A stretch of DNA of 64,000 bases. It comes from Fidelibacterota bacterium (GTDB taxonomy: Bacteria > Fidelibacterota > Marinisomatia > SCGC-AAA003-L08 > JACNLC01). The position numbers and the translations under genes are program-made. This document shows positions 1-64,000 of this stretch, one piece after another; positions within the stretch are counted from its first letter, which is position 1; every line of letters starts with the position of its first letter. The notes beneath the pieces are model-generated. The model was not told the DNA's origin. It worked only from the letters and a program-made list of their open reading frames with translations, and did no database searches. Location of the stretch: positions 10,125 through 74,124 of the forward strand of contig JACNLC010000050.1 in assembly GCA_014381725.1 (NCBI GenBank). The letters run 5' to 3'.

Positions 1-1521
1 GAGTAAATATTGCCCTACTCTGCATTTTTCCCCTGTAGTCATTTTCCCATCCCAACGGAGAATTCCCTCCATACTAACTCGCTCTCCCTCTTTTAGAGAA
101 ATTATTTTTCTTCCGCGGACATCATATATATCTGCTTTCATTACTGCAGTTGTAAATGGTAAATGATATGCAATAATAAGTTCATCTTCAAAACCGTCTC
201 CATCTGGAGAAAATGGGTTTGGAGACAATGTTAATGAACCGCTAACTTGAATTGTTTCTACAAATAGAGAATTTTGTTCATTCGGAGTTGAACCCTCTAT
301 CGCAACTGATGTCCCCCAGTTTTCACTATTATTAGAATCAAGAAAATGAGTGATACGCTCTAATGAAAAACCATCACCTCCACCCCAGCTTGGCTCGTAG
401 TAAATATGGTCAATCATTTTTCCTGTATGGTCAAAAAGATACACATTATCACCAGAATTGTTTAAGGTTGGAAAATCTTCTTGAAAAATTGATGACTCAA
501 AAAGTGAATCTTTAGAAATTACAATGAAATTATATGGTGAAATTTTTACAGATTCCAGTATTCCAGTTTCATAATTATCATTATCAGAAATCATCCATCC
601 GAAAAGATTGATTTCTTCATTTGATACATTAACAATTTCTACCCATTCAGAATTTCCAGATATAGGATCATACATAATTTCATTTATCAATAAATCGTGA
701 TAATTGTATTCCACTTTTATAGTATGAATTAGGGAGTTGTTGTCTGAGTTGTAATCATCTTGGGATTGAATAATAAATTGAAAGTCATGATTACCCGAAT
801 CAAACTGATTGTTTGGGATTTCAACGATGCAATTTTCTAACGAAGTCAAATTTACAGAAGACAGAAATTCTGAATTGACCGATAAATTAGTTATAACATC
901 TAGTAATCCAACATTTGTAATTGATACAAAAACGGTTACAGCTTCGTTTGGAGATGGAAAATGTGGATCGTTCCAAACAGAATCAATTCCAACATCAGTT
1001 GCAAAACCAGCAATGCTATTAGAAAATCCAGGTGTTCCAAGCGAATCAATGCTTGTTTGCCAATTTATCTCAATGTTGGGGAAATCCAACACAATCTTCT
1101 CTAGTGAAAATCCGTCGGGATTTCCTGAATTCCATCCCATATACGAAATAGTATCTCCTAAATTTGAAATTAGGAACAAAGAATCTGCAGAATTATTGAG
1201 ATTGTTTCCAATTGTTAATCCATCTACATACAGAATGTAAGCTTCTTCGGGGATAATGTCTTGATATAGTACTCCGTCATAATCTCCTTCAAAAATCACT
1301 GCGTAACAATTTGGCGGAATCTGTAAATCATCGCCAACAATATTATCCTCTGACATTAAATCGGCAATTTTCCATCCAGAAATATCAATTGTGGAGTCAG
1401 AGAAATTGTGTATTTCTACAAACTCGTTAGGAGAATCGGTTCCAGCTAAATCAAACATAACTTCAGAAATTGTAATTTCTAACGGATTTAGAACAAGTGA
1501 TAAGAAAGTAAGTAATAGCAT
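1..1521 (-). CDS. Lamin-tail-domain secreted protein with C-terminal gliding-motility/FlgD-like sorting domain (runs off the window edge; not in ORF track)
   Basis: Manual translation from ATG at 1521: MLLLTFLSLVLNPLEITISEVMFDLAGTDSPNEFVEIHN..IDISGWKI (LTD motif), a second LTD (LLINEIMYDP..EWVEIVN), and ..SPNPFSPDGDGFED..WDGK.. near position 1. Confidence 0.8.
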   Translation of the reverse strand, partial: MLLLTFLSLVLNPLEITISEVMFDLAGTDSPNEFVEIHNFSDSTIDISGWKIADLMSEDNIVGDDLQIPPNCYAVIFEGDYDGVLYQDIIPEEAYILYVDGLTIGNNLNNSADSLFLISNLGDTISYMGWNSGNPDGFSLEKIVLDFPNIEINWQTSIDSLGTPGFSNSIAGFATDVGIDSVWNDPHFPSPNEAVTVFVSITNVGLLDVITNLSVNSEFLSSVNLTSLENCIVEIPNNQFDSGNHDFQFIIQSQDDYNSDNNSLIHTIKVEYNYHDLLINEIMYDPISGNSEWVEIVNVSNEEINLFGWMISDNDNYETGILESVKISPYNFIVISKDSLFESSIFQEDFPTLNNSGDNVYLFDHTGKMIDHIYYEPSWGGGDGFSLERITHFLDSNNSENWGTSVAIEGSTPNEQNSLFVETIQVSGSLTLSPNPFSPDGDGFEDELIIAYHLPFTTAVMKADIYDVRGRKIISLKEGERVSMEGILRWDGKMTTGEKCRVGQYLL

Positions 1522-1641
1522 ATCAATAATGTAAAACAACTAAATTATTACAACCAAATAAATAAAAATAAAAAGTATTGACTTTAACTAGTGATTATGT
1601 AGAAATTCTTTACACACTTTTACTATAATAAGGCATAATAC

Positions 1642-4600
1642 ATGGATAACAATCAAAATCATTCAAAGGTTTTTTATCAGATTATTACATACAAGTTTTT
1701 GTTTTTTGTTCTACTATTCTCTATTGCATTTACTGGAAACACAGGTAAAATTACCGGAAAAATCCTTTCCTCCACAACAAATGAAGCACTATTTGGAGCC
1801 AATGTATTTCTCGAAGGAACATCTATTGGCTCTGCCACAGACTTAGATGGAAATTATTTTATATTGAATGTACCACCTGGAATATACACTTTGAATGTGA
1901 AAATGATAGGTTATAAAAAAGTTATTACGGAAAAGGTAAGAGTTTCAACAGACTTGACCACCACAGTAAATATCAATATGGAAACATCCGTTTTAGAAGG
2001 TGAAATGATTACTGTTACTAGCGAGAAACCAATTGTACAAATGGATATGACATCTAGCCAGCATACCGTTAGCAAAGAAGAAATGTTGATTTTACCTGTT
2101 GATGATATTGAAGGAGCAGTAGCATTATCTGCAGGTGCCGTTGAGAAAGGAGGAGTTTTACATCTTAGGGGCGGAAGGGCACAAGAAACAGTCTATTTAT
2201 TCGACGGAATTTCTCTAAATGACCCTTTAACTGGAAACGCTAATGATACGAATGTTCCAATGCTAGGAGTTGGTGAAATGAATGTAATCACAGGAGGTTT
2301 TTCAGCAGAATACGGAGACGCTCAATCGGGCGTAATCAATGTATCAGGCTCAGACGGGAAAAACATCTTTGAAACATCATTGAGATTAACTACTTCTGAT
2401 TACTTTTCTGAAATGTTAAATACGGATAATCCAGAAAAACTAAAGAAAATGGAGTTTTCAACATCTGGACCTTTGTTTGCAAAAAATAGTTACTTTTCAT
2501 TATCAGGTGAAATAAATGAGGATTATGGAAGATTTAGCAATCAGTTTACGAATCTTAAAAACTTTGCAGGGAAACTATCATATTCTCCACTCAACAATTT
2601 AAAGTTTACGGTGTCGGGGTTATTTTCTGTTTCTGATTTTCAAGATGGATATGGACATTTATGGTCAAAAACTGTTAATGAAGATGAGTTGTGGGACTAT
2701 TCGCCAGACAATCCGGCAACTGATTCAGTTTTTTACTCTTGGTTTGGTAACAATACACTTAACACAGAGGACATAAATTTTAATGGAATATTGGACGATG
2801 GAGAAGATCTTAACGGTGATGGATTACTACAATCAGAAGATATCGACAGAGATAGCTCAATAACAGTTTTCTCGCTTTTTGACCGCCAACCTTGGTGGCG
2901 CACAAATAGTTATCTCTATTCATTAAGCACAACTTATACATTTTCTTCTAGAACATATTTAACACTTAAATTTGCTTCGTACACAACAGAAGCCACTATG
3001 AATATTATCGAGCGATTAAATGAAGATGTGAATTATAATGGAGTTTTAGATGATGGAGAAGACTTAAATGGGAATGGAATATTGGATGAGTATAATCCGC
3101 AAACAGACATTTGGGGAATTAACGATTCCCAAGATATGTTTCACGACGAAAACAACAATGATTTTGTTGATGAATCTGAAAATACCCATGACAATAACGG
3201 CGATGGAGTCATAGATGAAAATGATTGGTTGTCTTGGAATGATATCCCAAGTGAAGGACAAAAAAGTGGTGATTATTATACAGTTGCCCCCGGACATCCA
3301 AATACATTTAGCAGAGATCATTGGCACTACGATTTTAAAACAACAAAAACACTAAAATTAGATTTTGTTTCACAGGTTGATATACACAATAAAATCAAAA
3401 CCGGCTTGGAAATTAAATTTTACGACCTTAGCAATCACGATGCACCCGACCGCTACGGCTATGCTGAAAATTATACTGTTTATCCAATAGATTGTGGTTT
3501 GTTCTTTTCTGACAAAATGGAATACAAGGGCATTATAGTTAATGCGGGATTAAGAGCAGAATATTTCGATGCAACGGAACAAAAGCCAACTGATGAGACT
3601 GACCCTGTTTGGGATAGTGGGGATTTTGAGGACTGGGATGGCGATGGAATTAACGAGTATTACTATGAAGAAAAAGACTTGGCAGGTGACTATGTTCATT
3701 CTATAGGTGATATAAAAAATCCTATTTCGACAAATTCAAAAATTGTATTTTCTCCTCGCCTTGGGGTATCACACCCAATCACTGATAAATCAATGCTCTA
3801 TTTCAATTATGGGCGGTATTATCAAAGACCTCGATTAGACTTTCTGTTTAGAAATATTAACTATAATCTTGGAGGTGGATTTCCTATAATCGGAAACCCT
3901 GATTTGAATCCAGAGTTAACGGTATCTTACGAAATAGGTCTTAGAAATGAGATTTCCAGAAATGTTTTATTAGAGTTGAAAGGATTTTACAAAGATATTT
4001 TTGGGCTAACAGATACTCGTCCTGTTTATTGGACAATATCAGACTGGTACACAACATACGAAAACAGGGATTATGGGAATATTCGTGGTACTGAATTTAT
4101 TTTAGCTTTGCGACCTCCTGCATTATTCTTTGGACAAATTAATTATACTTATTCTATTGCTAAAGGTAAAAGCTCATCATTCAGGCAGGGCTACGAAACA
4201 AATTGGGCTGGTGGCATTGTCCCAACATTTGAGTCCTATTTGGATTGGGATCAAACACATACGATTAATCTTGAGCTTAATTGTGCTTACAAAAATTTCT
4301 TAACGACGATGATTATTAATTACGGCAGTGGAACAAGATATACAAAACCCGGTCAGGGAAATTTAATTATTGAAAATACTGAACGAATGCCGTGGACATT
4401 AACTTCTTCGATGAAAATAAATTACAGATTTCGGTTTGGTAGTGTAAAAGGATCTATTTTTGCAACCGTAAACAATGTATTTAACAAAAAAAATATTTGG
4501 TATCTTGATGATGTGGAATGGTATCATACCTATAAGAGCATTAATGATGCATACGAAAATGGAACAATGAGCGAAGAAGATTACATCAGTCAAACCGACA

Positions 4601-4719
4601 ATGATAATGATGGTGTTATTGATGAAAACAAAAAATATCCGGAAATGGGTCCAAACCTAAATCCGGCAGTTTACAGCGATAACCGAAGATTCAGAATAGG
4701 AGTTACATTTGAATTTTAG
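1642..4719 (+). CDS. TonB-dependent receptor with N-terminal carboxypeptidase-regulatory-like domain and acidic Dx[DN]xDG loop insertions
   Basis: GKITGKI..GANVFLEGT..TDLDGNYFI, plug motif LHLRGGR..YLFDG..GGFSAEYG, GNPDLNPE, C-terminal RFRIGVTFEF. Confidence 0.9.
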   Translation: MDNNQNHSKVFYQIITYKFLFFVLLFSIAFTGNTGKITGKILSSTTNEALFGANVFLEGTSIGSATDLDGNYFILNVPPGIYTLNVKMIGYKKVITEKVRVSTDLTTTVNINMETSVLEGEMITVTSEKPIVQMDMTSSQHTVSKEEMLILPVDDIEGAVALSAGAVEKGGVLHLRGGRAQETVYLFDGISLNDPLTGNANDTNVPMLGVGEMNVITGGFSAEYGDAQSGVINVSGSDGKNIFETSLRLTTSDYFSEMLNTDNPEKLKKMEFSTSGPLFAKNSYFSLSGEINEDYGRFSNQFTNLKNFAGKLSYSPLNNLKFTVSGLFSVSDFQDGYGHLWSKTVNEDELWDYSPDNPATDSVFYSWFGNNTLNTEDINFNGILDDGEDLNGDGLLQSEDIDRDSSITVFSLFDRQPWWRTNSYLYSLSTTYTFSSRTYLTLKFASYTTEATMNIIERLNEDVNYNGVLDDGEDLNGNGILDEYNPQTDIWGINDSQDMFHDENNNDFVDESENTHDNNGDGVIDENDWLSWNDIPSEGQKSGDYYTVAPGHPNTFSRDHWHYDFKTTKTLKLDFVSQVDIHNKIKTGLEIKFYDLSNHDAPDRYGYAENYTVYPIDCGLFFSDKMEYKGIIVNAGLRAEYFDATEQKPTDETDPVWDSGDFEDWDGDGINEYYYEEKDLAGDYVHSIGDIKNPISTNSKIVFSPRLGVSHPITDKSMLYFNYGRYYQRPRLDFLFRNINYNLGGGFPIIGNPDLNPELTVSYEIGLRNEISRNVLLELKGFYKDIFGLTDTRPVYWTISDWYTTYENRDYGNIRGTEFILALRPPALFFGQINYTYSIAKGKSSSFRQGYETNWAGGIVPTFESYLDWDQTHTINLELNCAYKNFLTTMIINYGSGTRYTKPGQGNLIIENTERMPWTLTSSMKINYRFRFGSVKGSIFATVNNVFNKKNIWYLDDVEWYHTYKSINDAYENGTMSEEDYISQTDNDNDGVIDENKKYPEMGPNLNPAVYSDNRRFRIGVTFEF

Positions 4720-7030
4720 AATAATTATAATCACAGCTGGCATTTGTTTTATGACAATGATGTTTGGAAGAGAATATTTTCCTGAACAGATGCAAAATGA
4801 GAAATCAGGATTAAATAGAAGTTCGAGGCCGGAAAAGGCATTTTACAATCATTTATCAAATAATATGTGGTCATCCATTACCAACTACGGAAGCGTTGGG
4901 GATCCTAATTCTTCAACATCTGGCAGACCATCTGCCCAATGGCCGTCTGGTTCAGGAAACAATTATTTGTATGATGCTGGTTTGTGGATAGGAACAATGC
5001 TAGGGAGCGAACCTGCAGTTACGACATATTTCTATAATCCACACCAAGAATATATGCCTTCTCCTGGAAATCCTGGAGAAGTTGGGAATACGGTGAATGG
5101 AGAAAAATCAAAATCTCTTGAAGACAGCTATATTGTTTACGACGACAATGATAGCCATCCAGACAGCGAACATCTACCAATAGGTGTTAAAGTAATTCAA
5201 AGAGGGTTAACTTGGAGTTTACCAGATTTCGATGATTTTATCGCGTTCGAGTATTCTATCATTAACACTGGCCTAAATGCTGATTTAGAAGATGTGTATA
5301 TTTCGTTTTGGTATGATATTGATGTTTCTTCGTCAGATACTGATTCTCCACACATTGATGATTTAGTGGATTATGACGGATGGGATGATCAGGATTCTGA
5401 TACAGATATTTCTGATTTTGTTGATCCTTACGATTTAGATGAAGATGGTTTAAAAGGCTATGATGAATGGGGAATTCCATATGGTAAAGATGCTCCTCAA
5501 AATCCAAATTATGATGAATCCAAAATAGAACCTGATGGGTTTTATGATGAATGGTCTTTAATTTTGGATTCTGATGGTCCATTAATTAATTGGCAAACAG
5601 ATCTCAATGGCGGTGTCCCGGGAGAACCTGCAATCATTGATGGAGATACACTAAAAGGATATTTATTCCCTCGGAGTTTATCTTATATTTATGATGGGGA
5701 CAACTCTACTTCTTCTGCCAACGATTATGGCGAAAGGGAAAACCAAACTGCAAATGATGGTTTTTTAGGTGGGGGAATTATTTTCAGCGATGCTGAACCA
5801 TTCACTGCCGAAGATGGAAATTCATACTATGGAGCATATTCCCATCAGTGGTGGAATTGGGAAAGTGATCCGCTTGATTCTGATCAAGAGAAAATGGATT
5901 ATATGAAAGGTCAGCATGCCGCTAGTTTAGGGAAACGGTATCTAAATAATCCGCTGGAGCTTGGTTTCTCTGTTTTTGATTATCGCTTTCTGCTTACTAC
6001 CGGACCAATAGATTTGCCGGAAGGTGATACAACGGATGTTGTGTTTATTTTGGCTTGCGGACAGGGACTTGAAGGATTAAGGCAAAATATTGATAATGCA
6101 TATATAGCTTATTATTCTGGTAGTAAACATAGTGGTCCGCTAAATCCATCATCCTTTGATGAAGATGTACACTGGAACTTGCCTATACCACCGCTTACAC
6201 CTGAATTATCATATAGCCCTCTCAATAATGGTATGCGCTTGGCTTGGGATACAGGTTCTGAATCTTCATGGGATGTAAATCTTGGCCGAATAGACTTTGA
6301 AGGATACCAAATCTATCGTGCTGTTTATGATCCACAAGATTGGGTGATGATAAGAGCATTTGATAATCTTACTGACAGTCCAGTTCATATCGTGAATATT
6401 TACGGAGATACGCTAAATCAGAAGGATAATAACAATACTTGGATACTTCTTGATCTTCCGGACATACAAAATTCAATTGATGACAGCACTCCTTTTACTA
6501 CTGATTGGGGAACTGAGCTTGACAATCCGCTCAATGGACTTCCTTACTATTATGCAATATCAGCTTATGATGGATATAAGTCGGAAGAAGAAGCTGGTCA
6601 AGAACTGCTACCGGCTTATTCCCCACTAACAAATTACAAAAAATCGGTTGATGGCGCACCACTTCCGGTATTCCCGACAGAGTTGTACGAAACAGGTGAT
6701 GCAATTCCCGATTTAGAAAATGTGAAAGTAGTGCCAAATCCATACAGAGGAACAGCTATTTGGGAAGAGGAATATCAGGACAAAATCAAGTTTATTAATT
6801 TACCATCTGTCTGTAAAATCTCTATTTTTTCTCTTGCAGGAGATTTGATTCAAGAAATATCCCACACAGATGGTAGCGATAACGAATATTGGGACCTTGT
6901 CTCTCGGAACAATCAATCTATTGTGAGTGGAGTTTATGTTTTCGTAATTGAAGCCCCTGACATACAATATGTTGGAGAAACATCAACTGATCTTAATAAA
7001 ATCATTGGAAAGTTTGTGGTATTTAGATGA
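4709..7030 (+). CDS. Secreted acidic protein with C-terminal sorting domain (VVPNPY..IKFINLP..WDL..SGVY)
   Basis: Signal peptide, WPSGSGNNYL motif, FEGYQIYR Fn3-like segment, CTD typical of proteins encoded next to PorV-family genes. Confidence 0.7.
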   Translation: MNFRIIIITAGICFMTMMFGREYFPEQMQNEKSGLNRSSRPEKAFYNHLSNNMWSSITNYGSVGDPNSSTSGRPSAQWPSGSGNNYLYDAGLWIGTMLGSEPAVTTYFYNPHQEYMPSPGNPGEVGNTVNGEKSKSLEDSYIVYDDNDSHPDSEHLPIGVKVIQRGLTWSLPDFDDFIAFEYSIINTGLNADLEDVYISFWYDIDVSSSDTDSPHIDDLVDYDGWDDQDSDTDISDFVDPYDLDEDGLKGYDEWGIPYGKDAPQNPNYDESKIEPDGFYDEWSLILDSDGPLINWQTDLNGGVPGEPAIIDGDTLKGYLFPRSLSYIYDGDNSTSSANDYGERENQTANDGFLGGGIIFSDAEPFTAEDGNSYYGAYSHQWWNWESDPLDSDQEKMDYMKGQHAASLGKRYLNNPLELGFSVFDYRFLLTTGPIDLPEGDTTDVVFILACGQGLEGLRQNIDNAYIAYYSGSKHSGPLNPSSFDEDVHWNLPIPPLTPELSYSPLNNGMRLAWDTGSESSWDVNLGRIDFEGYQIYRAVYDPQDWVMIRAFDNLTDSPVHIVNIYGDTLNQKDNNNTWILLDLPDIQNSIDDSTPFTTDWGTELDNPLNGLPYYYAISAYDGYKSEEEAGQELLPAYSPLTNYKKSVDGAPLPVFPTELYETGDAIPDLENVKVVPNPYRGTAIWEEEYQDKIKFINLPSVCKISIFSLAGDLIQEISHTDGSDNEYWDLVSRNNQSIVSGVYVFVIEAPDIQYVGETSTDLNKIIGKFVVFR

Positions 7031-8025
7031 GAAAAAAATTAAATAAATTAATAGTATTGTTAGGCTTAATCTCATTGTCGTTTGGAGGGGTAGATTTTTC
7101 CAGTACAGAAATTGTACCCAAAACTGGTACTTCAGGGGGACATTTTTTATCCGTTAGTCCAGATGCTAAATTTGCAGGTATGGGCAATGCATTTTCAGGA
7201 TATGAAAATAATAGTGCTTCTTCTGTATTCTATAATGCTGCGACCCTTGTTTATGTGGATGCTTTAGATGTTTTTGCGAGCAGTGTGCAATGGATTGCAG
7301 ACATTCAATACACTGCAGGTGCAATAGCTTACCAAAGAGGAAGTCAATCGTTTGCCGCACACTATAGACTTCTAAATACCGGAAATATCGAGGAAACAAC
7401 TGTACATTATCCAAATGGCACAGGGTATGATTTTGCTTGGAAGAGTATGGCTGTAGGTGTGTCTTACGCAAAGCTACTCACAAACAGATTCTCATTTGGG
7501 ATGAATATTTTTTATGTTTCGGAGGGTGTCGCAAAGTATGATTTGAATGCTAATGCTGTAGGAGTGGATGTTAGCACTTTTTATGTAACTGGTTTTAATA
7601 GCTTGAAAATGGGAATGAATATCCGAAACTTTGGTCCCGAGCTGGATTTCAACGAATCTTTTGTTGATTATGCAGATGGAAACTCTGTATCTATAGAACC
7701 TTATCGACCATACCATATGCCATTAACTTTTCAGGTTGGTTTAAGTTATGATTTCTTTGAAAAACGCAAAAATGAATCTTTAATTGTCTGTTTGGATGGA
7801 GTTCATCCAAATGATTCTGTTGAAAGGCTCAATATTGGAGTAGAATATACTTACTTAAAGCTACTGTCTGTGAGGGGTGGATTATATACAAATCACGATT
7901 CAGCATCTATGATGGCTGGTATTGGAATTAATACAACAGGACGGAGTATTAGTTTAGATTACTCAATCTCAAATTATAATTTGTTGGGATTGATTCATCA
8001 ATTTAGCATAGGATTGGCACTATAA
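7027..8025 (+). CDS. PorV/PorQ-family outer-membrane beta-barrel protein
   Basis: GTSGGHFLSV..AKFAGMGNAF..VFYNAA..GMNIRNFG..HQFSIG; overlaps both neighbours. Confidence 0.8.
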   Translation: MRKKLNKLIVLLGLISLSFGGVDFSSTEIVPKTGTSGGHFLSVSPDAKFAGMGNAFSGYENNSASSVFYNAATLVYVDALDVFASSVQWIADIQYTAGAIAYQRGSQSFAAHYRLLNTGNIEETTVHYPNGTGYDFAWKSMAVGVSYAKLLTNRFSFGMNIFYVSEGVAKYDLNANAVGVDVSTFYVTGFNSLKMGMNIRNFGPELDFNESFVDYADGNSVSIEPYRPYHMPLTFQVGLSYDFFEKRKNESLIVCLDGVHPNDSVERLNIGVEYTYLKLLSVRGGLYTNHDSASMMAGIGINTTGRSISLDYSISNYNLLGLIHQFSIGLAL

Positions 8026-11000
8026 TGAAAAAGATGTATTTTATAACTCTTATATTGATTTCTTTTTGTTTTACGATTGAAATGGAAGATTGTGCTTATG
8101 ATTTAAATTCTAATACGATTTCGATTACTTTCGATAATCTTATCAATACTCAGGATGTTCTTTTAGGATTAATGGCATTTTCCGATGGCACAATCGAGTT
8201 GCCTCTTACAGGAGGAGAAATTGTTACTGAAGATGAATTTTCCCAATCAGTTGAAATATCCTTAATTTATGGGGAGATAATTGATTCTCGTGGTGATTAC
8301 AATTATTGGGGTAACACTGGCGATTTAGCTGAGTCGGTAGAGAATATGGACTTGGAGAATCTAATTCTAATAGTTCAACCACCAGCATTTGTCTCATCTG
8401 ACAATCAAATTATTGGATATCAAGAAATAAGTGTAGAGACTATTTATTCCGAAGACATTTATCCTGTTATGGAATCGGTTTATTATGATTGCAATATTAA
8501 CATGTTAACTGTAGAATTTGATAGAATAGTTCAATTTGATCAACTTGCTGAGGACAGGGCATCTGAGGACGATGGTCCAGGGAATCAACAGATGGATGGA
8601 AATCCGACAGAAGATGAAAATGATAATGGCGTTTTAGATATGGAGCAGAATATTGATGTGTTCAAAATTGGATTTTCTAATGATTACGGTGTAATGAATC
8701 TTGAAGGTTTTGATAATATATTACAAGTGGAAGACGATACTCTTATCAGTATTTATCTAACTAATCTTGACGCAAAAAAACTAGAGTCTTCATTGCTTAT
8801 TAATGATACTAGCACTAATGCAAATGTCTCAGCAGGTGCATTTCGAGATACCAATTATAATTCCAATATCATGTCCTCTGTTGCAGTAACAACAATTCCT
8901 GATTCTATTCTATTCGTTGCCAACAGTAGCTCTTACAATTTATCTGATAATGAGATGCAGATATTTTTTACAGATTGTAGGGATGTAACATATACCGACC
9001 CTACTCCAATATGGTCTAAATTCAGTTTTTCTGATGGAGAAAATTCAATTTCGCTATCAGGGATTGAATCAGTTAGTACTTCTGGTTCTACATTAAAACT
9101 TAGAGAATTATTATTTTCAGATCAGGCGGCAATCGAAAATATGATATCCTCCAACTATGAACAAGGTGAAAGTAGTTTTTATCTGAGCATTGAAGAATAT
9201 TCTGTTTATGATGTTAACGGGAATGGAAATGTTGAAGTTGTAAATATACCAATAGAAATTATTGAGGATTTTGAATCACCGGTTTTGGATGAAATTTTCT
9301 ATGATGCTCTTGAAAATCAAATAACACTAAACTGGTCTCCTGATAAAATTAATTATTATAAATCGAACAAATTATCAACAACACCTGAATTGTATGATGT
9401 TTCTGGTATTCGAGTTTATAGCGGAACCGAATACGCCGATACTTTAGAAATCACAACAGCACACATTAGTCGAAATAGCACCAAAAAAGAAACTTATCTT
9501 GATTTAACATTGGAAGAAGCAGGTTGGATTGAATTTCATTCGTCAGATTCTCTGATAATGGAAATAGATGCATACACTTTGTACTCATCCGGAGCAGGGA
9601 ATAATAGTGGGAATTTTACCATTAATTTAGGAATTAGCTATAATCCGGATGTAGTAGCACCAAGTGTAGAGAGTGCAATACTCAACGAAGAATCTGATAC
9701 TCTCCATCTAATTTTTGATAAGAATATAAGTTTAAATACCATAAATCTTGAAACTTTGAATGTTATTATAAATTCTGAAACCATTACCTTAACCACATCT
9801 GTTGAGAATATGCTTTCGGAGTTCTCTGATGAGCTCTATTTATCTATTAATGAAACTCAAATGCAATCGGTAGCCGAAGCCATCCCAAATAATAATATTA
9901 TTGAAATGGATTTGGTTATTCCGGATTCTACTATAAAAAGTTTAGACGGTGTATGGAAACAAGAACAGACCATAGATCTGTCGTTTGGCAAGAATTTCTG
10001 GAACAAGAGTTTTAGGGCATTTGCTGAAACTCCTGAAGAGATCTTTTGTTCTTTCAAGTATTTAAGTGATAATTTGATGATTTTCGTAGAGGATTCTTTA
10101 TGGAATATTGATTTTGATTCATCTGATATTGATAGCATTGTATCATTTTTTAGTGAAACAAAGGAAACTCTTGAATCTTATCATGGATCATTTAATGATA
10201 TTGACGAAAATGGTGTTTTGATTTTTGTCCTTTACGATATATCTGATGAATATGGCAAAGGTAAAAATGACACCAATGCCAGTTTATTCACGCATGGTTA
10301 TTTCTCGCTCAATGCGGAGGAATCTGATGAAGATTATGCAAATGGTGGAGATATTATATATTTGGATATCAATCCACAAATCGTTTGGGACGGCGAAGAT
10401 GAGAAAGACTTTAATGAAACAATGTTTAATGCAATTTCTCACGAATACACAAAATTGTTAATAACTCAAAATGAAAATATAGAGGAAGAATGGCTCATTG
10501 AAGGTTTGGCATATTTAGAACAGTTGCGCACATCCGGCGATGTTAAGTTTTTCGGAAATAACACAAATCCATCTGCAGTTGCTGGTAATCAATTGACCTA
10601 CCTCAGCAATTCTCTTAAAACCAGATATGATCAGTGGAATATCTATCTATTCTTGAATTATCTTTTTGAAAAATACACCAATACAGATGGTTGGGATATC
10701 ATCAATAATATTTCATTAAATGATACAATTCAGGGGTTGGGTTCTATAGATACAGCGTTGGTAGAGCTTGGTTTTGAAAAGGATGTAAAAGATATATTTT
10801 TAGATTATGCCATAGCAAGTTTCCTTGACATGGAACATCAGGAACATTATTACGATGCGGCTTACGCGATGGATGCTGTTGATTTGTATGGCGCTCCCGA
10901 CGGCAAAAATGCAGGAGTGATGAAATTCAACGATATAAGTCCACCACCATATTCTTTTTCAGGGCTAAATCCTTGGTCTTACAGTTTTTATCTCATTCAG

Positions 11001-12368
11001 GGATATTCTGTGAGTCAAATGGATAGTTCAATAATAGCTTTATCGCCACTTCTTGATCCACAGGACACATTAATTTTTGATGGTTATGATGGTATTAATT
11101 ATAAAGCATCAAAGATAATGCTAAGAAGTGGCTACAGCGAACCAATGAGCTCATTGTTTGAAGTAGTAGATTTGGAGATTGACCAAATAAACGGAAAAGG
11201 CTTCATTCCCGTAACTACAAATAGTATTACGATAAATGATACTACATTTAACTTTACATTCAAAGATACAACCGATTACAAATGGACAGGAGTTCAAAAT
11301 ATGGCAATTGTGGTTGCAAAGGTTGATGACGAACAACCACCGGTAACTTATGATTTTGTGCTAACAAATATACAAACACCTCCAAATTATAGTGATTTTT
11401 ATGTTTTCCAGAATGTAGGCGCTAGAAATTATCTTGATCTTTATGTTGCGAGTGAGCGAACAATCTTTGATGAATTTGGTGTAGAGGGGCCACAGATTGA
11501 AGTGCAGAGTTTGTATGATACAACAATTGTTTTACTCGAACCTTCGTCTTTGTACTCAAATGATTACATTTTATACCACAATTTTTGGGAATTGGGGAAT
11601 TGGGATTCTTATTCGTTGATATATTCAGGTACTGACCAACATGGGATTGCAATAGACTCGGATACAATAGATGTTTCGTTAATATATTCTCAAGAGGTGT
11701 TAGAACGAGGATTTTATTCTCCATCTCAAAACTTTTGGATTGAATTTTCTGAAGAAATAAATATTAATACTAGATTAATCAGTTTCGAAACCGGAGCCAA
11801 CAATCACCTTATCAGTCAATTGCAAAATGATGATTTGGCAGTTATAAGCTCCACTGTTGCATATTTTGGACCAAGTGAGTTACAAACTGAAACACCGTTT
11901 AGATTAACTGCAAATCTGCCCGAAGAATATGATAATGTTCAACTTTATTCGTGCCAAAATGGGGACTGGATAAATTTAGGGGGGCATATCAACAACGGTG
12001 TGATTACGATATCAACAAATCGTTTTGGATATTTTGCAATTGTAGCAGGAGAAGAACATTATCCTGTAGATACTTCCTCATTGCTGCCAGAAAAATATAT
12101 TCTTCAGCAAAATTATCCAAATCCGTTTAATGCCACAACTCAGATAAACTATGGCATACCGCATGACTCTCATGTCAATCTATCAATTTATGATTTAAAG
12201 GGAAGACAAATAGCAGAATTAGTCAATGCGAAGCAACCAGCATCATGGTATTCTGTAATATGGGACGGTGCAAATCACAATGGCCAAACTTTATCATCCG
12301 GAGTATATTTCATAACTCTGAAAACAAACCAATCAATCAAAACTCAAAAAATGGTATTACTAAAATGA
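8025..12368 (+). CDS. Large secreted protein with M30-like metallopeptidase-fold segment (degenerate HEYTK) and T9SS type A sorting domain
   Basis: HGYFS..NGGDIIYLD..AISHEYTKLL..WLIEGLA; C-terminal LQQNYPNPFN..WDG..SSGVYF..KMVLLK. Confidence 0.7.
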   Translation: MKKMYFITLILISFCFTIEMEDCAYDLNSNTISITFDNLINTQDVLLGLMAFSDGTIELPLTGGEIVTEDEFSQSVEISLIYGEIIDSRGDYNYWGNTGDLAESVENMDLENLILIVQPPAFVSSDNQIIGYQEISVETIYSEDIYPVMESVYYDCNINMLTVEFDRIVQFDQLAEDRASEDDGPGNQQMDGNPTEDENDNGVLDMEQNIDVFKIGFSNDYGVMNLEGFDNILQVEDDTLISIYLTNLDAKKLESSLLINDTSTNANVSAGAFRDTNYNSNIMSSVAVTTIPDSILFVANSSSYNLSDNEMQIFFTDCRDVTYTDPTPIWSKFSFSDGENSISLSGIESVSTSGSTLKLRELLFSDQAAIENMISSNYEQGESSFYLSIEEYSVYDVNGNGNVEVVNIPIEIIEDFESPVLDEIFYDALENQITLNWSPDKINYYKSNKLSTTPELYDVSGIRVYSGTEYADTLEITTAHISRNSTKKETYLDLTLEEAGWIEFHSSDSLIMEIDAYTLYSSGAGNNSGNFTINLGISYNPDVVAPSVESAILNEESDTLHLIFDKNISLNTINLETLNVIINSETITLTTSVENMLSEFSDELYLSINETQMQSVAEAIPNNNIIEMDLVIPDSTIKSLDGVWKQEQTIDLSFGKNFWNKSFRAFAETPEEIFCSFKYLSDNLMIFVEDSLWNIDFDSSDIDSIVSFFSETKETLESYHGSFNDIDENGVLIFVLYDISDEYGKGKNDTNASLFTHGYFSLNAEESDEDYANGGDIIYLDINPQIVWDGEDEKDFNETMFNAISHEYTKLLITQNENIEEEWLIEGLAYLEQLRTSGDVKFFGNNTNPSAVAGNQLTYLSNSLKTRYDQWNIYLFLNYLFEKYTNTDGWDIINNISLNDTIQGLGSIDTALVELGFEKDVKDIFLDYAIASFLDMEHQEHYYDAAYAMDAVDLYGAPDGKNAGVMKFNDISPPPYSFSGLNPWSYSFYLIQGYSVSQMDSSIIALSPLLDPQDTLIFDGYDGINYKASKIMLRSGYSEPMSSLFEVVDLEIDQINGKGFIPVTTNSITINDTTFNFTFKDTTDYKWTGVQNMAIVVAKVDDEQPPVTYDFVLTNIQTPPNYSDFYVFQNVGARNYLDLYVASERTIFDEFGVEGPQIEVQSLYDTTIVLLEPSSLYSNDYILYHNFWELGNWDSYSLIYSGTDQHGIAIDSDTIDVSLIYSQEVLERGFYSPSQNFWIEFSEEININTRLISFETGANNHLISQLQNDDLAVISSTVAYFGPSELQTETPFRLTANLPEEYDNVQLYSCQNGDWINLGGHINNGVITISTNRFGYFAIVAGEEHYPVDTSSLLPEKYILQQNYPNPFNATTQINYGIPHDSHVNLSIYDLKGRQIAELVNAKQPASWYSVIWDGANHNGQTLSSGVYFITLKTNQSIKTQKMVLLK

Positions 12369-13324
12369 GAAAATATTTTATACTGTTCATACTGTCGGCA
12401 ATAATTCAATTCGGGTGTAATCCTTATAGTGATGATAATTATTTATACAATCCTCCGGATACCTATGTAAATCTGATGGTCGAGGGATGGGGTGCGTATG
12501 TTACAGGAGATTTTGATATTGCAATTGAAGCGTTTCAATCAGCAGCTGATAGGGACGCTACTAAACCAGAACCATATCTAGGATTGGGTTGGAGCTATGC
12601 AAGAACACCAAATTTAGAATCAGCAAAAGCAAATTTTTCTAAAACGCTTGCGTTTTCAGATTTTGATGATGAATTAGGCGATACTTTGCTTGCTGAAACT
12701 TATGCAGGGATGGCTTATGTGTTTATGGCAGAAGAAAATTGTGAATCAGCAATTGAATACAGTCAAAATGTAATAGGATTAAATCCTACATTTCAAATGA
12801 GATATGATGTATCAATAAACATTGATCGTCTTGAATTAATGGAATTAATTTGTAATTTCAACCTCCATAGTATTTCTGAAGCGTATTTGATGGCAAAAGA
12901 TATGGGAGGCGAATTCACAACTGTTTTCCAACAGATAAATGGTCAAGCTACCGTTGAACATATCGATAACACTGAATTAACAGGAGAACATAAAGGAATT
13001 CTTCAAGAGGTATTTGAAGATGTGAATGAAGACTGCGTTTACGACTCGTTAGAAACATTTACTGATGCTAACAATAACAATCTTTGGGACATAGTGAACG
13101 AAAGTTATTTTTTGATTTATGTAGAATCAGTACTGCTGTGTAGTGAAACACCTGATTCAGTTTATTCAGTACTGTCAATAGATGAAGGAACCAATACATT
13201 TTATTTTCAGGAAAACCCGATTATCCCGAACGAAGATACTATAATAGCAAATTATTACTATGTAGAAGATTACGGTTTGTTTCTGAATGAACTTTTAGCG
13301 ATTTTATCATCGTTAAACAACTAA
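12365..13324 (+). CDS. TPR-containing lipoprotein
   Basis: Likely start ATG at 12365 (ATGA overlap with upstream stop); lipobox IQFGC; TPR EGWGAY..AFQSA..YLGLGWSY. Confidence 0.7.
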   Translation: MRKYFILFILSAIIQFGCNPYSDDNYLYNPPDTYVNLMVEGWGAYVTGDFDIAIEAFQSAADRDATKPEPYLGLGWSYARTPNLESAKANFSKTLAFSDFDDELGDTLLAETYAGMAYVFMAEENCESAIEYSQNVIGLNPTFQMRYDVSINIDRLELMELICNFNLHSISEAYLMAKDMGGEFTTVFQQINGQATVEHIDNTELTGEHKGILQEVFEDVNEDCVYDSLETFTDANNNNLWDIVNESYFLIYVESVLLCSETPDSVYSVLSIDEGTNTFYFQENPIIPNEDTIIANYYYVEDYGLFLNELLAILSSLNN

Positions 13325-13382
13325 TTTTAGGTTGATAAACCCTAAAAAACAGAAAAATAGTATAAAAAGAAAGGAAAGTACT

Positions 13383-16300
13383 ATGAAGAAGAAGTTAACA
13401 GTAATGTTAGTTTTGTGCTTAACAGCATCTTTTATTTTTGCAAAGATGCCAGTTGACCAGAAAACTACAAAACTAACAACAAACAAGACCCAGTTTGTAA
13501 TACCGGGTAAGAACCTGATTGCTTCCCAGTCAATGATGGATAATGTTATAAAAAATCAAATGGCACGGCAGGGAAATGATGATTCTGATGTTTTACCTTT
13601 ACATCGCCATGCTGCAAGTAAGATTGCAACACGGGACTGTGAAGGTTGCTGGGATTTATCTCATGTGGATGAGACGGCAGAATGGTATCTTGGAAGTGGT
13701 GCCGCTAGCGATACAATGGCAGTAGCATTTACAGCCGCCGCACCATGTATTGTTCAGGAAGTATATTGTCAATGGTTTGACGGTGGGAATATTACTGCAT
13801 TTGCGTCAATGGTGAGTGATATTGCGAACGAAAATACCGGCAATACCGGAGCTTCAACAGGTTGGCCTCGCGGAACGGCGCCATGGTCGCCAATTGGGCA
13901 AATGATGACTAATCCAACTCCAAATACTGCTGTTGGAGATAATAGCTATGAATTATTGGATATTGGCGGAACATTCCAAGTAGGAGACGAAAGTGATCTT
14001 GCAAACACGCCTGCATTCATGATAATCATTATTAAAGGTGCAGAAACTCCTCATCCATTAGCATCTGATGTTGCAGACAACACTTACCTATGGTTTGGTG
14101 GTCCTTGGACCGACCCTGATGGTGATATTACAACCCCAGATGGTGACTGGGGTGATGGATACGCATGGGGATCATACCAGAGTTCAGGAAGTATGGACAG
14201 CGGATTAATCGACAATATGGTTTTGGTTAAAGTAACATATCCTTGGGGTGCTCCAATTGCATCGAGTGCCAGTCAGTTACCAAACACTTATGCTACCACA
14301 AACACATTAGAAGTATTAGTTGATTTATTTGATGATGTTGACGATGCAAGTGGGTATGCAATCAATGACGATGATATTATCAACTTTATTTATTCCGTTG
14401 ATGGCGTGGAAACAACCCTAACACTTGCGGATGCTTTACCGGTTGATGTTGGTGCAGAAGGCAATGGTGTTTATGCGTTCAACATTGATTATACTGGGAC
14501 AGCAGGAACTGTAATTGAATATTGGTTAGAATTAACTGATAACGATGGTTTGTATTCAGAAACTGCTCCATTAAAGTTTGAAGTTAAAGCTCCATTAAAT
14601 ACAGATGCAGATCTTCTAATTATCAACGACCGTGCTGGTAGTTACAATGTTGACCTTTATGAAACCGTTGTTGCAGATATGGGAATTATTTTTGAAACTT
14701 GGAATGTTACAGACAATAATGGTATAGATGCTTCTGTAATTAATTTCGGTTGGTCATCCATTGTTGTTTATGGATGGGGAACTTCAACAGTTCCAATTAT
14801 TGCCGAAGAAGAAGACCCAGGATATGGTGCTTTCTTAGATGCTGGCGGACATTTATTGTTAGTTGACCAAGACTGGTTTTATGGTCATGCACTAGATGTA
14901 TCACCTGTTTTTGAAGCTGGTGATTTTGCTTATGACTATTTTGGTTTAGCTGGTGGAGAAAATGACCCTATGGATGAAGAAGGACTCAATAGTATAGGCG
15001 ATACTTTAGTAACAAGTCTAATAGATGGGTTATTTGAAGAAGAAGAAATTGCCTTGGCTCATGACATATATGGAACTTCCAATTGGGCTGATTATCTCTA
15101 TGAAGGTGATGGAGTTGGTATATTTGCTGGATTTGATTCTGATGAAATTGTTGGTATTCAAAATGGAAATGCAACATATTTATCATTCATGGCGGATGCA
15201 GCGGTTGACACATTAGAAACCGGTGAATTAACTTACGATCAGTTTGGAACCTTATTGAACTATATTATAACTGACTTTGGAGTAACTTCACCTCCTGTTG
15301 CTTGGTTTGTTGATGGGCCAACAGGGCATATTTTCACCCAGGAAGACCAAACTGTTACATTTGGTGCTGAAGATCCGGACGGTGATGCTTTTACGGTTGA
15401 ATTATCATATATTGTGAATGACGGCGAAACGACAGTTGTCTCCACTATAGATAATGGAGATGGCTCATTTACGGGCACAATTCCAGGACAAGGAAGCGGT
15501 GCTGTTGTTGATTATTTTGCTGTTACGACAGATGACACAGGAGCATCTTATACAACCGAAGTTTATAACTATGATGTATATTCTCCATCTTCAAATGTCT
15601 TGTTTGTGTTAAACAATGAAATGGACCCAGCGGGATATCCTGGATTGTATTACTTCTATAATTCAGCAACTGGTGGATTGTATTTAATGCCAGATTTTTG
15701 GGTTGGTGCTGTTGTGCCTGAGTTACTTGACTTTTATGATACAGTATTTGAAATTGCAACTACAAACACATACGATAGTTTTTACGATCACTATGATGTT
15801 GTCCATGCTTGGTTGCAAGATGGAAATAAAAACTATGTATTAGCAGGCGATGAATTGTTCTACATGCTAGGTGTTGACGGGGCAACAGAAGCAGGAACAT
15901 TCTTTAACGATTTAGGAATTGCTGAAGCCCACAGTGATTTATCCTATCCAGATGAATATTCAGGAACTTCACCCTTATATGCAGTTGAGAATGATCTGAT
16001 ATCTGGTGATTTATTTGCTGGAATTAATGACCTTGGAGATGGTAGCGAACTAATGTATGACCCTCTCTATGAAATCGGATTAGACTACAACTGGATTGAT
16101 GGAATGGTTGCTACGGAAGATGCAACCCCAACAATTTATCATACAGCTACTGATTTGGCTGTTGGAGTTTATAAAGAATGGACAAATGGCAACAAAACAA
16201 TGTATCTTGGTTTTGATCCATTATCATTAAATTCAGCACCAACTTATGATTGGTGGGGCGCAGGTGATGCTGGTACTTTGAAAAAAGCTCTTGATTGGTT

Positions 16301-16619
16301 TGAAGTATTAAGTATTAGTGATAATGTAGGTTTGATACCTTCTGACTTTGCCTTGCATAAAAACTATCCGAACCCTTTCAATCCAGTAACGATGATTAGT
16401 TTTGATATTCCAAATGCAACAGATGTTCAACTTAAAGTTTATGACTTATTAGGTAAAGAGGTTGCAACACTGTTTAATGAACACACAACTCCGGGTACAT
16501 ATCATGCAACCTGGAATGGTTTGGATTATTCTGGAATGTCAGTATCAAGTGGTGTTTATTTCTATAGAATTATAGCCGGTGATTTTATCAAAACCGAAAA
16601 GATGATTCTACTGAAATAA
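13383..16619 (+). CDS. Secreted acidic multidomain protein with T9SS type A sorting domain
   Basis: Start MKKKL after AAGGA; signal peptide; C-terminal NYPNPFNPVT..WNG..SSGVYFYR..KMILLK. Confidence 0.8.
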   Translation: MKKKLTVMLVLCLTASFIFAKMPVDQKTTKLTTNKTQFVIPGKNLIASQSMMDNVIKNQMARQGNDDSDVLPLHRHAASKIATRDCEGCWDLSHVDETAEWYLGSGAASDTMAVAFTAAAPCIVQEVYCQWFDGGNITAFASMVSDIANENTGNTGASTGWPRGTAPWSPIGQMMTNPTPNTAVGDNSYELLDIGGTFQVGDESDLANTPAFMIIIIKGAETPHPLASDVADNTYLWFGGPWTDPDGDITTPDGDWGDGYAWGSYQSSGSMDSGLIDNMVLVKVTYPWGAPIASSASQLPNTYATTNTLEVLVDLFDDVDDASGYAINDDDIINFIYSVDGVETTLTLADALPVDVGAEGNGVYAFNIDYTGTAGTVIEYWLELTDNDGLYSETAPLKFEVKAPLNTDADLLIINDRAGSYNVDLYETVVADMGIIFETWNVTDNNGIDASVINFGWSSIVVYGWGTSTVPIIAEEEDPGYGAFLDAGGHLLLVDQDWFYGHALDVSPVFEAGDFAYDYFGLAGGENDPMDEEGLNSIGDTLVTSLIDGLFEEEEIALAHDIYGTSNWADYLYEGDGVGIFAGFDSDEIVGIQNGNATYLSFMADAAVDTLETGELTYDQFGTLLNYIITDFGVTSPPVAWFVDGPTGHIFTQEDQTVTFGAEDPDGDAFTVELSYIVNDGETTVVSTIDNGDGSFTGTIPGQGSGAVVDYFAVTTDDTGASYTTEVYNYDVYSPSSNVLFVLNNEMDPAGYPGLYYFYNSATGGLYLMPDFWVGAVVPELLDFYDTVFEIATTNTYDSFYDHYDVVHAWLQDGNKNYVLAGDELFYMLGVDGATEAGTFFNDLGIAEAHSDLSYPDEYSGTSPLYAVENDLISGDLFAGINDLGDGSELMYDPLYEIGLDYNWIDGMVATEDATPTIYHTATDLAVGVYKEWTNGNKTMYLGFDPLSLNSAPTYDWWGAGDAGTLKKALDWFEVLSISDNVGLIPSDFALHKNYPNPFNPVTMISFDIPNATDVQLKVYDLLGKEVATLFNEHTTPGTYHATWNGLDYSGMSVSSGVYFYRIIAGDFIKTEKMILLK

Positions 16620-16640
16620 TATTAAACCTATCTCAATGTA

Positions 16641-16668
16641 AAAGCCCTACTTAGGTAGGGCTTTTTTT
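16641..16668 (+). terminator. Rho-independent terminator closing the TBDR operon
   Basis: AAAGCCCTAC-TTAG-GTAGGGCTTT followed by T tract. Confidence 0.85.
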
Positions 16669-16774
16669 GTTTTAGAATTTTATGATCTATGAGTATTTGT
16701 TTGGCACTACAATAAATCCTAATTTTTAATTGAAAACATTTCATAAGTTTACGCACTAAAATTAGGAGAATAAT

Positions 16775-17602
16775 ATGCGTTTAGTATTGATTTTATCAAT
16801 TGGACTATTTATGATAATTGGATGTAACAATGGTAAAAAAGAAACAGACAAAGAATCTGCAAATCAGTTAGATATCGAAGGGAAAGAAATGGTAACAGAT
16901 ACAGGACTAAAATATGTTGACGACAAAATTGGAACAGGAGCTTCACCTAAAGCAGGAGACAAAGTAACAGTACATTATACAGGAACTTTAGAAGACAGCA
17001 CCAAATTTGACAGCTCAGTTGATAGAAATCAACCATTTGAATTTACTATAGGGGTTGGACAAGTTATTAAAGGTTGGGATGAAGGCGTGATGTCTATGAA
17101 AGTAGGCGGAAAACGAAAACTAACAATCCCACCGGAACTCGGATATGGTGCACGAGGTGCTGGCGGAGTAATTCCTCCAAACGCTACTTTAATTTTTGAA
17201 GTTGAATTACTTGAAGTTGAAGAAGCTTTTGTTGATACTGATTTTTCTCTACCCGGTAAAGAAGTCAATACTGAATCTGGTCTAAAAATGATTCTACACA
17301 AAGAAGGTTCTGGCGATTTACCAAAAGACGGACAAACTGTTGTTGTGCATTATACTGGCATGTTGGCTACAGGAAAGAAATTTGATAGTTCTCATGACCG
17401 TGATAAACCATTTCAATTTCAACTTGGTGCAAAAAGAGTAATTGCAGGATGGGACGAAGCACTTGCTTTAATGAAAAAAGGTGAAAAACGAACTTTGATT
17501 ATTCCTCCAGATCTTGGATATGGTGAAAGAGGAGCTGGTGGAGTAATCCCACCGAACGCTACTTTAATATTTGAAGTAGAACTCGTAGATATTCTTAATT
17601 AA
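16775..17602 (+). CDS. Lipoprotein with two tandem FKBP-type peptidyl-prolyl isomerase domains
   Basis: Lipobox IIGC; two copies of [41 protein letters not shown]. Confidence 0.95.
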
Positions 17603-17628
17603 AATTCTCATAATTCAGTTGAGGTAAA

Positions 17629-18654
17629 ATGAAAAATATATTTGTAATTATATTATTAGGGTTGTTTTGGCTCAGCTGTGGTAAAGAGCAATCTATTAAT
17701 TGGTTCCCAGGAAGTTTTCAAGAAGCACTTGATAAGCCGGAAGACCAGATCATTATGATAGATTTTTTCACTGATTGGTGTGTTTGGTGCAAAAATTTGG
17801 ATAAGGACACATTTTCACACCCAGCTGTTATCAAACTATCAAAACAATTCGTGAATATTAAGATTAATGCTGAAGTCGGGGCAGGAGTTGACATTGCAAA
17901 ACAATATAATGTGTCGGGTTTCCCATCTATAGTGTTTATTAGCAAACAAGGTCAAGAAATTGACCGTATTCCTGGGTATTTACCTCCAGAACAATTTGTT
18001 GTAAGACAACAAGAAATACTAGATGGACATAATACCATAATAGATTTACAAAATCGTTATGCCCGAAATCCGAATGATCTTGAAGTAGCAATTTCATTAG
18101 CAGAAAAGCATGAAAATTCTGGTAAAATAAAAGAAGCAAGTAATATTTACCATAGTGTTGTAGAACATTATCCAAACGATTCGTCTGAAGTAGTAAATTC
18201 CGCAAGATATTTTGTTGCATCAGAATCACTTCTTAACGGAAGTACTGATGGTTTGTTTAGTTTTATTGAACAGCATTCTTCTTCGCAATTTATCTACAAT
18301 GCTTATGAGCAACTTGTGAGATATTTTGGATTTATTAAGGATACAACGAAGGAAGTTAAAGCGTTTAAAGATTGGATTTCTTTGTATCCCAATGATGCAA
18401 GTGTGCTCAATGGATATGCCTGGAGAATGTCTGAATTAGAAGTTAATCTCGAAGATGCGCTCGAAAAATCTAGGCTTGCAGTAGTTTTAGCGAACCAAAA
18501 CCCAAAACACCAAGCTCAAATTATTGATACTGAAGCAGAAATATTATGGAAATTGGGTGAGTCAGAAAAAGCAATTGACGCCATCGAAAGAGCTATTGCA
18601 ATCGAACCAGAAAACACATACTTCCAACAACAAAAAGAAAAATTTAGACAGTAA
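17629..18654 (+). CDS. Thioredoxin-fold + TPR lipoprotein
   Basis: Lipobox WLSC, DWCVWC motif, GFPS, C-terminal TPR (LNGYAW..IIDTEA). Confidence 0.8.
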   Translation: MKNIFVIILLGLFWLSCGKEQSINWFPGSFQEALDKPEDQIIMIDFFTDWCVWCKNLDKDTFSHPAVIKLSKQFVNIKINAEVGAGVDIAKQYNVSGFPSIVFISKQGQEIDRIPGYLPPEQFVVRQQEILDGHNTIIDLQNRYARNPNDLEVAISLAEKHENSGKIKEASNIYHSVVEHYPNDSSEVVNSARYFVASESLLNGSTDGLFSFIEQHSSSQFIYNAYEQLVRYFGFIKDTTKEVKAFKDWISLYPNDASVLNGYAWRMSELEVNLEDALEKSRLAVVLANQNPKHQAQIIDTEAEILWKLGESEKAIDAIERAIAIEPENTYFQQQKEKFRQ

Positions 18655-18677
18655 AATCCTTGATTGCGGAGTTTTAT

Positions 18678-19043
18678 TTAATGTCCGCAGTTTCCTCCAC
18701 AGGATAATCCTTCGCCACTTGTTAGTAGAGTCGTTTTCCCATCTTTATGGCGGTCTATGGCTTCCAGCACCGTTGGAATGTCTTCAAGCAGAAATATCTT
18801 TACATCACAATCCACTGCAACATTAAAAGCTCCTGGACCCATATGGAATGTTACTGCAGAATCAAACCCTAATTCTTCAGCTCTAGCAAAGATTTTTGCG
18901 TGATGAGATTTTTCATCACCAACAATTTTATGAACTAGTTCTCCATTTTCGTTTACAATTAAAAACCAATTTGGGTGTCCAAAATGGTTGTCAACTTTTG
19001 AAGTTAATTCCGGAGCTTCTGCCGGGATACATATATTTTTCAT
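18678..19043 (-). CDS. NifB/NifX-family (FeMo-cofactor-binding fold) protein
   Basis: ICIPA..VDNHFGH..FLIV..MGPGA; C-terminal CGGNCGH. Confidence 0.75.
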   Translation of the reverse strand: MKNICIPAEAPELTSKVDNHFGHPNWFLIVNENGELVHKIVGDEKSHHAKIFARAEELGFDSAVTFHMGPGAFNVAVDCDVKIFLLEDIPTVLEAIDRHKDGKTTLLTSGEGLSCGGNCGH

Positions 19044-19046
19044 AAT

Positions 19047-19289
19047 TTATTCTTCCTTTAAATTGAGTATTTTAAATAATCGATGAGACACATCTTCGGG
19101 GACATCCTGTTCTTCTTCGGTAATGCGATAAATTTTCACCAACTTTTTTACGGAATCAAAATGAACCTTGCATTCAGGACAATCTTCGAGATGGTTGACA
19201 ATTTCATCACAAATAGGGGCATCAATATCTTCACCCATTTGCTGACAGATTAGTTTTTTAAGTTCGTTGCTATGTTTATGATGACTCAT
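19047..19289 (-). CDS. Zinc-finger (ZAS/zf-HC2) anti-sigma factor
   Basis: HLEDCPEC (HxxxCxxC) motif; overlaps the ECF sigma stop. Confidence 0.85.
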   Translation of the reverse strand: MSHHKHSNELKKLICQQMGEDIDAPICDEIVNHLEDCPECKVHFDSVKKLVKIYRITEEEQDVPEDVSHRLFKILNLKEE

Positions 19290-19870
19290 ACTAATCCCTC
19301 ATTCTTGAAATATTCTGCAAATTTTTCACGGAGTGATAATCTGGCACGCATTAGTCTAACTTTTACATTAGATTCTGAGATGTTTAATATTTCCGCAGTA
19401 TCAGAAACTGAATTTCCTTCGATATCACGCAGAATGAAAATTGTCCTAAGATTCTCATTCAGTTCTTTGATTGCAGTATCTAAATATTTTCTAAATTCTT
19501 TATCTGATAATTTATTTTCAAGATGTTCCGGGATAGAAAACGACTCATTACTTCCCATTTCCGGATAATCTGGGTCATCCAACGAGTAAGCTAAATTGAT
19601 ATGATGCTTGTCCCTCATTTTTTCCAAAGCAACATTAGTAGCAACTCGGTAGAGCCAAGTATATAATGATGAATTTCCTTTGAAAGTGTCAATTTTTGTT
19701 ACCATTTTCAAAAATGTTTCCTGCAACACATCTTCGGCATCAGTTTCATTCCGCATTAATCGAAGCCCAAGGTTATAAATTTTAGGTGAATAATGTGTTA
19801 CCAACTCGCCGAGTGCTTTCCTGTTACCCTGTTTTGCCAGAGAAATAATTTTGTTTTCATCATTTAGCAT
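19286..19870 (-). CDS. ECF RNA polymerase sigma factor
   Basis: DAEDVLQETF..FKGNSSLYTWLYRVATN; region 4 ETAEILNISESNVKVRLMRAR-like. Confidence 0.93.
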   Translation of the reverse strand: MLNDENKIISLAKQGNRKALGELVTHYSPKIYNLGLRLMRNETDAEDVLQETFLKMVTKIDTFKGNSSLYTWLYRVATNVALEKMRDKHHINLAYSLDDPDYPEMGSNESFSIPEHLENKLSDKEFRKYLDTAIKELNENLRTIFILRDIEGNSVSDTAEILNISESNVKVRLMRARLSLREKFAEYFKNEGLV

Positions 19871-19948
19871 ACCCCTTAAATTAAGGAAATTGTAAAATGC
19901 AAACCTATCATTGAGTTAATTTTCTACGTTAGATTTTTACTAACAAGT

Positions 19949-20293
19949 CTATAAGTATTTCTCAATTTTTTCTATGATATTATTTTTTGGTTGTGCTCCT
20001 ACAATTTTATTAACCAATTTTCCATTTTTGAAAAATAGTAGTGTTGGAATGCTTCGTATCCCAAGCTCCTTAGATTTTTGATTATATTCAGAATTTAGCT
20101 TCCCAATTTTTGCCCTACCAGCAAACTCATCTGCAATTTCTTCGACAATTGGTCCGATAAGTTTACAAGGCCCACACCAAGAAGCCCAAATATCAACAAG
20201 AACTACTCCTTGATATTGTAGAACTTCTTCGTCCCAGTTGCCGTCGGTAAATTCTACAATGTGCTTTTCTCTTTTTTTAAATAATCCAAACAT
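19949..20293 (-). CDS. trxA: Thioredoxin
   Basis: WASWCGPCK, IRSIPTL. Confidence 0.92.
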   Translation of the reverse strand: MFGLFKKREKHIVEFTDGNWDEEVLQYQGVVLVDIWASWCGPCKLIGPIVEEIADEFAGRAKIGKLNSEYNQKSKELGIRSIPTLLFFKNGKLVNKIVGAQPKNNIIEKIEKYL

Positions 20294-20316
20294 TTTAACC
20301 TCTCTTTTATAAAGAT

Positions 20317-20344
20317 TAGATGCAGATTTTAATTTGAGGTTACA
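20317..20344 (-). promoter_or_regulatory. Putative ECF-sigma promoter for the trxA-sigma-antisigma-nifX run
   Basis: Minus strand TGTAAC-N16-CATCTA ending ~24 nt before the trxA ATG. Confidence 0.55.
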
Positions 20345-20353
20345 ATATCTCTT

Positions 20354-21094
20354 CTAGTTTGAGCTAGTATTCTCGAAATAAATTAATCGCATTCCATCGA
20401 GAGTTAATGACGGGACAAGCGAATGTTTTATTGTTAATTTAGGCGAAACGAGTTTGCCAAATCCACCTGTAAGAACGACATTGACATCATTCCATTCCAT
20501 TTCAGTTTTTATTCGTTTAACCATTCCTTCAACTTCGTCAATTGCACTAAACATAATTCCTGATTGTAAATTTGTTTTGGTGTTTTTGCCGACAACTTTT
20601 TCAGGAAATGTAAATGCAGTATCACGGAGCAATGCGGCTTTTTCAAATAAATATCGTGCAGATACATCAATCCCAGGAGCAATTGCACCACCAATAAATG
20701 TTTGTTTTTCGTCAATCACATCATAGGTTGTTGCAGTTCCAAAATCTACAACAATTGCAGGTGAACCGATATTTTCAATCGTCGCTACACAATTACAAAT
20801 TCTATCGGCACCGACTTCAGATGGATCATCAACATTGTAAAGCAAACCGGAATTTTCTACAGAAACAACTATCGGAAAAATGTCGAAAATGTTTTTGGAA
20901 GCTTCCGAGTAAATTTTGGTGAGATAAGGGACAACCGAACTGATTACTATTCCATCAATCTGATGTTCGGATAACGGTTGAAATTCACTCCAAAAATTTA
21001 GGTCAGATTCAATCCGCACGGATTCAACAAGATTATCATTATCAAAAACCGCACAGACAACATTAGTGTTTCCAATATCAATTGTAAGTAACAT
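20354..21094 (-). CDS. coaX: Type III pantothenate kinase
   Basis: IDIGNTN, GADR, VDFGTATT, GGAIAPG, LTGG. Confidence 0.95.
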   Translation of the reverse strand: MLLTIDIGNTNVVCAVFDNDNLVESVRIESDLNFWSEFQPLSEHQIDGIVISSVVPYLTKIYSEASKNIFDIFPIVVSVENSGLLYNVDDPSEVGADRICNCVATIENIGSPAIVVDFGTATTYDVIDEKQTFIGGAIAPGIDVSARYLFEKAALLRDTAFTFPEKVVGKNTKTNLQSGIMFSAIDEVEGMVKRIKTEMEWNDVNVVLTGGFGKLVSPKLTIKHSLVPSLTLDGMRLIYFENTSSN

Positions 21095-21855
21095 TAAATC
21101 TGAATTTCTCCTGTTGAAAAAGTCTGAATATCCCCGTTGATTTTAACAAGAGCATGCCCTTGTTTGTTTAAATCCACAAACCGACCGTTTAAGAGTCGAT
21201 TTCCATAGTGAAATTTTACATCAGTATTTAGATGTGAGCAATAGGATTTCCACTTTTCTATAATTGTGGATTCACTATTGATTGATTTTTCCAGATGGTT
21301 AATAATTTCTGCTAATATTACTTCTCGTTTGTATTTTTTACCAGAAATGTGTCGCAAAGATGTCGCCGAATGTTGGAGATATGTAGGAAAATCGTTCAAT
21401 TTTTCGTTGACATTTATCCCAATTCCCAATACCACAACATTTTTATTTTTGATTTTATGGCATTCAGCAAGCACTCCGCCCAATTTGGAATTCTGATAAA
21501 TAATATCATTAGGCCACTTGAGTTTTGTTTTAATCTCTGTAGATTTTATGATACCCTCAACACAACCGATTCCTGCGACAAGAGATATTAATCCCAATTT
21601 CTCAATTGAAAAATTAGGATAAAGTAATATAGAAAATGTTAAACTAGAGTTAGGTAGCGAAAACCATTTATTTCCTCTGCGTCCTTTCCCTAAAGTTTGG
21701 TCGTCTGTTATAGAAGCCATTCCTTCTGTTGCATTATTGGAAGAAACCAAGTCCCATATAATTTTACTAGTGGATTCTGTTTTGGGAAGATATTTTAGAT
21801 TTTTCCCCAAGATACCAGTTTCTAAGTAAGAATAATATAAATGTTCAGAAAACAT
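21094..21855 (-). CDS. birA: Biotin-protein ligase (no N-terminal HTH evident)
   Basis: QTLGKGRRGNKW, KWPND, KLGGVL, GIGIN. Confidence 0.92.
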   Translation of the reverse strand: MFSEHLYYSYLETGILGKNLKYLPKTESTSKIIWDLVSSNNATEGMASITDDQTLGKGRRGNKWFSLPNSSLTFSILLYPNFSIEKLGLISLVAGIGCVEGIIKSTEIKTKLKWPNDIIYQNSKLGGVLAECHKIKNKNVVVLGIGINVNEKLNDFPTYLQHSATSLRHISGKKYKREVILAEIINHLEKSINSESTIIEKWKSYCSHLNTDVKFHYGNRLLNGRFVDLNKQGHALVKINGDIQTFSTGEIQI

Positions 21856-21944
21856 ATACGAAAATTTAAGTTTGCTGAAAGTAAAATAAAAACACAGAAT
21901 AACATTTGCTTTATACGATTACGATATAGGTAAATTTAAAGTAT

Positions 21945-24443
21945 ATGGGAAAAAACATAAATAAACTAATCATTGTAGAATCTCCATCAAAAACGAAAAC
22001 TTTACAAAAGTTTTTGGGAGATGATTATACTATAAAAGCATCAGTTGGGCATATTCGCGATTTACCAGATAAAGAACTCGGTGTAGATGTTGACAATAAT
22101 TTCAAACCGAAATATGTTGTTTCATCTGGCAAGCAAAAAGTTATTACTGAGCTAAAATCTGCACTGAAAAATGCCGACGAACTCTATCTTGCAACTGACC
22201 CGGACAGAGAGGGAGAAGCAATATCGTGGCACCTCATTGAGCTACTAAAACCGAAAATCCCGATTAAGCGATTAGCTTTTCACGAAATTACTAAATCGGC
22301 AATCCAAGACGCGTTTTCACACACTCGCGACATTGACCGCTCACTAGTCAATGCACAGGAAACTCGTAGAATTTTAGACAGACTATTCGGATTTTTGGTT
22401 TCCAAACAACTTTGGCTTAATGTAAAAGGCGGACTATCAGCAGGTAGAGTTCAGAGTCCTGCTCTAAAATTAATTGTGAACAAAGAAAAACAGCGGTCGG
22501 CGTTTAGGCAAGGCGAATATTGGAATTTAACCGGAACATTTGAAGCCGAAAAAGGGAAATTTGATGCCCGTTTGACTCTATTAGATAACAATAAAATTGC
22601 ATCGGGAAAGGATTTCGATAAAAACACCGGAGAAGTATCCAAAAAAAATATCACGGTTCTCAATAAAGAAAAAACAGAATCTCTATCCAAACAACTTAAA
22701 GAAAATTCTTGGATAATTGATTCTATAGAGCAAAAACCGATAACTTCAAATCCGTATCCACCTTTTATAACATCAACTTTACAGCAAGAGGGAATTAGAA
22801 AACTTAGGATGAGTTCACAGCAGGTGATGATGTCAGCCCAAAAATTGTATGAAAACGGCTACATTACCTATATGAGAACCGATTCTATTTCATTGTCAGC
22901 AGAAGCAATTAACGGTGCTAGAAATGCTATTCAAAAATTGTATGGAAGTGATTATTTGCCATCTAAACCGCGAGCATTTAAGAGTAAAGTTAAAAATGCA
23001 CAGGAAGCTCACGAAGCAATCCGCCCTGCAGGAGCAACTTTCAGAACACCAGAAAGTTTAAGCGGAAAATTGTCAGGTAAAGAATGGCAATTATACGATT
23101 TAATTTGGAAAAGAACAGTTGCCAGCCAAATGGTTTCTGCAAAATTGCTTCAGACAACAATTAAAGTGTCCGATGGAAATGCGATTTTTGAAGCAAAAGG
23201 AAAAGTTATAGAATTCCCTGGTTACTTCAAAGCTTATGTGCAAGGTTCAGACGACCCAAGCGGCGAACTCGATAACAAAGAGAAAACGCTTCCTTCATTA
23301 TCAAAGGGCGAAAATGTACATTGCGAACAATTATTACCAAGTCAGCATTTTACGAAACCGCCACCTCGATTTACAGAAGCAACTTTGGTAAAAGAATTGG
23401 AAGCTCTGGGAATTGGAAGACCATCCACTTATGCAACTATTATGACGAACATCCAGAAGCGTGGCTATGTGAATAGAGTAAAGGGTTCTCTCATCCCGAC
23501 ATTAACGGCGTATGCAATAGTGCATTTTCTCGAAAAGTATTTTGACGATTTAATTGATTTACAATTTACTGCCAAACTCGAAGATTTGTTGGATGAAATA
23601 TCTCGAAAAGAATTAAGCCATTCTGACTTTTTGAACGGATTTTATTTTGGAAACGATAAGCACGATGGTCTGAAAAATCAAATTGAACAAGAATTTGACA
23701 AAGCTGTTTCCAAAACCATTTTGACATTAGAAGAAAATTCCGAAAATCCTATTGCTATCAAAATAGGTCGTTATGGAATTTATCTTCAGAAAAATGGTGA
23801 AAATGCTACGCTTCCAGATGATGCAATTCCAAGTGAGTTAAATCCTGAAATTATTCAAACATATTTTGACAAGAAAAATGAATCACCTGAGGAATTAGGA
23901 TTATCAGAAAACAATGAAACTATTTTTCTAAAGGAAGGGCGATATGGACCATATTTACAATCCGGAAAGAAAATGAAATCTCTACCTCCTGGATTCAGTA
24001 AAAATGAAATTACTCCTAATATTGCAAAAAAAATAATCGCTCTACCTAGTGAACTTGGTAAACACCCTGACAATAACGAGACAATTACAGCAGATATTGG
24101 GCGATATGGGCCATATATCAGATGCGGAAAAGAAACTCGAAAAGTGATGGCTCCGGATATCATTATAGATTTAACTCTCGAACGGGCAATTGAGATTTTA
24201 GCAACAAGCAAAAAAAGTTCGGCACCGGCTGTGTTAAAAGAGCTCGGAACAGACCCCGACACTAAAAATACTATCGAGCTAAAAGATGGGCGGTATGGTG
24301 TTTATGTATCTGATGGGAAAATTAATGCAACTTTACCAAAAGGAACTGACCAAAATACATTAACTCTTGAAACGGCAATCGAATTGATAAAAGAAAAGAA
24401 AGCCAAAGGTCCGAAAAAAAGACGGTTTAAGAAGAGAAAGTAA
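21945..24443 (+). CDS. topA: DNA topoisomerase I with C-terminal Toprim_C-type repeats
   Basis: IVESPSK, ATDPDREGE, SAGRVQ, ITYMRTD, repeated GRYGPY. Confidence 0.97.
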   Translation: MGKNINKLIIVESPSKTKTLQKFLGDDYTIKASVGHIRDLPDKELGVDVDNNFKPKYVVSSGKQKVITELKSALKNADELYLATDPDREGEAISWHLIELLKPKIPIKRLAFHEITKSAIQDAFSHTRDIDRSLVNAQETRRILDRLFGFLVSKQLWLNVKGGLSAGRVQSPALKLIVNKEKQRSAFRQGEYWNLTGTFEAEKGKFDARLTLLDNNKIASGKDFDKNTGEVSKKNITVLNKEKTESLSKQLKENSWIIDSIEQKPITSNPYPPFITSTLQQEGIRKLRMSSQQVMMSAQKLYENGYITYMRTDSISLSAEAINGARNAIQKLYGSDYLPSKPRAFKSKVKNAQEAHEAIRPAGATFRTPESLSGKLSGKEWQLYDLIWKRTVASQMVSAKLLQTTIKVSDGNAIFEAKGKVIEFPGYFKAYVQGSDDPSGELDNKEKTLPSLSKGENVHCEQLLPSQHFTKPPPRFTEATLVKELEALGIGRPSTYATIMTNIQKRGYVNRVKGSLIPTLTAYAIVHFLEKYFDDLIDLQFTAKLEDLLDEISRKELSHSDFLNGFYFGNDKHDGLKNQIEQEFDKAVSKTILTLEENSENPIAIKIGRYGIYLQKNGENATLPDDAIPSELNPEIIQTYFDKKNESPEELGLSENNETIFLKEGRYGPYLQSGKKMKSLPPGFSKNEITPNIAKKIIALPSELGKHPDNNETITADIGRYGPYIRCGKETRKVMAPDIIIDLTLERAIEILATSKKSSAPAVLKELGTDPDTKNTIELKDGRYGVYVSDGKINATLPKGTDQNTLTLETAIELIKEKKAKGPKKRRFKKRK

Positions 24444-24453
24444 AAACGCAAAG

Positions 24454-24733
24454 TCTCTAAGATGCAAAGAAAAACATCTAAATGGGAATGATATCCGAAA
24501 ATGAAATAGCCAAAATAGTGGTGGATGTTTGCTACAACATTCATATTAAATTATGTCCTGGATTATTTGAGTCAGTTTATGAAGAAAGACTTAGTTGCGA
24601 ACTTATTTGAAGTTGACAAATATGAAGTTTGGATTATTAATAAATTTCAATGAAAAATTAATTAAAGATGGAATAACAAGAATTGTAAATAACCTGTGAT
24701 TAAAAAGATGTGATTTTGCTTTGCGTCTTAGCG
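24454..24733. repeat. Imperfect inverted repeats flanking the GxxExxY remnant
   Basis: Left TCTCTAAGATGCAAAGAAAAACATC vs reverse complement of right arm TCGCTAAGACGCAAAGCAAAATCACATC. Confidence 0.6.
24488..24699 (+). pseudogene. GxxExxY-family nuclease remnant with internal deletion
   Basis: MISENEIAKIVVDVCYNIHIKLCPGLFESVYEE..* joined directly to the family C-terminus LTNMKFGLLINFNEKLIKDGITRIVNNL*. Confidence 0.8.
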
Positions 24734-24752
24734 ATAACAAAAAGGATAAATA

Positions 24753-26222
24753 ATGGCAAATATAAAAAGTGATGGGACAATATTAGAAACTCTAACCTCT
24801 CTGTCTAAACAACGAGGTTTTATTTTTCAGAGCAGTGAGGTTTATGGTGGTTTGGGTTCAACCTGGGATTATGGCCCGTTGGGTGTAGAGTTAAAACGAA
24901 ATGTTAAAAATTTCTGGTGGCAGGAAATGGTAACTTCACGAGAAAATATTGTTGGTATGGATGCCGCCATTTTAATGCACCCAAAAGTTTGGGAAGCAAG
25001 CGGTCATATTGACAATTTTCACGACCCGTTAGTGGACAACAAAGAATCCAAAAAACGATATAGAATGGATCACTTATTAGAAGAACAACCTGAAGAAGTC
25101 ATCGAGAAATTATTGGTTAAATTTTATGGCGATACAATCCCGAAATTTGCTGATGATGAAGATAAATTTCAATCAATTGTTGGTAAATTGAACGAAAACC
25201 AGTCCAATAGTGCTGAAGCTCTAGTAAATGTTGGTCTCATTGACCCGCATACTAAAAAAGTTGGTGATTGGACGAATCTCCGCCAGTTTAATCTTATGTT
25301 CAAAACACATATGGGACCGACTGATGATTCAGCATCTGTTGTGTATCTCCGACCTGAAACTGCACAGGGAATATTTGTTAATTTTCCGAACGTTCAATCC
25401 ACTTCTCGTCAGAAACTTCCTTTTGGAATTGCACAACTTGGGAAAGCGTTCAGGAATGAAATCACCACAGGAAATTTTATTTTCCGCACTCGTGAATTTG
25501 AACAGATGGAAATGGAATTTTTCTGTCGCTCAAATGAAACTGGGAAATGGTTAGAATATTGGTCTAATGAACGATTAAATTGGTTTAAATCTTTGGGTAT
25601 CAACGAGAGTAAATTACGGCTTCGACCACATGGTAGCGACGAATTAGCTCATTATTCTACAGCATGTTATGATGTGGAATATAAATTTGATTTTGGATGG
25701 TCAGAGTTAGAAGGAATCGCCGACAGGGGAACTTTCGATTTAGACCAACACGCAAAATTCAGCGGGAAGAAAATGACATATTTTGACCAACCAAATAATG
25801 AGAATATCATTCCAGCTGTTGTTGAAACTTCTGCTGGAGTTGACAGAGCTGTTCTTACTATTTTAGCAGATGCTTTTACAGAAGAAGAGGTAAACGGCGA
25901 AAAAAGAACTGTCCTAAAATTTTCACCAAAAGTTGCACCAACTACGGTGGCTGTTTTCCCATTGATGAATAAAGGAGGGCAACCGGAAAAAGCACAAACA
26001 ATTGTTGACGAGTTGCGAAAAGAATTTAGCGCATTTTATGATGCTGGTGGTTCAATCGGTCGAAGATATCGCAGGCAAGATGAAGCAGGAACACCATTTG
26101 GAATTACAGTTGACCACGACACTATGGATGATGATACCGTTACTCTCCGCGATAGAGATACAATGCAACAAGTCCGCGTTGGGATTGATAAAGTTAGAGA
26201 TGCCGTGAGAGATAGAATGTAA
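24753..26222 (+). CDS. glyQS: Glycine-tRNA ligase (alpha2 type)
   Basis: DYGPLG, FNLMFKT, YLRPETAQG, FRNEI, ELEGIADR, SIGRRYRRQDEAGTP. Confidence 0.97.
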   Translation: MANIKSDGTILETLTSLSKQRGFIFQSSEVYGGLGSTWDYGPLGVELKRNVKNFWWQEMVTSRENIVGMDAAILMHPKVWEASGHIDNFHDPLVDNKESKKRYRMDHLLEEQPEEVIEKLLVKFYGDTIPKFADDEDKFQSIVGKLNENQSNSAEALVNVGLIDPHTKKVGDWTNLRQFNLMFKTHMGPTDDSASVVYLRPETAQGIFVNFPNVQSTSRQKLPFGIAQLGKAFRNEITTGNFIFRTREFEQMEMEFFCRSNETGKWLEYWSNERLNWFKSLGINESKLRLRPHGSDELAHYSTACYDVEYKFDFGWSELEGIADRGTFDLDQHAKFSGKKMTYFDQPNNENIIPAVVETSAGVDRAVLTILADAFTEEEVNGEKRTVLKFSPKVAPTTVAVFPLMNKGGQPEKAQTIVDELRKEFSAFYDAGGSIGRRYRRQDEAGTPFGITVDHDTMDDDTVTLRDRDTMQQVRVGIDKVRDAVRDRM

Positions 26223-26281
26223 GTTAGTTTCTCGCCAAATTTCATTGTTTTATTACTGACATTTATATAAAATCACTATTT

Positions 26282-27832
26282 TCAGAAACTATTGAAAGTT
26301 TTATTACCAGCAACTACAGTCATTAATACTTCTGTTTTCAAAATTTCATTTTCTGGACAAGTTAGAATATTGTTGGATAAAATCGTAAAATCAGCGTCAT
26401 ATCCAAGTTTAATTTGTCCTCTTCGATGTTCAGCAAATTCTCCATAAGATGCCCAAGTAGTTAACATTTTGAGAGCATTGCTTCGCGAGATACATTCCTC
26501 CGGATGCCAACCATTTTCTGGGAAACCATTAGAAGTTTTTCGAGTAACCGCTGCGTAAAACTCGAAAATCGGGTTCCCTTCTTCAATCGGGCAATCAGAC
26601 CCACCCGGTATTTGGCACCCAATATCAATTAAAGTTTTCAGTCGTGATATTTGATGCGTGCGATGCGTGCCAATTCGCTTATCTAACCAATTCATATCAG
26701 AAATAAAGTGCGATGGTTGTATCGATGGTAAAACGCCTAATTTTGCAAATCGACAGATATCATCGTCTGCAATCATTTCAGAATGTTCAATTCTCCACCT
26801 ATGATTTTTGGTATTGTTCAGTGTGCTTTCATAGATATTCAAAGTTTCACGAACAGCTCTATCTCCAATGGCGTGAGTGTTTAGCTGAAATCCTGCATCT
26901 CTACATTTTTTGGCTAAATTCTCAAATTCTTGTTTTTCGTATAATAACAAACCTCTATTATCTTGATCATCAGAATACGGCTCCAATAAAGCGGCTCCGC
27001 GACTTCCAAGTGCTCCATCTCCCAATGTTTTTACAGAACGAATCGTGTAATAATCAGATTCAAAAAAACCTTGCTGAAAATATTCATTTAGTAAATCAGT
27101 ATATTTGTCTCCAAGCATTCCGTAACAACGAATCGGAAACTCAGGATTATTGGATATTTTTTTCATTGCTATAACCGTTTTAGCACATTGCCAAGCATCG
27201 TGAACACCAGTTATCCCTCGATTTGGCATTTCGTTAACTGCAGACAACAGCCATCGCTCTATGTCATTTAGTGATGGTTTGGGTAAAATATCAGTTATGA
27301 TATCCATTGCATTATCAATGAGGATGCAATTATTTACAACCCGACCACCATCGGGAATAATTGAAGAATTTAGTCCAGAAATTTCTTGTGCTTTGTAATT
27401 AATCCACGCTGAATGTCCATCAACACGAGTTAAATACACCGGATGATTTGGAGTGCAATCATCTAAAATTTGAGCTGAGGGAAATCCCGGATTATCCCAC
27501 TTTGATTGGTCCCAGCCGAATCCGAAAATCCATTTATTCTCTGGTAATTTTCGTGTTTGCTCTATAACTTTTTCTGCGATTTGTTGTGGAGATGTAAAAC
27601 CACGAAGATTGAGATATTCTAATTGTTTACCAATGCCTGATAAATGTAAATGTGCATCGACAAATCCAGGGAGGAGTGTAGCACCATCAAGATTGATATT
27701 TTTTGCATTGGCTTGAGTGTTGTCAATAGAAATAATTTTCCCATCACAAATAGTAACCGATTTAGCGAATGGATAATCAACATTCAAAGTGATAACATTA
27801 CCGTTAATAAAATTTATTGTATCGTGAACCAT
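26282..27832 (-). CDS. Amidohydrolase family 3 (YtcJ-like)
   Basis: PGFVDAHLH, DGHSAW, DGALGSRGA, HAIGD, RIEH, GSDCP; start taken at MVHDT. Confidence 0.9.
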   Translation of the reverse strand: MVHDTINFINGNVITLNVDYPFAKSVTICDGKIISIDNTQANAKNINLDGATLLPGFVDAHLHLSGIGKQLEYLNLRGFTSPQQIAEKVIEQTRKLPENKWIFGFGWDQSKWDNPGFPSAQILDDCTPNHPVYLTRVDGHSAWINYKAQEISGLNSSIIPDGGRVVNNCILIDNAMDIITDILPKPSLNDIERWLLSAVNEMPNRGITGVHDAWQCAKTVIAMKKISNNPEFPIRCYGMLGDKYTDLLNEYFQQGFFESDYYTIRSVKTLGDGALGSRGAALLEPYSDDQDNRGLLLYEKQEFENLAKKCRDAGFQLNTHAIGDRAVRETLNIYESTLNNTKNHRWRIEHSEMIADDDICRFAKLGVLPSIQPSHFISDMNWLDKRIGTHRTHQISRLKTLIDIGCQIPGGSDCPIEEGNPIFEFYAAVTRKTSNGFPENGWHPEECISRSNALKMLTTWASYGEFAEHRRGQIKLGYDADFTILSNNILTCPENEILKTEVLMTVVAGNKTFNSF

Positions 27833-27946
27833 TACGAAATTTAGAGAACACTTTATAAACAAACCACGAATTAACACAAAAATATTGTAAAACTAGAATC
27901 TTTGCTATTTAGCGAAGAGAAATTTATGCGCTGTTTAAAATATTTT

Positions 27947-28489
27947 TTAGTTTCTTATTTGCCATAATATAAAATCAATTTTCTTTATATCAGAAATTCC
28001 AGATTCTGGATATTCATTCTCAAAGATTTCTAGCATTTGAATTCCTTCTGAGGATATTGTCATATTCTTATACCAGCAAAAAATTCGATTATATAATTTT
28101 ACTGTGTCTTCGATTCTTGTTTTACTATATTGAGCAGGTTTTTTTAGTTTTAAATTTTCTAGTACGAATACATCCCAGATTGGCATTGATGTATTAATTG
28201 TTGCTAATAGTTTACTTGAAAATGAAGCTTCAATTCTACCAAGCTTTTCATTTAGAGTTATTAATATTTCATTAAATTCTAAAGGTTTTGTTTTGCATTC
28301 TTCCAATAATGAATAATATGTCTGATAGAAATCTTTTGGTCGCTGTCTAATGCGATAAAACCCATTGAATTTGCGTTGAAATTCTATGTCTTGAGAAACA
28401 TCAACTTCATAGAAGTTATCCATAATAGTCTTGTATTTCTTTAGCCCTGGTTCAATTTTATGAATTGCTTTTTTTGTGCTTTCTATCAT
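27947..28489 (-). CDS. Hypothetical cassette-like protein, possible HhH DNA-glycosylase-like fold
   Basis: Start MIEST after GAGGAG; FQRKFNGFY, SFSSKLL..PIWD, KKIDFILW motifs. Confidence 0.55.
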   Translation of the reverse strand: MIESTKKAIHKIEPGLKKYKTIMDNFYEVDVSQDIEFQRKFNGFYRIRQRPKDFYQTYYSLLEECKTKPLEFNEILITLNEKLGRIEASFSSKLLATINTSMPIWDVFVLENLKLKKPAQYSKTRIEDTVKLYNRIFCWYKNMTISSEGIQMLEIFENEYPESGISDIKKIDFILWQIRN

Positions 28490-28528
28490 CTTCGTCTCCT
28501 CTTGTTTTGTCTTTAAATTATTAATGGC

Positions 28529-28660
28529 ATATAACGGTTGGAATATGGCTTTGTGGCGGTTTTTGAAACACAAATCTTTCAATTTACACCGATTTTAATT
28601 TATTGTTAAATCGCTCATATTTAGCACTTCACCAGCCATAAACTATATACATTGTAGTGG
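28529..28660 (-). repeat. attC-like recombination site (~132 bp)
   Basis: Minus strand R''-like CCACTAC 13 nt after the upstream stop, R'-like GTTATAT just before the next gene's RBS; arms ATATGGCTTTGTGGC / GCCATAAACTATAT pair with one extrahelical base. Confidence 0.6.
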
Positions 28661-28673
28661 TTAGTATTTTTTC

Positions 28674-29645
28674 TTAAAACACATTGTCTAAATTATCTGC
28701 ATTCAATATTTTTTCTTTTGAAGAGTATCTTGGACTCTGAGGTGCTTTACCCTTTCCTTTTCCAAGAGGAACTTTTTTGATTTTTTCAGCAGGTTCTGTA
28801 AAATGTAAAATATATTTATGTGTATTTTCCCATTGTTCAACTGATTTAATCTCTGCAAGGTGTGTTATTGCAGAAATCGGAGCAACTTGATAAGCAGCAA
28901 TGTACTTAATTTTAGGAATCATAAATGAATTTAATCTGATAGCATACCAACAATTTTCATTAATAAAAGTATCTTTAAAACCATCTTCTCTTGCCGGGAT
29001 TACAATTGTATCAATATCAGAAAAATCAATTTTTTCTATATCTTCACTAATTTCATTAAGGAAAGGTTCAAATTTATAGAGTATTTTCCCATTCTGATTT
29101 TTAAATTGTTTTAAGGTTATTACTTCTACTGGAAATTTAAATCTACTTATAAGGACAGTTTCTAATTCTTCTCCAAGTTCATCAATAATCAAAAGGGCAT
29201 TAAAAGAATCTTTTTTATGTATGATTGATTCCAACAAATAATCAACATTTTCAAAACCGTTCTTATATGCAAACCTTTCACATTTATTCCATTCTTCCTG
29301 TCTTTTATGAAGCATCTCCTTTATGATATTCTTGACTTTAACTTTTGAAGTCTCAAATGACAATGAAAACTCTAAGATTTGAACAGCAATATGCTTTAAA
29401 TGTTGATGACTTGCAAGGTCATTTTCAACAACAAATATTTTCGGGTCTTGATTATTTGTTAAATCTATTAAATATCCATCTGGTAAATTATTTGTTCTCC
29501 CCTTTTTCCCAATCTTCTTTTTGTCATCGAGGTAAATTCGTGTTGAACCAAATAAAGTTCCTTTTACTACATTAACTGCATCTTCAAGTTCTGATTCCTT
29601 TTCATAAGGAATTTCTAAAAATTTATCATCGTTATTCCATAGCAT
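28674..29645 (-). CDS. Putative PD-(D/E)xK-like nuclease fused to a C-terminal PUA/EVE-like domain
   Basis: E.ELE..LFG..LPDGYLIDL..VVENDLASH; C-terminal DTIVIPAREDGF..WYAIR..YIAAYQVAPISAITH. Confidence 0.55.
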   Translation of the reverse strand: MLWNNDDKFLEIPYEKESELEDAVNVVKGTLFGSTRIYLDDKKKIGKKGRTNNLPDGYLIDLTNNQDPKIFVVENDLASHQHLKHIAVQILEFSLSFETSKVKVKNIIKEMLHKRQEEWNKCERFAYKNGFENVDYLLESIIHKKDSFNALLIIDELGEELETVLISRFKFPVEVITLKQFKNQNGKILYKFEPFLNEISEDIEKIDFSDIDTIVIPAREDGFKDTFINENCWYAIRLNSFMIPKIKYIAAYQVAPISAITHLAEIKSVEQWENTHKYILHFTEPAEKIKKVPLGKGKGKAPQSPRYSSKEKILNADNLDNVF

Positions 29646-29864
29646 AATTTATCTCGTTTTAATATTTGCCACAACAGACATATAGCATTTATTTTTTCTT
29701 ATGTATATATTGTCATACCCCGCCTTGTAGTTACTTATGAGTTTGTTGTTTAATTTGTAAAACTCATCAAAGTTGCTTTGTTTAAGTTTAATACTATTAT
29801 TTTTGTGATTCCAAATGTTTTTTAAAGTTTGCTCGTCAAATTTACACACATGGTACCCACTTTC

Positions 29865-29893
29865 GTGCAAATTAAAACCAAAGAGTATAAAAT
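29865..29893 (+). promoter_or_regulatory. Sigma70-like promoter facing CRISPR repeat A
   Basis: GTGCAA-N17-TAAAAT, hexamers and spacing identical in unit B. Confidence 0.5.
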
Positions 29894-29939
29894 AATTGTT
29901 ATCTATAATCGTAACTGTCCTCAGACAAGCATTTTAAAA

Positions 29940-29975
29940 GTCTAAGACCGATATAAAATTTCTACTGTTGTAGAT
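29940..29975 (+). CRISPR. Solitary type V-A (Cas12a) CRISPR repeat A
   Basis: 36 nt GTCTAAGACCGATATAAAATTTCTACTGTTGTAGAT with the canonical 19-nt Cas12a handle (stem TCTAC/GTAGA, loop TGTT) and GTCTAAGA 5' end. Confidence 0.9.
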
Positions 29976-30054
29976 AATCTCCTTTTTATTTTGCAAATCC
30001 AAAACTTTTATCCCTTACAAAATTATTCTATTCATACTTTTCGTTAACAATTAA

Positions 30055-31092
30055 TCATTTATCCTTAAAAATTCTTTTAATTTCTTTATCAAAATCGCTT
30101 TCAAAAAGTTTGTCTTGTACTATGCGGTATTTTTCAAACTCGCTTTCGGCCTTGTCTTTGGCTATTTCTGCTGATATACTTCCTGCACTTTTAAGCACAG
30201 CTCTATCATCATATTCTAAAAACAAATCAAGTCGTTTTGCCCAATCTTGCATTGTCATTGGAATGTTACGTTTTGCTCGTACTTCTGCTAAATCCAAATA
30301 AGCATTTACAATTCGTCCTAATTCTTCCAGTTCATCTTTTGAAAGATAATTTTTAGCAATAGAAACATCTGTTTTTAGGATTTTCCCTTCAGGGCTATTT
30401 TTCCAAGATGATAAACCCATTTTATCTTTCGTACTATCGGCTCTTTTGTATATTAATTCAGCGGCTGTATGTTTGTGTACACCATAATGCAGTTTATTTT
30501 GCACTTTTGCAAAAAACTCACGAGTAGTATGGGCATCTTTGTTATAATCAAAGCTGGTAGCATAAATATCTGTTACTTTTTGATAAAACTTACGCTCACT
30601 TAATCTTATCTCTCTTATTTCAGCGAGTAGCTCTTCAAAATAATTTTCGTTCAGGTAAGTACCATTTTCCAAGCGTTTTTTATCCAGTACAAAACCTTTT
30701 ATTGCAAACTCTCGCAACACTTTTGTAGCCCATTGCCTGAATTGTGTGGCTCGAATAGAATTAACTCTGTACCCAACCGAAATGATAGCATCAAGATTAT
30801 AAAATGCTACAGTTCGTTTTACATTTCTGTTACCTTCTTTTTGAACTATTGGGAATTTCCCAATAGTTGATATTTCATCTAACTCGTTATTTTTGTAAAT
30901 ATTTTTTAGATGTTCGTTTATAGTGCTAATATCAACTTCAAAAAGTTCTGCAATAAGTTTTTGAGTTAGCCAAATAGTTTCATCTTCATAACGAGCTTCA
31001 ATGCTATTTTCACCCTCCTGAGAAGTAAATATCAAAAATTCGGCTGTGCTATTGCGGATTAACTGCTGATCTTTTTTTGATTTATCTGGCAT
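30055..31092 (-). CDS. rhuM: Virulence RhuM family protein
   Basis: ETIWLTQK..AELF, YNLDAIISVGYRVNS.RATQFRQWAT, EIREIRLSERKFYQK; start MPDKS. Confidence 0.9.
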   Translation of the reverse strand: MPDKSKKDQQLIRNSTAEFLIFTSQEGENSIEARYEDETIWLTQKLIAELFEVDISTINEHLKNIYKNNELDEISTIGKFPIVQKEGNRNVKRTVAFYNLDAIISVGYRVNSIRATQFRQWATKVLREFAIKGFVLDKKRLENGTYLNENYFEELLAEIREIRLSERKFYQKVTDIYATSFDYNKDAHTTREFFAKVQNKLHYGVHKHTAAELIYKRADSTKDKMGLSSWKNSPEGKILKTDVSIAKNYLSKDELEELGRIVNAYLDLAEVRAKRNIPMTMQDWAKRLDLFLEYDDRAVLKSAGSISAEIAKDKAESEFEKYRIVQDKLFESDFDKEIKRIFKDK

Positions 31093-31093
31093 A

Positions 31094-31288
31094 TTATTTC
31101 CTCTTTTTTCGGGTTTTCTTTTCTTTGGCAAACAAAGCACCTTGTTCTTTTTCTTCTGCCATCATTTTTTCGTAGAATTTAAACAAATACTCCAATCGCT
31201 CTTCATCGCTATTAAATTGTGTGCTTCGATAACATTTTTCAATGATTATATCGTTTTGGCGATGTGCTTCACGCAGACCTTCAGGCAT
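31094..31288 (-). pseudogene. C-terminal remnant of an MmeI-like (type IIL) restriction-modification enzyme
   Basis: MPEGLREAH..ND..IEKCYR...F.SDEERLEYLF..YE resembles the MmeI/YeeA C-terminal tail; the rest of the gene is absent. Confidence 0.7.
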
Positions 31289-31610
31289 TTTAAGGTCGGA
31301 TTTATTTGACTTTCAATATTCATAATGTATTATTTAGCTCATAAAAAGACTCTTTTTAGCTCAAATGAATCAATTATTGAGCGACATTCTCTACGCTAAT
31401 GAGCTGTAATATCTGTATATACAACATATAGCATTTATTTTTTCTTATGTATAAATTGTCATACCCCGTCTTGTAGTTACTTATGAGTTTTTTGTTCAAC
31501 TTGTAAAACTCATCAAAGTTGCTTTGTTTAAGTTTAACACTATTATTTTTGTGATTCCAAATGTTTTTTAAGGTTTGCCAGTCAAATTTACACACATGGC
31601 ATCCACTTTC

Positions 31611-31639
31611 GTGCAAATTAAAACAAAAGAGTATAAAAT
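31611..31639 (+). promoter_or_regulatory. Sigma70-like promoter facing CRISPR repeat B
   Basis: GTGCAA-N17-TAAAAT. Confidence 0.5.
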
Positions 31640-31686
31640 AATTATTATCTATAATCGTAACTGTCCACAGGAAAGCATTTTTAAAA

Positions 31687-31722
31687 GTCTAAGACTGAAA
31701 TGAAATTTCTACTGTTGTAGAT
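31687..31722 (+). CRISPR. Solitary type V-A (Cas12a) CRISPR repeat B
   Basis: 36 nt GTCTAAGACTGAAATGAAATTTCTACTGTTGTAGAT; 3 differences from repeat A, all outside the 3' handle. Confidence 0.9.
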
Positions 31723-31829
31723 TGTAACAGTTTGTAACAGTTCCCGTATTTCGTTGGATTTTACAAGATTGTTAGTTAACTTCGAAGTTGTATCTATGTA
31801 TATAAATTAAGCTTTAAAAGGAGAATGTT

Positions 31830-34800
31830 ATGTTATTCATAAAATCATCACTAAACCGCTTAGTAACTATTGTTTCTATTATTTTTATGATGTCTTTTGC
31901 TTCTACGCAAGATTGGATAGAGCTTTCAATAGATGTCAATCCTGATAATCCCACAATAAACGACGAAGTTACAATTACAATTAGCGGATTGACTCCGTCT
32001 AATTTAGTCGAAGCAAATTCAACTTTTGCTATAGATGGTAATCATATATTCATTTTGACTAATGTTTACATCGGGAATTATGATATTGTTGAAGAGTTTG
32101 AAGTCAGTAATGAAATTGGGAATCTGTCATTAGGAGAATTTCAAATTATGGTTACTGCAGATTATTATCAATATGACCCTAACGGAAACGCTGAACCAAT
32201 ATTCACAATTACAGGGGAAGAGCATTTTCAAGTTATTGACCCTGAGCCACTAACAGGGGTTTTTGGCAATGTGTGGGCGACAAATGATTGGGGAATTGAA
32301 ATGCCAGTTCCTGGCGCTACTATTGAAGCGTTGTTGGAAAATAGTGAAACTGACCCCGTATTCTTTACAACAACAAACGAAAACGGTTACTACGAATTGC
32401 AACTCGAACCGGGGTTTTATACGGTTACTTGCTCTAAAGAAGGATTAATTCCTCAATCTGAAGGCATTGAAATTGGTAATGCTCCAGCTCAGTTAGATTT
32501 TATGCTTGAGCATTCTTACAACACTCATTGGATTTCTGGAACAGTTTTTGGGTTGGGAGAAAATGATCCTGATAATCCAAATGAGCCATTTCCTCTTCCT
32601 GGAGCATTAGTAGAATTATTGGGATTACTAAATGGTGAATGGGCATATATTTGGGAAACGGAAACAAATGAAATTGGATATTACGAAGTTCCAATAATGG
32701 AATTTCCTGCGATTTATGATGGGTTGGCACTTAGATCTTCTACAGAAGGATATTATCCTCAGTTACAAGAAATTATACATGATGATACTGAGTTTCCAGT
32801 TATTATGGATTTTTACCTCGAACCAATTAGTGATTTTGAAGCATATCTGTTAGGACATGTTTATTCAGCATCAGACGATGCAAGTAATATGTTTCCAATT
32901 GGCGAAGCACATGTAGAAATATTTGATAATAATTCATCGGATCTTTACGCTGATACTTTCACAGATGAAACAGGATATTATGAATTTGGTGAAATTGCTA
33001 GTTCGGCAACTTGGATTAGAGTTAGTGCAATTGGTTATGTAACTCAAGAAATGGAAATACCTCAAATTGATTGCAATACAGGACGATGTTGGCCAATTAC
33101 GATGGATTTTTATCTTGAGCAAAATGAAGAAACCATTGTTTTCTTGCACGGTTTGGTTGGGACTTATAGTGAAAACGGTGAGATGATTCCAATTGAGGGT
33201 GCTTATATCGCTGTGCCGGAAGAAGCGGGGAATTATTTTCATACAACGACCGATACCGATGGTTTTTACGAAATGGAATTCCCGTGGATGTGGAACGGTC
33301 CAATCACAATTATTTGCGAAGCAGATGGATATTATACTCAATCTGTAACAGTTTTCCCTGAAGATAATTCTCTCGAAATCGAACAGAATTTTATTTTAGA
33401 ACCGTATCAAGAACCGGGGGAGGGTGTTTTAGCAGGATTCGTAACAGCACAAATTTCTCCAATGGGGCCGGAATTCCCAGTAGTTGGTGCAATAATGGGT
33501 GCAACCCCAACCTGGGGACCTGAGCCGTGGCTTGAAACATCAACTGATGAAAATGGTTACTACGAGATAGAACTTTGGGCAAACCAAGCCCCTTGGCATG
33601 TATTTTGCACAACAGAATATGGCAGCCAAGAAGAGTTTGCTGTAATTCAGCCAAATGAAGTTACGGAATTGAATTTTCACTTCAATGCGTGGGAACAGGA
33701 ATTTCCACCACCGTTCGATTTAACTGCAACATTAATGGACGATGAAGCGGCTGTTTATCTTCATTGGCAATATGAATATGATTTCCCAGGCAGTGAATTG
33801 ATGCACTTTAATGTTTATGCAAATTTAGGTGAAGATTCTGACATCCCTTGGCTATTTATAGGCACTGCAGAAGAAACAAATTTTGTACATTATCTAATGA
33901 CACCAGGAGAAAATATAACCGGTGAAATTTGCTATAAAGTTACAGCTGTTGAACTTGACACTAATCTAGAAACAGAACCAAGCAACATCGCTTGTGTAAC
34001 TCTAGATCCACCTGAAAATAGTGTTTTATATGGACATGTAACCGGTGGCTCTTGTTGGGAGTGTGATGATTGGCACGATTTGGCTGGTGCAACTATAACA
34101 GTATTTGCTGAAAATAGTGATATTGTTTTTGGTGTAGCAACAGACGAAGAAGGAAATTATGAACTTGAATTGCCTGCTGGTTACTATGTTGTAACAGCAG
34201 AACATCCTGAGTTTCCATCACAGACTCATACAATTCACATTGAACCAAATACAGAAAACGAACTTAATTTCATTCTGTTGTTAGAGAATGGATTTAGTCA
34301 GCTGTTCGGAAATGTAATTTGGCAAACTCCTAACGGTAATCAACCCATAGCTGATGCACATATCATTGCGTATCCCGATAGCGTTAACTCTGGATTTGAA
34401 GCATTTAGTAACGAAAATGGACATTATGCTATGGAAGTAACTGCAAATACTCATTATTTTGTGGTTTGCTCTTTTTCTACTGCTGAAATGGAATGGTCCC
34501 AAACTCAAGAGATTTTTGTGGGATATGAGCCATCCGAGCTTAACTTTATCTTTGGTGAAGAGCCACCAATGGAAGCAAGTATATTCGGATTTGTTGGAAT
34601 TGCCGCACCAAACGGAGATGTAGAGCCTGTATCTGGAGCTCAAATAATCGCAACTTGTTCAGAAAGTGGTGAAATATACGAAGCAACTACAGATGAAAAC
34701 GGCCATTATGAAATGCTCGTTTTCCCGAATAGTTTATATGTTGTTTCGTGTCAATTAGAAGGAGTTACTCAATCTCAAGAAGTTTTCGTTCATGAAGCAC

Positions 34801-36872
34801 CAGTGCAAATTACTTTCATTTTTGGCGAAGAGCCACAATTTGGTTTATTAACAGGCAATGTGCGATCTGTCTGCGATTTGCCAGAATGGTGGGACTGTCC
34901 ACCTATTTCTGGAGCATTGGTTTATGTGCATAATGCAATGTTTGAAACGGAAATCCATACAAATGATGAAGGTTATTTCGAGGTAATGCTACCTCCTGCT
35001 GGTGGTTATAGTAGTTACCAGTTACATGTTATGGCAGAAGGATTTGAGGATTATCATTATTCAGATTTGATAGAAATCTATCCTAATCAAGAAACTCATG
35101 TGGATATCAATATGTCGCCACTTTATGAAAATAATGGTTCTATCTCTGGTTTCGTTTACCAAGAAGAAACGGATTCTCCAATTCCTGGAATAGAAGTCAA
35201 TTTATTTGGTGAAGATAATTGGTGTGGATACAATACTACAACAGATGACAACGGATATTATTTTATTGAAGATATATGTTCAGGCCAATATACAATTGAA
35301 GTTTTTGCTGATGGCTATGAACACTACGAACACGAACATATAATGATTTATCCAGGCGAGGAAACGAATTTTGATGTTTTCTTAACTCCAATATCAGATT
35401 ATCCAGACTGGGTAGTTGATGTTCATGCTTATGAGTTTAACATGGCATTGGCTGGATTGCTTTATTTTGACGGTGAAGAATCATTCGATGAAAATGATTT
35501 ACTAGGTGCGTTTGTAGGAGAGGAATGTCGCGGAGTTGCTCAACCAACATACTTCCCATTAACAGAACGATACACTGTTAACATGATGATTTACAGTAAT
35601 CTGACAGAAGGGGAATTAGTTTCATTTAAAGCATTTGATAATTCAGAAAGTATTGTTTATGAGAATGTAATCGAAGCGTTGGAATTCCAAGCAGATGGTA
35701 TTATTGGAAATGACCTTGAGCCATTTGAAATTCATGCTGTTTCAACGATTACGATGAGTATGGAATATTCTGAAGGTTGGAATTGGTTTTCTTTAAATCT
35801 GATTAATGAAGATATGTCGCTTAACACGGTTTTGGAATCGCTTGGTAGTAACGCAAGTTTTATCAAGAATCAAGATGGTTATGCAAATTATTATGATGAT
35901 TATGGTTGGTATGGACTGGAAACATTTGATTCGATGAGTATGTATATGATTTTGGTTAATGCTTCAACTGGATTTGCGTTTGACGGGTATCCTATTAATC
36001 TTGAGGAAAATTACATTCCTTTGTCCGAAGGATGGAATTGGATAAGTTATTTTCCACAACATTCTTTAAGCTTAGACGATGCTCTTAATAGCATTGAGCC
36101 AAATGGTGTTTTTATTAAAAATCAGTTTGCTTATGCAAATTACTACGCATATTATGGTTGGTACGGATTAGAGGTGATGGAGCCGGGCGGAGGGTATATG
36201 TTGCTTGTGGGAGAAGTTTCTGAGCTCATTTATCCGACCCCTTTTATTAGGTTATCAAAAACAGATAAGCACAATAACTACAATTGGACTGTTAACCCAC
36301 ATCAATACGAGTACAACATGGCCTTGACTTGTATAGTAGAAAATGGTGATGATTTTGTTGTTGCGGCTTTTGTGGGAGACGAAATTCGTGGTGTAGCTAA
36401 ACCTACCTATTTCCCTCCGGAAAACAGAAATACAGTTAATTTAACGATCTATGGAAGTGCTATCGGTGAAGATATATCATTCAAAATATTTGATGAAAAC
36501 ACTAACGAAGTTTTTAATGTGCTCGAATCAATTGAATTTGAAATTAACGGAATAATCGGAGATGATTTTGAACCGAAACTATTAAGAATAAAACATGAAA
36601 TCCCAACGGATTTTGTTCTAAATCAAAATTATCCTAATCCATTTAATCCTGTTACGACGATCAGTTATCAACTACCAACTGATGTAAATCTATCTGTTTC
36701 TGTCTTTGATGTTCAAGGCAGAATAGTTGATAATCTTGTGGAAATGTCAATGCAAAAGGCTGGCTATCATTCTGTTGTCTGGAATGCAGAAGGCTTTGCG
36801 AGTGGACTTTATATTGTTACGATTGAATCAGATAAATATTTTACTACACAAAAAGTACTATTGATGAAATAA
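31830..36872 (+). CDS. Giant secreted protein with many carboxypeptidase-regulatory-like beta-sandwich repeats and a T9SS type A sorting domain
   Basis: AAGGAG RBS; about 9 repeats of G.V..P..GA.I..T(D/N)ENGYYE; duplicated (A/Q)YE(F/Y)NM and GWNW(F/I)S modules; NYPNPFNP..SGLY..KVLLMK. Confidence 0.85.
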   Translation: MLFIKSSLNRLVTIVSIIFMMSFASTQDWIELSIDVNPDNPTINDEVTITISGLTPSNLVEANSTFAIDGNHIFILTNVYIGNYDIVEEFEVSNEIGNLSLGEFQIMVTADYYQYDPNGNAEPIFTITGEEHFQVIDPEPLTGVFGNVWATNDWGIEMPVPGATIEALLENSETDPVFFTTTNENGYYELQLEPGFYTVTCSKEGLIPQSEGIEIGNAPAQLDFMLEHSYNTHWISGTVFGLGENDPDNPNEPFPLPGALVELLGLLNGEWAYIWETETNEIGYYEVPIMEFPAIYDGLALRSSTEGYYPQLQEIIHDDTEFPVIMDFYLEPISDFEAYLLGHVYSASDDASNMFPIGEAHVEIFDNNSSDLYADTFTDETGYYEFGEIASSATWIRVSAIGYVTQEMEIPQIDCNTGRCWPITMDFYLEQNEETIVFLHGLVGTYSENGEMIPIEGAYIAVPEEAGNYFHTTTDTDGFYEMEFPWMWNGPITIICEADGYYTQSVTVFPEDNSLEIEQNFILEPYQEPGEGVLAGFVTAQISPMGPEFPVVGAIMGATPTWGPEPWLETSTDENGYYEIELWANQAPWHVFCTTEYGSQEEFAVIQPNEVTELNFHFNAWEQEFPPPFDLTATLMDDEAAVYLHWQYEYDFPGSELMHFNVYANLGEDSDIPWLFIGTAEETNFVHYLMTPGENITGEICYKVTAVELDTNLETEPSNIACVTLDPPENSVLYGHVTGGSCWECDDWHDLAGATITVFAENSDIVFGVATDEEGNYELELPAGYYVVTAEHPEFPSQTHTIHIEPNTENELNFILLLENGFSQLFGNVIWQTPNGNQPIADAHIIAYPDSVNSGFEAFSNENGHYAMEVTANTHYFVVCSFSTAEMEWSQTQEIFVGYEPSELNFIFGEEPPMEASIFGFVGIAAPNGDVEPVSGAQIIATCSESGEIYEATTDENGHYEMLVFPNSLYVVSCQLEGVTQSQEVFVHEAPVQITFIFGEEPQFGLLTGNVRSVCDLPEWWDCPPISGALVYVHNAMFETEIHTNDEGYFEVMLPPAGGYSSYQLHVMAEGFEDYHYSDLIEIYPNQETHVDINMSPLYENNGSISGFVYQEETDSPIPGIEVNLFGEDNWCGYNTTTDDNGYYFIEDICSGQYTIEVFADGYEHYEHEHIMIYPGEETNFDVFLTPISDYPDWVVDVHAYEFNMALAGLLYFDGEESFDENDLLGAFVGEECRGVAQPTYFPLTERYTVNMMIYSNLTEGELVSFKAFDNSESIVYENVIEALEFQADGIIGNDLEPFEIHAVSTITMSMEYSEGWNWFSLNLINEDMSLNTVLESLGSNASFIKNQDGYANYYDDYGWYGLETFDSMSMYMILVNASTGFAFDGYPINLEENYIPLSEGWNWISYFPQHSLSLDDALNSIEPNGVFIKNQFAYANYYAYYGWYGLEVMEPGGGYMLLVGEVSELIYPTPFIRLSKTDKHNNYNWTVNPHQYEYNMALTCIVENGDDFVVAAFVGDEIRGVAKPTYFPPENRNTVNLTIYGSAIGEDISFKIFDENTNEVFNVLESIEFEINGIIGDDFEPKLLRIKHEIPTDFVLNQNYPNPFNPVTTISYQLPTDVNLSVSVFDVQGRIVDNLVEMSMQKAGYHSVVWNAEGFASGLYIVTIESDKYFTTQKVLLMK

Positions 36873-36890
36873 CCAAAATAATTCTGTTTC

Positions 36891-36920
36891 AAAGGGGGCA
36901 ATTTATTGCCCCCTTTTTTT
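36891..36920 (+). terminator. Rho-independent terminator
   Basis: AAAGGGGGCAAT..ATTGCCCCCTTTTTTT. Confidence 0.88.
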
Positions 36921-37086
36921 GATTCAGTAATCCATTAAGTAATACCTGTAATACGCCTAATAGACCCCTAACCATATATATAACAATAAGTTAGTAGTTG
37001 TATCTAAATTTATAATTATTTCGTAATATTTCCACAATTTGTTACAGAGTAATTGCATTCGTAAGTCTTTCATTGTAGTTTTAGGC

Positions 37087-37172
37087 AGTTCCAAAATCAG
37101 TTCCTTATATACACTCCTTCAAGGGAACGCCAATCGGGGTCTGCAGCGCCGTCCCATGTAGACCCCGATTTT
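37087..37172 (+). ncRNA. Candidate ~85-nt small RNA
   Basis: TTGCAT-N17-TAGTTT upstream (37053-37081); hairpin GTTCCTT/AGGGAAC with ACTCCTTC in the loop; 14-bp GC-rich terminal stem plus T run. Confidence 0.5.
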
Positions 37173-37221
37173 CTATAAAACTTTCTTCTGAATATTTGTA
37201 CTATTTACACTAAATTAAAAT

Positions 37222-37695
37222 ATGTTCAAATTACATCAAAATGTGTTAATCAAGGCAAATAATGAGGTCGTTTGGTCTTTTATGGAAGACTTTTCTCGTA
37301 GTCTATCATACAATCGTTTTCATCGACAAATTGAATCAACACCTGGGATGGCAAAGAGAGTAAATGATATATTTTATATTCAACACCGTTTTCTGTTCCG
37401 TACCCATCCGATGAAAATAGCTATAAATGATTGGAATCCAAATGAATCATTTACGCTAGATGAAAAAACAGAAAAAGAAAAACCAGGTCTTAATCACCGT
37501 ACAACTTTTTCTCTTTATCCAGAGGATAATTTTACCACTTTGCAATATTCACTTGAGTGTAATACAGAAAACTATCTAATCGATATTTTTTGCAAACCGA
37601 TATTTAAAGCAGCAATGATTGAAGAACTATTAAAAATAAAAAACGCCATAGAATCATCTGTTACTACCCATTCTCAGAGCTTTGAACCGATATAA
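37222..37695 (+). CDS. SRPBCC/polyketide-cyclase-like protein
   Basis: I.A..E.VW.F..D pattern, size, C-terminal helix EL..IK..IE. Confidence 0.55.
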   Translation: MFKLHQNVLIKANNEVVWSFMEDFSRSLSYNRFHRQIESTPGMAKRVNDIFYIQHRFLFRTHPMKIAINDWNPNESFTLDEKTEKEKPGLNHRTTFSLYPEDNFTTLQYSLECNTENYLIDIFCKPIFKAAMIEELLKIKNAIESSVTTHSQSFEPI

Positions 37696-37742
37696 CAAGC
37701 TCTTTTATTCTACTTGCTAACTGATCACAAAAGAAGATAATT

Positions 37743-38678
37743 TTGAACATGGTTTATAGAATGATATTTGTAATTTCGATTTGTTTTTTTCTAACTTGCG
37801 CTGAGAATAATCCAAATGGTTTTAATTACATTAATGAAGAGTTATCAGAAATCACACCTTTCGGTTCTGATTCAACTCTGGATATCATAACTTGGAATAT
37901 AGAAAATTTTCCAAAGCAATACGGCACAACTACAGATTACCTTTCAAAAATTATTTACGAACTTCATGTTGATATTTTGGCTCTACAAGAGATTGAAAGT
38001 AGTTCTTATTTTGATCAACTGATTGATGATATAAATGATACAGACTCTTTAAAAACTTGGTATGGTTTTAGGGCAAACTCAGCTGGCTGGAATCTTAATC
38101 TGGCATTCATTTACACTTCAGAAATTGACATTGAAGATATTTCTGAAATACACTCATTAGACAATGATTATCTGCTTCGAACCCCTTTGATGTTGACTTT
38201 TAGTTGGAACGGAAATGATATTTGTATCATCAACAACCATTTCAAATGTTGCGGCAATGGAACAATAGACAATTATAGTGATGATGAAGAATTTATACGC
38301 CAACAAGCAAGTATTTCTCTAAAATCATATATTGACACATATTTACAAAACGAAAATGTAATTGTTCTTGGAGATTTTAATGACGAAATACAAGATGCAG
38401 AAGAACAAAATGTGTTTTGGAGTTTTATTGATGATTCAGATAACTTCGTATTTATAGATATGGAAATAGCTGCAAACATACAATCTGATTGGTCTTATCC
38501 TACTTGGCCAAGTCACATTGACCACATTTTAATAACTAACGAACTTTTTAACGAGTTCGAAAATTCTTCATCCGATGTTCAAACAATATTGGTTGATAAG
38601 TTTTTTAATAATTGGTCGGAATATGATAGCTATATTTCTGATCATCGCCCGGTTGGACTAAAATTAAAATTTGACTAA
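37743..38678 (+). CDS. Endonuclease/exonuclease/phosphatase-family lipoprotein
   Basis: TWNIE, LQEI, NHFK, GDFND, IDHI, SDHRPV. Confidence 0.9.
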   Translation: MNMVYRMIFVISICFFLTCAENNPNGFNYINEELSEITPFGSDSTLDIITWNIENFPKQYGTTTDYLSKIIYELHVDILALQEIESSSYFDQLIDDINDTDSLKTWYGFRANSAGWNLNLAFIYTSEIDIEDISEIHSLDNDYLLRTPLMLTFSWNGNDICIINNHFKCCGNGTIDNYSDDEEFIRQQASISLKSYIDTYLQNENVIVLGDFNDEIQDAEEQNVFWSFIDDSDNFVFIDMEIAANIQSDWSYPTWPSHIDHILITNELFNEFENSSSDVQTILVDKFFNNWSEYDSYISDHRPVGLKLKFD

Positions 38679-38680
38679 TT

Positions 38681-39106
38681 CTAAATCTGTTCTATAATCG
38701 AGTTATAAAATTCGATATCTTTTGGGTGTGTGAGTAATTTCGTAACTTCATTCTTTACTACCCATCTTGCTTCGGGATTTTCCTTGTCTTTTGGTTGTAA
38801 TTTTGTTTGCGATGTTTTGAACAAGAATATATATATTGTCTTAAATTCAGATAAATCATTATTTCCGTCTAATCCAATTCTATACCTTTTATATGAACCC
38901 AACTCTTCTATTAATTCAAGCTTATCTACACCGGATTCCTCATAAATTTCTCGTCGTGCTGCTTGGATTTTATTTTCACCAGCATCAATATGCCCTTTCG
39001 GCAAGGACCATGAAGTCCCGTGCTGGCTAACTACCAAAACTTCTCCGTTTGGATTTAACACTACTCCACCGGCACTATGAGTATTGTTGATGTTGGAACT
39101 ATTCAT
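38681..39106 (-). CDS. NUDIX hydrolase
   Basis: Nudix box PKGHIDAGE..AARREIYEESG. Confidence 0.9.
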   Translation of the reverse strand: MNSSNINNTHSAGGVVLNPNGEVLVVSQHGTSWSLPKGHIDAGENKIQAARREIYEESGVDKLELIEELGSYKRYRIGLDGNNDLSEFKTIYIFLFKTSQTKLQPKDKENPEARWVVKNEVTKLLTHPKDIEFYNSIIEQI

Positions 39107-40301
39107 TATTGAGCACAAATTCTATAATCTGTTTTGCGATTCTATCTTTGCGATTTTTTGCTAAATCTATTTTCTTACCACTTTTTGAAAAAACTGTTAC
39201 ACGATTGGTTGAGGATTCAAATCCTGCACCTTGTTCATTTGCATAATTTAATACAATATAATCGGCACCCTTTTCTTTCATTTTCCGTAGAGCGTATTCT
39301 TCGCCATTCTCTGTTTCTAACGCAAATGCAATTGTCTTTCCTTGAATATTTCCATTGATTGACTTCAAAATATCTGGTGCAGGAATAAATATTAGGTTTA
39401 ATTCCTCTTTACTTCTTTTAATTTTCTGTTGTTCAATATTCTCAAGTTGATAGTCTGAAACAGCCGCAACCATAAATAGAAAATCAATTGAATTTTGGTC
39501 GGCAACTAAACAATTTTGAACAGCTAAAAGCATATCATCGGCGGTTTCAACTTTTATCATTTCGATTTCCGGAACGGGAGGTAAACTTACAGGACCGGAT
39601 ATAAGTGTTACATTAGCTCCAAAATTTCTCGCAACTTCTGCAATTGCATATCCCATTTTCCCACTTGAGCGATTTGATACAAATCTAACAGGGTCAATCG
39701 CCTCACGAGTTGGGCCGGCAGTTACTAAAACTTTTTTTCCTTTAAGTGGTAGTGAAATTTCAAATAGTTCTCTAATTCCGTTCATAATATCCGAAATTTC
39801 TGGTAATCTGCCTTCTCCTTCGTGCAGACTTGCCAAAGCACCAACTTCTGGATTTAGCACTAATTTACCTCTATTTCGCAACTTATCTACAGCTTCAATT
39901 GTTGCAGGATTTTGCCACATCCTATAGTTCATAGCTGGAGCAAATAATGTGGGTTGTTCACACACAGATAGCGTAGTGGAAACCAAATCGTCAGCAATTC
40001 CACTTGCTACTTTCCCTAGAATATTTGCAGTTGCAGGAATAACCAGAATCGCATCCATATTGAGTGCGTGTTCAATATGTTCTAATCCTGCTTTGGGAGT
40101 GTCGGGAAACATATCCGTTAAAACCTCATTATTGGTTAGTGCGGAAAATGTAGCTTTGCCGATAAATTTTTGCGCAGATTCGGTCATCATAACCTGAACC
40201 TCGCACTTTTCCTTTCGCAAAATGCGAATAATTTCACACGCTTTGTAAGACGCAATAGAGCCAGTAACAATTATCAGAAATTTCTTATTTTGCAAACTCA
40301 T
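39099..40301 (-). CDS. coaBC: Bifunctional phosphopantothenoylcysteine decarboxylase/synthetase
   Basis: TGSIASYK, PAMN, TAGPTREAIDPVRFVSNRSSGKMG, AAVSDY, FALET. Confidence 0.95.
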   Translation of the reverse strand: MSLQNKKFLIIVTGSIASYKACEIIRILRKEKCEVQVMMTESAQKFIGKATFSALTNNEVLTDMFPDTPKAGLEHIEHALNMDAILVIPATANILGKVASGIADDLVSTTLSVCEQPTLFAPAMNYRMWQNPATIEAVDKLRNRGKLVLNPEVGALASLHEGEGRLPEISDIMNGIRELFEISLPLKGKKVLVTAGPTREAIDPVRFVSNRSSGKMGYAIAEVARNFGANVTLISGPVSLPPVPEIEMIKVETADDMLLAVQNCLVADQNSIDFLFMVAAVSDYQLENIEQQKIKRSKEELNLIFIPAPDILKSINGNIQGKTIAFALETENGEEYALRKMKEKGADYIVLNYANEQGAGFESSTNRVTVFSKSGKKIDLAKNRKDRIAKQIIEFVLNNE

Positions 40302-40324
40302 TATTATCCCTCTTTTGTAAATGA

Positions 40325-40573
40325 TTATTCTTTTAACATCTCTTGTAATCTCCCAGAATGATGCAATGCCATTAGGTCAGTGTATCCGCCAATTGGTTTA
40401 TCATTAATAACTATTTGTGGAACAGAAGAACCACCAGTGATTTCAGCCAATTCCTGCCTACTCATTTCCTCTTGTTCGATATTAACTTCCTCAAAGTCTA
40501 AATTGTGTTCTGCAAAATATTGCTTAGCATTTACACAATACGGGCACCAATCAGTAGAATATATTTTAATCAT
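40325..40573 (-). CDS. Glutaredoxin
   Basis: WCPYC, SVPQI, IGGYTDL; start MIKIY after GGAGG. Confidence 0.9.
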   Translation of the reverse strand: MIKIYSTDWCPYCVNAKQYFAEHNLDFEEVNIEQEEMSRQELAEITGGSSVPQIVINDKPIGGYTDLMALHHSGRLQEMLKE

Positions 40574-40653
40574 CAAATCCTCCATTTTTAAGTTTATCAA
40601 GGGAGCATACTCGCCTTGTCTCAATTACTCCATTTCACTACTACTGCATCACT

Positions 40654-41829
40654 CTACTTTATTACCATTTTATCGTCGATAATTTGTAGAAGCAGCGAGG
40701 CTCCAATTAACATCGCATCTTCTTCAAAATTGAAGTGCGAACTGTGGTGCTGAATATCCTCTGGTTTCAAGTGTTTTGGGGTTGAGCCGATAAATCCATA
40801 ACTTGCCGGAATTTTCTGCGCATAATAACTGAAATCTTCGCCACCCATAGACAAAAACGGTTTCCCTACATTTTCTCCGACAATCTTTTCAGACGCAGAT
40901 CTCATTGTTTCAGTTGGTTCGGGATGATTAATGGTTGGCGGATAGCCGTCCTTATATTCAAATAGAATTTCCGCCCCAAAAGCTTTGGCAGTTCCGTCAA
41001 TAATTTCTTTCATACGCTGTTTTATCATAATGCGGTTTTCTTCAGTATACGCACGAGCAGTTCCTTCTAAATGCACAGAATCAGAAATCACATTGAAATT
41101 GCTACCACCTTCAATTTTGCCAACCGTAATAACGGTATTTTCAAGAGGATCTGTATTTCTGCTAACAATGGTCTGCAGTGCAGTAATCAAATGTGATGTT
41201 ACAACAATGGCATCCACAGTTCCTTGTGGGGTTGCACCGTGTCCGCCAATGCCCTTAATATCAATTTTGAAACCATCAGCTGCCGCCATAACAGGACCTG
41301 ACTTAATGCCGATTGTTCCAAATTTCTGATAGTTCCATAAATGAACGCCGTATATTTCATCCACTCCGTCAAGACAGCCGTCTTCTATCATAAACTTAGC
41401 ACCACCTTCACCTTCTTCGGCAGGCTGGAAAATGAGTTTTACGGTTCCTCTAATGGATTTTGTTTTCAATACTTCAGCTACTCCAAGTAACATTGCAATG
41501 TGACCATCGTGACCGCAGGCGTGCATAACTCCATCGTTAACAGATTTATAATTTATATCTGAATTTTCTTGAATCGGTAGAGCATCCATATCCGCTCGCA
41601 AAGCTATTGTCTGTCCGGACTCTATGCCTTGTATTGTAGCAACTACCCCAGTTTTGCCAACTTTAGTTTGAATTTCTATTCCTAATTCTCTTAATCGTGT
41701 AGCAATTAGTTTAGCAGTTCGGAATTCTTGAAATCCCAACTCAGGATGTTTGTGAACATCTCGCCGTGTTGAAATAATTGATTCTGCAATTTCCTGAATT
41801 TCTTTTCTAATGTTAATTTTGTTATTCAA
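40654..41829 (-). CDS. M20 family amidohydrolase
   Basis: HPELGFQE, RADMDALP, MHACGHDGH, FQPAEEG, GEDF. Confidence 0.93.
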   Translation of the reverse strand: MNNKINIRKEIQEIAESIISTRRDVHKHPELGFQEFRTAKLIATRLRELGIEIQTKVGKTGVVATIQGIESGQTIALRADMDALPIQENSDINYKSVNDGVMHACGHDGHIAMLLGVAEVLKTKSIRGTVKLIFQPAEEGEGGAKFMIEDGCLDGVDEIYGVHLWNYQKFGTIGIKSGPVMAAADGFKIDIKGIGGHGATPQGTVDAIVVTSHLITALQTIVSRNTDPLENTVITVGKIEGGSNFNVISDSVHLEGTARAYTEENRIMIKQRMKEIIDGTAKAFGAEILFEYKDGYPPTINHPEPTETMRSASEKIVGENVGKPFLSMGGEDFSYYAQKIPASYGFIGSTPKHLKPEDIQHHSSHFNFEEDAMLIGASLLLQIIDDKMVIK

Positions 41830-41964
41830 CTTTTGAAAAACTCCCTAAGTTTATGCTCAAAAGTTACGGTAACAAAATAAAGGAATGAAACAATTCGTCC
41901 TATTTTCTTTTAACTTATCTTTGTAAATTCCCGAATAAATTTATTGATAGTTATAGATATTAAA

Positions 41965-42759
41965 ATGAAAATTCCATTCACAAAAGCACACGGTACAGGA
42001 AATGATTTTATCATTTTTATCAAAAATGAATGCCCCGATATTATTTCAAACAGTAATTTCATTCAGAAAGCTTGTTCGCGAAGAACAGGTATAGGTGCAG
42101 ACGCAGTTTTAATTTTATCCGACGAAAATAATTATGATTTCAAAATGGATTATTATAATTCAGACGGTTCTTGGGAGACATTCTGTGCAAACGGAGCAAG
42201 ATGCGCCACTAAATTAATGTTTCAAAAAGGAATAATTAGAAAAATCACAGAATTTGTTTCAGGTGACGGACACCATAAAGCTGAAATTTTAGAAAATGGA
42301 CTAGTTAGATTAAAGATGATTCCGCCCTCATATCAATCTGAAATCTTGGATATTGATGGTTATTCAGGTCGGCATGTTGATTCAGGAGCCAGACATTTCG
42401 CAACTGAAGTAACAGGCTTTTCATTAGAAAAAGCCACGAAATTTGCACCGAAAATTCGATATTCACCTGAGTTTGCTCCAAAGGGGATTAATGTTAATTT
42501 TTACGAGAAATTAGACAAATCAACTATAAAAGTTATCACCTACGAAAAAGGAATTGAAAAAATAATGCTCTCTTGTGGTTCGGGTTCTGTTGCAGCATCC
42601 TATCATGCTTCACAAAATCATCAATTTAAGAGCCCAATAAAGGTAAAGGTTCGGGGGGGCGAGTTATTAGTAGAATTTGATGAAAACTGGAAAAATGTTT
42701 GGCTAACAGGCCCGGCTACTATTTTGTTTTCTGCTACGATTGATATCGAAAATTTCTAA
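41965..42759 (+). CDS. dapF: Diaminopimelate epimerase
   Basis: KAHGTGNDF, GIGAD, CANGARC, TYEKG..SCGSG. Confidence 0.92.
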   Translation: MKIPFTKAHGTGNDFIIFIKNECPDIISNSNFIQKACSRRTGIGADAVLILSDENNYDFKMDYYNSDGSWETFCANGARCATKLMFQKGIIRKITEFVSGDGHHKAEILENGLVRLKMIPPSYQSEILDIDGYSGRHVDSGARHFATEVTGFSLEKATKFAPKIRYSPEFAPKGINVNFYEKLDKSTIKVITYEKGIEKIMLSCGSGSVAASYHASQNHQFKSPIKVKVRGGELLVEFDENWKNVWLTGPATILFSATIDIENF

Positions 42760-42785
42760 CTACGAAAGCTATCAAAAAGGTTTTC

Positions 42786-43196
42786 TTATTTGTTCAGATA
42801 TGTGATTAACTTTTTTAGTCCTTCCAAATATCCATCAATAGCGTTTGAGTTTTGCACATCTGCAATTCCGGAATAAACAGATGTTTTGTTCTTGTCCAGC
42901 GAAATAGTTATATACGGTAAATTGATTAATTTTAGCGTGTCCGCTATTACAAATCCACAATTATGCCACGCACACGGAGAAAATAAAAGTCCATCAGCTT
43001 TATTGCGGTTTCTGTGAAAAAAAGTTACTGCTTCACCCTCGTCGTGTGTTTGAAATATTTTGAGTTCAATATCTGTATTCCGAGCTTGCTGTCGAAGTGT
43101 TCTGTTGACTTTATCCAATGTAATGCGAGAACCGTCTTTTGTTGAGCGCAATCCCAACAAATTCATATTTGGTCCGTGTAATATTAGAATCTTCAT
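42786..43196 (-). CDS. Divergent type II dehydroquinase (AroQ)-like protein
   Basis: ILILHGPNMNLLG.R and FQT..EGE retained; catalytic Tyr lid and VHLSN motif not recognisable. Confidence 0.6.
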   Translation of the reverse strand: MKILILHGPNMNLLGLRSTKDGSRITLDKVNRTLRQQARNTDIELKIFQTHDEGEAVTFFHRNRNKADGLLFSPCAWHNCGFVIADTLKLINLPYITISLDKNKTSVYSGIADVQNSNAIDGYLEGLKKLITYLNK

Positions 43197-43198
43197 AA

Positions 43199-43705
43199 TT
43201 AACTGATTTCCTTTCTATACATTTCAACAATTTCCGTATGGCAACGAAATGCTAACACTGGTAAGTTATTTAATGGAAATAATTTGACATCTTCGGCATC
43301 ATCACCCGGTTGCATTATGGAAAAATCTTCAATTTTCATAACCATCCCCAGCAGAAGAACATCTCCAAACAATGAGTTAAAGTGTGAGCAGTGTCCTAAT
43401 AGTTTTTCTATATTTCCATTTAAGTTGGTTTCTTCCTTTAGCTCACGAATGGCTGCCATTTGTGGAGTTTCGCCAAGCTCAATAAATCCGCCAGGTAAAC
43501 ACCAAAAACCTTTTGCTGGTTCGTATTTTCTACGAACGAGAAGGATTTCTTTTCCTTTTGGACAAATCAATGTTGCCGTTGGTTTTGGGTTTTCATAATG
43601 AACGGTATCACAATGGTTACAATAGTAACGATGTCGTCCTTCAACAAACATTTCGGAATTTTTCTCTCCGCAATTTGAACAGTATTCCATATATGCCATA
43701 GCCAT
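43199..43705 (-). CDS. Zinc-ribbon NUDIX hydrolase
   Basis: CSNCG..CNHC..YENPKP; LPGGFIELGE..AAIRELKEET. Confidence 0.9.
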   Translation of the reverse strand: MAMAYMEYCSNCGEKNSEMFVEGRHRYYCNHCDTVHYENPKPTATLICPKGKEILLVRRKYEPAKGFWCLPGGFIELGETPQMAAIRELKEETNLNGNIEKLLGHCSHFNSLFGDVLLLGMVMKIEDFSIMQPGDDAEDVKLFPLNNLPVLAFRCHTEIVEMYRKEIS

Positions 43706-43719
43706 AAATTAGGTTGATT

Positions 43720-43765
43720 TTGCGACGAATCCAACTTGGTTTTAATGCAGAATTTACGGTAAACT
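43720..43765 (+). repeat. 46-bp direct repeat, copy 1 (promoter-like)
   Basis: 44/46 identical to 48474-48519. Confidence 0.9.
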
Positions 43766-43788
43766 CATACATAGAATATGGAGATATT

Positions 43789-45531
43789 ATGAAGTTAGTA
43801 AAAGTGTTTTTACCTTTTTTATTATCAATTATTTATTCACAAGAGTTCAATGAAGGGCCTTATGGAACTGAATACTATGATATTGCAGGTCCGTTTTCAG
43901 TGTTAGATATCAATCTTCAAATGCAAGGTGATGTAAATAGTGATCAGAATTTAGACATTTCAGATATACTGATAATCACACTAGCCAATGCTGGAACCAT
44001 TGAATTATCTGACGAACAATTCCAAATTGCAGATGTAAATTCAGATGGGTTACTAGATGACATTGACTTGGTCACTATTGTAAATTCGTCGGACAACCCA
44101 CTGTACTCCGAGTGGAATTATGAAGATTCTTGGAACGGATTGGATTCATATATTTTCATTTGTTACAACCAAGATGTTAGTAATTCTGCAGGTCTTTGGG
44201 CATCTAATACACAATCAGATTTACTGGATAAATCTCCTGATAATGTGCATTATTTTTTCGTTTCCAACAGAACCAGTGCTGAAAATGATGTTATTGCGAT
44301 GAAATCCAAATTCGATGAAGTGTTGGTAAACTATTCAGACGAAGACAAAGAGCATTGGAGGAATCACCTACATTTTGTCCCAACCAAAATATCAGATTTA
44401 GAAAACTGGTTATCTGATGCGCTATCCGATAAATATGCACTTGGAATTGATACCTTTCAACAGTTGAAACAAATAGGTTACTTAGGAAATCCAAATGGTT
44501 TTACAGGAACACATATGAGTTATCTAGCTCATGAAGCACAGTATTATAATTATGAGCAAGAAGAATTCTCCGTATCTTCGGATGATTATATCGAAATTGC
44601 AATTTTCGACAGCGTGCTGTATGATGGTTGGTGGGCATCGACTATCCAAACAATTGTCGAGATTCCAAGTGATGAGATATTGTCAAATACCGAAAAAATG
44701 GAGATTGAACTTTTTAGACCCTGTGCCGATTATCTTGATAGTGGATGCGATGATTACGACCGAACAGCTATACTCAGGGTATGTGACGAAGATGGTTCCA
44801 ATTGTAATGAAATTGCACGATGGATAACCCCTTTTGATAGACAACCTCATCATTTAACAGATATTACACCGTTTATTTCAAAACTTCGACCGGGAGGAAA
44901 TAAACTATTCAAATTTCAAATTTATGGTTGGCCGAATAATATTGTATTTATGAAGTTACATTTATATCAAAATGAAAGTATTGAACATACTCCTCAAGAA
45001 ATAATTCCTTTATGGTCAGGAGGTGGATTTTATAGCGAAGGTGAACCTGTTTACAATGATAATATTGAACCCAAAATATTTGAGATTCCATCAAATGCAA
45101 CAAAAGTAGAGTTTGTAACCTATATTACAGGCCACGGCTCAGCGAGTGATTCTGATAATTGTGCTGAATTTTGCAATACACGACATTTTTTTACACTAAA
45201 CGGAGGTGTATTTGAGTTTGATAAATCTCATCCAGAAGCAGGTGCATCTGCGGATTGTCAGTCGGTTGAAAGAATTCGTGAAGGTGTTATTCCCAATCAG
45301 TATGGAACGTGGGGATATGGTCGAGCTGGTTGGTGTCCTGGGTTAGATGTTGACCCATTTATCCAAGATATTACCGACTTTGTTGAACTGGGTGATGAGA
45401 ATGTAATGCAATACGAAATGTGTTGGGCATCACAAGGGAATGTTTGTCACGATGATTGGCCAATCATTACAAATCCGAGTGGATATTTAGCCGAAATTAT
45501 TATGTCATCTTACATTGTTATTTATTATTAG
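43789..45531 (+). CDS. Secreted dockerin-like + peptide-N-glycosidase F-like protein
   Basis: GGAG RBS; GDVNSD..LDISD..ADVNSDG..DDIDL; CDDYDR, EIARWITPF, ITGHG, CAEFC, GTWGYGRAGWCPG. Confidence 0.75.
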   Translation: MKLVKVFLPFLLSIIYSQEFNEGPYGTEYYDIAGPFSVLDINLQMQGDVNSDQNLDISDILIITLANAGTIELSDEQFQIADVNSDGLLDDIDLVTIVNSSDNPLYSEWNYEDSWNGLDSYIFICYNQDVSNSAGLWASNTQSDLLDKSPDNVHYFFVSNRTSAENDVIAMKSKFDEVLVNYSDEDKEHWRNHLHFVPTKISDLENWLSDALSDKYALGIDTFQQLKQIGYLGNPNGFTGTHMSYLAHEAQYYNYEQEEFSVSSDDYIEIAIFDSVLYDGWWASTIQTIVEIPSDEILSNTEKMEIELFRPCADYLDSGCDDYDRTAILRVCDEDGSNCNEIARWITPFDRQPHHLTDITPFISKLRPGGNKLFKFQIYGWPNNIVFMKLHLYQNESIEHTPQEIIPLWSGGGFYSEGEPVYNDNIEPKIFEIPSNATKVEFVTYITGHGSASDSDNCAEFCNTRHFFTLNGGVFEFDKSHPEAGASADCQSVERIREGVIPNQYGTWGYGRAGWCPGLDVDPFIQDITDFVELGDENVMQYEMCWASQGNVCHDDWPIITNPSGYLAEIIMSSYIVIYY

Positions 45532-45539
45532 GAGCAGTT

Positions 45540-47516
45540 ATGAAAAATTTATTAATAATTATATTTACATTTAGTGTGTTGTTTTCAAATGATGTAACAT
45601 TACAAACCAATCACGATGCAAGTGGGTCTAATATTTATCTTACCAGTAACCAACATATTTATGGATTTCAATTTACTCTGATTACAAGTGTAGAAGGAGT
45701 GGCTTATGATATTGTAAATCAAGAATTTTCAAATGGTGATGAAACAATTGAATCTTATGTAGTAAATTCCATAAATGGTCTTGTTAATGATTATGGGTTT
45801 ACGTGTTTTATGGATGCAACCAATCGATTGAAGGTATTTTCAATGGATGGAAATTCAATTCCTCCTATTGAAGCCCAAGCACCATTAATGATTCTTGAAA
45901 CTGACTTTTCTTCTTCTCTTGACTTGACAATAGTTGACCCCATTTTTATCGGAATGGATGACGAAAACAACTTAATTGAATTAGAAGTAGAATACGGATT
46001 GGCAGAATATCAAGATGGATGGCCGTATTATACCGAACAACAAGTAATATCTTCTCCCGCTGTGATTGATATTGACGGTGATGGAGACAAGGAAGTGATT
46101 TTTGCTGATTATAGTGGTTGGGTGCATATTATTGACAAATACGGTGAACCTGAATGTAATTACAATGCCACCGATCAAGTTTGGGGTTCTCCAGCCATTG
46201 CAGATATTGATGGTGATGGAGAATTAGAGATTGTCATTAATTCCAAAAGTAAGAAGATGGTTGTACTAAATAGCGTCTGTGATGAAGAAATGGTGTACGA
46301 AGCCGATCAATATCTTTTAGGAACACCTGCATTAGGGAATATTGACGACGATGCTGACCTAGAAATCATATTTGGTGGATATTCATCTCCCGGCAAAATA
46401 TTTGCAGTAAATCCTGATGGAACTGACGCTGAAGGGTTTCCTTTTGAATTAGGCGAAAAGGTGAAAGTTGGAGTGGCAATTGCAGATGTAAATGGCAATG
46501 GAAAAGTTGAGATTGTCTGCGGAACGGATGATGGTAACTTATATTTGATTTATGATACTGCAGAAATTGCAGATGGATTTCCATTTGTTACAGGTGACGA
46601 TATTAGAACGGCACCTACAATTTACAGAGATGATGATACGGGTGTATTCGTTTTCTATACAGGTTCTAAAGATGACAATTTTTACACTGTAAATGTTGAC
46701 GGTTCTCTGCATTCAGTCATTGAAACAGATGGAAATATATCGGTTTCAAATAGCATTTCTACAATTGGTGCTTTAGATTATGACGCAACTGTATTTTTTG
46801 GCTCTGAGTCAGGTCTTGTTTTCAATTCAGGAGTTTTTTCAACTAATTACAATGCTTTCGATTTAGGTACCAATATTGTTTCCAGCCCAATAGTTGCACA
46901 GCTGAGTGATTTGCCGAACAAAGGGTTTATTACAGCATCACAAAGCCAACTGTTTTATGAAGAACATATTAATAATAGTTCTCCTTTTATTGGATTAAGT
47001 GCTATTTCTTTTAACTCTGACTATATATATACCAGTTCTATGGCAATAAATGATATTGATAACGATGGAGATTTGGAAATTATTATAGGTACTGCCCACG
47101 GTATTGATGTAATAGATGTTAAAAATCGGTATAATAGGCACTACACGTATTCCCAAGATAATAACTGGAATATGTATCGAGGGAATTATGAACGAACTGG
47201 ATTCTTTCATTCTTCTAACGCAGTAAATTCTATTGATGATGGCAATATCCCCAATAGGTTTGCAATTAACAGTATTTATCCTAACCCATTTAATCCTAAA
47301 ACAACTATCAATTATCAGTTAATGGAAAACAGTTCTGTGAGATTAGATATTTACAATATTAATGGTCAATTGGTTGAGCAGTTAGTAAATATAAATCAAG
47401 ATTTAGGATATCACGAAGTAATATGGGATGCGTCTAATTGTGCAACAGGATTCTATTTTGTAAAATTGATAGCAAATGAATTTAATGAAACACAGAAACT
47501 TATTTTATTGAAATAG
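45540..47516 (+). CDS. FG-GAP/VCBS-repeat protein with T9SS type A sorting domain
   Basis: Repeated SPA..DIDGDG..E(V/I); C-terminal IYPNPFNP..WDAS..TGFYF..KLILLK. Confidence 0.85.
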   Translation: MKNLLIIIFTFSVLFSNDVTLQTNHDASGSNIYLTSNQHIYGFQFTLITSVEGVAYDIVNQEFSNGDETIESYVVNSINGLVNDYGFTCFMDATNRLKVFSMDGNSIPPIEAQAPLMILETDFSSSLDLTIVDPIFIGMDDENNLIELEVEYGLAEYQDGWPYYTEQQVISSPAVIDIDGDGDKEVIFADYSGWVHIIDKYGEPECNYNATDQVWGSPAIADIDGDGELEIVINSKSKKMVVLNSVCDEEMVYEADQYLLGTPALGNIDDDADLEIIFGGYSSPGKIFAVNPDGTDAEGFPFELGEKVKVGVAIADVNGNGKVEIVCGTDDGNLYLIYDTAEIADGFPFVTGDDIRTAPTIYRDDDTGVFVFYTGSKDDNFYTVNVDGSLHSVIETDGNISVSNSISTIGALDYDATVFFGSESGLVFNSGVFSTNYNAFDLGTNIVSSPIVAQLSDLPNKGFITASQSQLFYEEHINNSSPFIGLSAISFNSDYIYTSSMAINDIDNDGDLEIIIGTAHGIDVIDVKNRYNRHYTYSQDNNWNMYRGNYERTGFFHSSNAVNSIDDGNIPNRFAINSIYPNPFNPKTTINYQLMENSSVRLDIYNINGQLVEQLVNINQDLGYHEVIWDASNCATGFYFVKLIANEFNETQKLILLK

Positions 47517-47520
47517 GATA

Positions 47521-48393
47521 ATGTCCCCTAAAATAGTCATTTTACTTTTTGTTGCGATGTTATCAGTCAGCACATCACCATTGTTAGCAAAATGGTTGGA
47601 TTCTGTCCCGGCATTACTTATTTCCTTTTGGAGAATGACATTTGCATCAATGGCATTGTGGGGATACAGTGCATTCAAACCCAAAGTTAATTTAAGTTCA
47701 TCGGGACGAAACAAAACAATTGTTGCAGGTATATTTTTGGGAATCCACTTTGCATTTTTCTTTGGTGCTTTGAAATATACAACCATTGCAAATGCTACTT
47801 TTTTGGGCACACTTGCACCTGTGTTTACACTTATTATTGAACGAAATTATTTAAAACGAAAATTTAACTCACCTACTATGTTTGGAATTATTCTCGCATT
47901 AATTGGAGCGGGAATCATATTGGGATATAAATTTGACTTATCTGCAGAGAATACTCTCGGGAATATCTTGGCACTCACATGTTCAATTTGGTTGGCAATT
48001 GTAATGGTAATTTCAGAAAATATTAGAACCAAAGATGGAACTCTTCCTTACACTCGAATGCTCTATTTTGTATCTGCATTTACATTGTTGATTCTTATAT
48101 TGTTTAGCGGAGATTCTCTTACGGGTTTTAGCAATAAAGAATATTTTGGTTTGTTAATGCTGGGAATCATTCCCACAATTTTGGGACATAATTCAATGTA
48201 TTACGCGATGCGATATGTATCACCGACGGTTGTTGCGACATTCCCATTGGGAGAGCCCATTTTAGCCACAATTTTCGGTGCAATCATTTTTGGTGGAAAT
48301 GAAATTCCTCAAGCATATTTATATGTTGGTGGGTTGGTGACATTATCTGGATTACTGTTATTAACTTTGAAAAATTCTCAAAACGGGAAGTAA
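47521..48393 (+). CDS. DMT/EamA-family transporter
   Basis: About 10 TM segments, HF..FF.AL.YTTIANA, LGH..Y.A, LGEPILA. Confidence 0.88.
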   Translation: MSPKIVILLFVAMLSVSTSPLLAKWLDSVPALLISFWRMTFASMALWGYSAFKPKVNLSSSGRNKTIVAGIFLGIHFAFFFGALKYTTIANATFLGTLAPVFTLIIERNYLKRKFNSPTMFGIILALIGAGIILGYKFDLSAENTLGNILALTCSIWLAIVMVISENIRTKDGTLPYTRMLYFVSAFTLLILILFSGDSLTGFSNKEYFGLLMLGIIPTILGHNSMYYAMRYVSPTVVATFPLGEPILATIFGAIIFGGNEIPQAYLYVGGLVTLSGLLLLTLKNSQNGK

Positions 48394-48473
48394 TGTTTTA
48401 CTCACTAAAATTTAGCTACACCCCGTTACTTATAAGATAATACAAATTAAAAAAATACAAAAATGACACTTTG

Positions 48474-48519
48474 TTGCGACGAATCCAACTTGGTTTTAAT
48501 GCAAAAATTACGGTAAACT
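48474..48519 (+). repeat. 46-bp direct repeat, copy 2 (promoter-like)
   Basis: TTGCGACGAATCCAACTTGGTTTTAATGCAAAAATTACGGTAAACT. Confidence 0.9.
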
Positions 48520-48528
48520 TTCCGTCTG

Positions 48529-49425
48529 ATGAATCAGCAAAAATCCATACTTGCCGTTGGCTCAATTGCATTGGACAGTTTAATCACTCCAAAGGGAAAC
48601 AGGGAAAACATCCTGGGTGGTTCAGCGTCTTATTTTTCTATTTCGGCATCCTATTTTGCACCTGTTAGTTTGGTTGGAGTGGTTGGAAATGATTTTCCAA
48701 AATCCGGGATAGAATTGTTTGAATCTCATAAAATTGATATAACAAATCTCGAAATTCATGAAGGTAAAACCTTTAGATGGAGCGGGGAATACAGCCGCGA
48801 TTACAACGCGAGAGAAACTCTTTCTACAGAGCTCGGTGTTTTCGAGAATTATATGCCGACAATTCAAAAAACATATAAAACACATCCATTCGTGTTTTTG
48901 GGAAACATTCAACCAGAACTACAAATGTCAGTGATAAAACAAATATCAAATTCTGAAATGATTATCTGCGATACAATGAATTTGTGGATTGATCTATGCT
49001 TACCGGAATTAAAAGAAGTTCTAAAGAAAATTGATGTGTTTCTGCTAAATGATGAGGAAGCAATCCAAATTACCGGAGAACAAAATTTAATCAAAGCTTC
49101 AGACAAATTGCAACAATTCGGCCCCAAAACCGTAGTAGTAAAACAAGGAGCAAGCGGAGCGTTACTGTCACACGGTAATGAGAAAATACAAGTTCCTGTA
49201 GTTCCAGACATAGATGTATTTGACCCAACAGGTGCAGGAGATAGTTTTGCTGGTGGGTTTGTTGGTCATCTTGCAAAACACGGAACAAATGACTTGTTAA
49301 AAGCTGTAATAACAGGAGCTTCAGTTGCATCATTTACTGTTAGCGATTTTGGATTAGACGGATTATTACAAACAGATTTAGAACAAATTAAAAAAAGATG
49401 TAAAACCATAGAAAAATTATTATAG
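48529..49425 (+). CDS. PfkB-family carbohydrate/nucleoside kinase
   Basis: GGSASY, GVVGNDF, NDEEA, DPTGAGDSFAGG. Confidence 0.93.
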   Translation: MNQQKSILAVGSIALDSLITPKGNRENILGGSASYFSISASYFAPVSLVGVVGNDFPKSGIELFESHKIDITNLEIHEGKTFRWSGEYSRDYNARETLSTELGVFENYMPTIQKTYKTHPFVFLGNIQPELQMSVIKQISNSEMIICDTMNLWIDLCLPELKEVLKKIDVFLLNDEEAIQITGEQNLIKASDKLQQFGPKTVVVKQGASGALLSHGNEKIQVPVVPDIDVFDPTGAGDSFAGGFVGHLAKHGTNDLLKAVITGASVASFTVSDFGLDGLLQTDLEQIKKRCKTIEKLL

Positions 49426-49436
49426 AAAGGAATAAA

Positions 49437-50513
49437 ATGAAATCAATAAGTAAAATAGTAGCACTCTTAATTTTAGTATTAATTGGATATAGCTGTGTTT
49501 CAAGCAGTATGGAATTTACAACTGCAAAAACTACTTTGCGTAGCGAAAGAAATGTGAAGGAAGCTGAAAAATGGTTTATTAAAGCTTTAGAAGTGGAGCC
49601 TAATAATGCTTTAATTCCATACATAATGGCAACGGAAATTTATCGCCCACAAAAAAGGTGGAGTAAAATGGTAGATATGTTTGATGAAGCGTTGAGAAGA
49701 AACCCGGAAACAATAATCGAAAAACCATTTATGACAGATAATAGAACCTATGTCAAAACCATTGAGGATGCAATTCGGGTTTATAGTTTAGAAGAGTGGG
49801 GTAAAATTTATAACTCAGGTGTAGAACACTATTCTGCTGGGAAAATTGACAGAGCTATTGAATTATTTGGACTTGCAATGAGAATAGTTCCTAATGATGG
49901 TAATGCTTACAGTACTTTAGCTTCTCTGCATCTAAATGCGGGGAATATTAGTGAAGCGAGTACCATTATTGAACAAGGTCTATCAAATGCTGGAGATAAT
50001 GTAGGTGTTTTACAAACTGCAGGAGATATTGCGGTAGAAAATAATATGTTAGAGGATGCTATAAAATATTATCTTAAAACAATTGAGCTTCTTGAAAAAC
50101 CAGGTCCAGTGATGCAGAAACTAATTTTTCTTTACATCGAATTGAATGATTTTACTCAAGCAATCGAGTATTCAATGTTGGCCCTAAAAGAAAATCCTTA
50201 CGATCCCGATATTTATTACAATGTTGGTGTGCTGTACCAAAAATTAGCATTAAATGAGTTTGATCCTGCGAGAGATTTATTCAATAAAATATCTAATGAC
50301 GATAATAGAGATAAAAATGCCCTAGTATTACTTTTTAATAAATTTGCTCAAGCAAGGAGTTATTCTTCAGAAGCAAAAGATTACTTTTTACAAGCAAAAG
50401 ATTTGGAAACCGAAGAAATTGGAAGTGCTGATGCTGTTCGAGAAATAGACAAGATGATAAACCAAATTGACAATTTATTTATCCCTGCTGTAAGAAAAAT
50501 GATGGATGAATAG
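49437..50513 (+). CDS. TPR-repeat lipoprotein
   Basis: Lipobox GYSC; YNSGV, YYNVGVLY TPR motifs. Confidence 0.75.
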   Translation: MKSISKIVALLILVLIGYSCVSSSMEFTTAKTTLRSERNVKEAEKWFIKALEVEPNNALIPYIMATEIYRPQKRWSKMVDMFDEALRRNPETIIEKPFMTDNRTYVKTIEDAIRVYSLEEWGKIYNSGVEHYSAGKIDRAIELFGLAMRIVPNDGNAYSTLASLHLNAGNISEASTIIEQGLSNAGDNVGVLQTAGDIAVENNMLEDAIKYYLKTIELLEKPGPVMQKLIFLYIELNDFTQAIEYSMLALKENPYDPDIYYNVGVLYQKLALNEFDPARDLFNKISNDDNRDKNALVLLFNKFAQARSYSSEAKDYFLQAKDLETEEIGSADAVREIDKMINQIDNLFIPAVRKMMDE

Positions 50514-50532
50514 ACAGATTCTTTTAAAAGGG

Positions 50533-50558
50533 AAAGGGCTCTAATCGAGCCCTTTTTT
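50533..50558 (+). terminator. Rho-independent terminator
   Basis: AAAGGGCTC..GAGCCCTTTTTT. Confidence 0.8.
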
Positions 50559-50673
50559 ATTCTACCGGAAATATATCCGGTGCTCCTCCTCCAACTTTTT
50601 CCCTATCAAACTTGGGCTAAATATATATCGAATTTTATAATTAAAATGAGACTTATATCACATTTTTTATAAT

Positions 50674-51564
50674 TTATCCAATTCTTTTGCGTTTTATTAA
50701 ATATTCACCCAAAGCAATATCAAGAGGATTATCTGTAGTAATTGGTATATAATCTATATTGTTTTGTCTGCAATGCTTCTTGAAAAAGTCGCTAAAATCT
50801 TTCATTGTTTTTTGATAATCCTTCTGAATATGCCAAGGTTCAGTTACAATTTTCTCACCTGTTTCCATATCTTTAAACATCGTTCGTTTCGTAAAATCAA
50901 GTTTCATTTCTTGCGGGTCTAAAATATGAAAAACAATCACTTCGTGTCGTTTATGACGAAAATGTTTTAATCCTGATAATATATCCTCGGGATTGTCAAA
51001 CAAATCAGATATCAAAATAATCAATCCTCGCTTTTTGATGGCTTCAGCAAAGTGATGAAGAACGGGTGAAATTTTTGTTTCTGGTCCAGGTTGAATTTTT
51101 GACATCTCACCAATCAACACATTCAAATGACTAGATTTTGACCGAGGAGGGATTGTCCCACGAATCTCAGAATCAAATAGTGAAAGGCCAACGGCGTCTT
51201 GTTGTTTGAGCATTAAATATCCTAGTGATGCTGAAAGAATTTGAGCATAATCTAATTTACTGACCTTATCTGAACGATAGTCCATTGATTTACTTTGGTC
51301 AACTAATAAATATGCCCGAAGATTCGTTTCTTCTTCAAATTGCTTTACATAATATCTCTCAGTTTTCCCCCACAATTTCCAGTCGATATGACGAATTTCA
51401 TCTCCTGGGCCGTAAGCTCGGTGCTCCGAAAATTCAACGGAAAACCCGTGATATGGGCTTTTATGTAATCCTACAATAAACCCCTCAACAACCAGTCTTG
51501 CTTTAAGAGATAGATTATCTAAACGGGAGATTATCTCCGGAGTCAGATATTGGGATTTAGTCAT
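50674..51564 (-). CDS. DUF58 (vWA-associated) protein
   Basis: GLHKSPYHGFSVEFSEHRAY.PGDE.R.IDWK, ISDL. Confidence 0.92.
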   Translation of the reverse strand: MTKSQYLTPEIISRLDNLSLKARLVVEGFIVGLHKSPYHGFSVEFSEHRAYGPGDEIRHIDWKLWGKTERYYVKQFEEETNLRAYLLVDQSKSMDYRSDKVSKLDYAQILSASLGYLMLKQQDAVGLSLFDSEIRGTIPPRSKSSHLNVLIGEMSKIQPGPETKISPVLHHFAEAIKKRGLIILISDLFDNPEDILSGLKHFRHKRHEVIVFHILDPQEMKLDFTKRTMFKDMETGEKIVTEPWHIQKDYQKTMKDFSDFFKKHCRQNNIDYIPITTDNPLDIALGEYLIKRKRIG

Positions 51565-52537
51565 CTTCTGCTATGAGTTTGTCGAGTATATTATCTGTGT
51601 TGATTCCGTCAGCTTCTGCGTTAAAATTAGTTATTATGCGATGTCGCATAACAGGTTTCACCATCTCTTTAACATCAGCAATATCTGGAGTGGTTCTGCT
51701 TTCCAATACAGCTTTGGCTTTTGCTCCTAAAATAAGATAAGCACTGGCTCTTGGTCCAGCTCCCCAATCCAACCAGTTTTTAATATATTGTGGAGCAATC
51801 TCTTCGTTCGGTCTAGTTTTCCCAACGATGTTTACAGCATATTCGATTACATTATCAGCTACTGGTATATCTCGTACTAATTGTTGGAAAGCTATTAAAT
51901 CTGTTAGACTTATCACACTTTCAATTTTTTCCAAAACACCAGTTGTTGTGGATTTGACTATTTCAACTTCTTCACTGGAAAGCGGATAATCAATTTTAAG
52001 ATTAAACATAAAACGGTCAAGTTGCGCTTCAGGTAACGGATATGTCCCTTCTTGTTCAATTGGATTTTGTGTTGCTAAAACAAAAAACGGTTCATCGAGA
52101 GTGTAAGTAGTTCCGCCAGTTGTTACTTTATGTTCCTGCATCGCTTCCAAAAGAGCAGATTGAGTTTTTGGGGGGGTTCTATTTATTTCATCTGCGAGAA
52201 TGATGTTTGCAAAAACGGGTCCTTTGAAAAATTTGAACGAGCGTTTTCCTGTTGCTGTGTCTTCTTCAATGATTTCGGTTCCGGTGATGTCCGATGGCAT
52301 TAAGTCAGGAGTAAACTGAATTCTGCTAAATTTCAAATCCATAACATCTGATAAAGTTTTGATAAGCAAAGTTTTTGCCAATCCAGGAACACCTTCCAAA
52401 AGAATATGTCCTTTGCACAATAGAGCTATAAACAAATGCTCAATTATTCCTTTTTGTCCAATAATAACTTTACCGATTTCGTCGAAAAGTTCTGTTTTTG
52501 TTTGATGTAATTTTTCTACAAGTTTAATATTATCCAT
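51557..52537 (-). CDS. moxR: MoxR-family AAA+ ATPase
   Basis: EGVPGLAKT, RIQFTPDLMPSD, DEINR, ATQNPIEQEGTYPLPEAQLDRF; start MDNIK. Confidence 0.93.
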   Translation of the reverse strand: MDNIKLVEKLHQTKTELFDEIGKVIIGQKGIIEHLFIALLCKGHILLEGVPGLAKTLLIKTLSDVMDLKFSRIQFTPDLMPSDITGTEIIEEDTATGKRSFKFFKGPVFANIILADEINRTPPKTQSALLEAMQEHKVTTGGTTYTLDEPFFVLATQNPIEQEGTYPLPEAQLDRFMFNLKIDYPLSSEEVEIVKSTTTGVLEKIESVISLTDLIAFQQLVRDIPVADNVIEYAVNIVGKTRPNEEIAPQYIKNWLDWGAGPRASAYLILGAKAKAVLESRTTPDIADVKEMVKPVMRHRIITNFNAEADGINTDNILDKLIAEDD

Positions 52538-52637
52538 AGTTTTCCTAATAATTTCGGGGTTGAATCTAAAGGATTCTTCACAGTTACACAACGAATTTCC
52601 TTGTTGTGACATCAAGAAAACGCGTAATATTCACTCA

Positions 52638-53723
52638 ATGATTATCAGTGAAAATAGTTCCGGCAAAAATAAGTCGGAGGAGCAACAAAATATTATTCTA
52701 AAAGGAATGTCTTTGCAAGAATTGCAAAAATGGGCAATATCTGTCGGACAAACTAGATTTCGTGGCACGCAATTATTTGAATGGATGTATCGTGAAGGTG
52801 TGGACAACCCAACAGAAATGACTAATATATCGAAATCGTTTAGAGCTTTTCTTTCTGACAATTGCACTTTTTCCACACTAAAACTGAAAAAAATAAGCAA
52901 ATCTCAAACTGAGCCAACTCAAAAATTTCTTTTCCAACTTAATGATGGACAATTTATCGAAACCGTCAGTATTATCGAAAATGATAGGCATACTGTCTGT
53001 GTTTCGTCACAAATTGGGTGTAATCTCGAGTGTGATTTTTGTGCAACTGCAACTTTGGGATTTAGTAGAAATTTATCTGCAGGAGAGATTGTTGACCAAT
53101 TAATATTTATTAGAAAATATATTGAACAACCAATTACAAATATAGTGTTTATGGGAATGGGTGAACCATTTCTCAATTACAAACGAGTGATGACTGCTGC
53201 GGATATTTTTCATAATCCAAAAGGATTTAACTTAGCATCAACGCGAATTACAATTTCTACTGGAGGAATCGTCCCAAAAATTAAACAGTTTATAGATGAA
53301 AACAGAAAATACAAATTAGCTGTTTCGCTTAATGCACCAAATGATGAAATACGCTCTAAAATAATGCCAATTAACAATAAATGGCAAATAGAGGAGATAA
53401 TTAAAGCTGTTAAAAAATATTCAAATCAGAAAAGACGAAAAATAATGTTTGAATATGTGTTGATAAAAGATGTCAATGATTCATCAAAAGATGCTCAACA
53501 ACTTGTAAAATTATTAAAAAATATAGACTGCAAACTCAATATTATTCCATACAACGAAATGGGTGGGAAATATCAACGACCGGATGAACAGACAATTGAT
53601 AATTTTATGCAAATCCTATTTTCAAACCAAGGGAAAGTTAGAGTACTTACTCGCTGGAGTAAAGGTCAAGATATTGATGCAGCTTGTGGGCAGTTAGCAA
53701 CAAAACAAATGGAGATTGAATGA
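52638..53723 (+). CDS. rlmN: 23S rRNA/tRNA m2A methyltransferase (radical SAM)
   Basis: CVSSQIGCNLECDFCAT, FMGMGEP, DIDAACGQL. Confidence 0.95.
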   Translation: MIISENSSGKNKSEEQQNIILKGMSLQELQKWAISVGQTRFRGTQLFEWMYREGVDNPTEMTNISKSFRAFLSDNCTFSTLKLKKISKSQTEPTQKFLFQLNDGQFIETVSIIENDRHTVCVSSQIGCNLECDFCATATLGFSRNLSAGEIVDQLIFIRKYIEQPITNIVFMGMGEPFLNYKRVMTAADIFHNPKGFNLASTRITISTGGIVPKIKQFIDENRKYKLAVSLNAPNDEIRSKIMPINNKWQIEEIIKAVKKYSNQKRRKIMFEYVLIKDVNDSSKDAQQLVKLLKNIDCKLNIIPYNEMGGKYQRPDEQTIDNFMQILFSNQGKVRVLTRWSKGQDIDAACGQLATKQMEIE

Positions 53724-54508
53724 ACCTAAATCAAATTTCAGAATTTATACAAAGCCGGTTACCACAATCTCCAAAAGTAGCTGTTGTTTTGGGGTCAGGA
53801 TTGAGTTATTTTTCTAATAATCTAAAACATACAATTTCAATTCCTTATAATGAAATTCCAGGGTACTTACAACCATCAGTAACGGGCCATATTGGTGAAT
53901 TTGTTTTTGGATATGTAAACGATTTACCGGTATTATGCACAAGAGGAAGATTCCATTATTATGAGGGATATTCAATGGACATCGTGCAATTTCCTGTAAA
54001 ATTGTTTCATTCGCTTGGATGTGAAACTTTGATTATAACAAATGCTGCTGGATGTTTACGCAGAAATTGGAATTTAGGTGACTTAATGATTATAAACGGT
54101 TTATTAGACTACACATTTAGAAAAAGTGGAGAAAATCCTAAAATAATGTCAGAGATATTTTGTTTTAACGAAAACCTAATTAAGTCCACCAAATCCATTG
54201 CAAAACAAAATAATATTACAATTAGAGAGGGGGTTTATTGCTGGACCTTAGGTCCATCATACGAAACTCCTGCAGAAATTCAGGAAATAATACAACTTGG
54301 TGGAGATGCCGTTGGGATGTCAACAGTTCCTGAAATTGAGATTGCACACAAATTAGGATTAAATATTCTAGGTATTTCTTGTTTAACAAATTATGGAGCA
54401 GGATTATCAGATCAACCATTAACTCATTCAGAAGTTTTAGAAACATCTGAACGAGTTAAAGATTCCTTTGCTTACTTGCTTTTAGGGATTTTAAAGGAAA
54501 TAAACTAA
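53720..54508 (+). CDS. punA: Purine-nucleoside phosphorylase
   Basis: VLGSGL, GRFHYYEG, TNAAG, GPSYETPAE, VGMSTVPE. Confidence 0.93.
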   Translation: MNLNQISEFIQSRLPQSPKVAVVLGSGLSYFSNNLKHTISIPYNEIPGYLQPSVTGHIGEFVFGYVNDLPVLCTRGRFHYYEGYSMDIVQFPVKLFHSLGCETLIITNAAGCLRRNWNLGDLMIINGLLDYTFRKSGENPKIMSEIFCFNENLIKSTKSIAKQNNITIREGVYCWTLGPSYETPAEIQEIIQLGGDAVGMSTVPEIEIAHKLGLNILGISCLTNYGAGLSDQPLTHSEVLETSERVKDSFAYLLLGILKEIN

Positions 54509-54590
54509 TTATTCACTTGATTTTAGTTTATGAATGCTCGGAAATTCCACTTGGAATCTATTATGCAAAATGCAATGTCTGGAGTTTAAA

Positions 54591-54965
54591 ATGAAAAATT
54601 ATCTAATAATCATTAGTTTATTGATACTTATCGGTTGCGGTAAAACGGATAATGAATTGGCAATGGAAAGAGGAATTCAATTTTATGAGTGGAACCTCTT
54701 TGATAAAGCTATCAAAGAATTTAGTTACATAGTTTACCAGCTTCAAGAGGACAAACATCAACTTGATATAAATGAACGAGACCTCCTTGCGCGAGCACAC
54801 CATAATTTGGCTGTTTCTTATGCAAAAAAAGAGTGGTATGATGTAGCTGAATCCGAAGCAAAAATAGCATTTCAGCTCAACCCAACTGATGATAATAGGA
54901 AAATTCTAAAAGCAATTCAAGGGAAACAAAAAAAACCTGAAAAAGAAAAAGTTCCCAAACCTTGA
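54591..54965 (+). CDS. Small TPR lipoprotein
   Basis: GGAG RBS, lipobox LIGC, AHHNLAVSY. Confidence 0.7.
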   Translation: MKNYLIIISLLILIGCGKTDNELAMERGIQFYEWNLFDKAIKEFSYIVYQLQEDKHQLDINERDLLARAHHNLAVSYAKKEWYDVAESEAKIAFQLNPTDDNRKILKAIQGKQKKPEKEKVPKP

Positions 54966-55104
54966 ACTGTTGTCGAAAGATAATAAATCATACATAAATT
55001 TCTGTTTTTTATTTCGTTCCCTTCACAATAATTTACCAGCTGGAATTTAAGTAAAAATAGCGTGAATTCTTGATAATCTTATCTAGTTAATAATTGGCGA
55101 TAAC

Positions 55105-55611
55105 ATGAAAAAAATAAAAAAATTGCATTTACATTCTATGATTGTTCACATACCCTGTGTAACAATTCCACTGACTGCAATCTTTCACATACTCTTTGTA
55201 TCTGGAGGGAAACACTTGTATTTTACAATGTCTAATTTTCTATTAGCAATATCGATTGTTACTGTAGTAATTAGCATCATCACAGGAGTTATTGAAAGAG
55301 CACACAAACATGCAAATTGGTTTCCGTCGTTCAAGAGAAAATTTATTATTTCTATTATTCTTCTGGTCAGCCTGTTATCAGTTTCTGGAAATATTTTTGT
55401 TTGTTCATATCCAAGTAGTTCTGCTTTTAACTGCATTTCTATTGGACTGATTCAACCTGTTTTGGTGATTTGGATAATGATAATTGGAATAATTTCTAGC
55501 CAAGGAAGATTTGGCGGTAGTTTATCGTATGCAAAGGATATCGAAAACACCTCAGATTTTGATATTAAAGAATTAACTGTAAACAAAATTAAGGAAAACG
55601 AAAATGATTGA
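55105..55611 (+). CDS. DUF2231-like membrane protein
   Basis: LHSMIVHIP, ITGVIER..H..W...FKRK, about 4 TM segments. Confidence 0.55.
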   Translation: MKKIKKLHLHSMIVHIPCVTIPLTAIFHILFVSGGKHLYFTMSNFLLAISIVTVVISIITGVIERAHKHANWFPSFKRKFIISIILLVSLLSVSGNIFVCSYPSSSAFNCISIGLIQPVLVIWIMIIGIISSQGRFGGSLSYAKDIENTSDFDIKELTVNKIKENEND

Positions 55612-56737
55612 TTTTAATCTATCCGAAGAGCATAAACAACTTCAAGAGAAAGCAAGAAAATTCGCTAAAGAAGTAGTATCACCAGCAGCAGCAGAACATG
55701 ATCGTTCAGGTGAATTTCCTTACGAAATTGCTAAAATGGCTTGGAAAGAAGGACTTCTGAATTCTCATGTTGAGGAAAAATTTGGTGGCCCAGAAAGAGG
55801 AAGTTTAGCTACTTGTATTATTGCAGAAGAAATTTCTGCTGCTTGTAGCGGAATTGGGATTGCTCTCGATGCAAATGCACTTGCTCAAGGTCCATTAATT
55901 GTTGCTGGCAACGAAGACCAAAAGAAAAGATTTTTGCAACCTATGACGGAAAAGGCAATGTTTGCATCGTATGCAGTTACAGAGCCAGATGCAGGTTCTG
56001 ATGTTTCTCGTTTATCTACCACTGCAACTCGTATTGACGATAAAACTTATGCAATAAACGGATTGAAATGGTGGATAACAGGGGGTGGAGTTGCAAGCTG
56101 GTATTTTGTTTTAGCAAAAGCAGAAGGCGGTGCTTCGGGTTTCATAGTTCCTGCAGATTCTCCAGGAATTGTTCGAGGACCAAAAGAAGAAAATCTTGGT
56201 CAGCACGCATCAAATACTGTTCGAGTTGCATTTGAAGATGTTCGTGTACCTATAGAAAATCTGATTGGCAAAGAGGGTGATGGATTCAGAATTGCGATGA
56301 AGACATTCGATTATTCTCGCCCATTAGTAGCTGCTGCAGCTGTAGGAGTAGCACGAACTGCGTTAGAACTTGCAACGAATTATGCAAAACGACGAAAATG
56401 TTTCGACAAAAAAATCATAAAGTATCAAGGTGTAAGTTTTAAACTGGCTGATATGGCAACGCATGTAGAAACTGCACGGTTACTTACTTGGAAATCTGCT
56501 TGGTTGTACGATCAAGGATTATCCAACACCAAGGAATCAGCAATGGCAAAAGCTTATGCTGCAGATTATTGTATGAAAGCTACAATAGATGCTGTTCAGG
56601 TAATGGGCGGTTATGGATATACAATGGAAGTTCCAATGGAAAAATTGATGCGCGATGCAAAAATATTTCAAATTTATGAAGGGACTAGTGAAATCCAAAG
56701 AACAATTATTGTTTCCAGTTTACTAAGGGGAAGATAA
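55604..56737 (+). CDS. Acyl-CoA dehydrogenase
   Basis: AVTEPDAGSD, NGLKWWIT, QVMGGYGY, RDAKIFQIYEGTSEIQR. Confidence 0.95.
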   Translation: MIDFNLSEEHKQLQEKARKFAKEVVSPAAAEHDRSGEFPYEIAKMAWKEGLLNSHVEEKFGGPERGSLATCIIAEEISAACSGIGIALDANALAQGPLIVAGNEDQKKRFLQPMTEKAMFASYAVTEPDAGSDVSRLSTTATRIDDKTYAINGLKWWITGGGVASWYFVLAKAEGGASGFIVPADSPGIVRGPKEENLGQHASNTVRVAFEDVRVPIENLIGKEGDGFRIAMKTFDYSRPLVAAAAVGVARTALELATNYAKRRKCFDKKIIKYQGVSFKLADMATHVETARLLTWKSAWLYDQGLSNTKESAMAKAYAADYCMKATIDAVQVMGGYGYTMEVPMEKLMRDAKIFQIYEGTSEIQRTIIVSSLLRGR

Positions 56738-57360
56738 TGAGAAAATCCAAAATCAAATATCGACAGAATAAATTTATCTGTCCAATTTGTCACTTGGAAC
56801 TTTCAATGCACGATGTTGACAAAAACGGTATTGTTGTTTGTCCTGTATGTGGCGCTGTCATAGAAGTTGTTGATGTTTTTGGACACAAAATTCCTATTAT
56901 CCATGATGTTGAAATTAAGAGACCACAGCCATTATACCGGCTACACACAATGGCAACGCATATTTCTATTGGATTATTACCGTTAGCTATTTTTGCTCAA
57001 ATTATTTCATTTTTTCTAAACTGGTTCAAAGGCGGAATTTATACATCTTCTGCAATCGAATTTGAACAAATTGGATTTATTCTACTAACTATTACCTTTT
57101 TAGGTGGATTAATTACATTTGCAACAGGCTGGACAGATTGGAAACGAAAATATCGAGGTAGAAAATACCAAATTATTACAAAAAAAATTAGATTATCGGT
57201 GATTATGTTTATTCTACTAGGATTTGCATTAGTGTTGAGAAATTTCTCCGGACCATTATCTGGTTTAGAAAATTGTTTGTATTTTTGTGTACAACTCATT
57301 TCAATTAGTTTGATGGCCTTTATGGGTCATTTAGGTGGATTTTTAGTTTTCGGGAAATAG
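56737..57360 (+). CDS. Zinc-ribbon/rubredoxin-like + DUF2231-like membrane protein
   Basis: CPIC..CPVC N-terminus; LHTMATHI, TGWTDWKRKYRG, LGHLGG.LVFG-like end. Confidence 0.65.
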   Translation: MRKSKIKYRQNKFICPICHLELSMHDVDKNGIVVCPVCGAVIEVVDVFGHKIPIIHDVEIKRPQPLYRLHTMATHISIGLLPLAIFAQIISFFLNWFKGGIYTSSAIEFEQIGFILLTITFLGGLITFATGWTDWKRKYRGRKYQIITKKIRLSVIMFILLGFALVLRNFSGPLSGLENCLYFCVQLISISLMAFMGHLGGFLVFGK

Positions 57361-57386
57361 ATTGTCTGTACATATACGCAATATCG

Positions 57387-57411
57387 AACAAGGGACTAGT
57401 TCCCTTGTTTT
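57387..57411 (+). terminator. Rho-independent terminator
   Basis: AACAAGGGA..TCCCTTGTTTT. Confidence 0.65.
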
Positions 57412-57464
57412 GTTTAAAATAAATTTCTTTGCAGGACTTTAGTATAATATAGGTAATTTATAAT

Positions 57465-58565
57465 ATGGCATTACAGTGTGGAATTATAGGATTACCAAAT
57501 GTTGGGAAATCAACAATCTTCAATGCACTAACTGGCTCCAGTGTTCCTGCTGAGAATTATCCATTCTGTACAATTGATCCAAACATTGGAGTAGTAGAGG
57601 TCCCCGATGACAGATTAAATCATCTTGCTAATATATTCAATTCGCCTTCAGTTGTTCATGCACATGTAGAATTTGTTGATATTGCCGGTTTGGTTAAGGG
57701 TGCTAGCAAGGGCGAAGGATTAGGGAATCAGTTTCTTTCTCATATTAAAAATGTAGATACAATTCTGCATATTGTTAGGTGTTTTGAAAATCCGAATGTA
57801 ACACACACAGAATCTAGTATTGACCCAATTCGAGACATAAATATTATCGAAACTGAATTGTTGATCAAGGATTTGGAAACCATCGAAAAACGCATTGAAA
57901 AATTAGAGAAAACTGCACGAATTGGCGATAAAGAGTCTAAAACTGAACTTGAAATATTAAATAAAATTCTTCCAAAAATTAACGATGGAATTTTAGCTAG
58001 GAATATTGAGCTAGAGTCTAACGAGTATCTTGTTATAAATAATTTGCAACTTCTAACTGACAAACCAATAATTTATATCGCCAATGTTGATGAAAACGAA
58101 ATTGCATCATCAAACCGCGGAGAACTTCCTAAATCTGTTGTAAAGTATGCTAAAGATGAAAATAATTTAGCAATCCGTTTATGCGGGGAATTAGAAATGG
58201 AAATATCAGAAATGGAACCTGATGATAAACAACTATTTTTGGAAGAATACGGTTTAACTCAATCGGGAATAGATAAATTAATTCAGTCCACATATCAGTT
58301 GTTAAATCTCGAAACATTCTTCACGCATAACGAAAAAGAGCTTAGAGCTTGGACAATATCCAAGGGCTCAACAGCTCCACATGCAGCTGGCAAAATTCAT
58401 ACAGATTTTGAACACGGATTCATAAAAGCGGATGTTTATCAATTTAATGATCTTAAGCAATTTGAATCTGAACATTCTCTGCGAGAACATGGCAAAATTA
58501 GACAAGAAGGTAAAAATTATATTGTCAAAGATGGAGATATTATCTTCTTTAAATTTAATGTATAG
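57465..58565 (+). CDS. ychF: Redox-regulated ATPase YchF
   Basis: GLPNVGKST, NYPFCTIDPN, DIAGLVKGASKGEGLGN, IHTDFE. Confidence 0.96.
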   Translation: MALQCGIIGLPNVGKSTIFNALTGSSVPAENYPFCTIDPNIGVVEVPDDRLNHLANIFNSPSVVHAHVEFVDIAGLVKGASKGEGLGNQFLSHIKNVDTILHIVRCFENPNVTHTESSIDPIRDINIIETELLIKDLETIEKRIEKLEKTARIGDKESKTELEILNKILPKINDGILARNIELESNEYLVINNLQLLTDKPIIYIANVDENEIASSNRGELPKSVVKYAKDENNLAIRLCGELEMEISEMEPDDKQLFLEEYGLTQSGIDKLIQSTYQLLNLETFFTHNEKELRAWTISKGSTAPHAAGKIHTDFEHGFIKADVYQFNDLKQFESEHSLREHGKIRQEGKNYIVKDGDIIFFKFNV

Positions 58566-58578
58566 ATTAAGGGCATTT

Positions 58579-58911
58579 ATGAAAACATTTATAATTAATA
58601 GTGAATTTATGGGAATAGGAGATGATAAGCTTGGAGCAAAATTAACTATTTCATTTTTCAGAAAACTTGGGTTGTTAAACCAACAACCTGACTTTATCCT
58701 TTTATATAATTCAGGCGTAAAATTAATGAGTAAAGATTCACCCATTTTAAACGAATTGCAAATACTGTTTAATAATGGTGTTGAAATCCTTGGTTGCGGA
58801 ACTTGTATAACTTCTTACAAATTGGATGAAAAAATTAATGTTGGGCAAATCAGTACAATGCACGATATTGTGTCTGTTATGACGAAATCCGATTCAGTGA
58901 TTACAATTTAG
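58579..58911 (+). CDS. DsrE/YedF-like sulfurtransferase-fold protein
   Basis: MG.GDD.LG..L, YNSGV, CGTC; start MKTFI. Confidence 0.75.
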   Translation: MKTFIINSEFMGIGDDKLGAKLTISFFRKLGLLNQQPDFILLYNSGVKLMSKDSPILNELQILFNNGVEILGCGTCITSYKLDEKINVGQISTMHDIVSVMTKSDSVITI

Positions 58912-58985
58912 GTGATTTAGTAGTTAGGGTTTGAAAGTTAGAAAATGACTAATGTTCTTAATTTAACAAGTATTATAAAAGACAA

Positions 58986-59885
58986 ATGATATCTATAATA
59001 ACTGATAACAGATATTTGTTACACGATTCAGGTGTTGGACATCCAGAGCGACCGGAACGAATAACTGCGTGTAATGATGCCTTGAAAACATCGGATATTT
59101 TGGACAAATTGCAATGGTTAAGCCCTCGTGTTGCAGAAATTTCGGATATTCTTAGAGCACACACCACCAAACATATCCAACAAATTAAAGAAGTTTGTGA
59201 AACAGGTGGAGGTTATCTTGATCCAGATACACACGCCGGATATGAAAGTTATGAAATAGCGTTGCTTAGTGCTGGTGCTTGGTTAGATGGAGTTGATGAG
59301 GTTCTCTCTGGAAAATCAGCAGTCGTAATTTCTAGACCACCCGGGCACCATGCCGAAAACGATAATGCAATGGGATTTTGTCTTTTTAACAACTGCGCAA
59401 TTGCATCACTTTATACTGTTGAAGAAAAAAATATTGAACGAATTGCAATTTTTGATTGGGATGCTCACCATGGGAATGGGGTTCAACATATTCTGGAAGG
59501 TGACGAAAGATTTTTATATTGTTCTATGCACCAATCTCCACATTATCCTGGAACGGGAAGAGCTTGTGAAACTGGAAAATATAATAATGTTCTAAATATT
59601 CCTTTGTCAGCTAATACAGGAAGTAACGAATATTTATCCCAATTTCATAATGAAGTAATGCCATTTATTCGCAATTTTGAACCACAACTATTAATCGTTA
59701 GTGCTGGATTTGACGCACACGAAAAAGATCCATTATGTGGATTGAATTTACAATCAAGAGATTTTGGAGAAATGACAAAAGCTCTCATTGAGATAAATCC
59801 GCAAATACTATTCGGACTTGAAGGTGGTTATGATTTATCTGCTTTAGGGGAATGTGTAGTTGAAGTTTGTAGAAATTTGATTTAA
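58986..59885 (+). CDS. Histone-deacetylase-family protein
   Basis: HPERPER, RPPGHHA, GFCLFNN, DWDAHHGNG, SAGFDAH, LEGGY. Confidence 0.95.
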   Translation: MISIITDNRYLLHDSGVGHPERPERITACNDALKTSDILDKLQWLSPRVAEISDILRAHTTKHIQQIKEVCETGGGYLDPDTHAGYESYEIALLSAGAWLDGVDEVLSGKSAVVISRPPGHHAENDNAMGFCLFNNCAIASLYTVEEKNIERIAIFDWDAHHGNGVQHILEGDERFLYCSMHQSPHYPGTGRACETGKYNNVLNIPLSANTGSNEYLSQFHNEVMPFIRNFEPQLLIVSAGFDAHEKDPLCGLNLQSRDFGEMTKALIEINPQILFGLEGGYDLSALGECVVEVCRNLI

Positions 59886-59912
59886 TAAGGTGTTTGTTAG
59901 GGTTTTTAATAA

Positions 59913-62909
59913 TCAAATCCCAGTTGATTCATCCTCGTCCATCTGTTCAATCTTATTAGGTTGAGGTTTTATGATTACTCCATTTCCCGTTTGTCCGTCA
60001 ATTTTAACTTGAAGTGGGTAGTCTAAACGGATATGTTTTAAGAACTCAGTTTCTTGTTCAACAGGCTGTTCTTTCAGCCAATCCCAATCAAGAAAATCAT
60101 CCGGATTTTTTCTATTTATTGTAAAATAACCAATTCGTAAACTTGTTACATTTTGGAAAAAATGGCTACCAAATGATGGGTCAATATTGAAATCTTCCAA
60201 TCCAATTTCTACTATTACTTTTGCACTTGAAATCTGTTTCCACAGAACCGGAATACCCAGCCAAGGATCAGCAGTACCCCAACGCCCTGGACCAACCAAA
60301 ATGTACTGATTATCTAATCCTAACATTTGATTAAACACACTAATTTGATCAGCAATTTTCTGAGTATTCGATTCATCAAATACCTCAGGTTTTACGAAAA
60401 TAATATTCTTGAGATTATCTATAATTCCATTGCCCAAGGTAACACAACTTTTAGCTACAATATTTTGTTTATCTGTTAGTGTAGTTTTACCATCTTTTAA
60501 ATGACTTTCAATGACCATTGGTCGAATTTGCACTAAACAAAATTCTGGTTTTTTATTTTTATCTTCAAAAATATTTACTGCAAACTCAATTTCTACTGGA
60601 CACCCAAGCGCAACCTTGCTAATATCGAGAAGCTCATTTATAATATCTGATAGTGGAAAAGATTCCCATTTTAAAATGGGGGCAAAAGTAACTACTCGAG
60701 TCCCTTGATATGAAAGTGAATCTCTTATAATTCCATCTTGTGCACAAACAACACTTGCAGCATATTTTAGTGTTTTATCCGCTTCTGCTGTTGCTAATGA
60801 ATACTTTTGTAAATTTTCCATTTCTCCATTTCGTAGAGGATTTGTATCGCAAGATAACTCTAAAGCATAAAAACTATTTTGAGAATTGTTGATTGTAGAT
60901 TTTACAGAATAAAATTGTGGAAGCAAGGAAGGATATTTTGGAGAAAATCGTAGTGCTTTTTCTCCTTCAACAATTGTTCTTCCAAGCCCAAGCGCTATAA
61001 ATGCAACACCTTCTTCTCGTTCCATATAAGAAACAGGATAGTAATTGTAGTTTTGCGCAACTCCGCTAAATGTCGGATAAAATCTATTTTCGTGCTTCTG
61101 TCCAACCAACTCTTGAATAATTATTCCCATTTTTTCTTCTTCCAACCTTTGGATGGAAGTTTTCATCATAGATTTCGTGTCCTGTGAAAATGTAGATGCA
61201 TAAATTCTCTTTACAGATTCACAGAGTTGACTCAATCGTTCTTTATTGTCCTTTGTACAATTAGGTAACATAAATGTAGAATACATTCCAGCTAGTGGTT
61301 GATATTGAGAATCTTCCAACAAACTTGACGACCGAACAGCCAACGGATGGTGAACTTCCGATAAGTATTTTTTTAGAGATTGAACTAATTTTCTTGTCAA
61401 GCGAGATTTTAGAAATAATTCAATAATCTGTTGATCGTCATCAATGTTCATTGATTTGTCCCAAAGATCGTTAGTATCCATAAATTTATCAAATTCTTCT
61501 GTGCCAATAACAATAACTCTCGGGATTCTAATGTTGACTTCTGGAAAATTTTCTGATATTTTAGAGTTTTCGATCATCTTATTTGCAAACGCTAAACCAC
61601 GGGCTTTTCCACCCAAAGATCCTTTTGATATTCTTGCAAAATTTACTTCTAAGCCGTAAGTATCCTCATAAAATTCTACTATCCGTCCTTTTTGTTGTTT
61701 AGACAGAGTTTGAGATAAAGATTTTGTTAGAAAATCTCTCATTAATCTGATATTTTCAAAATCCTCAACTTGCATTGGACCGATTACAGAAGCCAAATTA
61801 AAGTGTCCGTGTGCAGCAAGCCAATTTGAAAAATGATTACTTGAAGCGTGATATATTAATGATGCTTCCGAAACAGCTTTTAATTCCCTAATTAAAGCAG
61901 TTAGATTAGAAGCTTTTGCCACGATTTCTTGTGTTTCTGGAGTTCTAAAAACAAAATCACCAAATCCAAAATTATTAACAATAAAAGCTCTAAGATTTTG
62001 GAGCAAAGTAGTTGACTCTTTATGTAAAAAATGAGAGCGTACTTCTTTAGCTCTAATTGCATGTTTTTTTTCTGTGGATTGTAACATAATAGGCATTGAT
62101 GGATCTAGCCTTCTAACCCACCTAACGAAATCTACCCCTGCATTTGAATCTTTTTCATTTTCTCGTACAAATTCAACATCTGATATAATTCCAAGCATAT
62201 TAGAGCGATAGCGTTTATACAATTTTTCTGCTTCTTCATAAGACCTAGCAAGTAAAATTTTTGGTCTCGTGCGCATATATAAAAGTTTTTGAGCATTATC
62301 TAAACTTTTACTTGTTAAATTTTGTGTGTGGAATAAAATTTCTTTGTAGATTAGTGGAAGCATAACGGAATAATGTCTCGGAGAATCTTCAATCAACAAA
62401 ATCGTACGAACATTCCCTTTTCTGACATCCCTACGAACATTTTGCCGGTCTTCAAAGAGTTTAATAATTGCAGGCAAAACACTGGCATTGCCAGACCAAA
62501 CAAAAGGTGTATCAATTGAAGATTTTGGAATAATTTCTGGTAATTGTTTCAGTTCTGAATCATCAAACACCAACAATATAATTGGCATTGAAGAATACTG
62601 CTCTTTAACTCGAGAACCAAATGTTAGTGGATCCATATCAGAAATACGAAGCATTACAATTACAAGGTCAAATTTACGATTTTCGAGCATTTCCATAGCC
62701 CGAGTAGCTGTTGATGCTTGCGAAACCCGTGGAGCATAACTTAGATTCATTCCAACATACTCATAAAGGATTTGCTCTGTTAATCGTCCATCTTCTTCTA
62801 GGATGAACGCATCATACTGGCTAGCAACCAATAAAATCTCATGGATGCGATGCATCATTAAATCTTGAAATGAGCCTTGATGAAATCCTTGTTTATCTCT
62901 TAATGCCAT
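59913..62909 (-). CDS. Receiver-like + PEP/pyruvate-binding (PPDK N-terminal) domain protein
   Basis: ILLVASQYDAFILEEDG, GSLGGKARGL, AVRSSSLLEDS, GPGRWG..DPWLGIPV. Confidence 0.85.
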   Translation of the reverse strand: MALRDKQGFHQGSFQDLMMHRIHEILLVASQYDAFILEEDGRLTEQILYEYVGMNLSYAPRVSQASTATRAMEMLENRKFDLVIVMLRISDMDPLTFGSRVKEQYSSMPIILLVFDDSELKQLPEIIPKSSIDTPFVWSGNASVLPAIIKLFEDRQNVRRDVRKGNVRTILLIEDSPRHYSVMLPLIYKEILFHTQNLTSKSLDNAQKLLYMRTRPKILLARSYEEAEKLYKRYRSNMLGIISDVEFVRENEKDSNAGVDFVRWVRRLDPSMPIMLQSTEKKHAIRAKEVRSHFLHKESTTLLQNLRAFIVNNFGFGDFVFRTPETQEIVAKASNLTALIRELKAVSEASLIYHASSNHFSNWLAAHGHFNLASVIGPMQVEDFENIRLMRDFLTKSLSQTLSKQQKGRIVEFYEDTYGLEVNFARISKGSLGGKARGLAFANKMIENSKISENFPEVNIRIPRVIVIGTEEFDKFMDTNDLWDKSMNIDDDQQIIELFLKSRLTRKLVQSLKKYLSEVHHPLAVRSSSLLEDSQYQPLAGMYSTFMLPNCTKDNKERLSQLCESVKRIYASTFSQDTKSMMKTSIQRLEEEKMGIIIQELVGQKHENRFYPTFSGVAQNYNYYPVSYMEREEGVAFIALGLGRTIVEGEKALRFSPKYPSLLPQFYSVKSTINNSQNSFYALELSCDTNPLRNGEMENLQKYSLATAEADKTLKYAASVVCAQDGIIRDSLSYQGTRVVTFAPILKWESFPLSDIINELLDISKVALGCPVEIEFAVNIFEDKNKKPEFCLVQIRPMVIESHLKDGKTTLTDKQNIVAKSCVTLGNGIIDNLKNIIFVKPEVFDESNTQKIADQISVFNQMLGLDNQYILVGPGRWGTADPWLGIPVLWKQISSAKVIVEIGLEDFNIDPSFGSHFFQNVTSLRIGYFTINRKNPDDFLDWDWLKEQPVEQETEFLKHIRLDYPLQVKIDGQTGNGVIIKPQPNKIEQMDEDESTGI

Positions 62910-62971
62910 AAGCTAAAAATAAATGTCTTTGAAAGCTAAATCCAATCCATTAGTTGAATTGAAAAAGTATA

Positions 62972-63010
62972 ATTACAAAAAAAGGGCTCCGTTGGAGCCC
63001 TTTTTGTAAT
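62972..63010. terminator. Intrinsic terminator (symmetric; serves the 63029-63913 gene on the - strand)
   Basis: ATTACAAAAAAAGGGCTCC-GTT-GGAGCCCTTTTTGTAAT. Confidence 0.85.
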
Positions 63011-63028
63011 CTATTGTTTGTTAAAAGA

Positions 63029-63913
63029 TTACCAAGTATAAGTGATATTAAATGCAGTTGCACCAAGTGCTTCAAATCCAACAACTTTTTGTACAGGGTT
63101 TGTGAATAAGTCTGTTCCAATATTCATATCTAGTAAGAAACCACCGTAATTGAACCCTAATCCAAATGCTGCGTCAACATCATAACCTACTGAATTGATT
63201 AAATCATAACCTTTAGTAAAACCAGCACGAAGTGTAGCCCAATCATTCATTGCTGTTTCAACACCAAATGTCATATTGTAGTCACCATAACCATCACCAG
63301 CATTGCCATACTCAAATCCCATTGCGAAGATACCTTTAGTGTTTTCAGCAATATCAATTCCAGTAAAGAAATCTTGTGTAAATATATATTCTGCATCTAC
63401 ACCCTCAGCTTCTGGCATCACATAATTGAAAGTTGTGATATAGTTTTCAAACAACCAGAAATTAAAAGCATTTCTCCAGTTGAAAGTAAAGGCAGATTCA
63501 TCATTATCCATGCTGTAAAATAGTCCTGTTTCTCCACCCATGAATTCCATACCAAAACCGAAGTCAAATTCATTGTATGCATCTGCCTCTGTCCCAACCT
63601 CAGTGTTTTCTGGTGTCATATTTAAGCCAAACATTGCACCGTAAGTGCCGTTACCCCAATAGAGATTTACTAGGTCATTTGCTTCTCCGCCTGAAAATCC
63701 CCATTTCGTTTCATCGCCCCAGATAACACCAAAGTCTGCGCCATCTGTTTGTGCTATGTTCCAGTTGTTGATTGTGTGTGGGAATAATGCAATATTTAGG
63801 TCATCATCTGCCCAAAAACCAGCATTACCACCAAGTGCTTCTATTCTTTGCTCGCTTGCAAATAAAACTGCACCAAACGCTAACAACATTACTATCATTT
63901 TAACTATCTTCAT
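63029..63913 (-). CDS. Putative outer-membrane beta-barrel protein
   Basis: Signal peptide, SEQRIEALGG, alternating aromatic/Gly strands, C-terminal ITYTW; AAGGAG RBS. Confidence 0.65.
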   Translation of the reverse strand: MKIVKMIVMLLAFGAVLFASEQRIEALGGNAGFWADDDLNIALFPHTINNWNIAQTDGADFGVIWGDETKWGFSGGEANDLVNLYWGNGTYGAMFGLNMTPENTEVGTEADAYNEFDFGFGMEFMGGETGLFYSMDNDESAFTFNWRNAFNFWLFENYITTFNYVMPEAEGVDAEYIFTQDFFTGIDIAENTKGIFAMGFEYGNAGDGYGDYNMTFGVETAMNDWATLRAGFTKGYDLINSVGYDVDAAFGLGFNYGGFLLDMNIGTDLFTNPVQKVVGFEALGATAFNITYTW

Positions 63914-64000
63914 CTAACTTACTCCTTTTGTTTGTTATTTGTTATCAATCCATATCTTTCGATATCCGATTGATGGTTATTAAATTTTACCCCATAAGTC

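Follow-up and report, generated by a model that had tools for sequence, protein, structure and literature searches.

A stretch of about 3.8 kb in the 64-kb window (the whole piece of DNA analysed) is an insertion between two conserved chromosomal genes, and it carries a genuine but ordinary integron-type gene cassette, an element of a kind already known. We somewhat favour reading the island as a lone integron cassette without an integrase, lying beside debris of a CRISPR array and an insertion sequence (IS) that was duplicated later. The insertion itself can be seen directly: in a genome of the same genus (G008) the flanking amidohydrolase and T9SS cargo genes adjoin and the island is absent, homology with the window stopping near 27883-27895 and restarting exactly at 31723. 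The island is also present in marine sequencing runs from several studies. No virus or plasmid genes were found in it. Its features are collected in Table 1.

Table 1. Features of the inserted island; positions are those of the window.
Feature	Position	Strand	Remarks
Inserted island, ~3.8 kb	27896..31722		Between the amidohydrolase gene and the gene for a 1680-aa T9SS cargo protein
183-aa gene, predicted ORF	27947..28498	-	Own GGAG ribosome-binding site and ATG, after the attC GTTATAT
attC-type site, 'class II' family, about 132 nt	28529..28661	-	Covariance model R3
attC R' = GTTATAT	28535-28529	-	3' end of the 133-nt element
attC R'' = CCACTAC	28660-28654	-	Begins 13 nt past the stop codon of the 323-aa ORF
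323-aa cassette gene	28674..29645	-	Start 23 nt past GTTGTGG
GTTGTGG, R'-type core	29669..29675	-	Left edge of unit A; putative G|TT start of the 323-aa cassette
Tail found only in units A and B	29676..29703	+	Terminal hairpin z 0.08, not above shuffles
Dispersed element, ~130 nt (sub-part 1)	29704..29832	+	Copies elsewhere
Insertion sequence end remnant, 103 nt	29833..29935	+	On the minus strand, last DDE transposase codons and IS terminus
Solitary type V-A (Cas12a) CRISPR repeat, unit A	29940..29975	+	36/36 identical to the G055 repeat
RhuM-family gene	30055..31092	-	Pfam PF13310, E 1.5e-111; PADLOC candidate defence family PDC-S05, E 2e-156
MmeI-type (type IIG) restriction-modification gene, 64-codon C-terminal fragment	31094..31288	-	PF20467, PADLOC
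Unit B, composite as in unit A	31419..31722	+	GTTGTAT left edge; right end abuts native DNA
Solitary CRISPR repeat, unit B	31687-31722	+	Directly abuts native DNA

The site that the first-pass annotation had called attC-like is a real member of an attC family. A covariance model, R3, built from five other copies in the genome with the window copy left out, matches it over its full length (75.5 bits, E 1.5e-17), and this is the sole significant R3 match in the window. Related sites do occur elsewhere in the genome and lineage: R3 has eight matches across the genome, five of which are its training copies, and matches in 17 of the 74 genomes of the order. A further match (25.9 bits, E 2.4e-4) lies at L084:374-508, in a Flavobacteriaceae MAG, 3' of the ortholog of the 323-aa gene, and a paralog of the element's core is found in another context on metagenome contigs. 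RNAalifold on five family members yields 25 pairs, of which 14 show compensatory changes. By sequence and covariation, then, the site belongs to a structured, lineage-wide attC family, and this family of roughly 132-nt sites in marine Marinimicrobia is now documented with a usable covariance model. Fold alone does not put the site above chance, whereas the family model does: its DNA fold has an energy of -12.5 kcal/mol (z -1.37), with 24 of 200 shuffles folding equally well, and a second test gave z -1.72 with 17 of 300 shuffles. Its R'' CCACTAC aligns to the family column CCATAAC/CACAAC with TAC in place of the family AAC; given this substitution and a fold not above shuffles, the site may be inactive. 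A class I attC model scored 7.9 bits there (E 0.5), which amounts to no recognition, and the class I model R1 had no match; over the genome, model R2 has 18 matches to class I attC sites, including its 8 training copies.

Around this site, the layout is that of a cassette. The order of parts described in the first-pass annotation is borne out: 23 nt of 5' sequence separate GTTGTGG from the start of the 323-aa ORF, CCACTAC follows the stop codon at 13 nt and is complementary to GTTGTGG at 6 of 7 positions, and the hairpin-like element of about 132 nt ends in GTTATAT, followed by a GGAG ribosome-binding site and the 183-aa ORF. The 323-aa gene has no promoter region of its own, its attC is 3' and co-oriented, and the next gene comes directly after; L084 is arranged alike. 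A control pair on contig C74 follows the same rule, the R' of the first site (C74a, GTTATGG) being complementary at 7 of 7 positions to the R'' of the second (C74b, CCATAAC). Of 4.35 million genome positions, 233 carry GTTGTGG, an expectation of 0.0016 per 30 nt; for a looser core (GTT intact, no more than a single mismatch in the four bases after it) the expectation is 0.024 per 30 nt. On this pattern, the predicted cassette runs from 29674 to 28535, comprises the 323-aa gene and its attC, is of integron type and obeys the rule by which R'' is complementary to the R' before it. It would have been gained by G|TT recombination, with the 183-aa gene, also lacking its own promoter, directly behind it, so that the left half of the island (read on the minus strand) would be integron-type cassette DNA whose own integrase is missing.

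The closest known system is an integron cassette in a setting without integrase, which IntegronFinder terms a CALIN or a lone attC. Like it, the island has a promoterless gene and behind it, in the same orientation, an imperfect palindrome of about 132 nt that lies between an R'' box and a GTT, an R'' that complements the cassette start, a next gene right after G|TT, and many related sites in the genome and lineage. Unlike them, it has a single detectable attC in the island, an R'' with TAC rather than the family AAC, a lineage-specific 132-nt attC family unseen by the genome's other-class attC models, and its nearest candidate integrase on another contig, below the TIGR02249 cut-off. None of three attC models finds a match 3' of the 183-aa gene, and no attC was found behind RhuM; the island therefore does not hold a regular array.

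The cassette starts where one of two direct repeats, units A and B, has its edge. The two units, 93-94% identical, align over 29678-29939 versus 31424-31685 and 29932-29975 versus 31679-31722. On the right, their homology stops exactly at the final base of a 36-nt type V-A CRISPR repeat. On the left (minus strand), the claim that it stops at or near GTT cores is borne out, as ungapped homology ends 2 nt short of GTTGTGG (29675-29669) in unit A and within GTTGTAT (31425-31419) in unit B; allowing a 4-nt indel, ACAAC is common to both left edges. Each unit is a 305-bp composite of the V-A repeat, a 103-nt IS-end fragment, a 130-nt dispersed element and a short tail. The dispersed element has other copies on five contigs of the genome, in G008 and in one further genome; all of them diverge past ...GGATATGACA, and elsewhere in the genome attC-like hairpins follow it. 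Copies of the IS-end remnant lie on six contigs, several at contig ends, and a protein-level match reaches two more genomes; its rve_3 score of 24.3 bits is just below the cut-off of 26.5. No other copy of the full composite was found in the genome or in any of 306 other genomes of the class, and it had no metagenome match. Read as a scar, each unit consists, in order, of a V-A repeat, probably the relic of an array that was lost or foreign, a 4-nt filler, the final 103 nt of a decayed rve-type IS, the 130-nt element and a tail ending at GTTGT; the cassette would have recombined at a GTT site at its edge.

It is possible, though we think it unlikely, that GTT at the unit edges is a coincidence, the units having been duplicated by homologous or illegitimate recombination alone and the cassette being a neighbour left from a decayed longer array. 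GTT is common (0.13 expected per 7 nt), the A and B edges differ by the 4-nt indel, and the unit ends have no attC structure. However, the full heptamer GTTGTGG is rare and complements the cassette's own R'', and the complementarity rule holds in the C74 control pair.

What, if anything, do the repeats in the units do? The first-pass annotation regarded each unit as a CRISPR leader with its repeat, and this does not stand. All 36 positions of the repeat agree with the one in a cas12a-linked array in a genome of the same order (G055), but the true V-A leader of that array is unrelated to the units, which carry IS-end and dispersed-element sequence in its place. The genome has two copies of the unit-type V-A repeat, one per unit, and no degenerate second repeat follows either (shuffle p at least 0.3). 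No match to the Cas12a profile TIGR04330 was found in the genome, which is 98% complete in an 88-contig draft, and tblastn with the V-A Cas proteins of three relatives recovered only a Cas1 of 29-34% identity on a contig that carries a different CRISPR array. We accordingly rejected the units both as CRISPR leaders and as V-A arrays with a leader, each having a single repeat, no spacers, no V-A adaptation genes and no Cas12a. With a draft of 88 contigs, a Cas12a gene could sit on unassembled DNA; in a genome without one, a CRISPR function of the solitary repeats is most unlikely. They resemble a CRISPR array left orphaned or decayed by IS insertion and deletion in that a perfect repeat lies beside a truncated IS end with the cas genes gone, and differ from one in that no spacer-repeat periodicity is left and the remnant is duplicated together with non-CRISPR flanks.

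Solitary repeats can also be functional, as promoter-driven Racr-type RNA anti-CRISPR decoys or crRNA-like RNAs, which a horizontally moving island would here carry to blunt the V-A systems of recipients. PMC10651486 describes solitary repeats downstream of promoters in mobile elements, with validated type V-A examples among the Racrs, three of them active against MbCas12a. The units share with these a lone repeat unlinked to cas genes on horizontally acquired DNA; the repeat is that of a live V-A locus in the same order, real arrays with the identical repeat occur in the same marine samples, both copies are conserved in an inserted island without cas genes, and each is preceded, at a distance of about 40 nt, by a TATAAT box. 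The promoter scan is nonetheless at background (26 sites against 21.3 +/- 4.3 expected), the RNA run X19 (small, contigs only) gave nothing on the units, and the decayed IS end upstream of the repeat fits accident better than design. Compared with the Racrs of PMC10651486, the units also have no virus or plasmid context, have IS debris upstream and come as two copies within a 305-bp duplication. We regard a Racr-like role as improbable.

A more elaborate proposal had been made in the first-pass annotation: each unit would be a bifunctional module, with an attI-like site capturing whole defence genes on its left and a working CRISPR leader and first repeat on its right. Part of it rests on real features. 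In both units the end at GTTGT is precisely the point where foreign DNA starts; one of these joints is the validated cassette start; and an inverted pair encloses each unit, CTACAAC (the reverse complement of the repeat end) and GTTGTGG or GTTGTAT, with 6 to 7 of 7 positions matching when G-T pairs are counted. The attachment-site half finds no support at the edges, where all three attC models lack a match, the terminal hairpin does not exceed shuffles (z about 0), and the conserved ACCG that precedes G|TT in the family is missing, so that the edge is not a class II attC end. We know of no general model of attI sites; likeness of the unit edges to the candidate attI on contig C1 is at chance level, 957 of 2000 and 242 of 2000 shuffles scoring as high.

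Nor does a recombinase gene adjoin the units. A TIGR02249 profile search gave matches on seven contigs and none on the contig that carries the island, and none in the genome reaches the cut-off of 265 bits. An IntI/XerA-like recombinase does exist elsewhere in the genome, where the annotation had proposed to look for an IntI-type one: the protein on C1 (NF040815 220.6 bits, TIGR02249 214.7 bits) adjoins a cassette and a class II attC, and is a short XerA/IntI-like candidate integrase without TIGR02249 profile positions 179-239. On the capture side, what lies left of unit B is not one complete captured gene but 128 nt of non-coding DNA, the 64-codon MmeI-type fragment and RhuM; the fragment covers PF20467 positions 37-79 of 83 and PADLOC REase_MTase_IIG positions 866-911 of 912. 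With a 'leader' made of IS and repeat debris, one repeat per unit, neither Cas12a nor a V-A adaptation gene, and a composite found in none of the 306 other genomes of the class, we hold the bifunctional module to be most unlikely. Its attC and cassette are real and its cassette boundary is probable; its coupling of attI with a CRISPR leader is not supported. Integron cassettes can evidently land outside arrays and beside CRISPR and IS debris, and neighbourhoods that mix them can mimic designed modules.

Under the favoured reading of a lone cassette beside later-duplicated debris, the second unit would have arrived with circular DNA that carried a diverged unit copy, RhuM and the MmeI-type fragment, through a single crossover that was either homologous or integrase-mediated at GTT. 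The arrangement resembles a Campbell-type single-crossover scar in that direct repeats of a few hundred bases flank inserted DNA, and departs from one in that the repeats are only 93% alike and end at a CRISPR repeat end and an integron-type GTT core. The difference of about 7% between A and B could mean either that the event is old or that the incoming copy had diverged beforehand. No strain with one unit missing was seen, and four runs, available as contigs only, showed no joints. A single crossover does not explain why two independent junctions, of unit A with the RhuM flank and of unit B with native DNA, share one exact position, immediately behind the final base of the CRISPR repeat.

Two other readings address these junctions. 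In one, the island would be two related mobile elements in tandem at one site, E1 (27896-29975) and E2 (29976-31722), with the CRISPR repeat as right terminus; the repeat's last base would then be the element end, which we liken to the guide-RNA ends of TnpB/IS605-type elements. This accounts for both exact junctions, that of B being with DNA shown to be native by G008; both segments begin with AATCT, and they combine a conserved right end with different cargo. Yet no transposase, TnpB or Cas12 gene is present in either segment (Cas12a is missing from the genome altogether), the end that they conserve is pieced together from unrelated debris, target-site duplications are absent, and the composite has no further copy in the genome or in the 306 other genomes of the class, which leaves this reading very improbable. 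In the other, to which we give about as little credence as to the bifunctional module, the V-A repeat end GTTGTAG (CTACAAC) mimics an attC R box and is used as one by an integron-type recombinase of the lineage. The 305-bp unit CTACAAC...GTTGTRK would, with equally slight probability, be a composite attachment site capturing cassettes and other DNA, which would explain why A/B homology runs exactly from box to box. A literature search found no paper describing a link between integron recombination and CRISPR repeats; if true, this would be direct cross-talk between the two and the first such link.

The 183-aa gene has 211 homologs with no Pfam family common to them, and the 323-aa gene has 2275. 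Among the latter, the best 120 of 2275 are 77-93% identical, nearly all 323 aa long and mostly from Bacteroidota. Of 351 genomes sampled from the family of the Flavobacteriaceae MAG, one has the gene. It is highly mobile and very widely travelled across phyla. The 323-aa protein belongs to no Pfam, NCBIfam or PADLOC family. It shares its C-terminal domain with GIY-YIG nuclease proteins, and its gene is for this reason a candidate for a role in defence.

The amidohydrolase gene and the gene for a 1680-aa T9SS cargo protein, which lie on either side of units A and B in the window, adjoin directly in a genome of the same genus (G008). Alignment to that genome stops near 27883–27895 and restarts exactly at 31723, the first base past the repeat of unit B; the ~3.8 kb between the two genes is therefore an insertion. 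Genes on both flanks of this island are housekeeping genes. IS-like sequence running on rightward from repeat B was considered and rejected, as the DNA there is native by the G008 alignment. The island is near-unchanged in marine metagenome runs from several studies, with at least half of the sampled words present in 14 of the 22 listed runs, some of which may be the source sample. A metagenome scan around the amidohydrolase gene returned relatives at ≤65% identity only, and an Rfam scan of 26000–33000 gave no relevant match.

We found all of the sequence features that the first-pass annotation had described: the A/B repeats, their GTT edges, the 323-aa ORF, CCACTAC, GTTATAT, the ribosome-binding site and the 183-aa ORF. 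CCACTAC lies 13 nt past the stop of the 323-aa ORF and opens a 133-nt element ending in GTTATAT, which had been proposed to be attC-like. Models of the genome's class I attC family did not recognize it: covariance model R1, from four short sites, gave nothing there (regional best elsewhere, 10.4 bits, E 0.36), and with R2, from eight long sites, the element scored 7.9 bits (E 0.5), though this was the top match of the region. Position weight matrices of the class I boxes were not significant on the element either, with 486 genome positions scoring equally high. Its fold energy did not exceed that of shuffles, a measure that is uninformative as a hairpin test because a true family member on contig C44 also reached only z −0.93. 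In a Flavobacteriaceae MAG (locus L084), the 3' flank of the 323-aa ortholog has both ends of the element in common with it, but not the centre, and a paralog of the element core occurs in another context on metagenome contigs. An nhmmer search identified five similar ~132-nt elements in the genome, including a pair on contig C74 separated by 850 nt; all of these class II elements open (5') with xxxxAAC and close (3') with CCGTTA, and 14 of the 25 pairs in their consensus hairpin carry compensatory changes.

A covariance model of these five with the window copy omitted (R3; E-values here and for R1 and R2 are rough) matched the window element over its full length at 75.5 bits (E 1.5e-17), the sole significant match in the window, and the flank in L084 at 25.9 bits (E 2.4e-4). 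R3 also found 8 sites in this genome (including the 5 training copies). Within the order, 17 of 74 genomes had R3 sites, among them 7 of the family's 8 other members. Its alignment places CCACTAC in the column of R'', the 5' core box, where the family has CCATAAC or CACAAC. The match and this placement together indicate, at the level of sequence, that the attC-like site is real; it carries TAC instead of AAC and is possibly impaired.

The R'' of an integron cassette complements that cassette's first bases. An adjacent pair on C74 obeys this rule perfectly: R' (the 3' core box) of the first site reads GTTATGG, and R'' of the following attC reads CCATAAC. In the window, CCACTAC predicts GT(A/T)GTGG, and GTTGTGG is found 23 nt before the ATG of the 323-aa ORF, at the edge of unit A; with 233 occurrences in 4.35 million positions, 0.0016 would be expected per 30 nt. 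On this complementarity and the rarity of the heptamer we take as real a cassette whose start adjoins unit A, in line with the proposed cassette junction at GTT. Cassette and attC belong to a known kind of element. After GTTATAT come a GGAG ribosome-binding site and the 183-aa ORF; R1, R2 and R3 detected no attC behind the 183-aa gene or RhuM.

The 323-aa protein has 2275 homologs, the best 120 of which are 77–93% identical, nearly all 323 aa long and mostly from Bacteroidota. Only 1 of 351 sampled genomes in the family of the Flavobacteriaceae MAG carries the gene, and plasmid-borne GIY-YIG nuclease proteins share the C-terminal 110 residues of the protein. By its distribution, the gene behaves like a travelling cassette. 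A scan of genome contigs yielded one locus, lacking the 5' end, and a scan of viral contigs yielded none. In four runs there were no joints bypassing the cassette or the RhuM segment; only contigs were searched, so excision may still occur. Homologs are spread across Bacteroidota and Marinimicrobia. The protein matches no Pfam family, and its AlphaFold model (mean pLDDT 62.3) is too poor for a fold search. One homolog is named 'Piwi domain-containing' in one source, and a protein-atlas search pointed weakly to NucS_C (score 0.88). Defence genes in integron cassettes are an active topic (10.1101/2024.07.02.601719; PMC12614218).

The first-pass annotation had suggested looking for an IntI-type recombinase elsewhere in the genome. 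No protein reached the TIGR02249 cut-off (265 bits), and none on the window's contig matched; the best match, a 279-aa recombinase on contig C1, scored 214.7 bits. This XerA/IntI-like protein passes the 'tyrosine recombinase/integron integrase' profile NF040815 (220.6 bits; cut-off 220) and lacks TIGR02249 profile positions 179–239, the IntI-specific stretch. A 297-aa gene without a known family and a class II attC share its orientation, which makes the locus a candidate integron, unusual in its short integrase. This recombinase and the attC family are worth a note in themselves. Many genuine attC sites lie on C16, C85, C87, C31 and C9; R2 gave at least 18 class I matches, including its 8 training copies, on these contigs, C66, C74 and the window's own contig C15. 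Several class I sites stand in rows on short contigs, so the genome has a large reservoir of cassettes, divided among contig ends.

Units A and B are direct repeats of 93–94% identity. The right edge of their homology is the final base of the CRISPR repeat, and the left edge falls at or 2 nt from the GTT motif. The repeat equals, at 36 of 36 positions, that of an array linked to cas12a-cas4-cas1-cas2 in a genome of the same order (G055), which identifies it by sequence as a true Cas12a-type repeat. The 300-bp unit had been read as a CRISPR leader-repeat. The 270 nt upstream proved to be IS and repeat debris whose parts recur separately in the genome, and the G055 leader is unrelated to it. Next to the repeat is an IS end remnant, whose transposase scores 24.3 bits against rve_3, slightly below the cut-off, and is conserved in other genera; copies of the remnant lie at several contig ends. 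Beside it is a dispersed element, of which nine of nine aligned copies diverge right past ...GGATATGACA. Sequence peculiar to A and B is confined to the final 30-odd nt before GTT. The units' terminal hairpin is at chance level (z about 0), none of 306 other genomes in the class has the composite unit, and the IS/repeat joint had no match in a metagenome scan.

Each unit has one repeat only, with no degenerate second repeat after it, and the sequence after repeat A, taken as a spacer, had 0 exact matches in viral contigs. The genome (98% complete, a draft of 88 contigs) shows no Cas12a, and tblastn searches using Cas proteins from the V-A systems of three relatives found only a distant Cas1 on C22. 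That contig also carries a different array of at least 15 repeats (GTCTTAATCCACTCGGTATG...), and the two are the genome's own non-V-A system. Among 301 genomes sampled from the class, 5 yielded Cas12a; the family's 8 other genomes yielded none. The leader-repeat reading is not supported. Metagenome contigs of runs X13 and X14 carry the same V-A repeat spaced by 27–28-nt spacers, indicating that live arrays with this repeat coexist with this population. Small RNA run X19 gave the units no cover, although only contigs were compared and expression may still occur.

We suggest that a CRISPR repeat was left stranded beside a decaying IS and that the cassette then recombined at a GTT on the edge of this scar. 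Circular DNA that carried RhuM, the MmeI fragment and a second, diverged version of the scar would later have integrated by a single crossover, which would account for the direct repeats A and B. In three readings that we place in the minority, the unit would instead be a composite capture site, one of two tandem elements ending in the repeat, or a functional solitary repeat unit of the Racr kind. All three draw on two independent joints exactly past the last repeat base (with the RhuM flank at unit A and with native DNA at unit B) and on the bounds CTACAAC...GTTGTRK, which resemble, as read from the sequence, the R boxes of the attC family. V-A examples of Racr-type units have been published (PMC10651486), and real arrays with this repeat occur in the same waters. 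Capture of whole defence genes at an attI-like site, as first proposed, is not supported: left of unit B are 128 nt of non-coding DNA and a gene fragment rather than a whole captured gene, the contig has no integrase, and the likeness of the unit edge to the candidate attI region of C1 (recombinase to first cassette), striking by eye before the shuffle test, is at chance level (957/2000 and 242/2000 shuffles reach its score). Integron-CRISPR coupling is not supported here, and searches of the literature on solitary repeats, anti-CRISPR and Cas12a, and on attC, integrons and CRISPR repeats, turned up no account of it.

Positions of features in the window and on other contigs
Feature	Position	Strand	Remarks
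Island	27896–31722		183-aa gene; 323-aa gene; unit A; RhuM-family gene; MmeI-type fragment; unit B
attC-like element	28529–28661	minus	class II
Cassette, taken as real	29674–28535
323-aa gene	28674–29645	minus
GTTGTGG, unit A	29675–29669	minus
Dispersed element, ~130 nt	29704–29832		five further copies in genome; copies in two other genomes
IS end remnant	29833–29935	minus (coding)	last codons of DDE transposase
V-A repeat, unit A	29940–29975		36 nt
RhuM-family gene			inside island; PADLOC candidate family PDC-S05
MmeI-type gene fragment			inside island; C-terminal, 64 codons
GTTGTAT, unit B	31425–31419	minus
V-A repeat, unit B	31687–31722		36 nt
Direct TGTAACA repeats	31723–31745
Candidate integron	C1:85–2142		loci L051/L052; recombinase, 297-aa gene, class II attC
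Class II attC	C1:85–275		contig start
Class I attC	C15:602–705		outside window
R3 match, Flavobacteriaceae MAG	L084:374–508
Array and Cas1 homolog	C22:469–1083 and 12292–13594
Dispersed-element copies	C51:67946–68150; C32:26241–26430		loci L005, L006

The dispersed-element copies on C51 and C32 are followed by attC-like hairpins terminating in GTTGTGC or GTTATTA, and the C51 hairpin folds with z −4.67 (0 of 300 shuffles equal it); the element itself may be carried on a cassette. The TGTAACA repeats, upstream of the gene for the 1680-aa T9SS cargo protein, are kept in G008 (locus L059) and probably form a regulator-binding site. A 42-nt motif (YPNPFNP...) recurs at four places in the window between 12113 and 47317, marking T9SS C-terminal sorting domains in several large secreted proteins.

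What the first reader, a model, noticed from the sequence alone, without database searches (positions are those of the whole stretch)
29678..31722. Two duplicated promoter-leader + solitary Cas12a-repeat units inside a defence islet, with no array or cas genes
Seen: two ~93% identical 298/299-bp units. Each ends exactly at the last base of a single 36-nt repeat (29940-29975, 31687-31722) carrying the invariant handle AATTTCTACTGTTGTAGAT. A GTGCAA-N17-TAAAAT promoter sits ~46 nt upstream in the crRNA-sense orientation. The 3 repeat differences avoid the handle, and the downstream sequences are unrelated. Established: this handle is the type V-A crRNA element that Cas12a binds and processes by itself; solitary repeat units in other systems act as RNA anti-CRISPRs or as regulatory/antitoxin crRNA-like RNAs. 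Inference: these are portable single-repeat modules, i.e. Cas12a decoys, single-guide regulators, or empty arrays primed for acquisition in trans.
Basis: partly seen in the sequence, partly recalled or inferred. Interest (0 to 1): 0.9.

Follow-up and report, generated by a model that had tools for sequence, protein, structure and literature searches.

The report
Two orphan Cas12a repeats, likely relics
Two lone Cas12a-type CRISPR repeats really sit in a small inserted gene islet of a marine bacterium that has no Cas12a, but the DNA in front of them is a patchwork of a broken jumping-gene end and a scattered repeat, so they look like duplicated leftovers, not working RNA devices.

Summary
There are two units of 298 and 299 bp that are 93% identical. 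Each ends exactly at a 36-nt type V-A repeat, and these are the only two copies in a 98%-complete genome without cas12a. Independent metagenome contigs bridge both repeats, so they are not collapsed arrays. Unit 1's repeat is 36/36 identical to the repeat of a canonical cas12a-cas4-cas1-cas2 array in a same-order genome.

The "promoter-leader" reading fails. The upstream 262 bp is a mosaic. One part is a 125-bp dispersed repeat with at least 5 other copies. The other is the last 103 bp of an IS481/IS3-like transposase gene and IS end, found at many contig ends. This mosaic is fused 4 nt before the repeat and is unlike the true leader. The proposed promoter lies inside the IS piece and fails a sigma-70 scan.

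The repeat (3/36 changes) has diverged as fast as the rest of the unit (17/262). The islet is a 3.8-kb insertion relative to a same-genus genome. It holds a truncated type IIG restriction gene, and its right edge is the last base of repeat 2.

Best reading (about 0.6): a duplicated scar of a lost or imported V-A array. A decoy or regulator role is not excluded (about 0.1). Interest is low to moderate.

The parts
29678..29975 (+). Unit 1 (298 bp): about 26 nt shared only with unit 2, then module A, module B, AAAA, then the V-A repeat
31424..31722 (+). Unit 2 (299 bp), 93.3% identical to unit 1. Its last base is the right edge of the islet
29940..29975 (+). Solitary type V-A (Cas12a) repeat 1, 36/36 identical to the array repeat of G015 and L038. 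The 5-bp stem with UGUU loop is predicted
31687..31722 (+). Solitary V-A repeat 2. It has 3 changes (repeat positions 10, 13, 16) and an intact handle
29704..29832 (-). Module A in unit 1: a dispersed ~125-bp repeat. Other copies are on C51, C32, C5, C39 and a partial one on C13. It carries a non-conserved short ORF and a hairpin, and it usually lies just 5' of a same-strand gene
31450..31578 (-). Module A in unit 2
29833..29935 (-). Module B in unit 1: the last ~103 bp of an rve-type (IS481/IS3-like) transposase gene plus the IS end (...FNLHESGYHVCKFDE). It is truncated on its inner side 4 nt before the repeat
   Evidence: (loose end at 29935 runs on into the IS interior)
31579..31682 (-). 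Module B in unit 2
29866..29894 (+). It lies inside module B and is present in other IS copies. The promoter scan does not list it
30055..31140 (-). RhuM-family gene (Pfam PF13310, E 1.8e-111; PADLOC candidate PDC-S05, E 2.3e-156), lying between the units
31094..31288 (-). 64-aa remnant matching only the last ~46 residues of type IIG restriction-methyltransferases (MmeI_C). G175 has a gene of at least 564 aa that is 85% identical in DNA to this piece
28674..29645 (-). orf323, of unknown family. A NucS_C-like nuclease is only a lead (0.88). It starts 33 nt beyond the left end of unit 1
27947..28582 (-). orf211, of unknown family
27884..31722 (.). Islet: 3.84 kb that is absent between the amidohydrolase gene and the 1680-aa gene in the same-genus genome G001, where the matched blocks lie 81 bp apart
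31723..31739 (+). TGTAACA-N3-TGTAACA, the native upstream element of the 1680-aa gene (three copies in G001). It is not a spacer

Best explanation
The two units are paralogous copies of one mosaic scar, not purpose-built leader-repeat modules.

A single illegitimate join fused three things. The first is a dispersed 125-bp intergenic repeat (module A). The second is the last ~103 bp of an IS481/IS3-like insertion sequence that had landed next to module A (module B). The third, 4 nt further on, is one repeat of a type V-A CRISPR array.

The whole 298-bp block, junction included, then came to sit at the head of two minus-strand gene cassettes in a 3.8-kb variable islet. One cassette is orf323-orf211. 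The other is a truncated type IIG restriction gene followed by RhuM. The duplication most likely arose by recombination between homologous blocks when a cassette was brought in, that is, Campbell-type or unequal crossing-over (inferred).

The Cas12a repeat is a fossil of an array that was lost from this lineage, or of a donor's array. With no Cas12a in the cell, any transcript through it has nothing to bind.

What may keep the block in place is its minus-strand side: an IS end plus module A directly upstream of the cassette genes, and its use as a stretch of homology for cassette exchange (inferred).

Shown: the repeat's identity, that it is solitary, the mosaic origin of the 'leader', the shared junction, the insertion relative to a congener, a truncated neighbouring gene, and an even rate of divergence.

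Inferred: the order of events, the recombination route and the lack of function.
For: 1. The upstream 262 bp is built from repeats found elsewhere in the same genome. Unit positions ~27-155 match C51, C32, C5 and C39 at 83-91%, and part of C13. Positions 156-258 match C84, C53, C28, C55, C47 and C43.

2. Module B is the 3' end of a minus-strand gene ending ...HESGYHVCKFDE. By tblastn this gene end is also seen at the ends of C78, C20 and C50. Longer relatives match rve_3 (E 2.6e-5) and NCBIfam IS481, up to the end of the profile (E 3.9e-6). Metagenome contigs that overlap module B run on at 29935 into the IS interior instead of the repeat (table 7).

3. Both units share the same junction, module B then AAAA then the repeat, so the junction formed once.

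4. The true leader in front of the identical repeat in G015 and L038 is unrelated to the unit.

5. The proposed promoter lies inside the IS piece, recurs in other IS copies and fails the scan.

6. There is no sign of selection on the repeat: 3 of 36 positions changed (8.3%) against 17 of 262 (6.5%). Changes in module B are derived in both copies: 4 in unit 1, 6 in unit 2, 1 ambiguous. The fused minus-strand ORF differs at 9 of about 85 residues.

7. No Cas12a was found. TIGR04330 gives 0 hits in G000 (98% complete), while the same model finds Cas12a in G015, G256 and G239. tblastn with three Cas12a proteins gives a best E of 0.31.

8. The islet is an insertion relative to G001. Similarity resumes at 31723, the first base after repeat 2, and what follows is the native TGTAACA element.

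9. The islet shows decay: only the last 64 codons of a type IIG gene remain.

10. It is not an assembly artefact. Contigs from 3 studies bridge repeat 1 (29796-30869 in X9 and X10; 29713-30103 in X11) and repeat 2 (31542-33000 in X9 and X10; 31631-32015 in X11) with 0-1 differences.
Against: - Both handles are perfect (19/19), and all 3 repeat changes fall in the part Cas12a would trim off. Unit 1's repeat is 36/36 identical to a functional array although the units differ from each other by 7%. Each fact is weak on its own (p about 0.1-0.3 by my arithmetic), but both are in the direction expected for a retained function.
- In both copies similarity ends exactly at the last base of the repeat, and the edge of the islet coincides with it. 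A random segmental duplication would not be expected to end there. I have no demonstrated mechanism for this.
- The genome is a 88-contig metagenome bin. CRISPR-cas loci are often left unbinned, so the absence of cas12a is 'not found', not proven.
- The IS family assignment rests on C-terminal fragments that score below the curated cut-offs.
- No RNA data could be examined.
Confidence: 0.6

Rival explanations
1. The units are working solitary-repeat RNAs (Racr-like decoys). They would be transcribed from within the IS remnant, and the handle would bind Cas12a of related marine strains or of incoming elements. This would protect the islet, or DNA exchanged with cas12a-bearing relatives, from type V-A interference.
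For: - The repeats are solitary, intergenic and have intact handles and stem-loops.
- The repeat is identical to that of an active-looking V-A locus in a same-order genome.
- Three V-A solitary repeats were shown to inhibit MbCas12a (PMC10651486, passages read).
- The islet is a horizontally variable insertion.
- There are two copies.
Against: - There are no phage, plasmid or integrase genes around it, and no match in viral contigs, phages or plasmids.
- The host lacks the cognate system. In the paper, 83% of prophage SRUs whose host encodes CRISPR-Cas matched the host subtype.
- The upstream DNA is an IS fragment without a scoring promoter.
- The repeat is no more conserved than its surroundings.
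Confidence: 0.1
2. The units are crRNA-like regulators (CreR/CreA-type single guides) or empty arrays awaiting spacer acquisition. They would use a Cas12a or Cas1-Cas2 supplied in trans.
For: - The handle is identical to the cognate repeat, as in V-A CreR (10.1101/2023.03.10.532045, passages read).
- The genome does encode a Cas1 and Cas2, of another system.
Against: - They are not next to any cas operon, and no cas12a was found.
- The 30 nt after repeat 1 have no second match in the genome longer than 17 nt. Those after repeat 2 are the native upstream motif of the next gene. TGTAACA-N3-TGTAACA occurs at 3 sites in the genome, and none is preceded by TTTV.
- The upstream DNA is unlike the real V-A leader.
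- The Cas1 on C22 is only 34% identical to the V-A Cas1 over 143 residues.
Confidence: 0.04
3. The block is kept for its other strand. IS end plus module A would form a portable 5' expression element for the minus-strand cassettes, and would also be the stretch of homology through which cassettes are swapped. The CRISPR repeat would be a passenger at its far end. This overlaps with the best explanation and differs only in claiming selection on the block.
For: - In minus orientation, 5 of 7 module A copies lie directly upstream of the start of a same-strand ORF: unit 1 (orf323, 33 nt), C51, C5, C39 and C13. Unit 2 and C32 do not.
- Each unit heads one cassette.
- IS481-family ends are known to carry outward promoters (recalled, not from a call).
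Against: - No promoter or transcript was shown.
- Module A's short ORF is frame-shifted among copies, and no Rfam family matches.
- Intergenic repeats often lie near gene starts by default.
- Unit 2 precedes only a gene remnant.
Confidence: 0.22
4. Assembly artefact: each 'solitary' repeat is a collapsed multi-spacer array.
For: This is a short-read metagenome bin, and arrays often collapse or break.
Against: - Contigs of 3 independent studies pass through both repeats into unique DNA on both sides with 0-1 differences (table 8).
- No joint or loose end at 29975 or 31722 appears among those listed. 19 loose ends and 69 pieces were not shown.
- The exact repeat occurs twice in the genome.
Confidence: 0.02

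Closest known systems
Type V-A (Cas12a) CRISPR direct repeat, as in the cas12a-cas4-cas1-cas2 locus of a Candidatus Neomarinimicrobiota genome (G015; record title shown)
   Same: The repeat is 36 nt and identical at 36/36 (unit 1) or 33/36 (unit 2). The 19-nt handle and the 5-bp stem with UGUU loop are the same.
   Different: There is one repeat per site instead of 12 or 34 spaced by 25-30-nt spacers. There are no adjacent cas genes, and the upstream sequence is unrelated to the real leader.
Solitary repeat units / RNA anti-CRISPRs (Racr; RacrVA1-3), Camara-Wilpert et al. 2023, PMC10651486 (passages read)
   Same: It is a single CRISPR repeat with no partner within 100 bp. It is intergenic, of V-A type, and not linked to cas genes.
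   Different: The described SRUs lie on phages, prophages and plasmids, mostly in hosts with the matching subtype, often behind a predicted promoter and near acr genes. Here there is a chromosomal islet without phage or plasmid genes, a host without V-A, an IS fragment upstream, and no expression data.
CreR/CreA degenerate mini-CRISPR regulators, including V-A CreR of Moraxella bovoculi (bioRxiv 10.1101/2023.03.10.532045, passages read)
   Same: It is a repeat-like element with an intact Cas12a handle followed by non-spacer DNA.
   Different: CreR lies upstream of its own cas operon, and its guide part matches a PAM-flanked site at the cas12a promoter. Here there is no cas12a, no PAM-flanked target and no second degenerate repeat.
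Orphan or remnant CRISPR repeats left by IS-mediated decay of CRISPR-cas loci (general knowledge, recalled; no paper read for this)
   Same: The repeat abuts a truncated IS. Neighbouring defence genes are truncated. The cognate cas genes are missing. Divergence looks neutral.
   Different: The remnant is duplicated together with its IS junction. Both copies end precisely at the repeat's last base, at cassette and islet borders, which simple decay does not predict.

Membership tests
Type V-A CRISPR repeat | A ~36-nt repeat whose 3' 19-20 nt form the Cas12a handle with a short stem-loop | tested here: met
   Exact handle found twice. Stem UCUAC/GUAGA with loop UGUU is predicted in both.
Type V-A CRISPR repeat | The same repeat occurs in arrays next to cas12a | tested here: met
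   G015 C78 has a cas12a C-terminal part (628 bits, over the cut-off), ORFs at the cas4, cas1 and cas2 positions (assigned by size and order, not scanned), and 12 repeats, 11 of them 36/36 identical to unit 1. L038 has 34 identical repeats.
CRISPR array (including mini-array) | Two or more repeats separated by spacer-length DNA | tested here: not met
   The repeats are 1747 bp apart. No 36-mer better than shuffles lies within 200 nt of either unit on either strand. There are only 2 copies in the genome.
CRISPR leader | The upstream region is conserved with the leader of the cognate array | tested here: not met
   The window matches L036 and L038 only in the repeat itself. The G015 leader is printed. 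The upstream DNA is IS plus dispersed repeat.
Racr / solitary repeat unit of mobile elements | Solitary, intergenic repeat match | tested here: met
Racr / solitary repeat unit of mobile elements | Carried by a phage, prophage or plasmid | tested here: not met
   0 matches in viral contigs, phages and plasmids. The neighbours are topA, proS, an amidohydrolase and a large repeat-containing protein gene. The islet is nevertheless an insertion relative to G001.
Racr / solitary repeat unit of mobile elements | The host carries the matching CRISPR-Cas subtype | tested here: not met
   No cas12a in G000 (98% complete bin) by HMM or tblastn. This means not found, not proven absent.
Racr / solitary repeat unit of mobile elements | Expressed as a small RNA and inhibits the Cas effector | not testable with these tools
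   No RNA holder was listed. The promoter scan gives no support.
CreR/CreA crRNA-like regulator | Lies beside its cas operon and its guide matches a PAM-flanked promoter site | tested here: not met
IS481/IS3-like insertion sequence (module B) | rve-type DDE transposase | tested here: inconclusive
   Only C-terminal pieces are available. The G000 tail matches IS3 at E 0.067. Relatives match rve_3 at E 2.6e-5 (24.3 bits, cut-off 26.5) and IS481 at E 3.9e-6 and 8.3e-7, far below the 224-bit cut-off. The rest of the gene is not in the bin.
IS481/IS3-like insertion sequence (module B) | Multi-copy, with a sharp common end and unrelated flanks | tested here: met
   Copies on C84, C53, C28, C55, C47 and C43 share an end at (T)CGTCAAATTT. 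Further matches to the tail on C78, C20 and C50 were found by tblastn only. Most lie at contig ends.

The most novel reading that the evidence does not exclude
The block is a chromosomal, islet-borne RNA anti-CRISPR or cassette-capture device. The Cas12a repeat at the outer end of each cassette would be transcribed and would soak up Cas12a of related Marinimicrobia during DNA exchange. Alternatively, the 3' end of the repeat would itself be the recombination point at which defence cassettes are joined. That would explain why both units and the islet border end exactly at its last base.
Probability: 0.1. Interest if true: 0.7.

Novelty: new member of a known kind. Interest (0 to 1): 0.3.

Why it matters
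If the relic reading is right, this mainly serves as a caution. A perfect Cas12a handle behind an AT-rich "promoter" can be a duplicated scar. In such a case the apparent leader should be checked against the rest of the genome before an RNA device is proposed.

It also records two things. A Marinimicrobia lineage without Cas12a carries the exact repeat of a V-A system found in another family of the same order. And small variable islets here are assembled from cassettes headed by the same recombined block.

If the units were functional, they would extend RNA anti-CRISPRs, or CRISPR-repeat-directed recombination, from phages and plasmids to chromosomal defence islets of uncultured marine bacteria.

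Tried and rejected
Expression:
- The look-up of sequencing runs listed no RNA holder.
- One run labelled metatranscriptomic but flagged "probably DNA" (X14) was laid as contigs. Its listed pieces do not cover 29851-29970 or 31623-31823. This says nothing about expression.

Collapsed array:
- Rejected, because contigs from 3 studies bridge both repeats.
- Caveat: 69 pieces and 19 loose ends were not shown.

RNA families:
- 0 matches in the window at gathering score.
- 0 matches in 29600-31800 at E up to 1.
- No tRNA or tmRNA that could serve as an attachment site.

Mobile-element context:
- The exact repeat pattern gave 0 hits in viral contigs.
- Unit DNA gave 0 hits in phages and plasmids.

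Spacers against this genome:
- 98 distinct spacers were taken from V-A arrays of G015, G010, G239, G256, G114 and L038.
- None hit the genome at E up to 0.001.
- The 33 L038 spacers alone gave only 16-17-nt matches.

Would-be guides:
- No second genomic match longer than 17 nt (that output was very long and was cut).
- My first motif count used the wrong spacing (N4) and found 0. It was corrected to N3.

orf323 and orf211:
- No Pfam, NCBIfam or PADLOC family, and only weak PHROGs hits.
- Atlas look-alikes are unnamed clusters. NucS_C at 0.88 is a lead only.

Other solitary hits in the phylum sample:
- G217 has one exact handle with a degenerate 5' half, in an intergenic region, and no cas12a was found there.
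- G220 and G346 share a 1-mismatch hit that is probably chance. The reversed-pattern control hit 5 of the 401 genomes.

Limits:
- The origin of the exact right-hand boundary was not resolved. Campbell-type insertion, unequal crossing-over and spacer-integration geometry were considered on paper only.
- Supplementary data of PMC10651486 (SRU lists) could not be consulted. They might list similar V-A SRUs.
- No search was made for papers on IS-mediated CRISPR decay. That comparison is recalled.
Full report
**Observation**

The two units are real. Unit 1 is 29678-29975 and unit 2 is 31424-31722. They are 93.3% identical over 299 columns. Each ends at a 36-nt repeat carrying AATTTCTACTGTTGTAGAT.

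The handle occurs twice in the window, against 0.04 expected. It occurs exactly twice in the whole 2.18-Mb, 88-contig, 98%-complete genome. The three differences between the repeats lie at repeat positions 10, 13 and 16, outside the handle, and similarity stops right after GTAGAT. No further repeat, even a degenerate one, lies within 200 nt of either unit.

**Is it a Cas12a repeat?**

Yes. A same-order genome of another family (G015) carries a canonical V-A locus on one contig. The record title names it a Candidatus Neomarinimicrobiota MAG. The contig holds:
- a cas12a C-terminal part (628 bits, over the TIGR04330 cut-off);
- ORFs at the positions of cas4, cas1 and cas2;
- a ~110-nt leader;
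- 12 repeats, 11 of them 36/36 identical to unit 1's repeat.

A metagenome contig of the same lineage (L038) has 34 identical repeats with 25-30-nt spacers. The stem-loop of the handle is predicted in both window repeats.

Across all of genome contigs the exact repeat pattern was found only in that one record. It was found in two metagenome contigs and in no viral contig.

**Not an assembly artefact**

At least 13 marine metagenome runs from at least 5 studies hold 86% or more of the region's sampled words. Logan contigs of three studies were laid on the region (table 8):
- Repeat 1 is crossed by 29796-30869 (X9 and X10) and 29713-30103 (X11).
- Repeat 2 is crossed by 31542-33000 (X9 and X10) and 31631-32015 (X11).
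- All of these have 0-1 differences.

Contigs break inside the units, where other genomic copies of the upstream modules compete, and not at the repeats.

**The 'promoter-leader' is a mosaic**

When the unit is searched against its own genome, the upstream 262 bp falls into two independently repeated modules.

Module A covers unit positions ~27-155.
- It recurs on C51, C32, C5 and C39 at 83-91%, and in part on C13.
- It is intergenic and has a conserved hairpin.
- Its short ORF is frame-shifted among copies.

Module B covers unit positions 156-258.
- It recurs on C84, C53, C28, C55, C47 and C43. By tblastn it is also seen at the ends of C78, C20 and C50.
- It is the 3' end of a minus-strand gene ending ...FNLHESGYHVCKFDE.
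- All copies share a sharp end at (T)CGTCAAATTT with unrelated flanks, and most lie at contig ends.
- Longer versions in relatives match the C-terminal part of rve_3 (E 2.6e-5) and of NCBIfam IS481 (E 3.9e-6, up to the end of the profile) and IS3. All of these scores are below the curated cut-offs, because only fragments are available.
- Metagenome contigs that overlap module B continue at 29935 into sequence like the C84 interior instead of the repeat (table 7). Full IS copies therefore exist in the population.

The unit is thus module A, then the last 103 bp of an IS that had inserted beside it, then AAAA, then the CRISPR repeat. Both units share this junction, so it arose once and the whole block was then copied.

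The real leader in G015 and L038 is unrelated to this upstream DNA. The sigma-70 scan does not list it, and that scan finds no excess of promoter-like sites in the region (14 against 12.6 +/- 3.3).

**No sign of selection**

The repeat changed at 3 of 36 positions (8.3%), and the rest of the unit at 17 of 262 (6.5%). When module B is polarised against other IS copies, both units carry derived changes: 4 in unit 1, 6 in unit 2, 1 ambiguous. The fused minus-strand reading frame differs at 9 of about 85 residues.

The intact handles and the 36/36 identity of unit 1 to G015 do point towards retention. By my arithmetic, though, they are individually unremarkable (p about 0.1-0.3).

**No partner protein**

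- TIGR04330 finds nothing in G000.
- It also finds nothing in the same-genus genome or in any of the 8 same-family genomes searched. It does find Cas12a in G015, G256 and G239, and a fragment in G010.
- tblastn with two full-length Cas12a proteins and the G015 part gives a best E of 0.31.
- The genome does have another CRISPR-Cas locus on C22, with Cas1, Cas2, CARF and Csm6-HEPN proteins and a different repeat.

**Context**

In the same-genus genome G001, the amidohydrolase gene and the 1680-aa gene are neighbours, with matched blocks 81 bp apart. In G000, 3.84 kb (27884-31722) lie between them. Similarity to G001 resumes at 31723, the first base after repeat 2.

The sequence after repeat 2 is TGTAACA-N3-TGTAACA. 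This is the native upstream element of the large gene, with three copies in G001, and it is not a spacer.

All islet genes are on the minus strand:
- orf211 and orf323, both of unknown family;
- a RhuM-family gene (PADLOC candidate PDC-S05);
- a 64-codon remnant matching only the last ~46 residues of type IIG restriction-methyltransferases. G175 has a gene of at least 564 aa that is 85% identical in DNA to this piece.

Read on the minus strand, each unit heads one cassette: unit 2, then the gene remnant, then RhuM; and unit 1, then orf323, then orf211. In that orientation, 5 of 7 module A copies in the genome lie just upstream of the start of a same-strand ORF.

**Interpretation**

The best-supported reading is a duplicated mosaic scar. 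A V-A array, once present here or in a donor, was reduced to one repeat joined to a truncated IS. The 298-bp block was then duplicated when a second cassette entered the islet, most simply by recombination between homologous blocks. The repeat has no partner in this cell. The steps after the junction are inferred.

The main fact this does not explain is the right-hand boundary. Both copies, and the islet itself, end exactly at the last base of the repeat.

**Rivals**

- A Racr-like decoy. V-A Racrs are known to work: PMC10651486, passages read.
- A CreR-like regulator or an empty array: 10.1101/2023.03.10.532045, passages read.
- Selection on the other strand of the block, as a cassette leader or recombination anchor.
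- A collapsed array.

The first two fail on the missing cas12a, the lack of a mobile-element context, the lack of a target and the lack of a leader. Without RNA data they cannot be excluded.

One further solitary exact handle was found among 401 phylum genomes. It is in G217, is intergenic, and no cas12a was found there. Orphan V-A repeats are therefore not unique to this genome.

**Verdict**

The 'promoter-leader' and the functional-module inference are not supported. The feature is a new instance of a known kind, an orphan solitary CRISPR repeat, with an unusual duplicated IS-fused form. Interest is 0.3.

Noticed in passing
G000 contig C22 (locus L045) 1-14000: A second, different CRISPR-Cas locus. 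It has Cas1, a Cas2-like ORF, a Csm6-HEPN protein, two CARF (Cas_APE2256) proteins (one fused to an MBL/beta-CASP nuclease) and a large helicase. Repeats GTCTTAATCCACTCGGTATGTGGAGGGGATTCTAAC lie at 13380-13630. At 12293-12702 a 151-nt period is 99% identical, and there the repeat seems split by a GC-rich ~80-nt insert.
   Followed up: partly
window 31723-31739; G001 C30 intergenic region; G000 C15:83105 and C87:12759: TGTAACA-N3-TGTAACA lies upstream of the 1680-aa gene. It is conserved in the same-genus genome, where it has three copies. There are only 3 such pairs in the genome. It may be a binding site for a regulator or an alternative sigma factor.
   Followed up: partly
window 29704-29832 and 31450-31578; G000 C51:67946-68069, C32:26241-26366, C5:7425-7546, C39:63665-63786, C13:833-882: Module A is a ~125-bp dispersed intergenic repeat with a conserved 8-bp hairpin (ATGAGTTT...AAACTCAT). 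In 5 of 7 copies it lies directly 5' of a same-strand ORF. It may be a portable promoter or leader element.
   Followed up: partly
L050 (G217:C47) 1484-1519: Another solitary Cas12a-type repeat (exact handle, degenerate 5' half) in a same-class genome in which no cas12a was found. It lies between a T9SS-tailed protein gene and a DUF4143/AAA_14 ATPase gene.
   Followed up: partly
window 31094-31288 (-): A 64-codon 3' remnant of a type IIG (MmeI-like) restriction-methyltransferase gene, directly upstream of the RhuM gene. The rest of the gene is missing.
   Followed up: yes
window 31830-36872 (+): A 1680-aa ORF with internal DNA repeats of ~291-297 nt (repeat finder families D2 and D5). It is probably a large secreted repeat-domain protein. 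G001 has many partial matches to its repeat region on several contigs.
   Followed up: no
G000 contigs C47:3600-3800 and C43:65-330: A second, more distant group of IS tails (...FNLPQGGYHVCKFD) is preceded by GC-rich palindromic sequence (GGCAGGCGGGCCTGCCCGCC). This is unusual in such an AT-rich genome.
   Followed up: no
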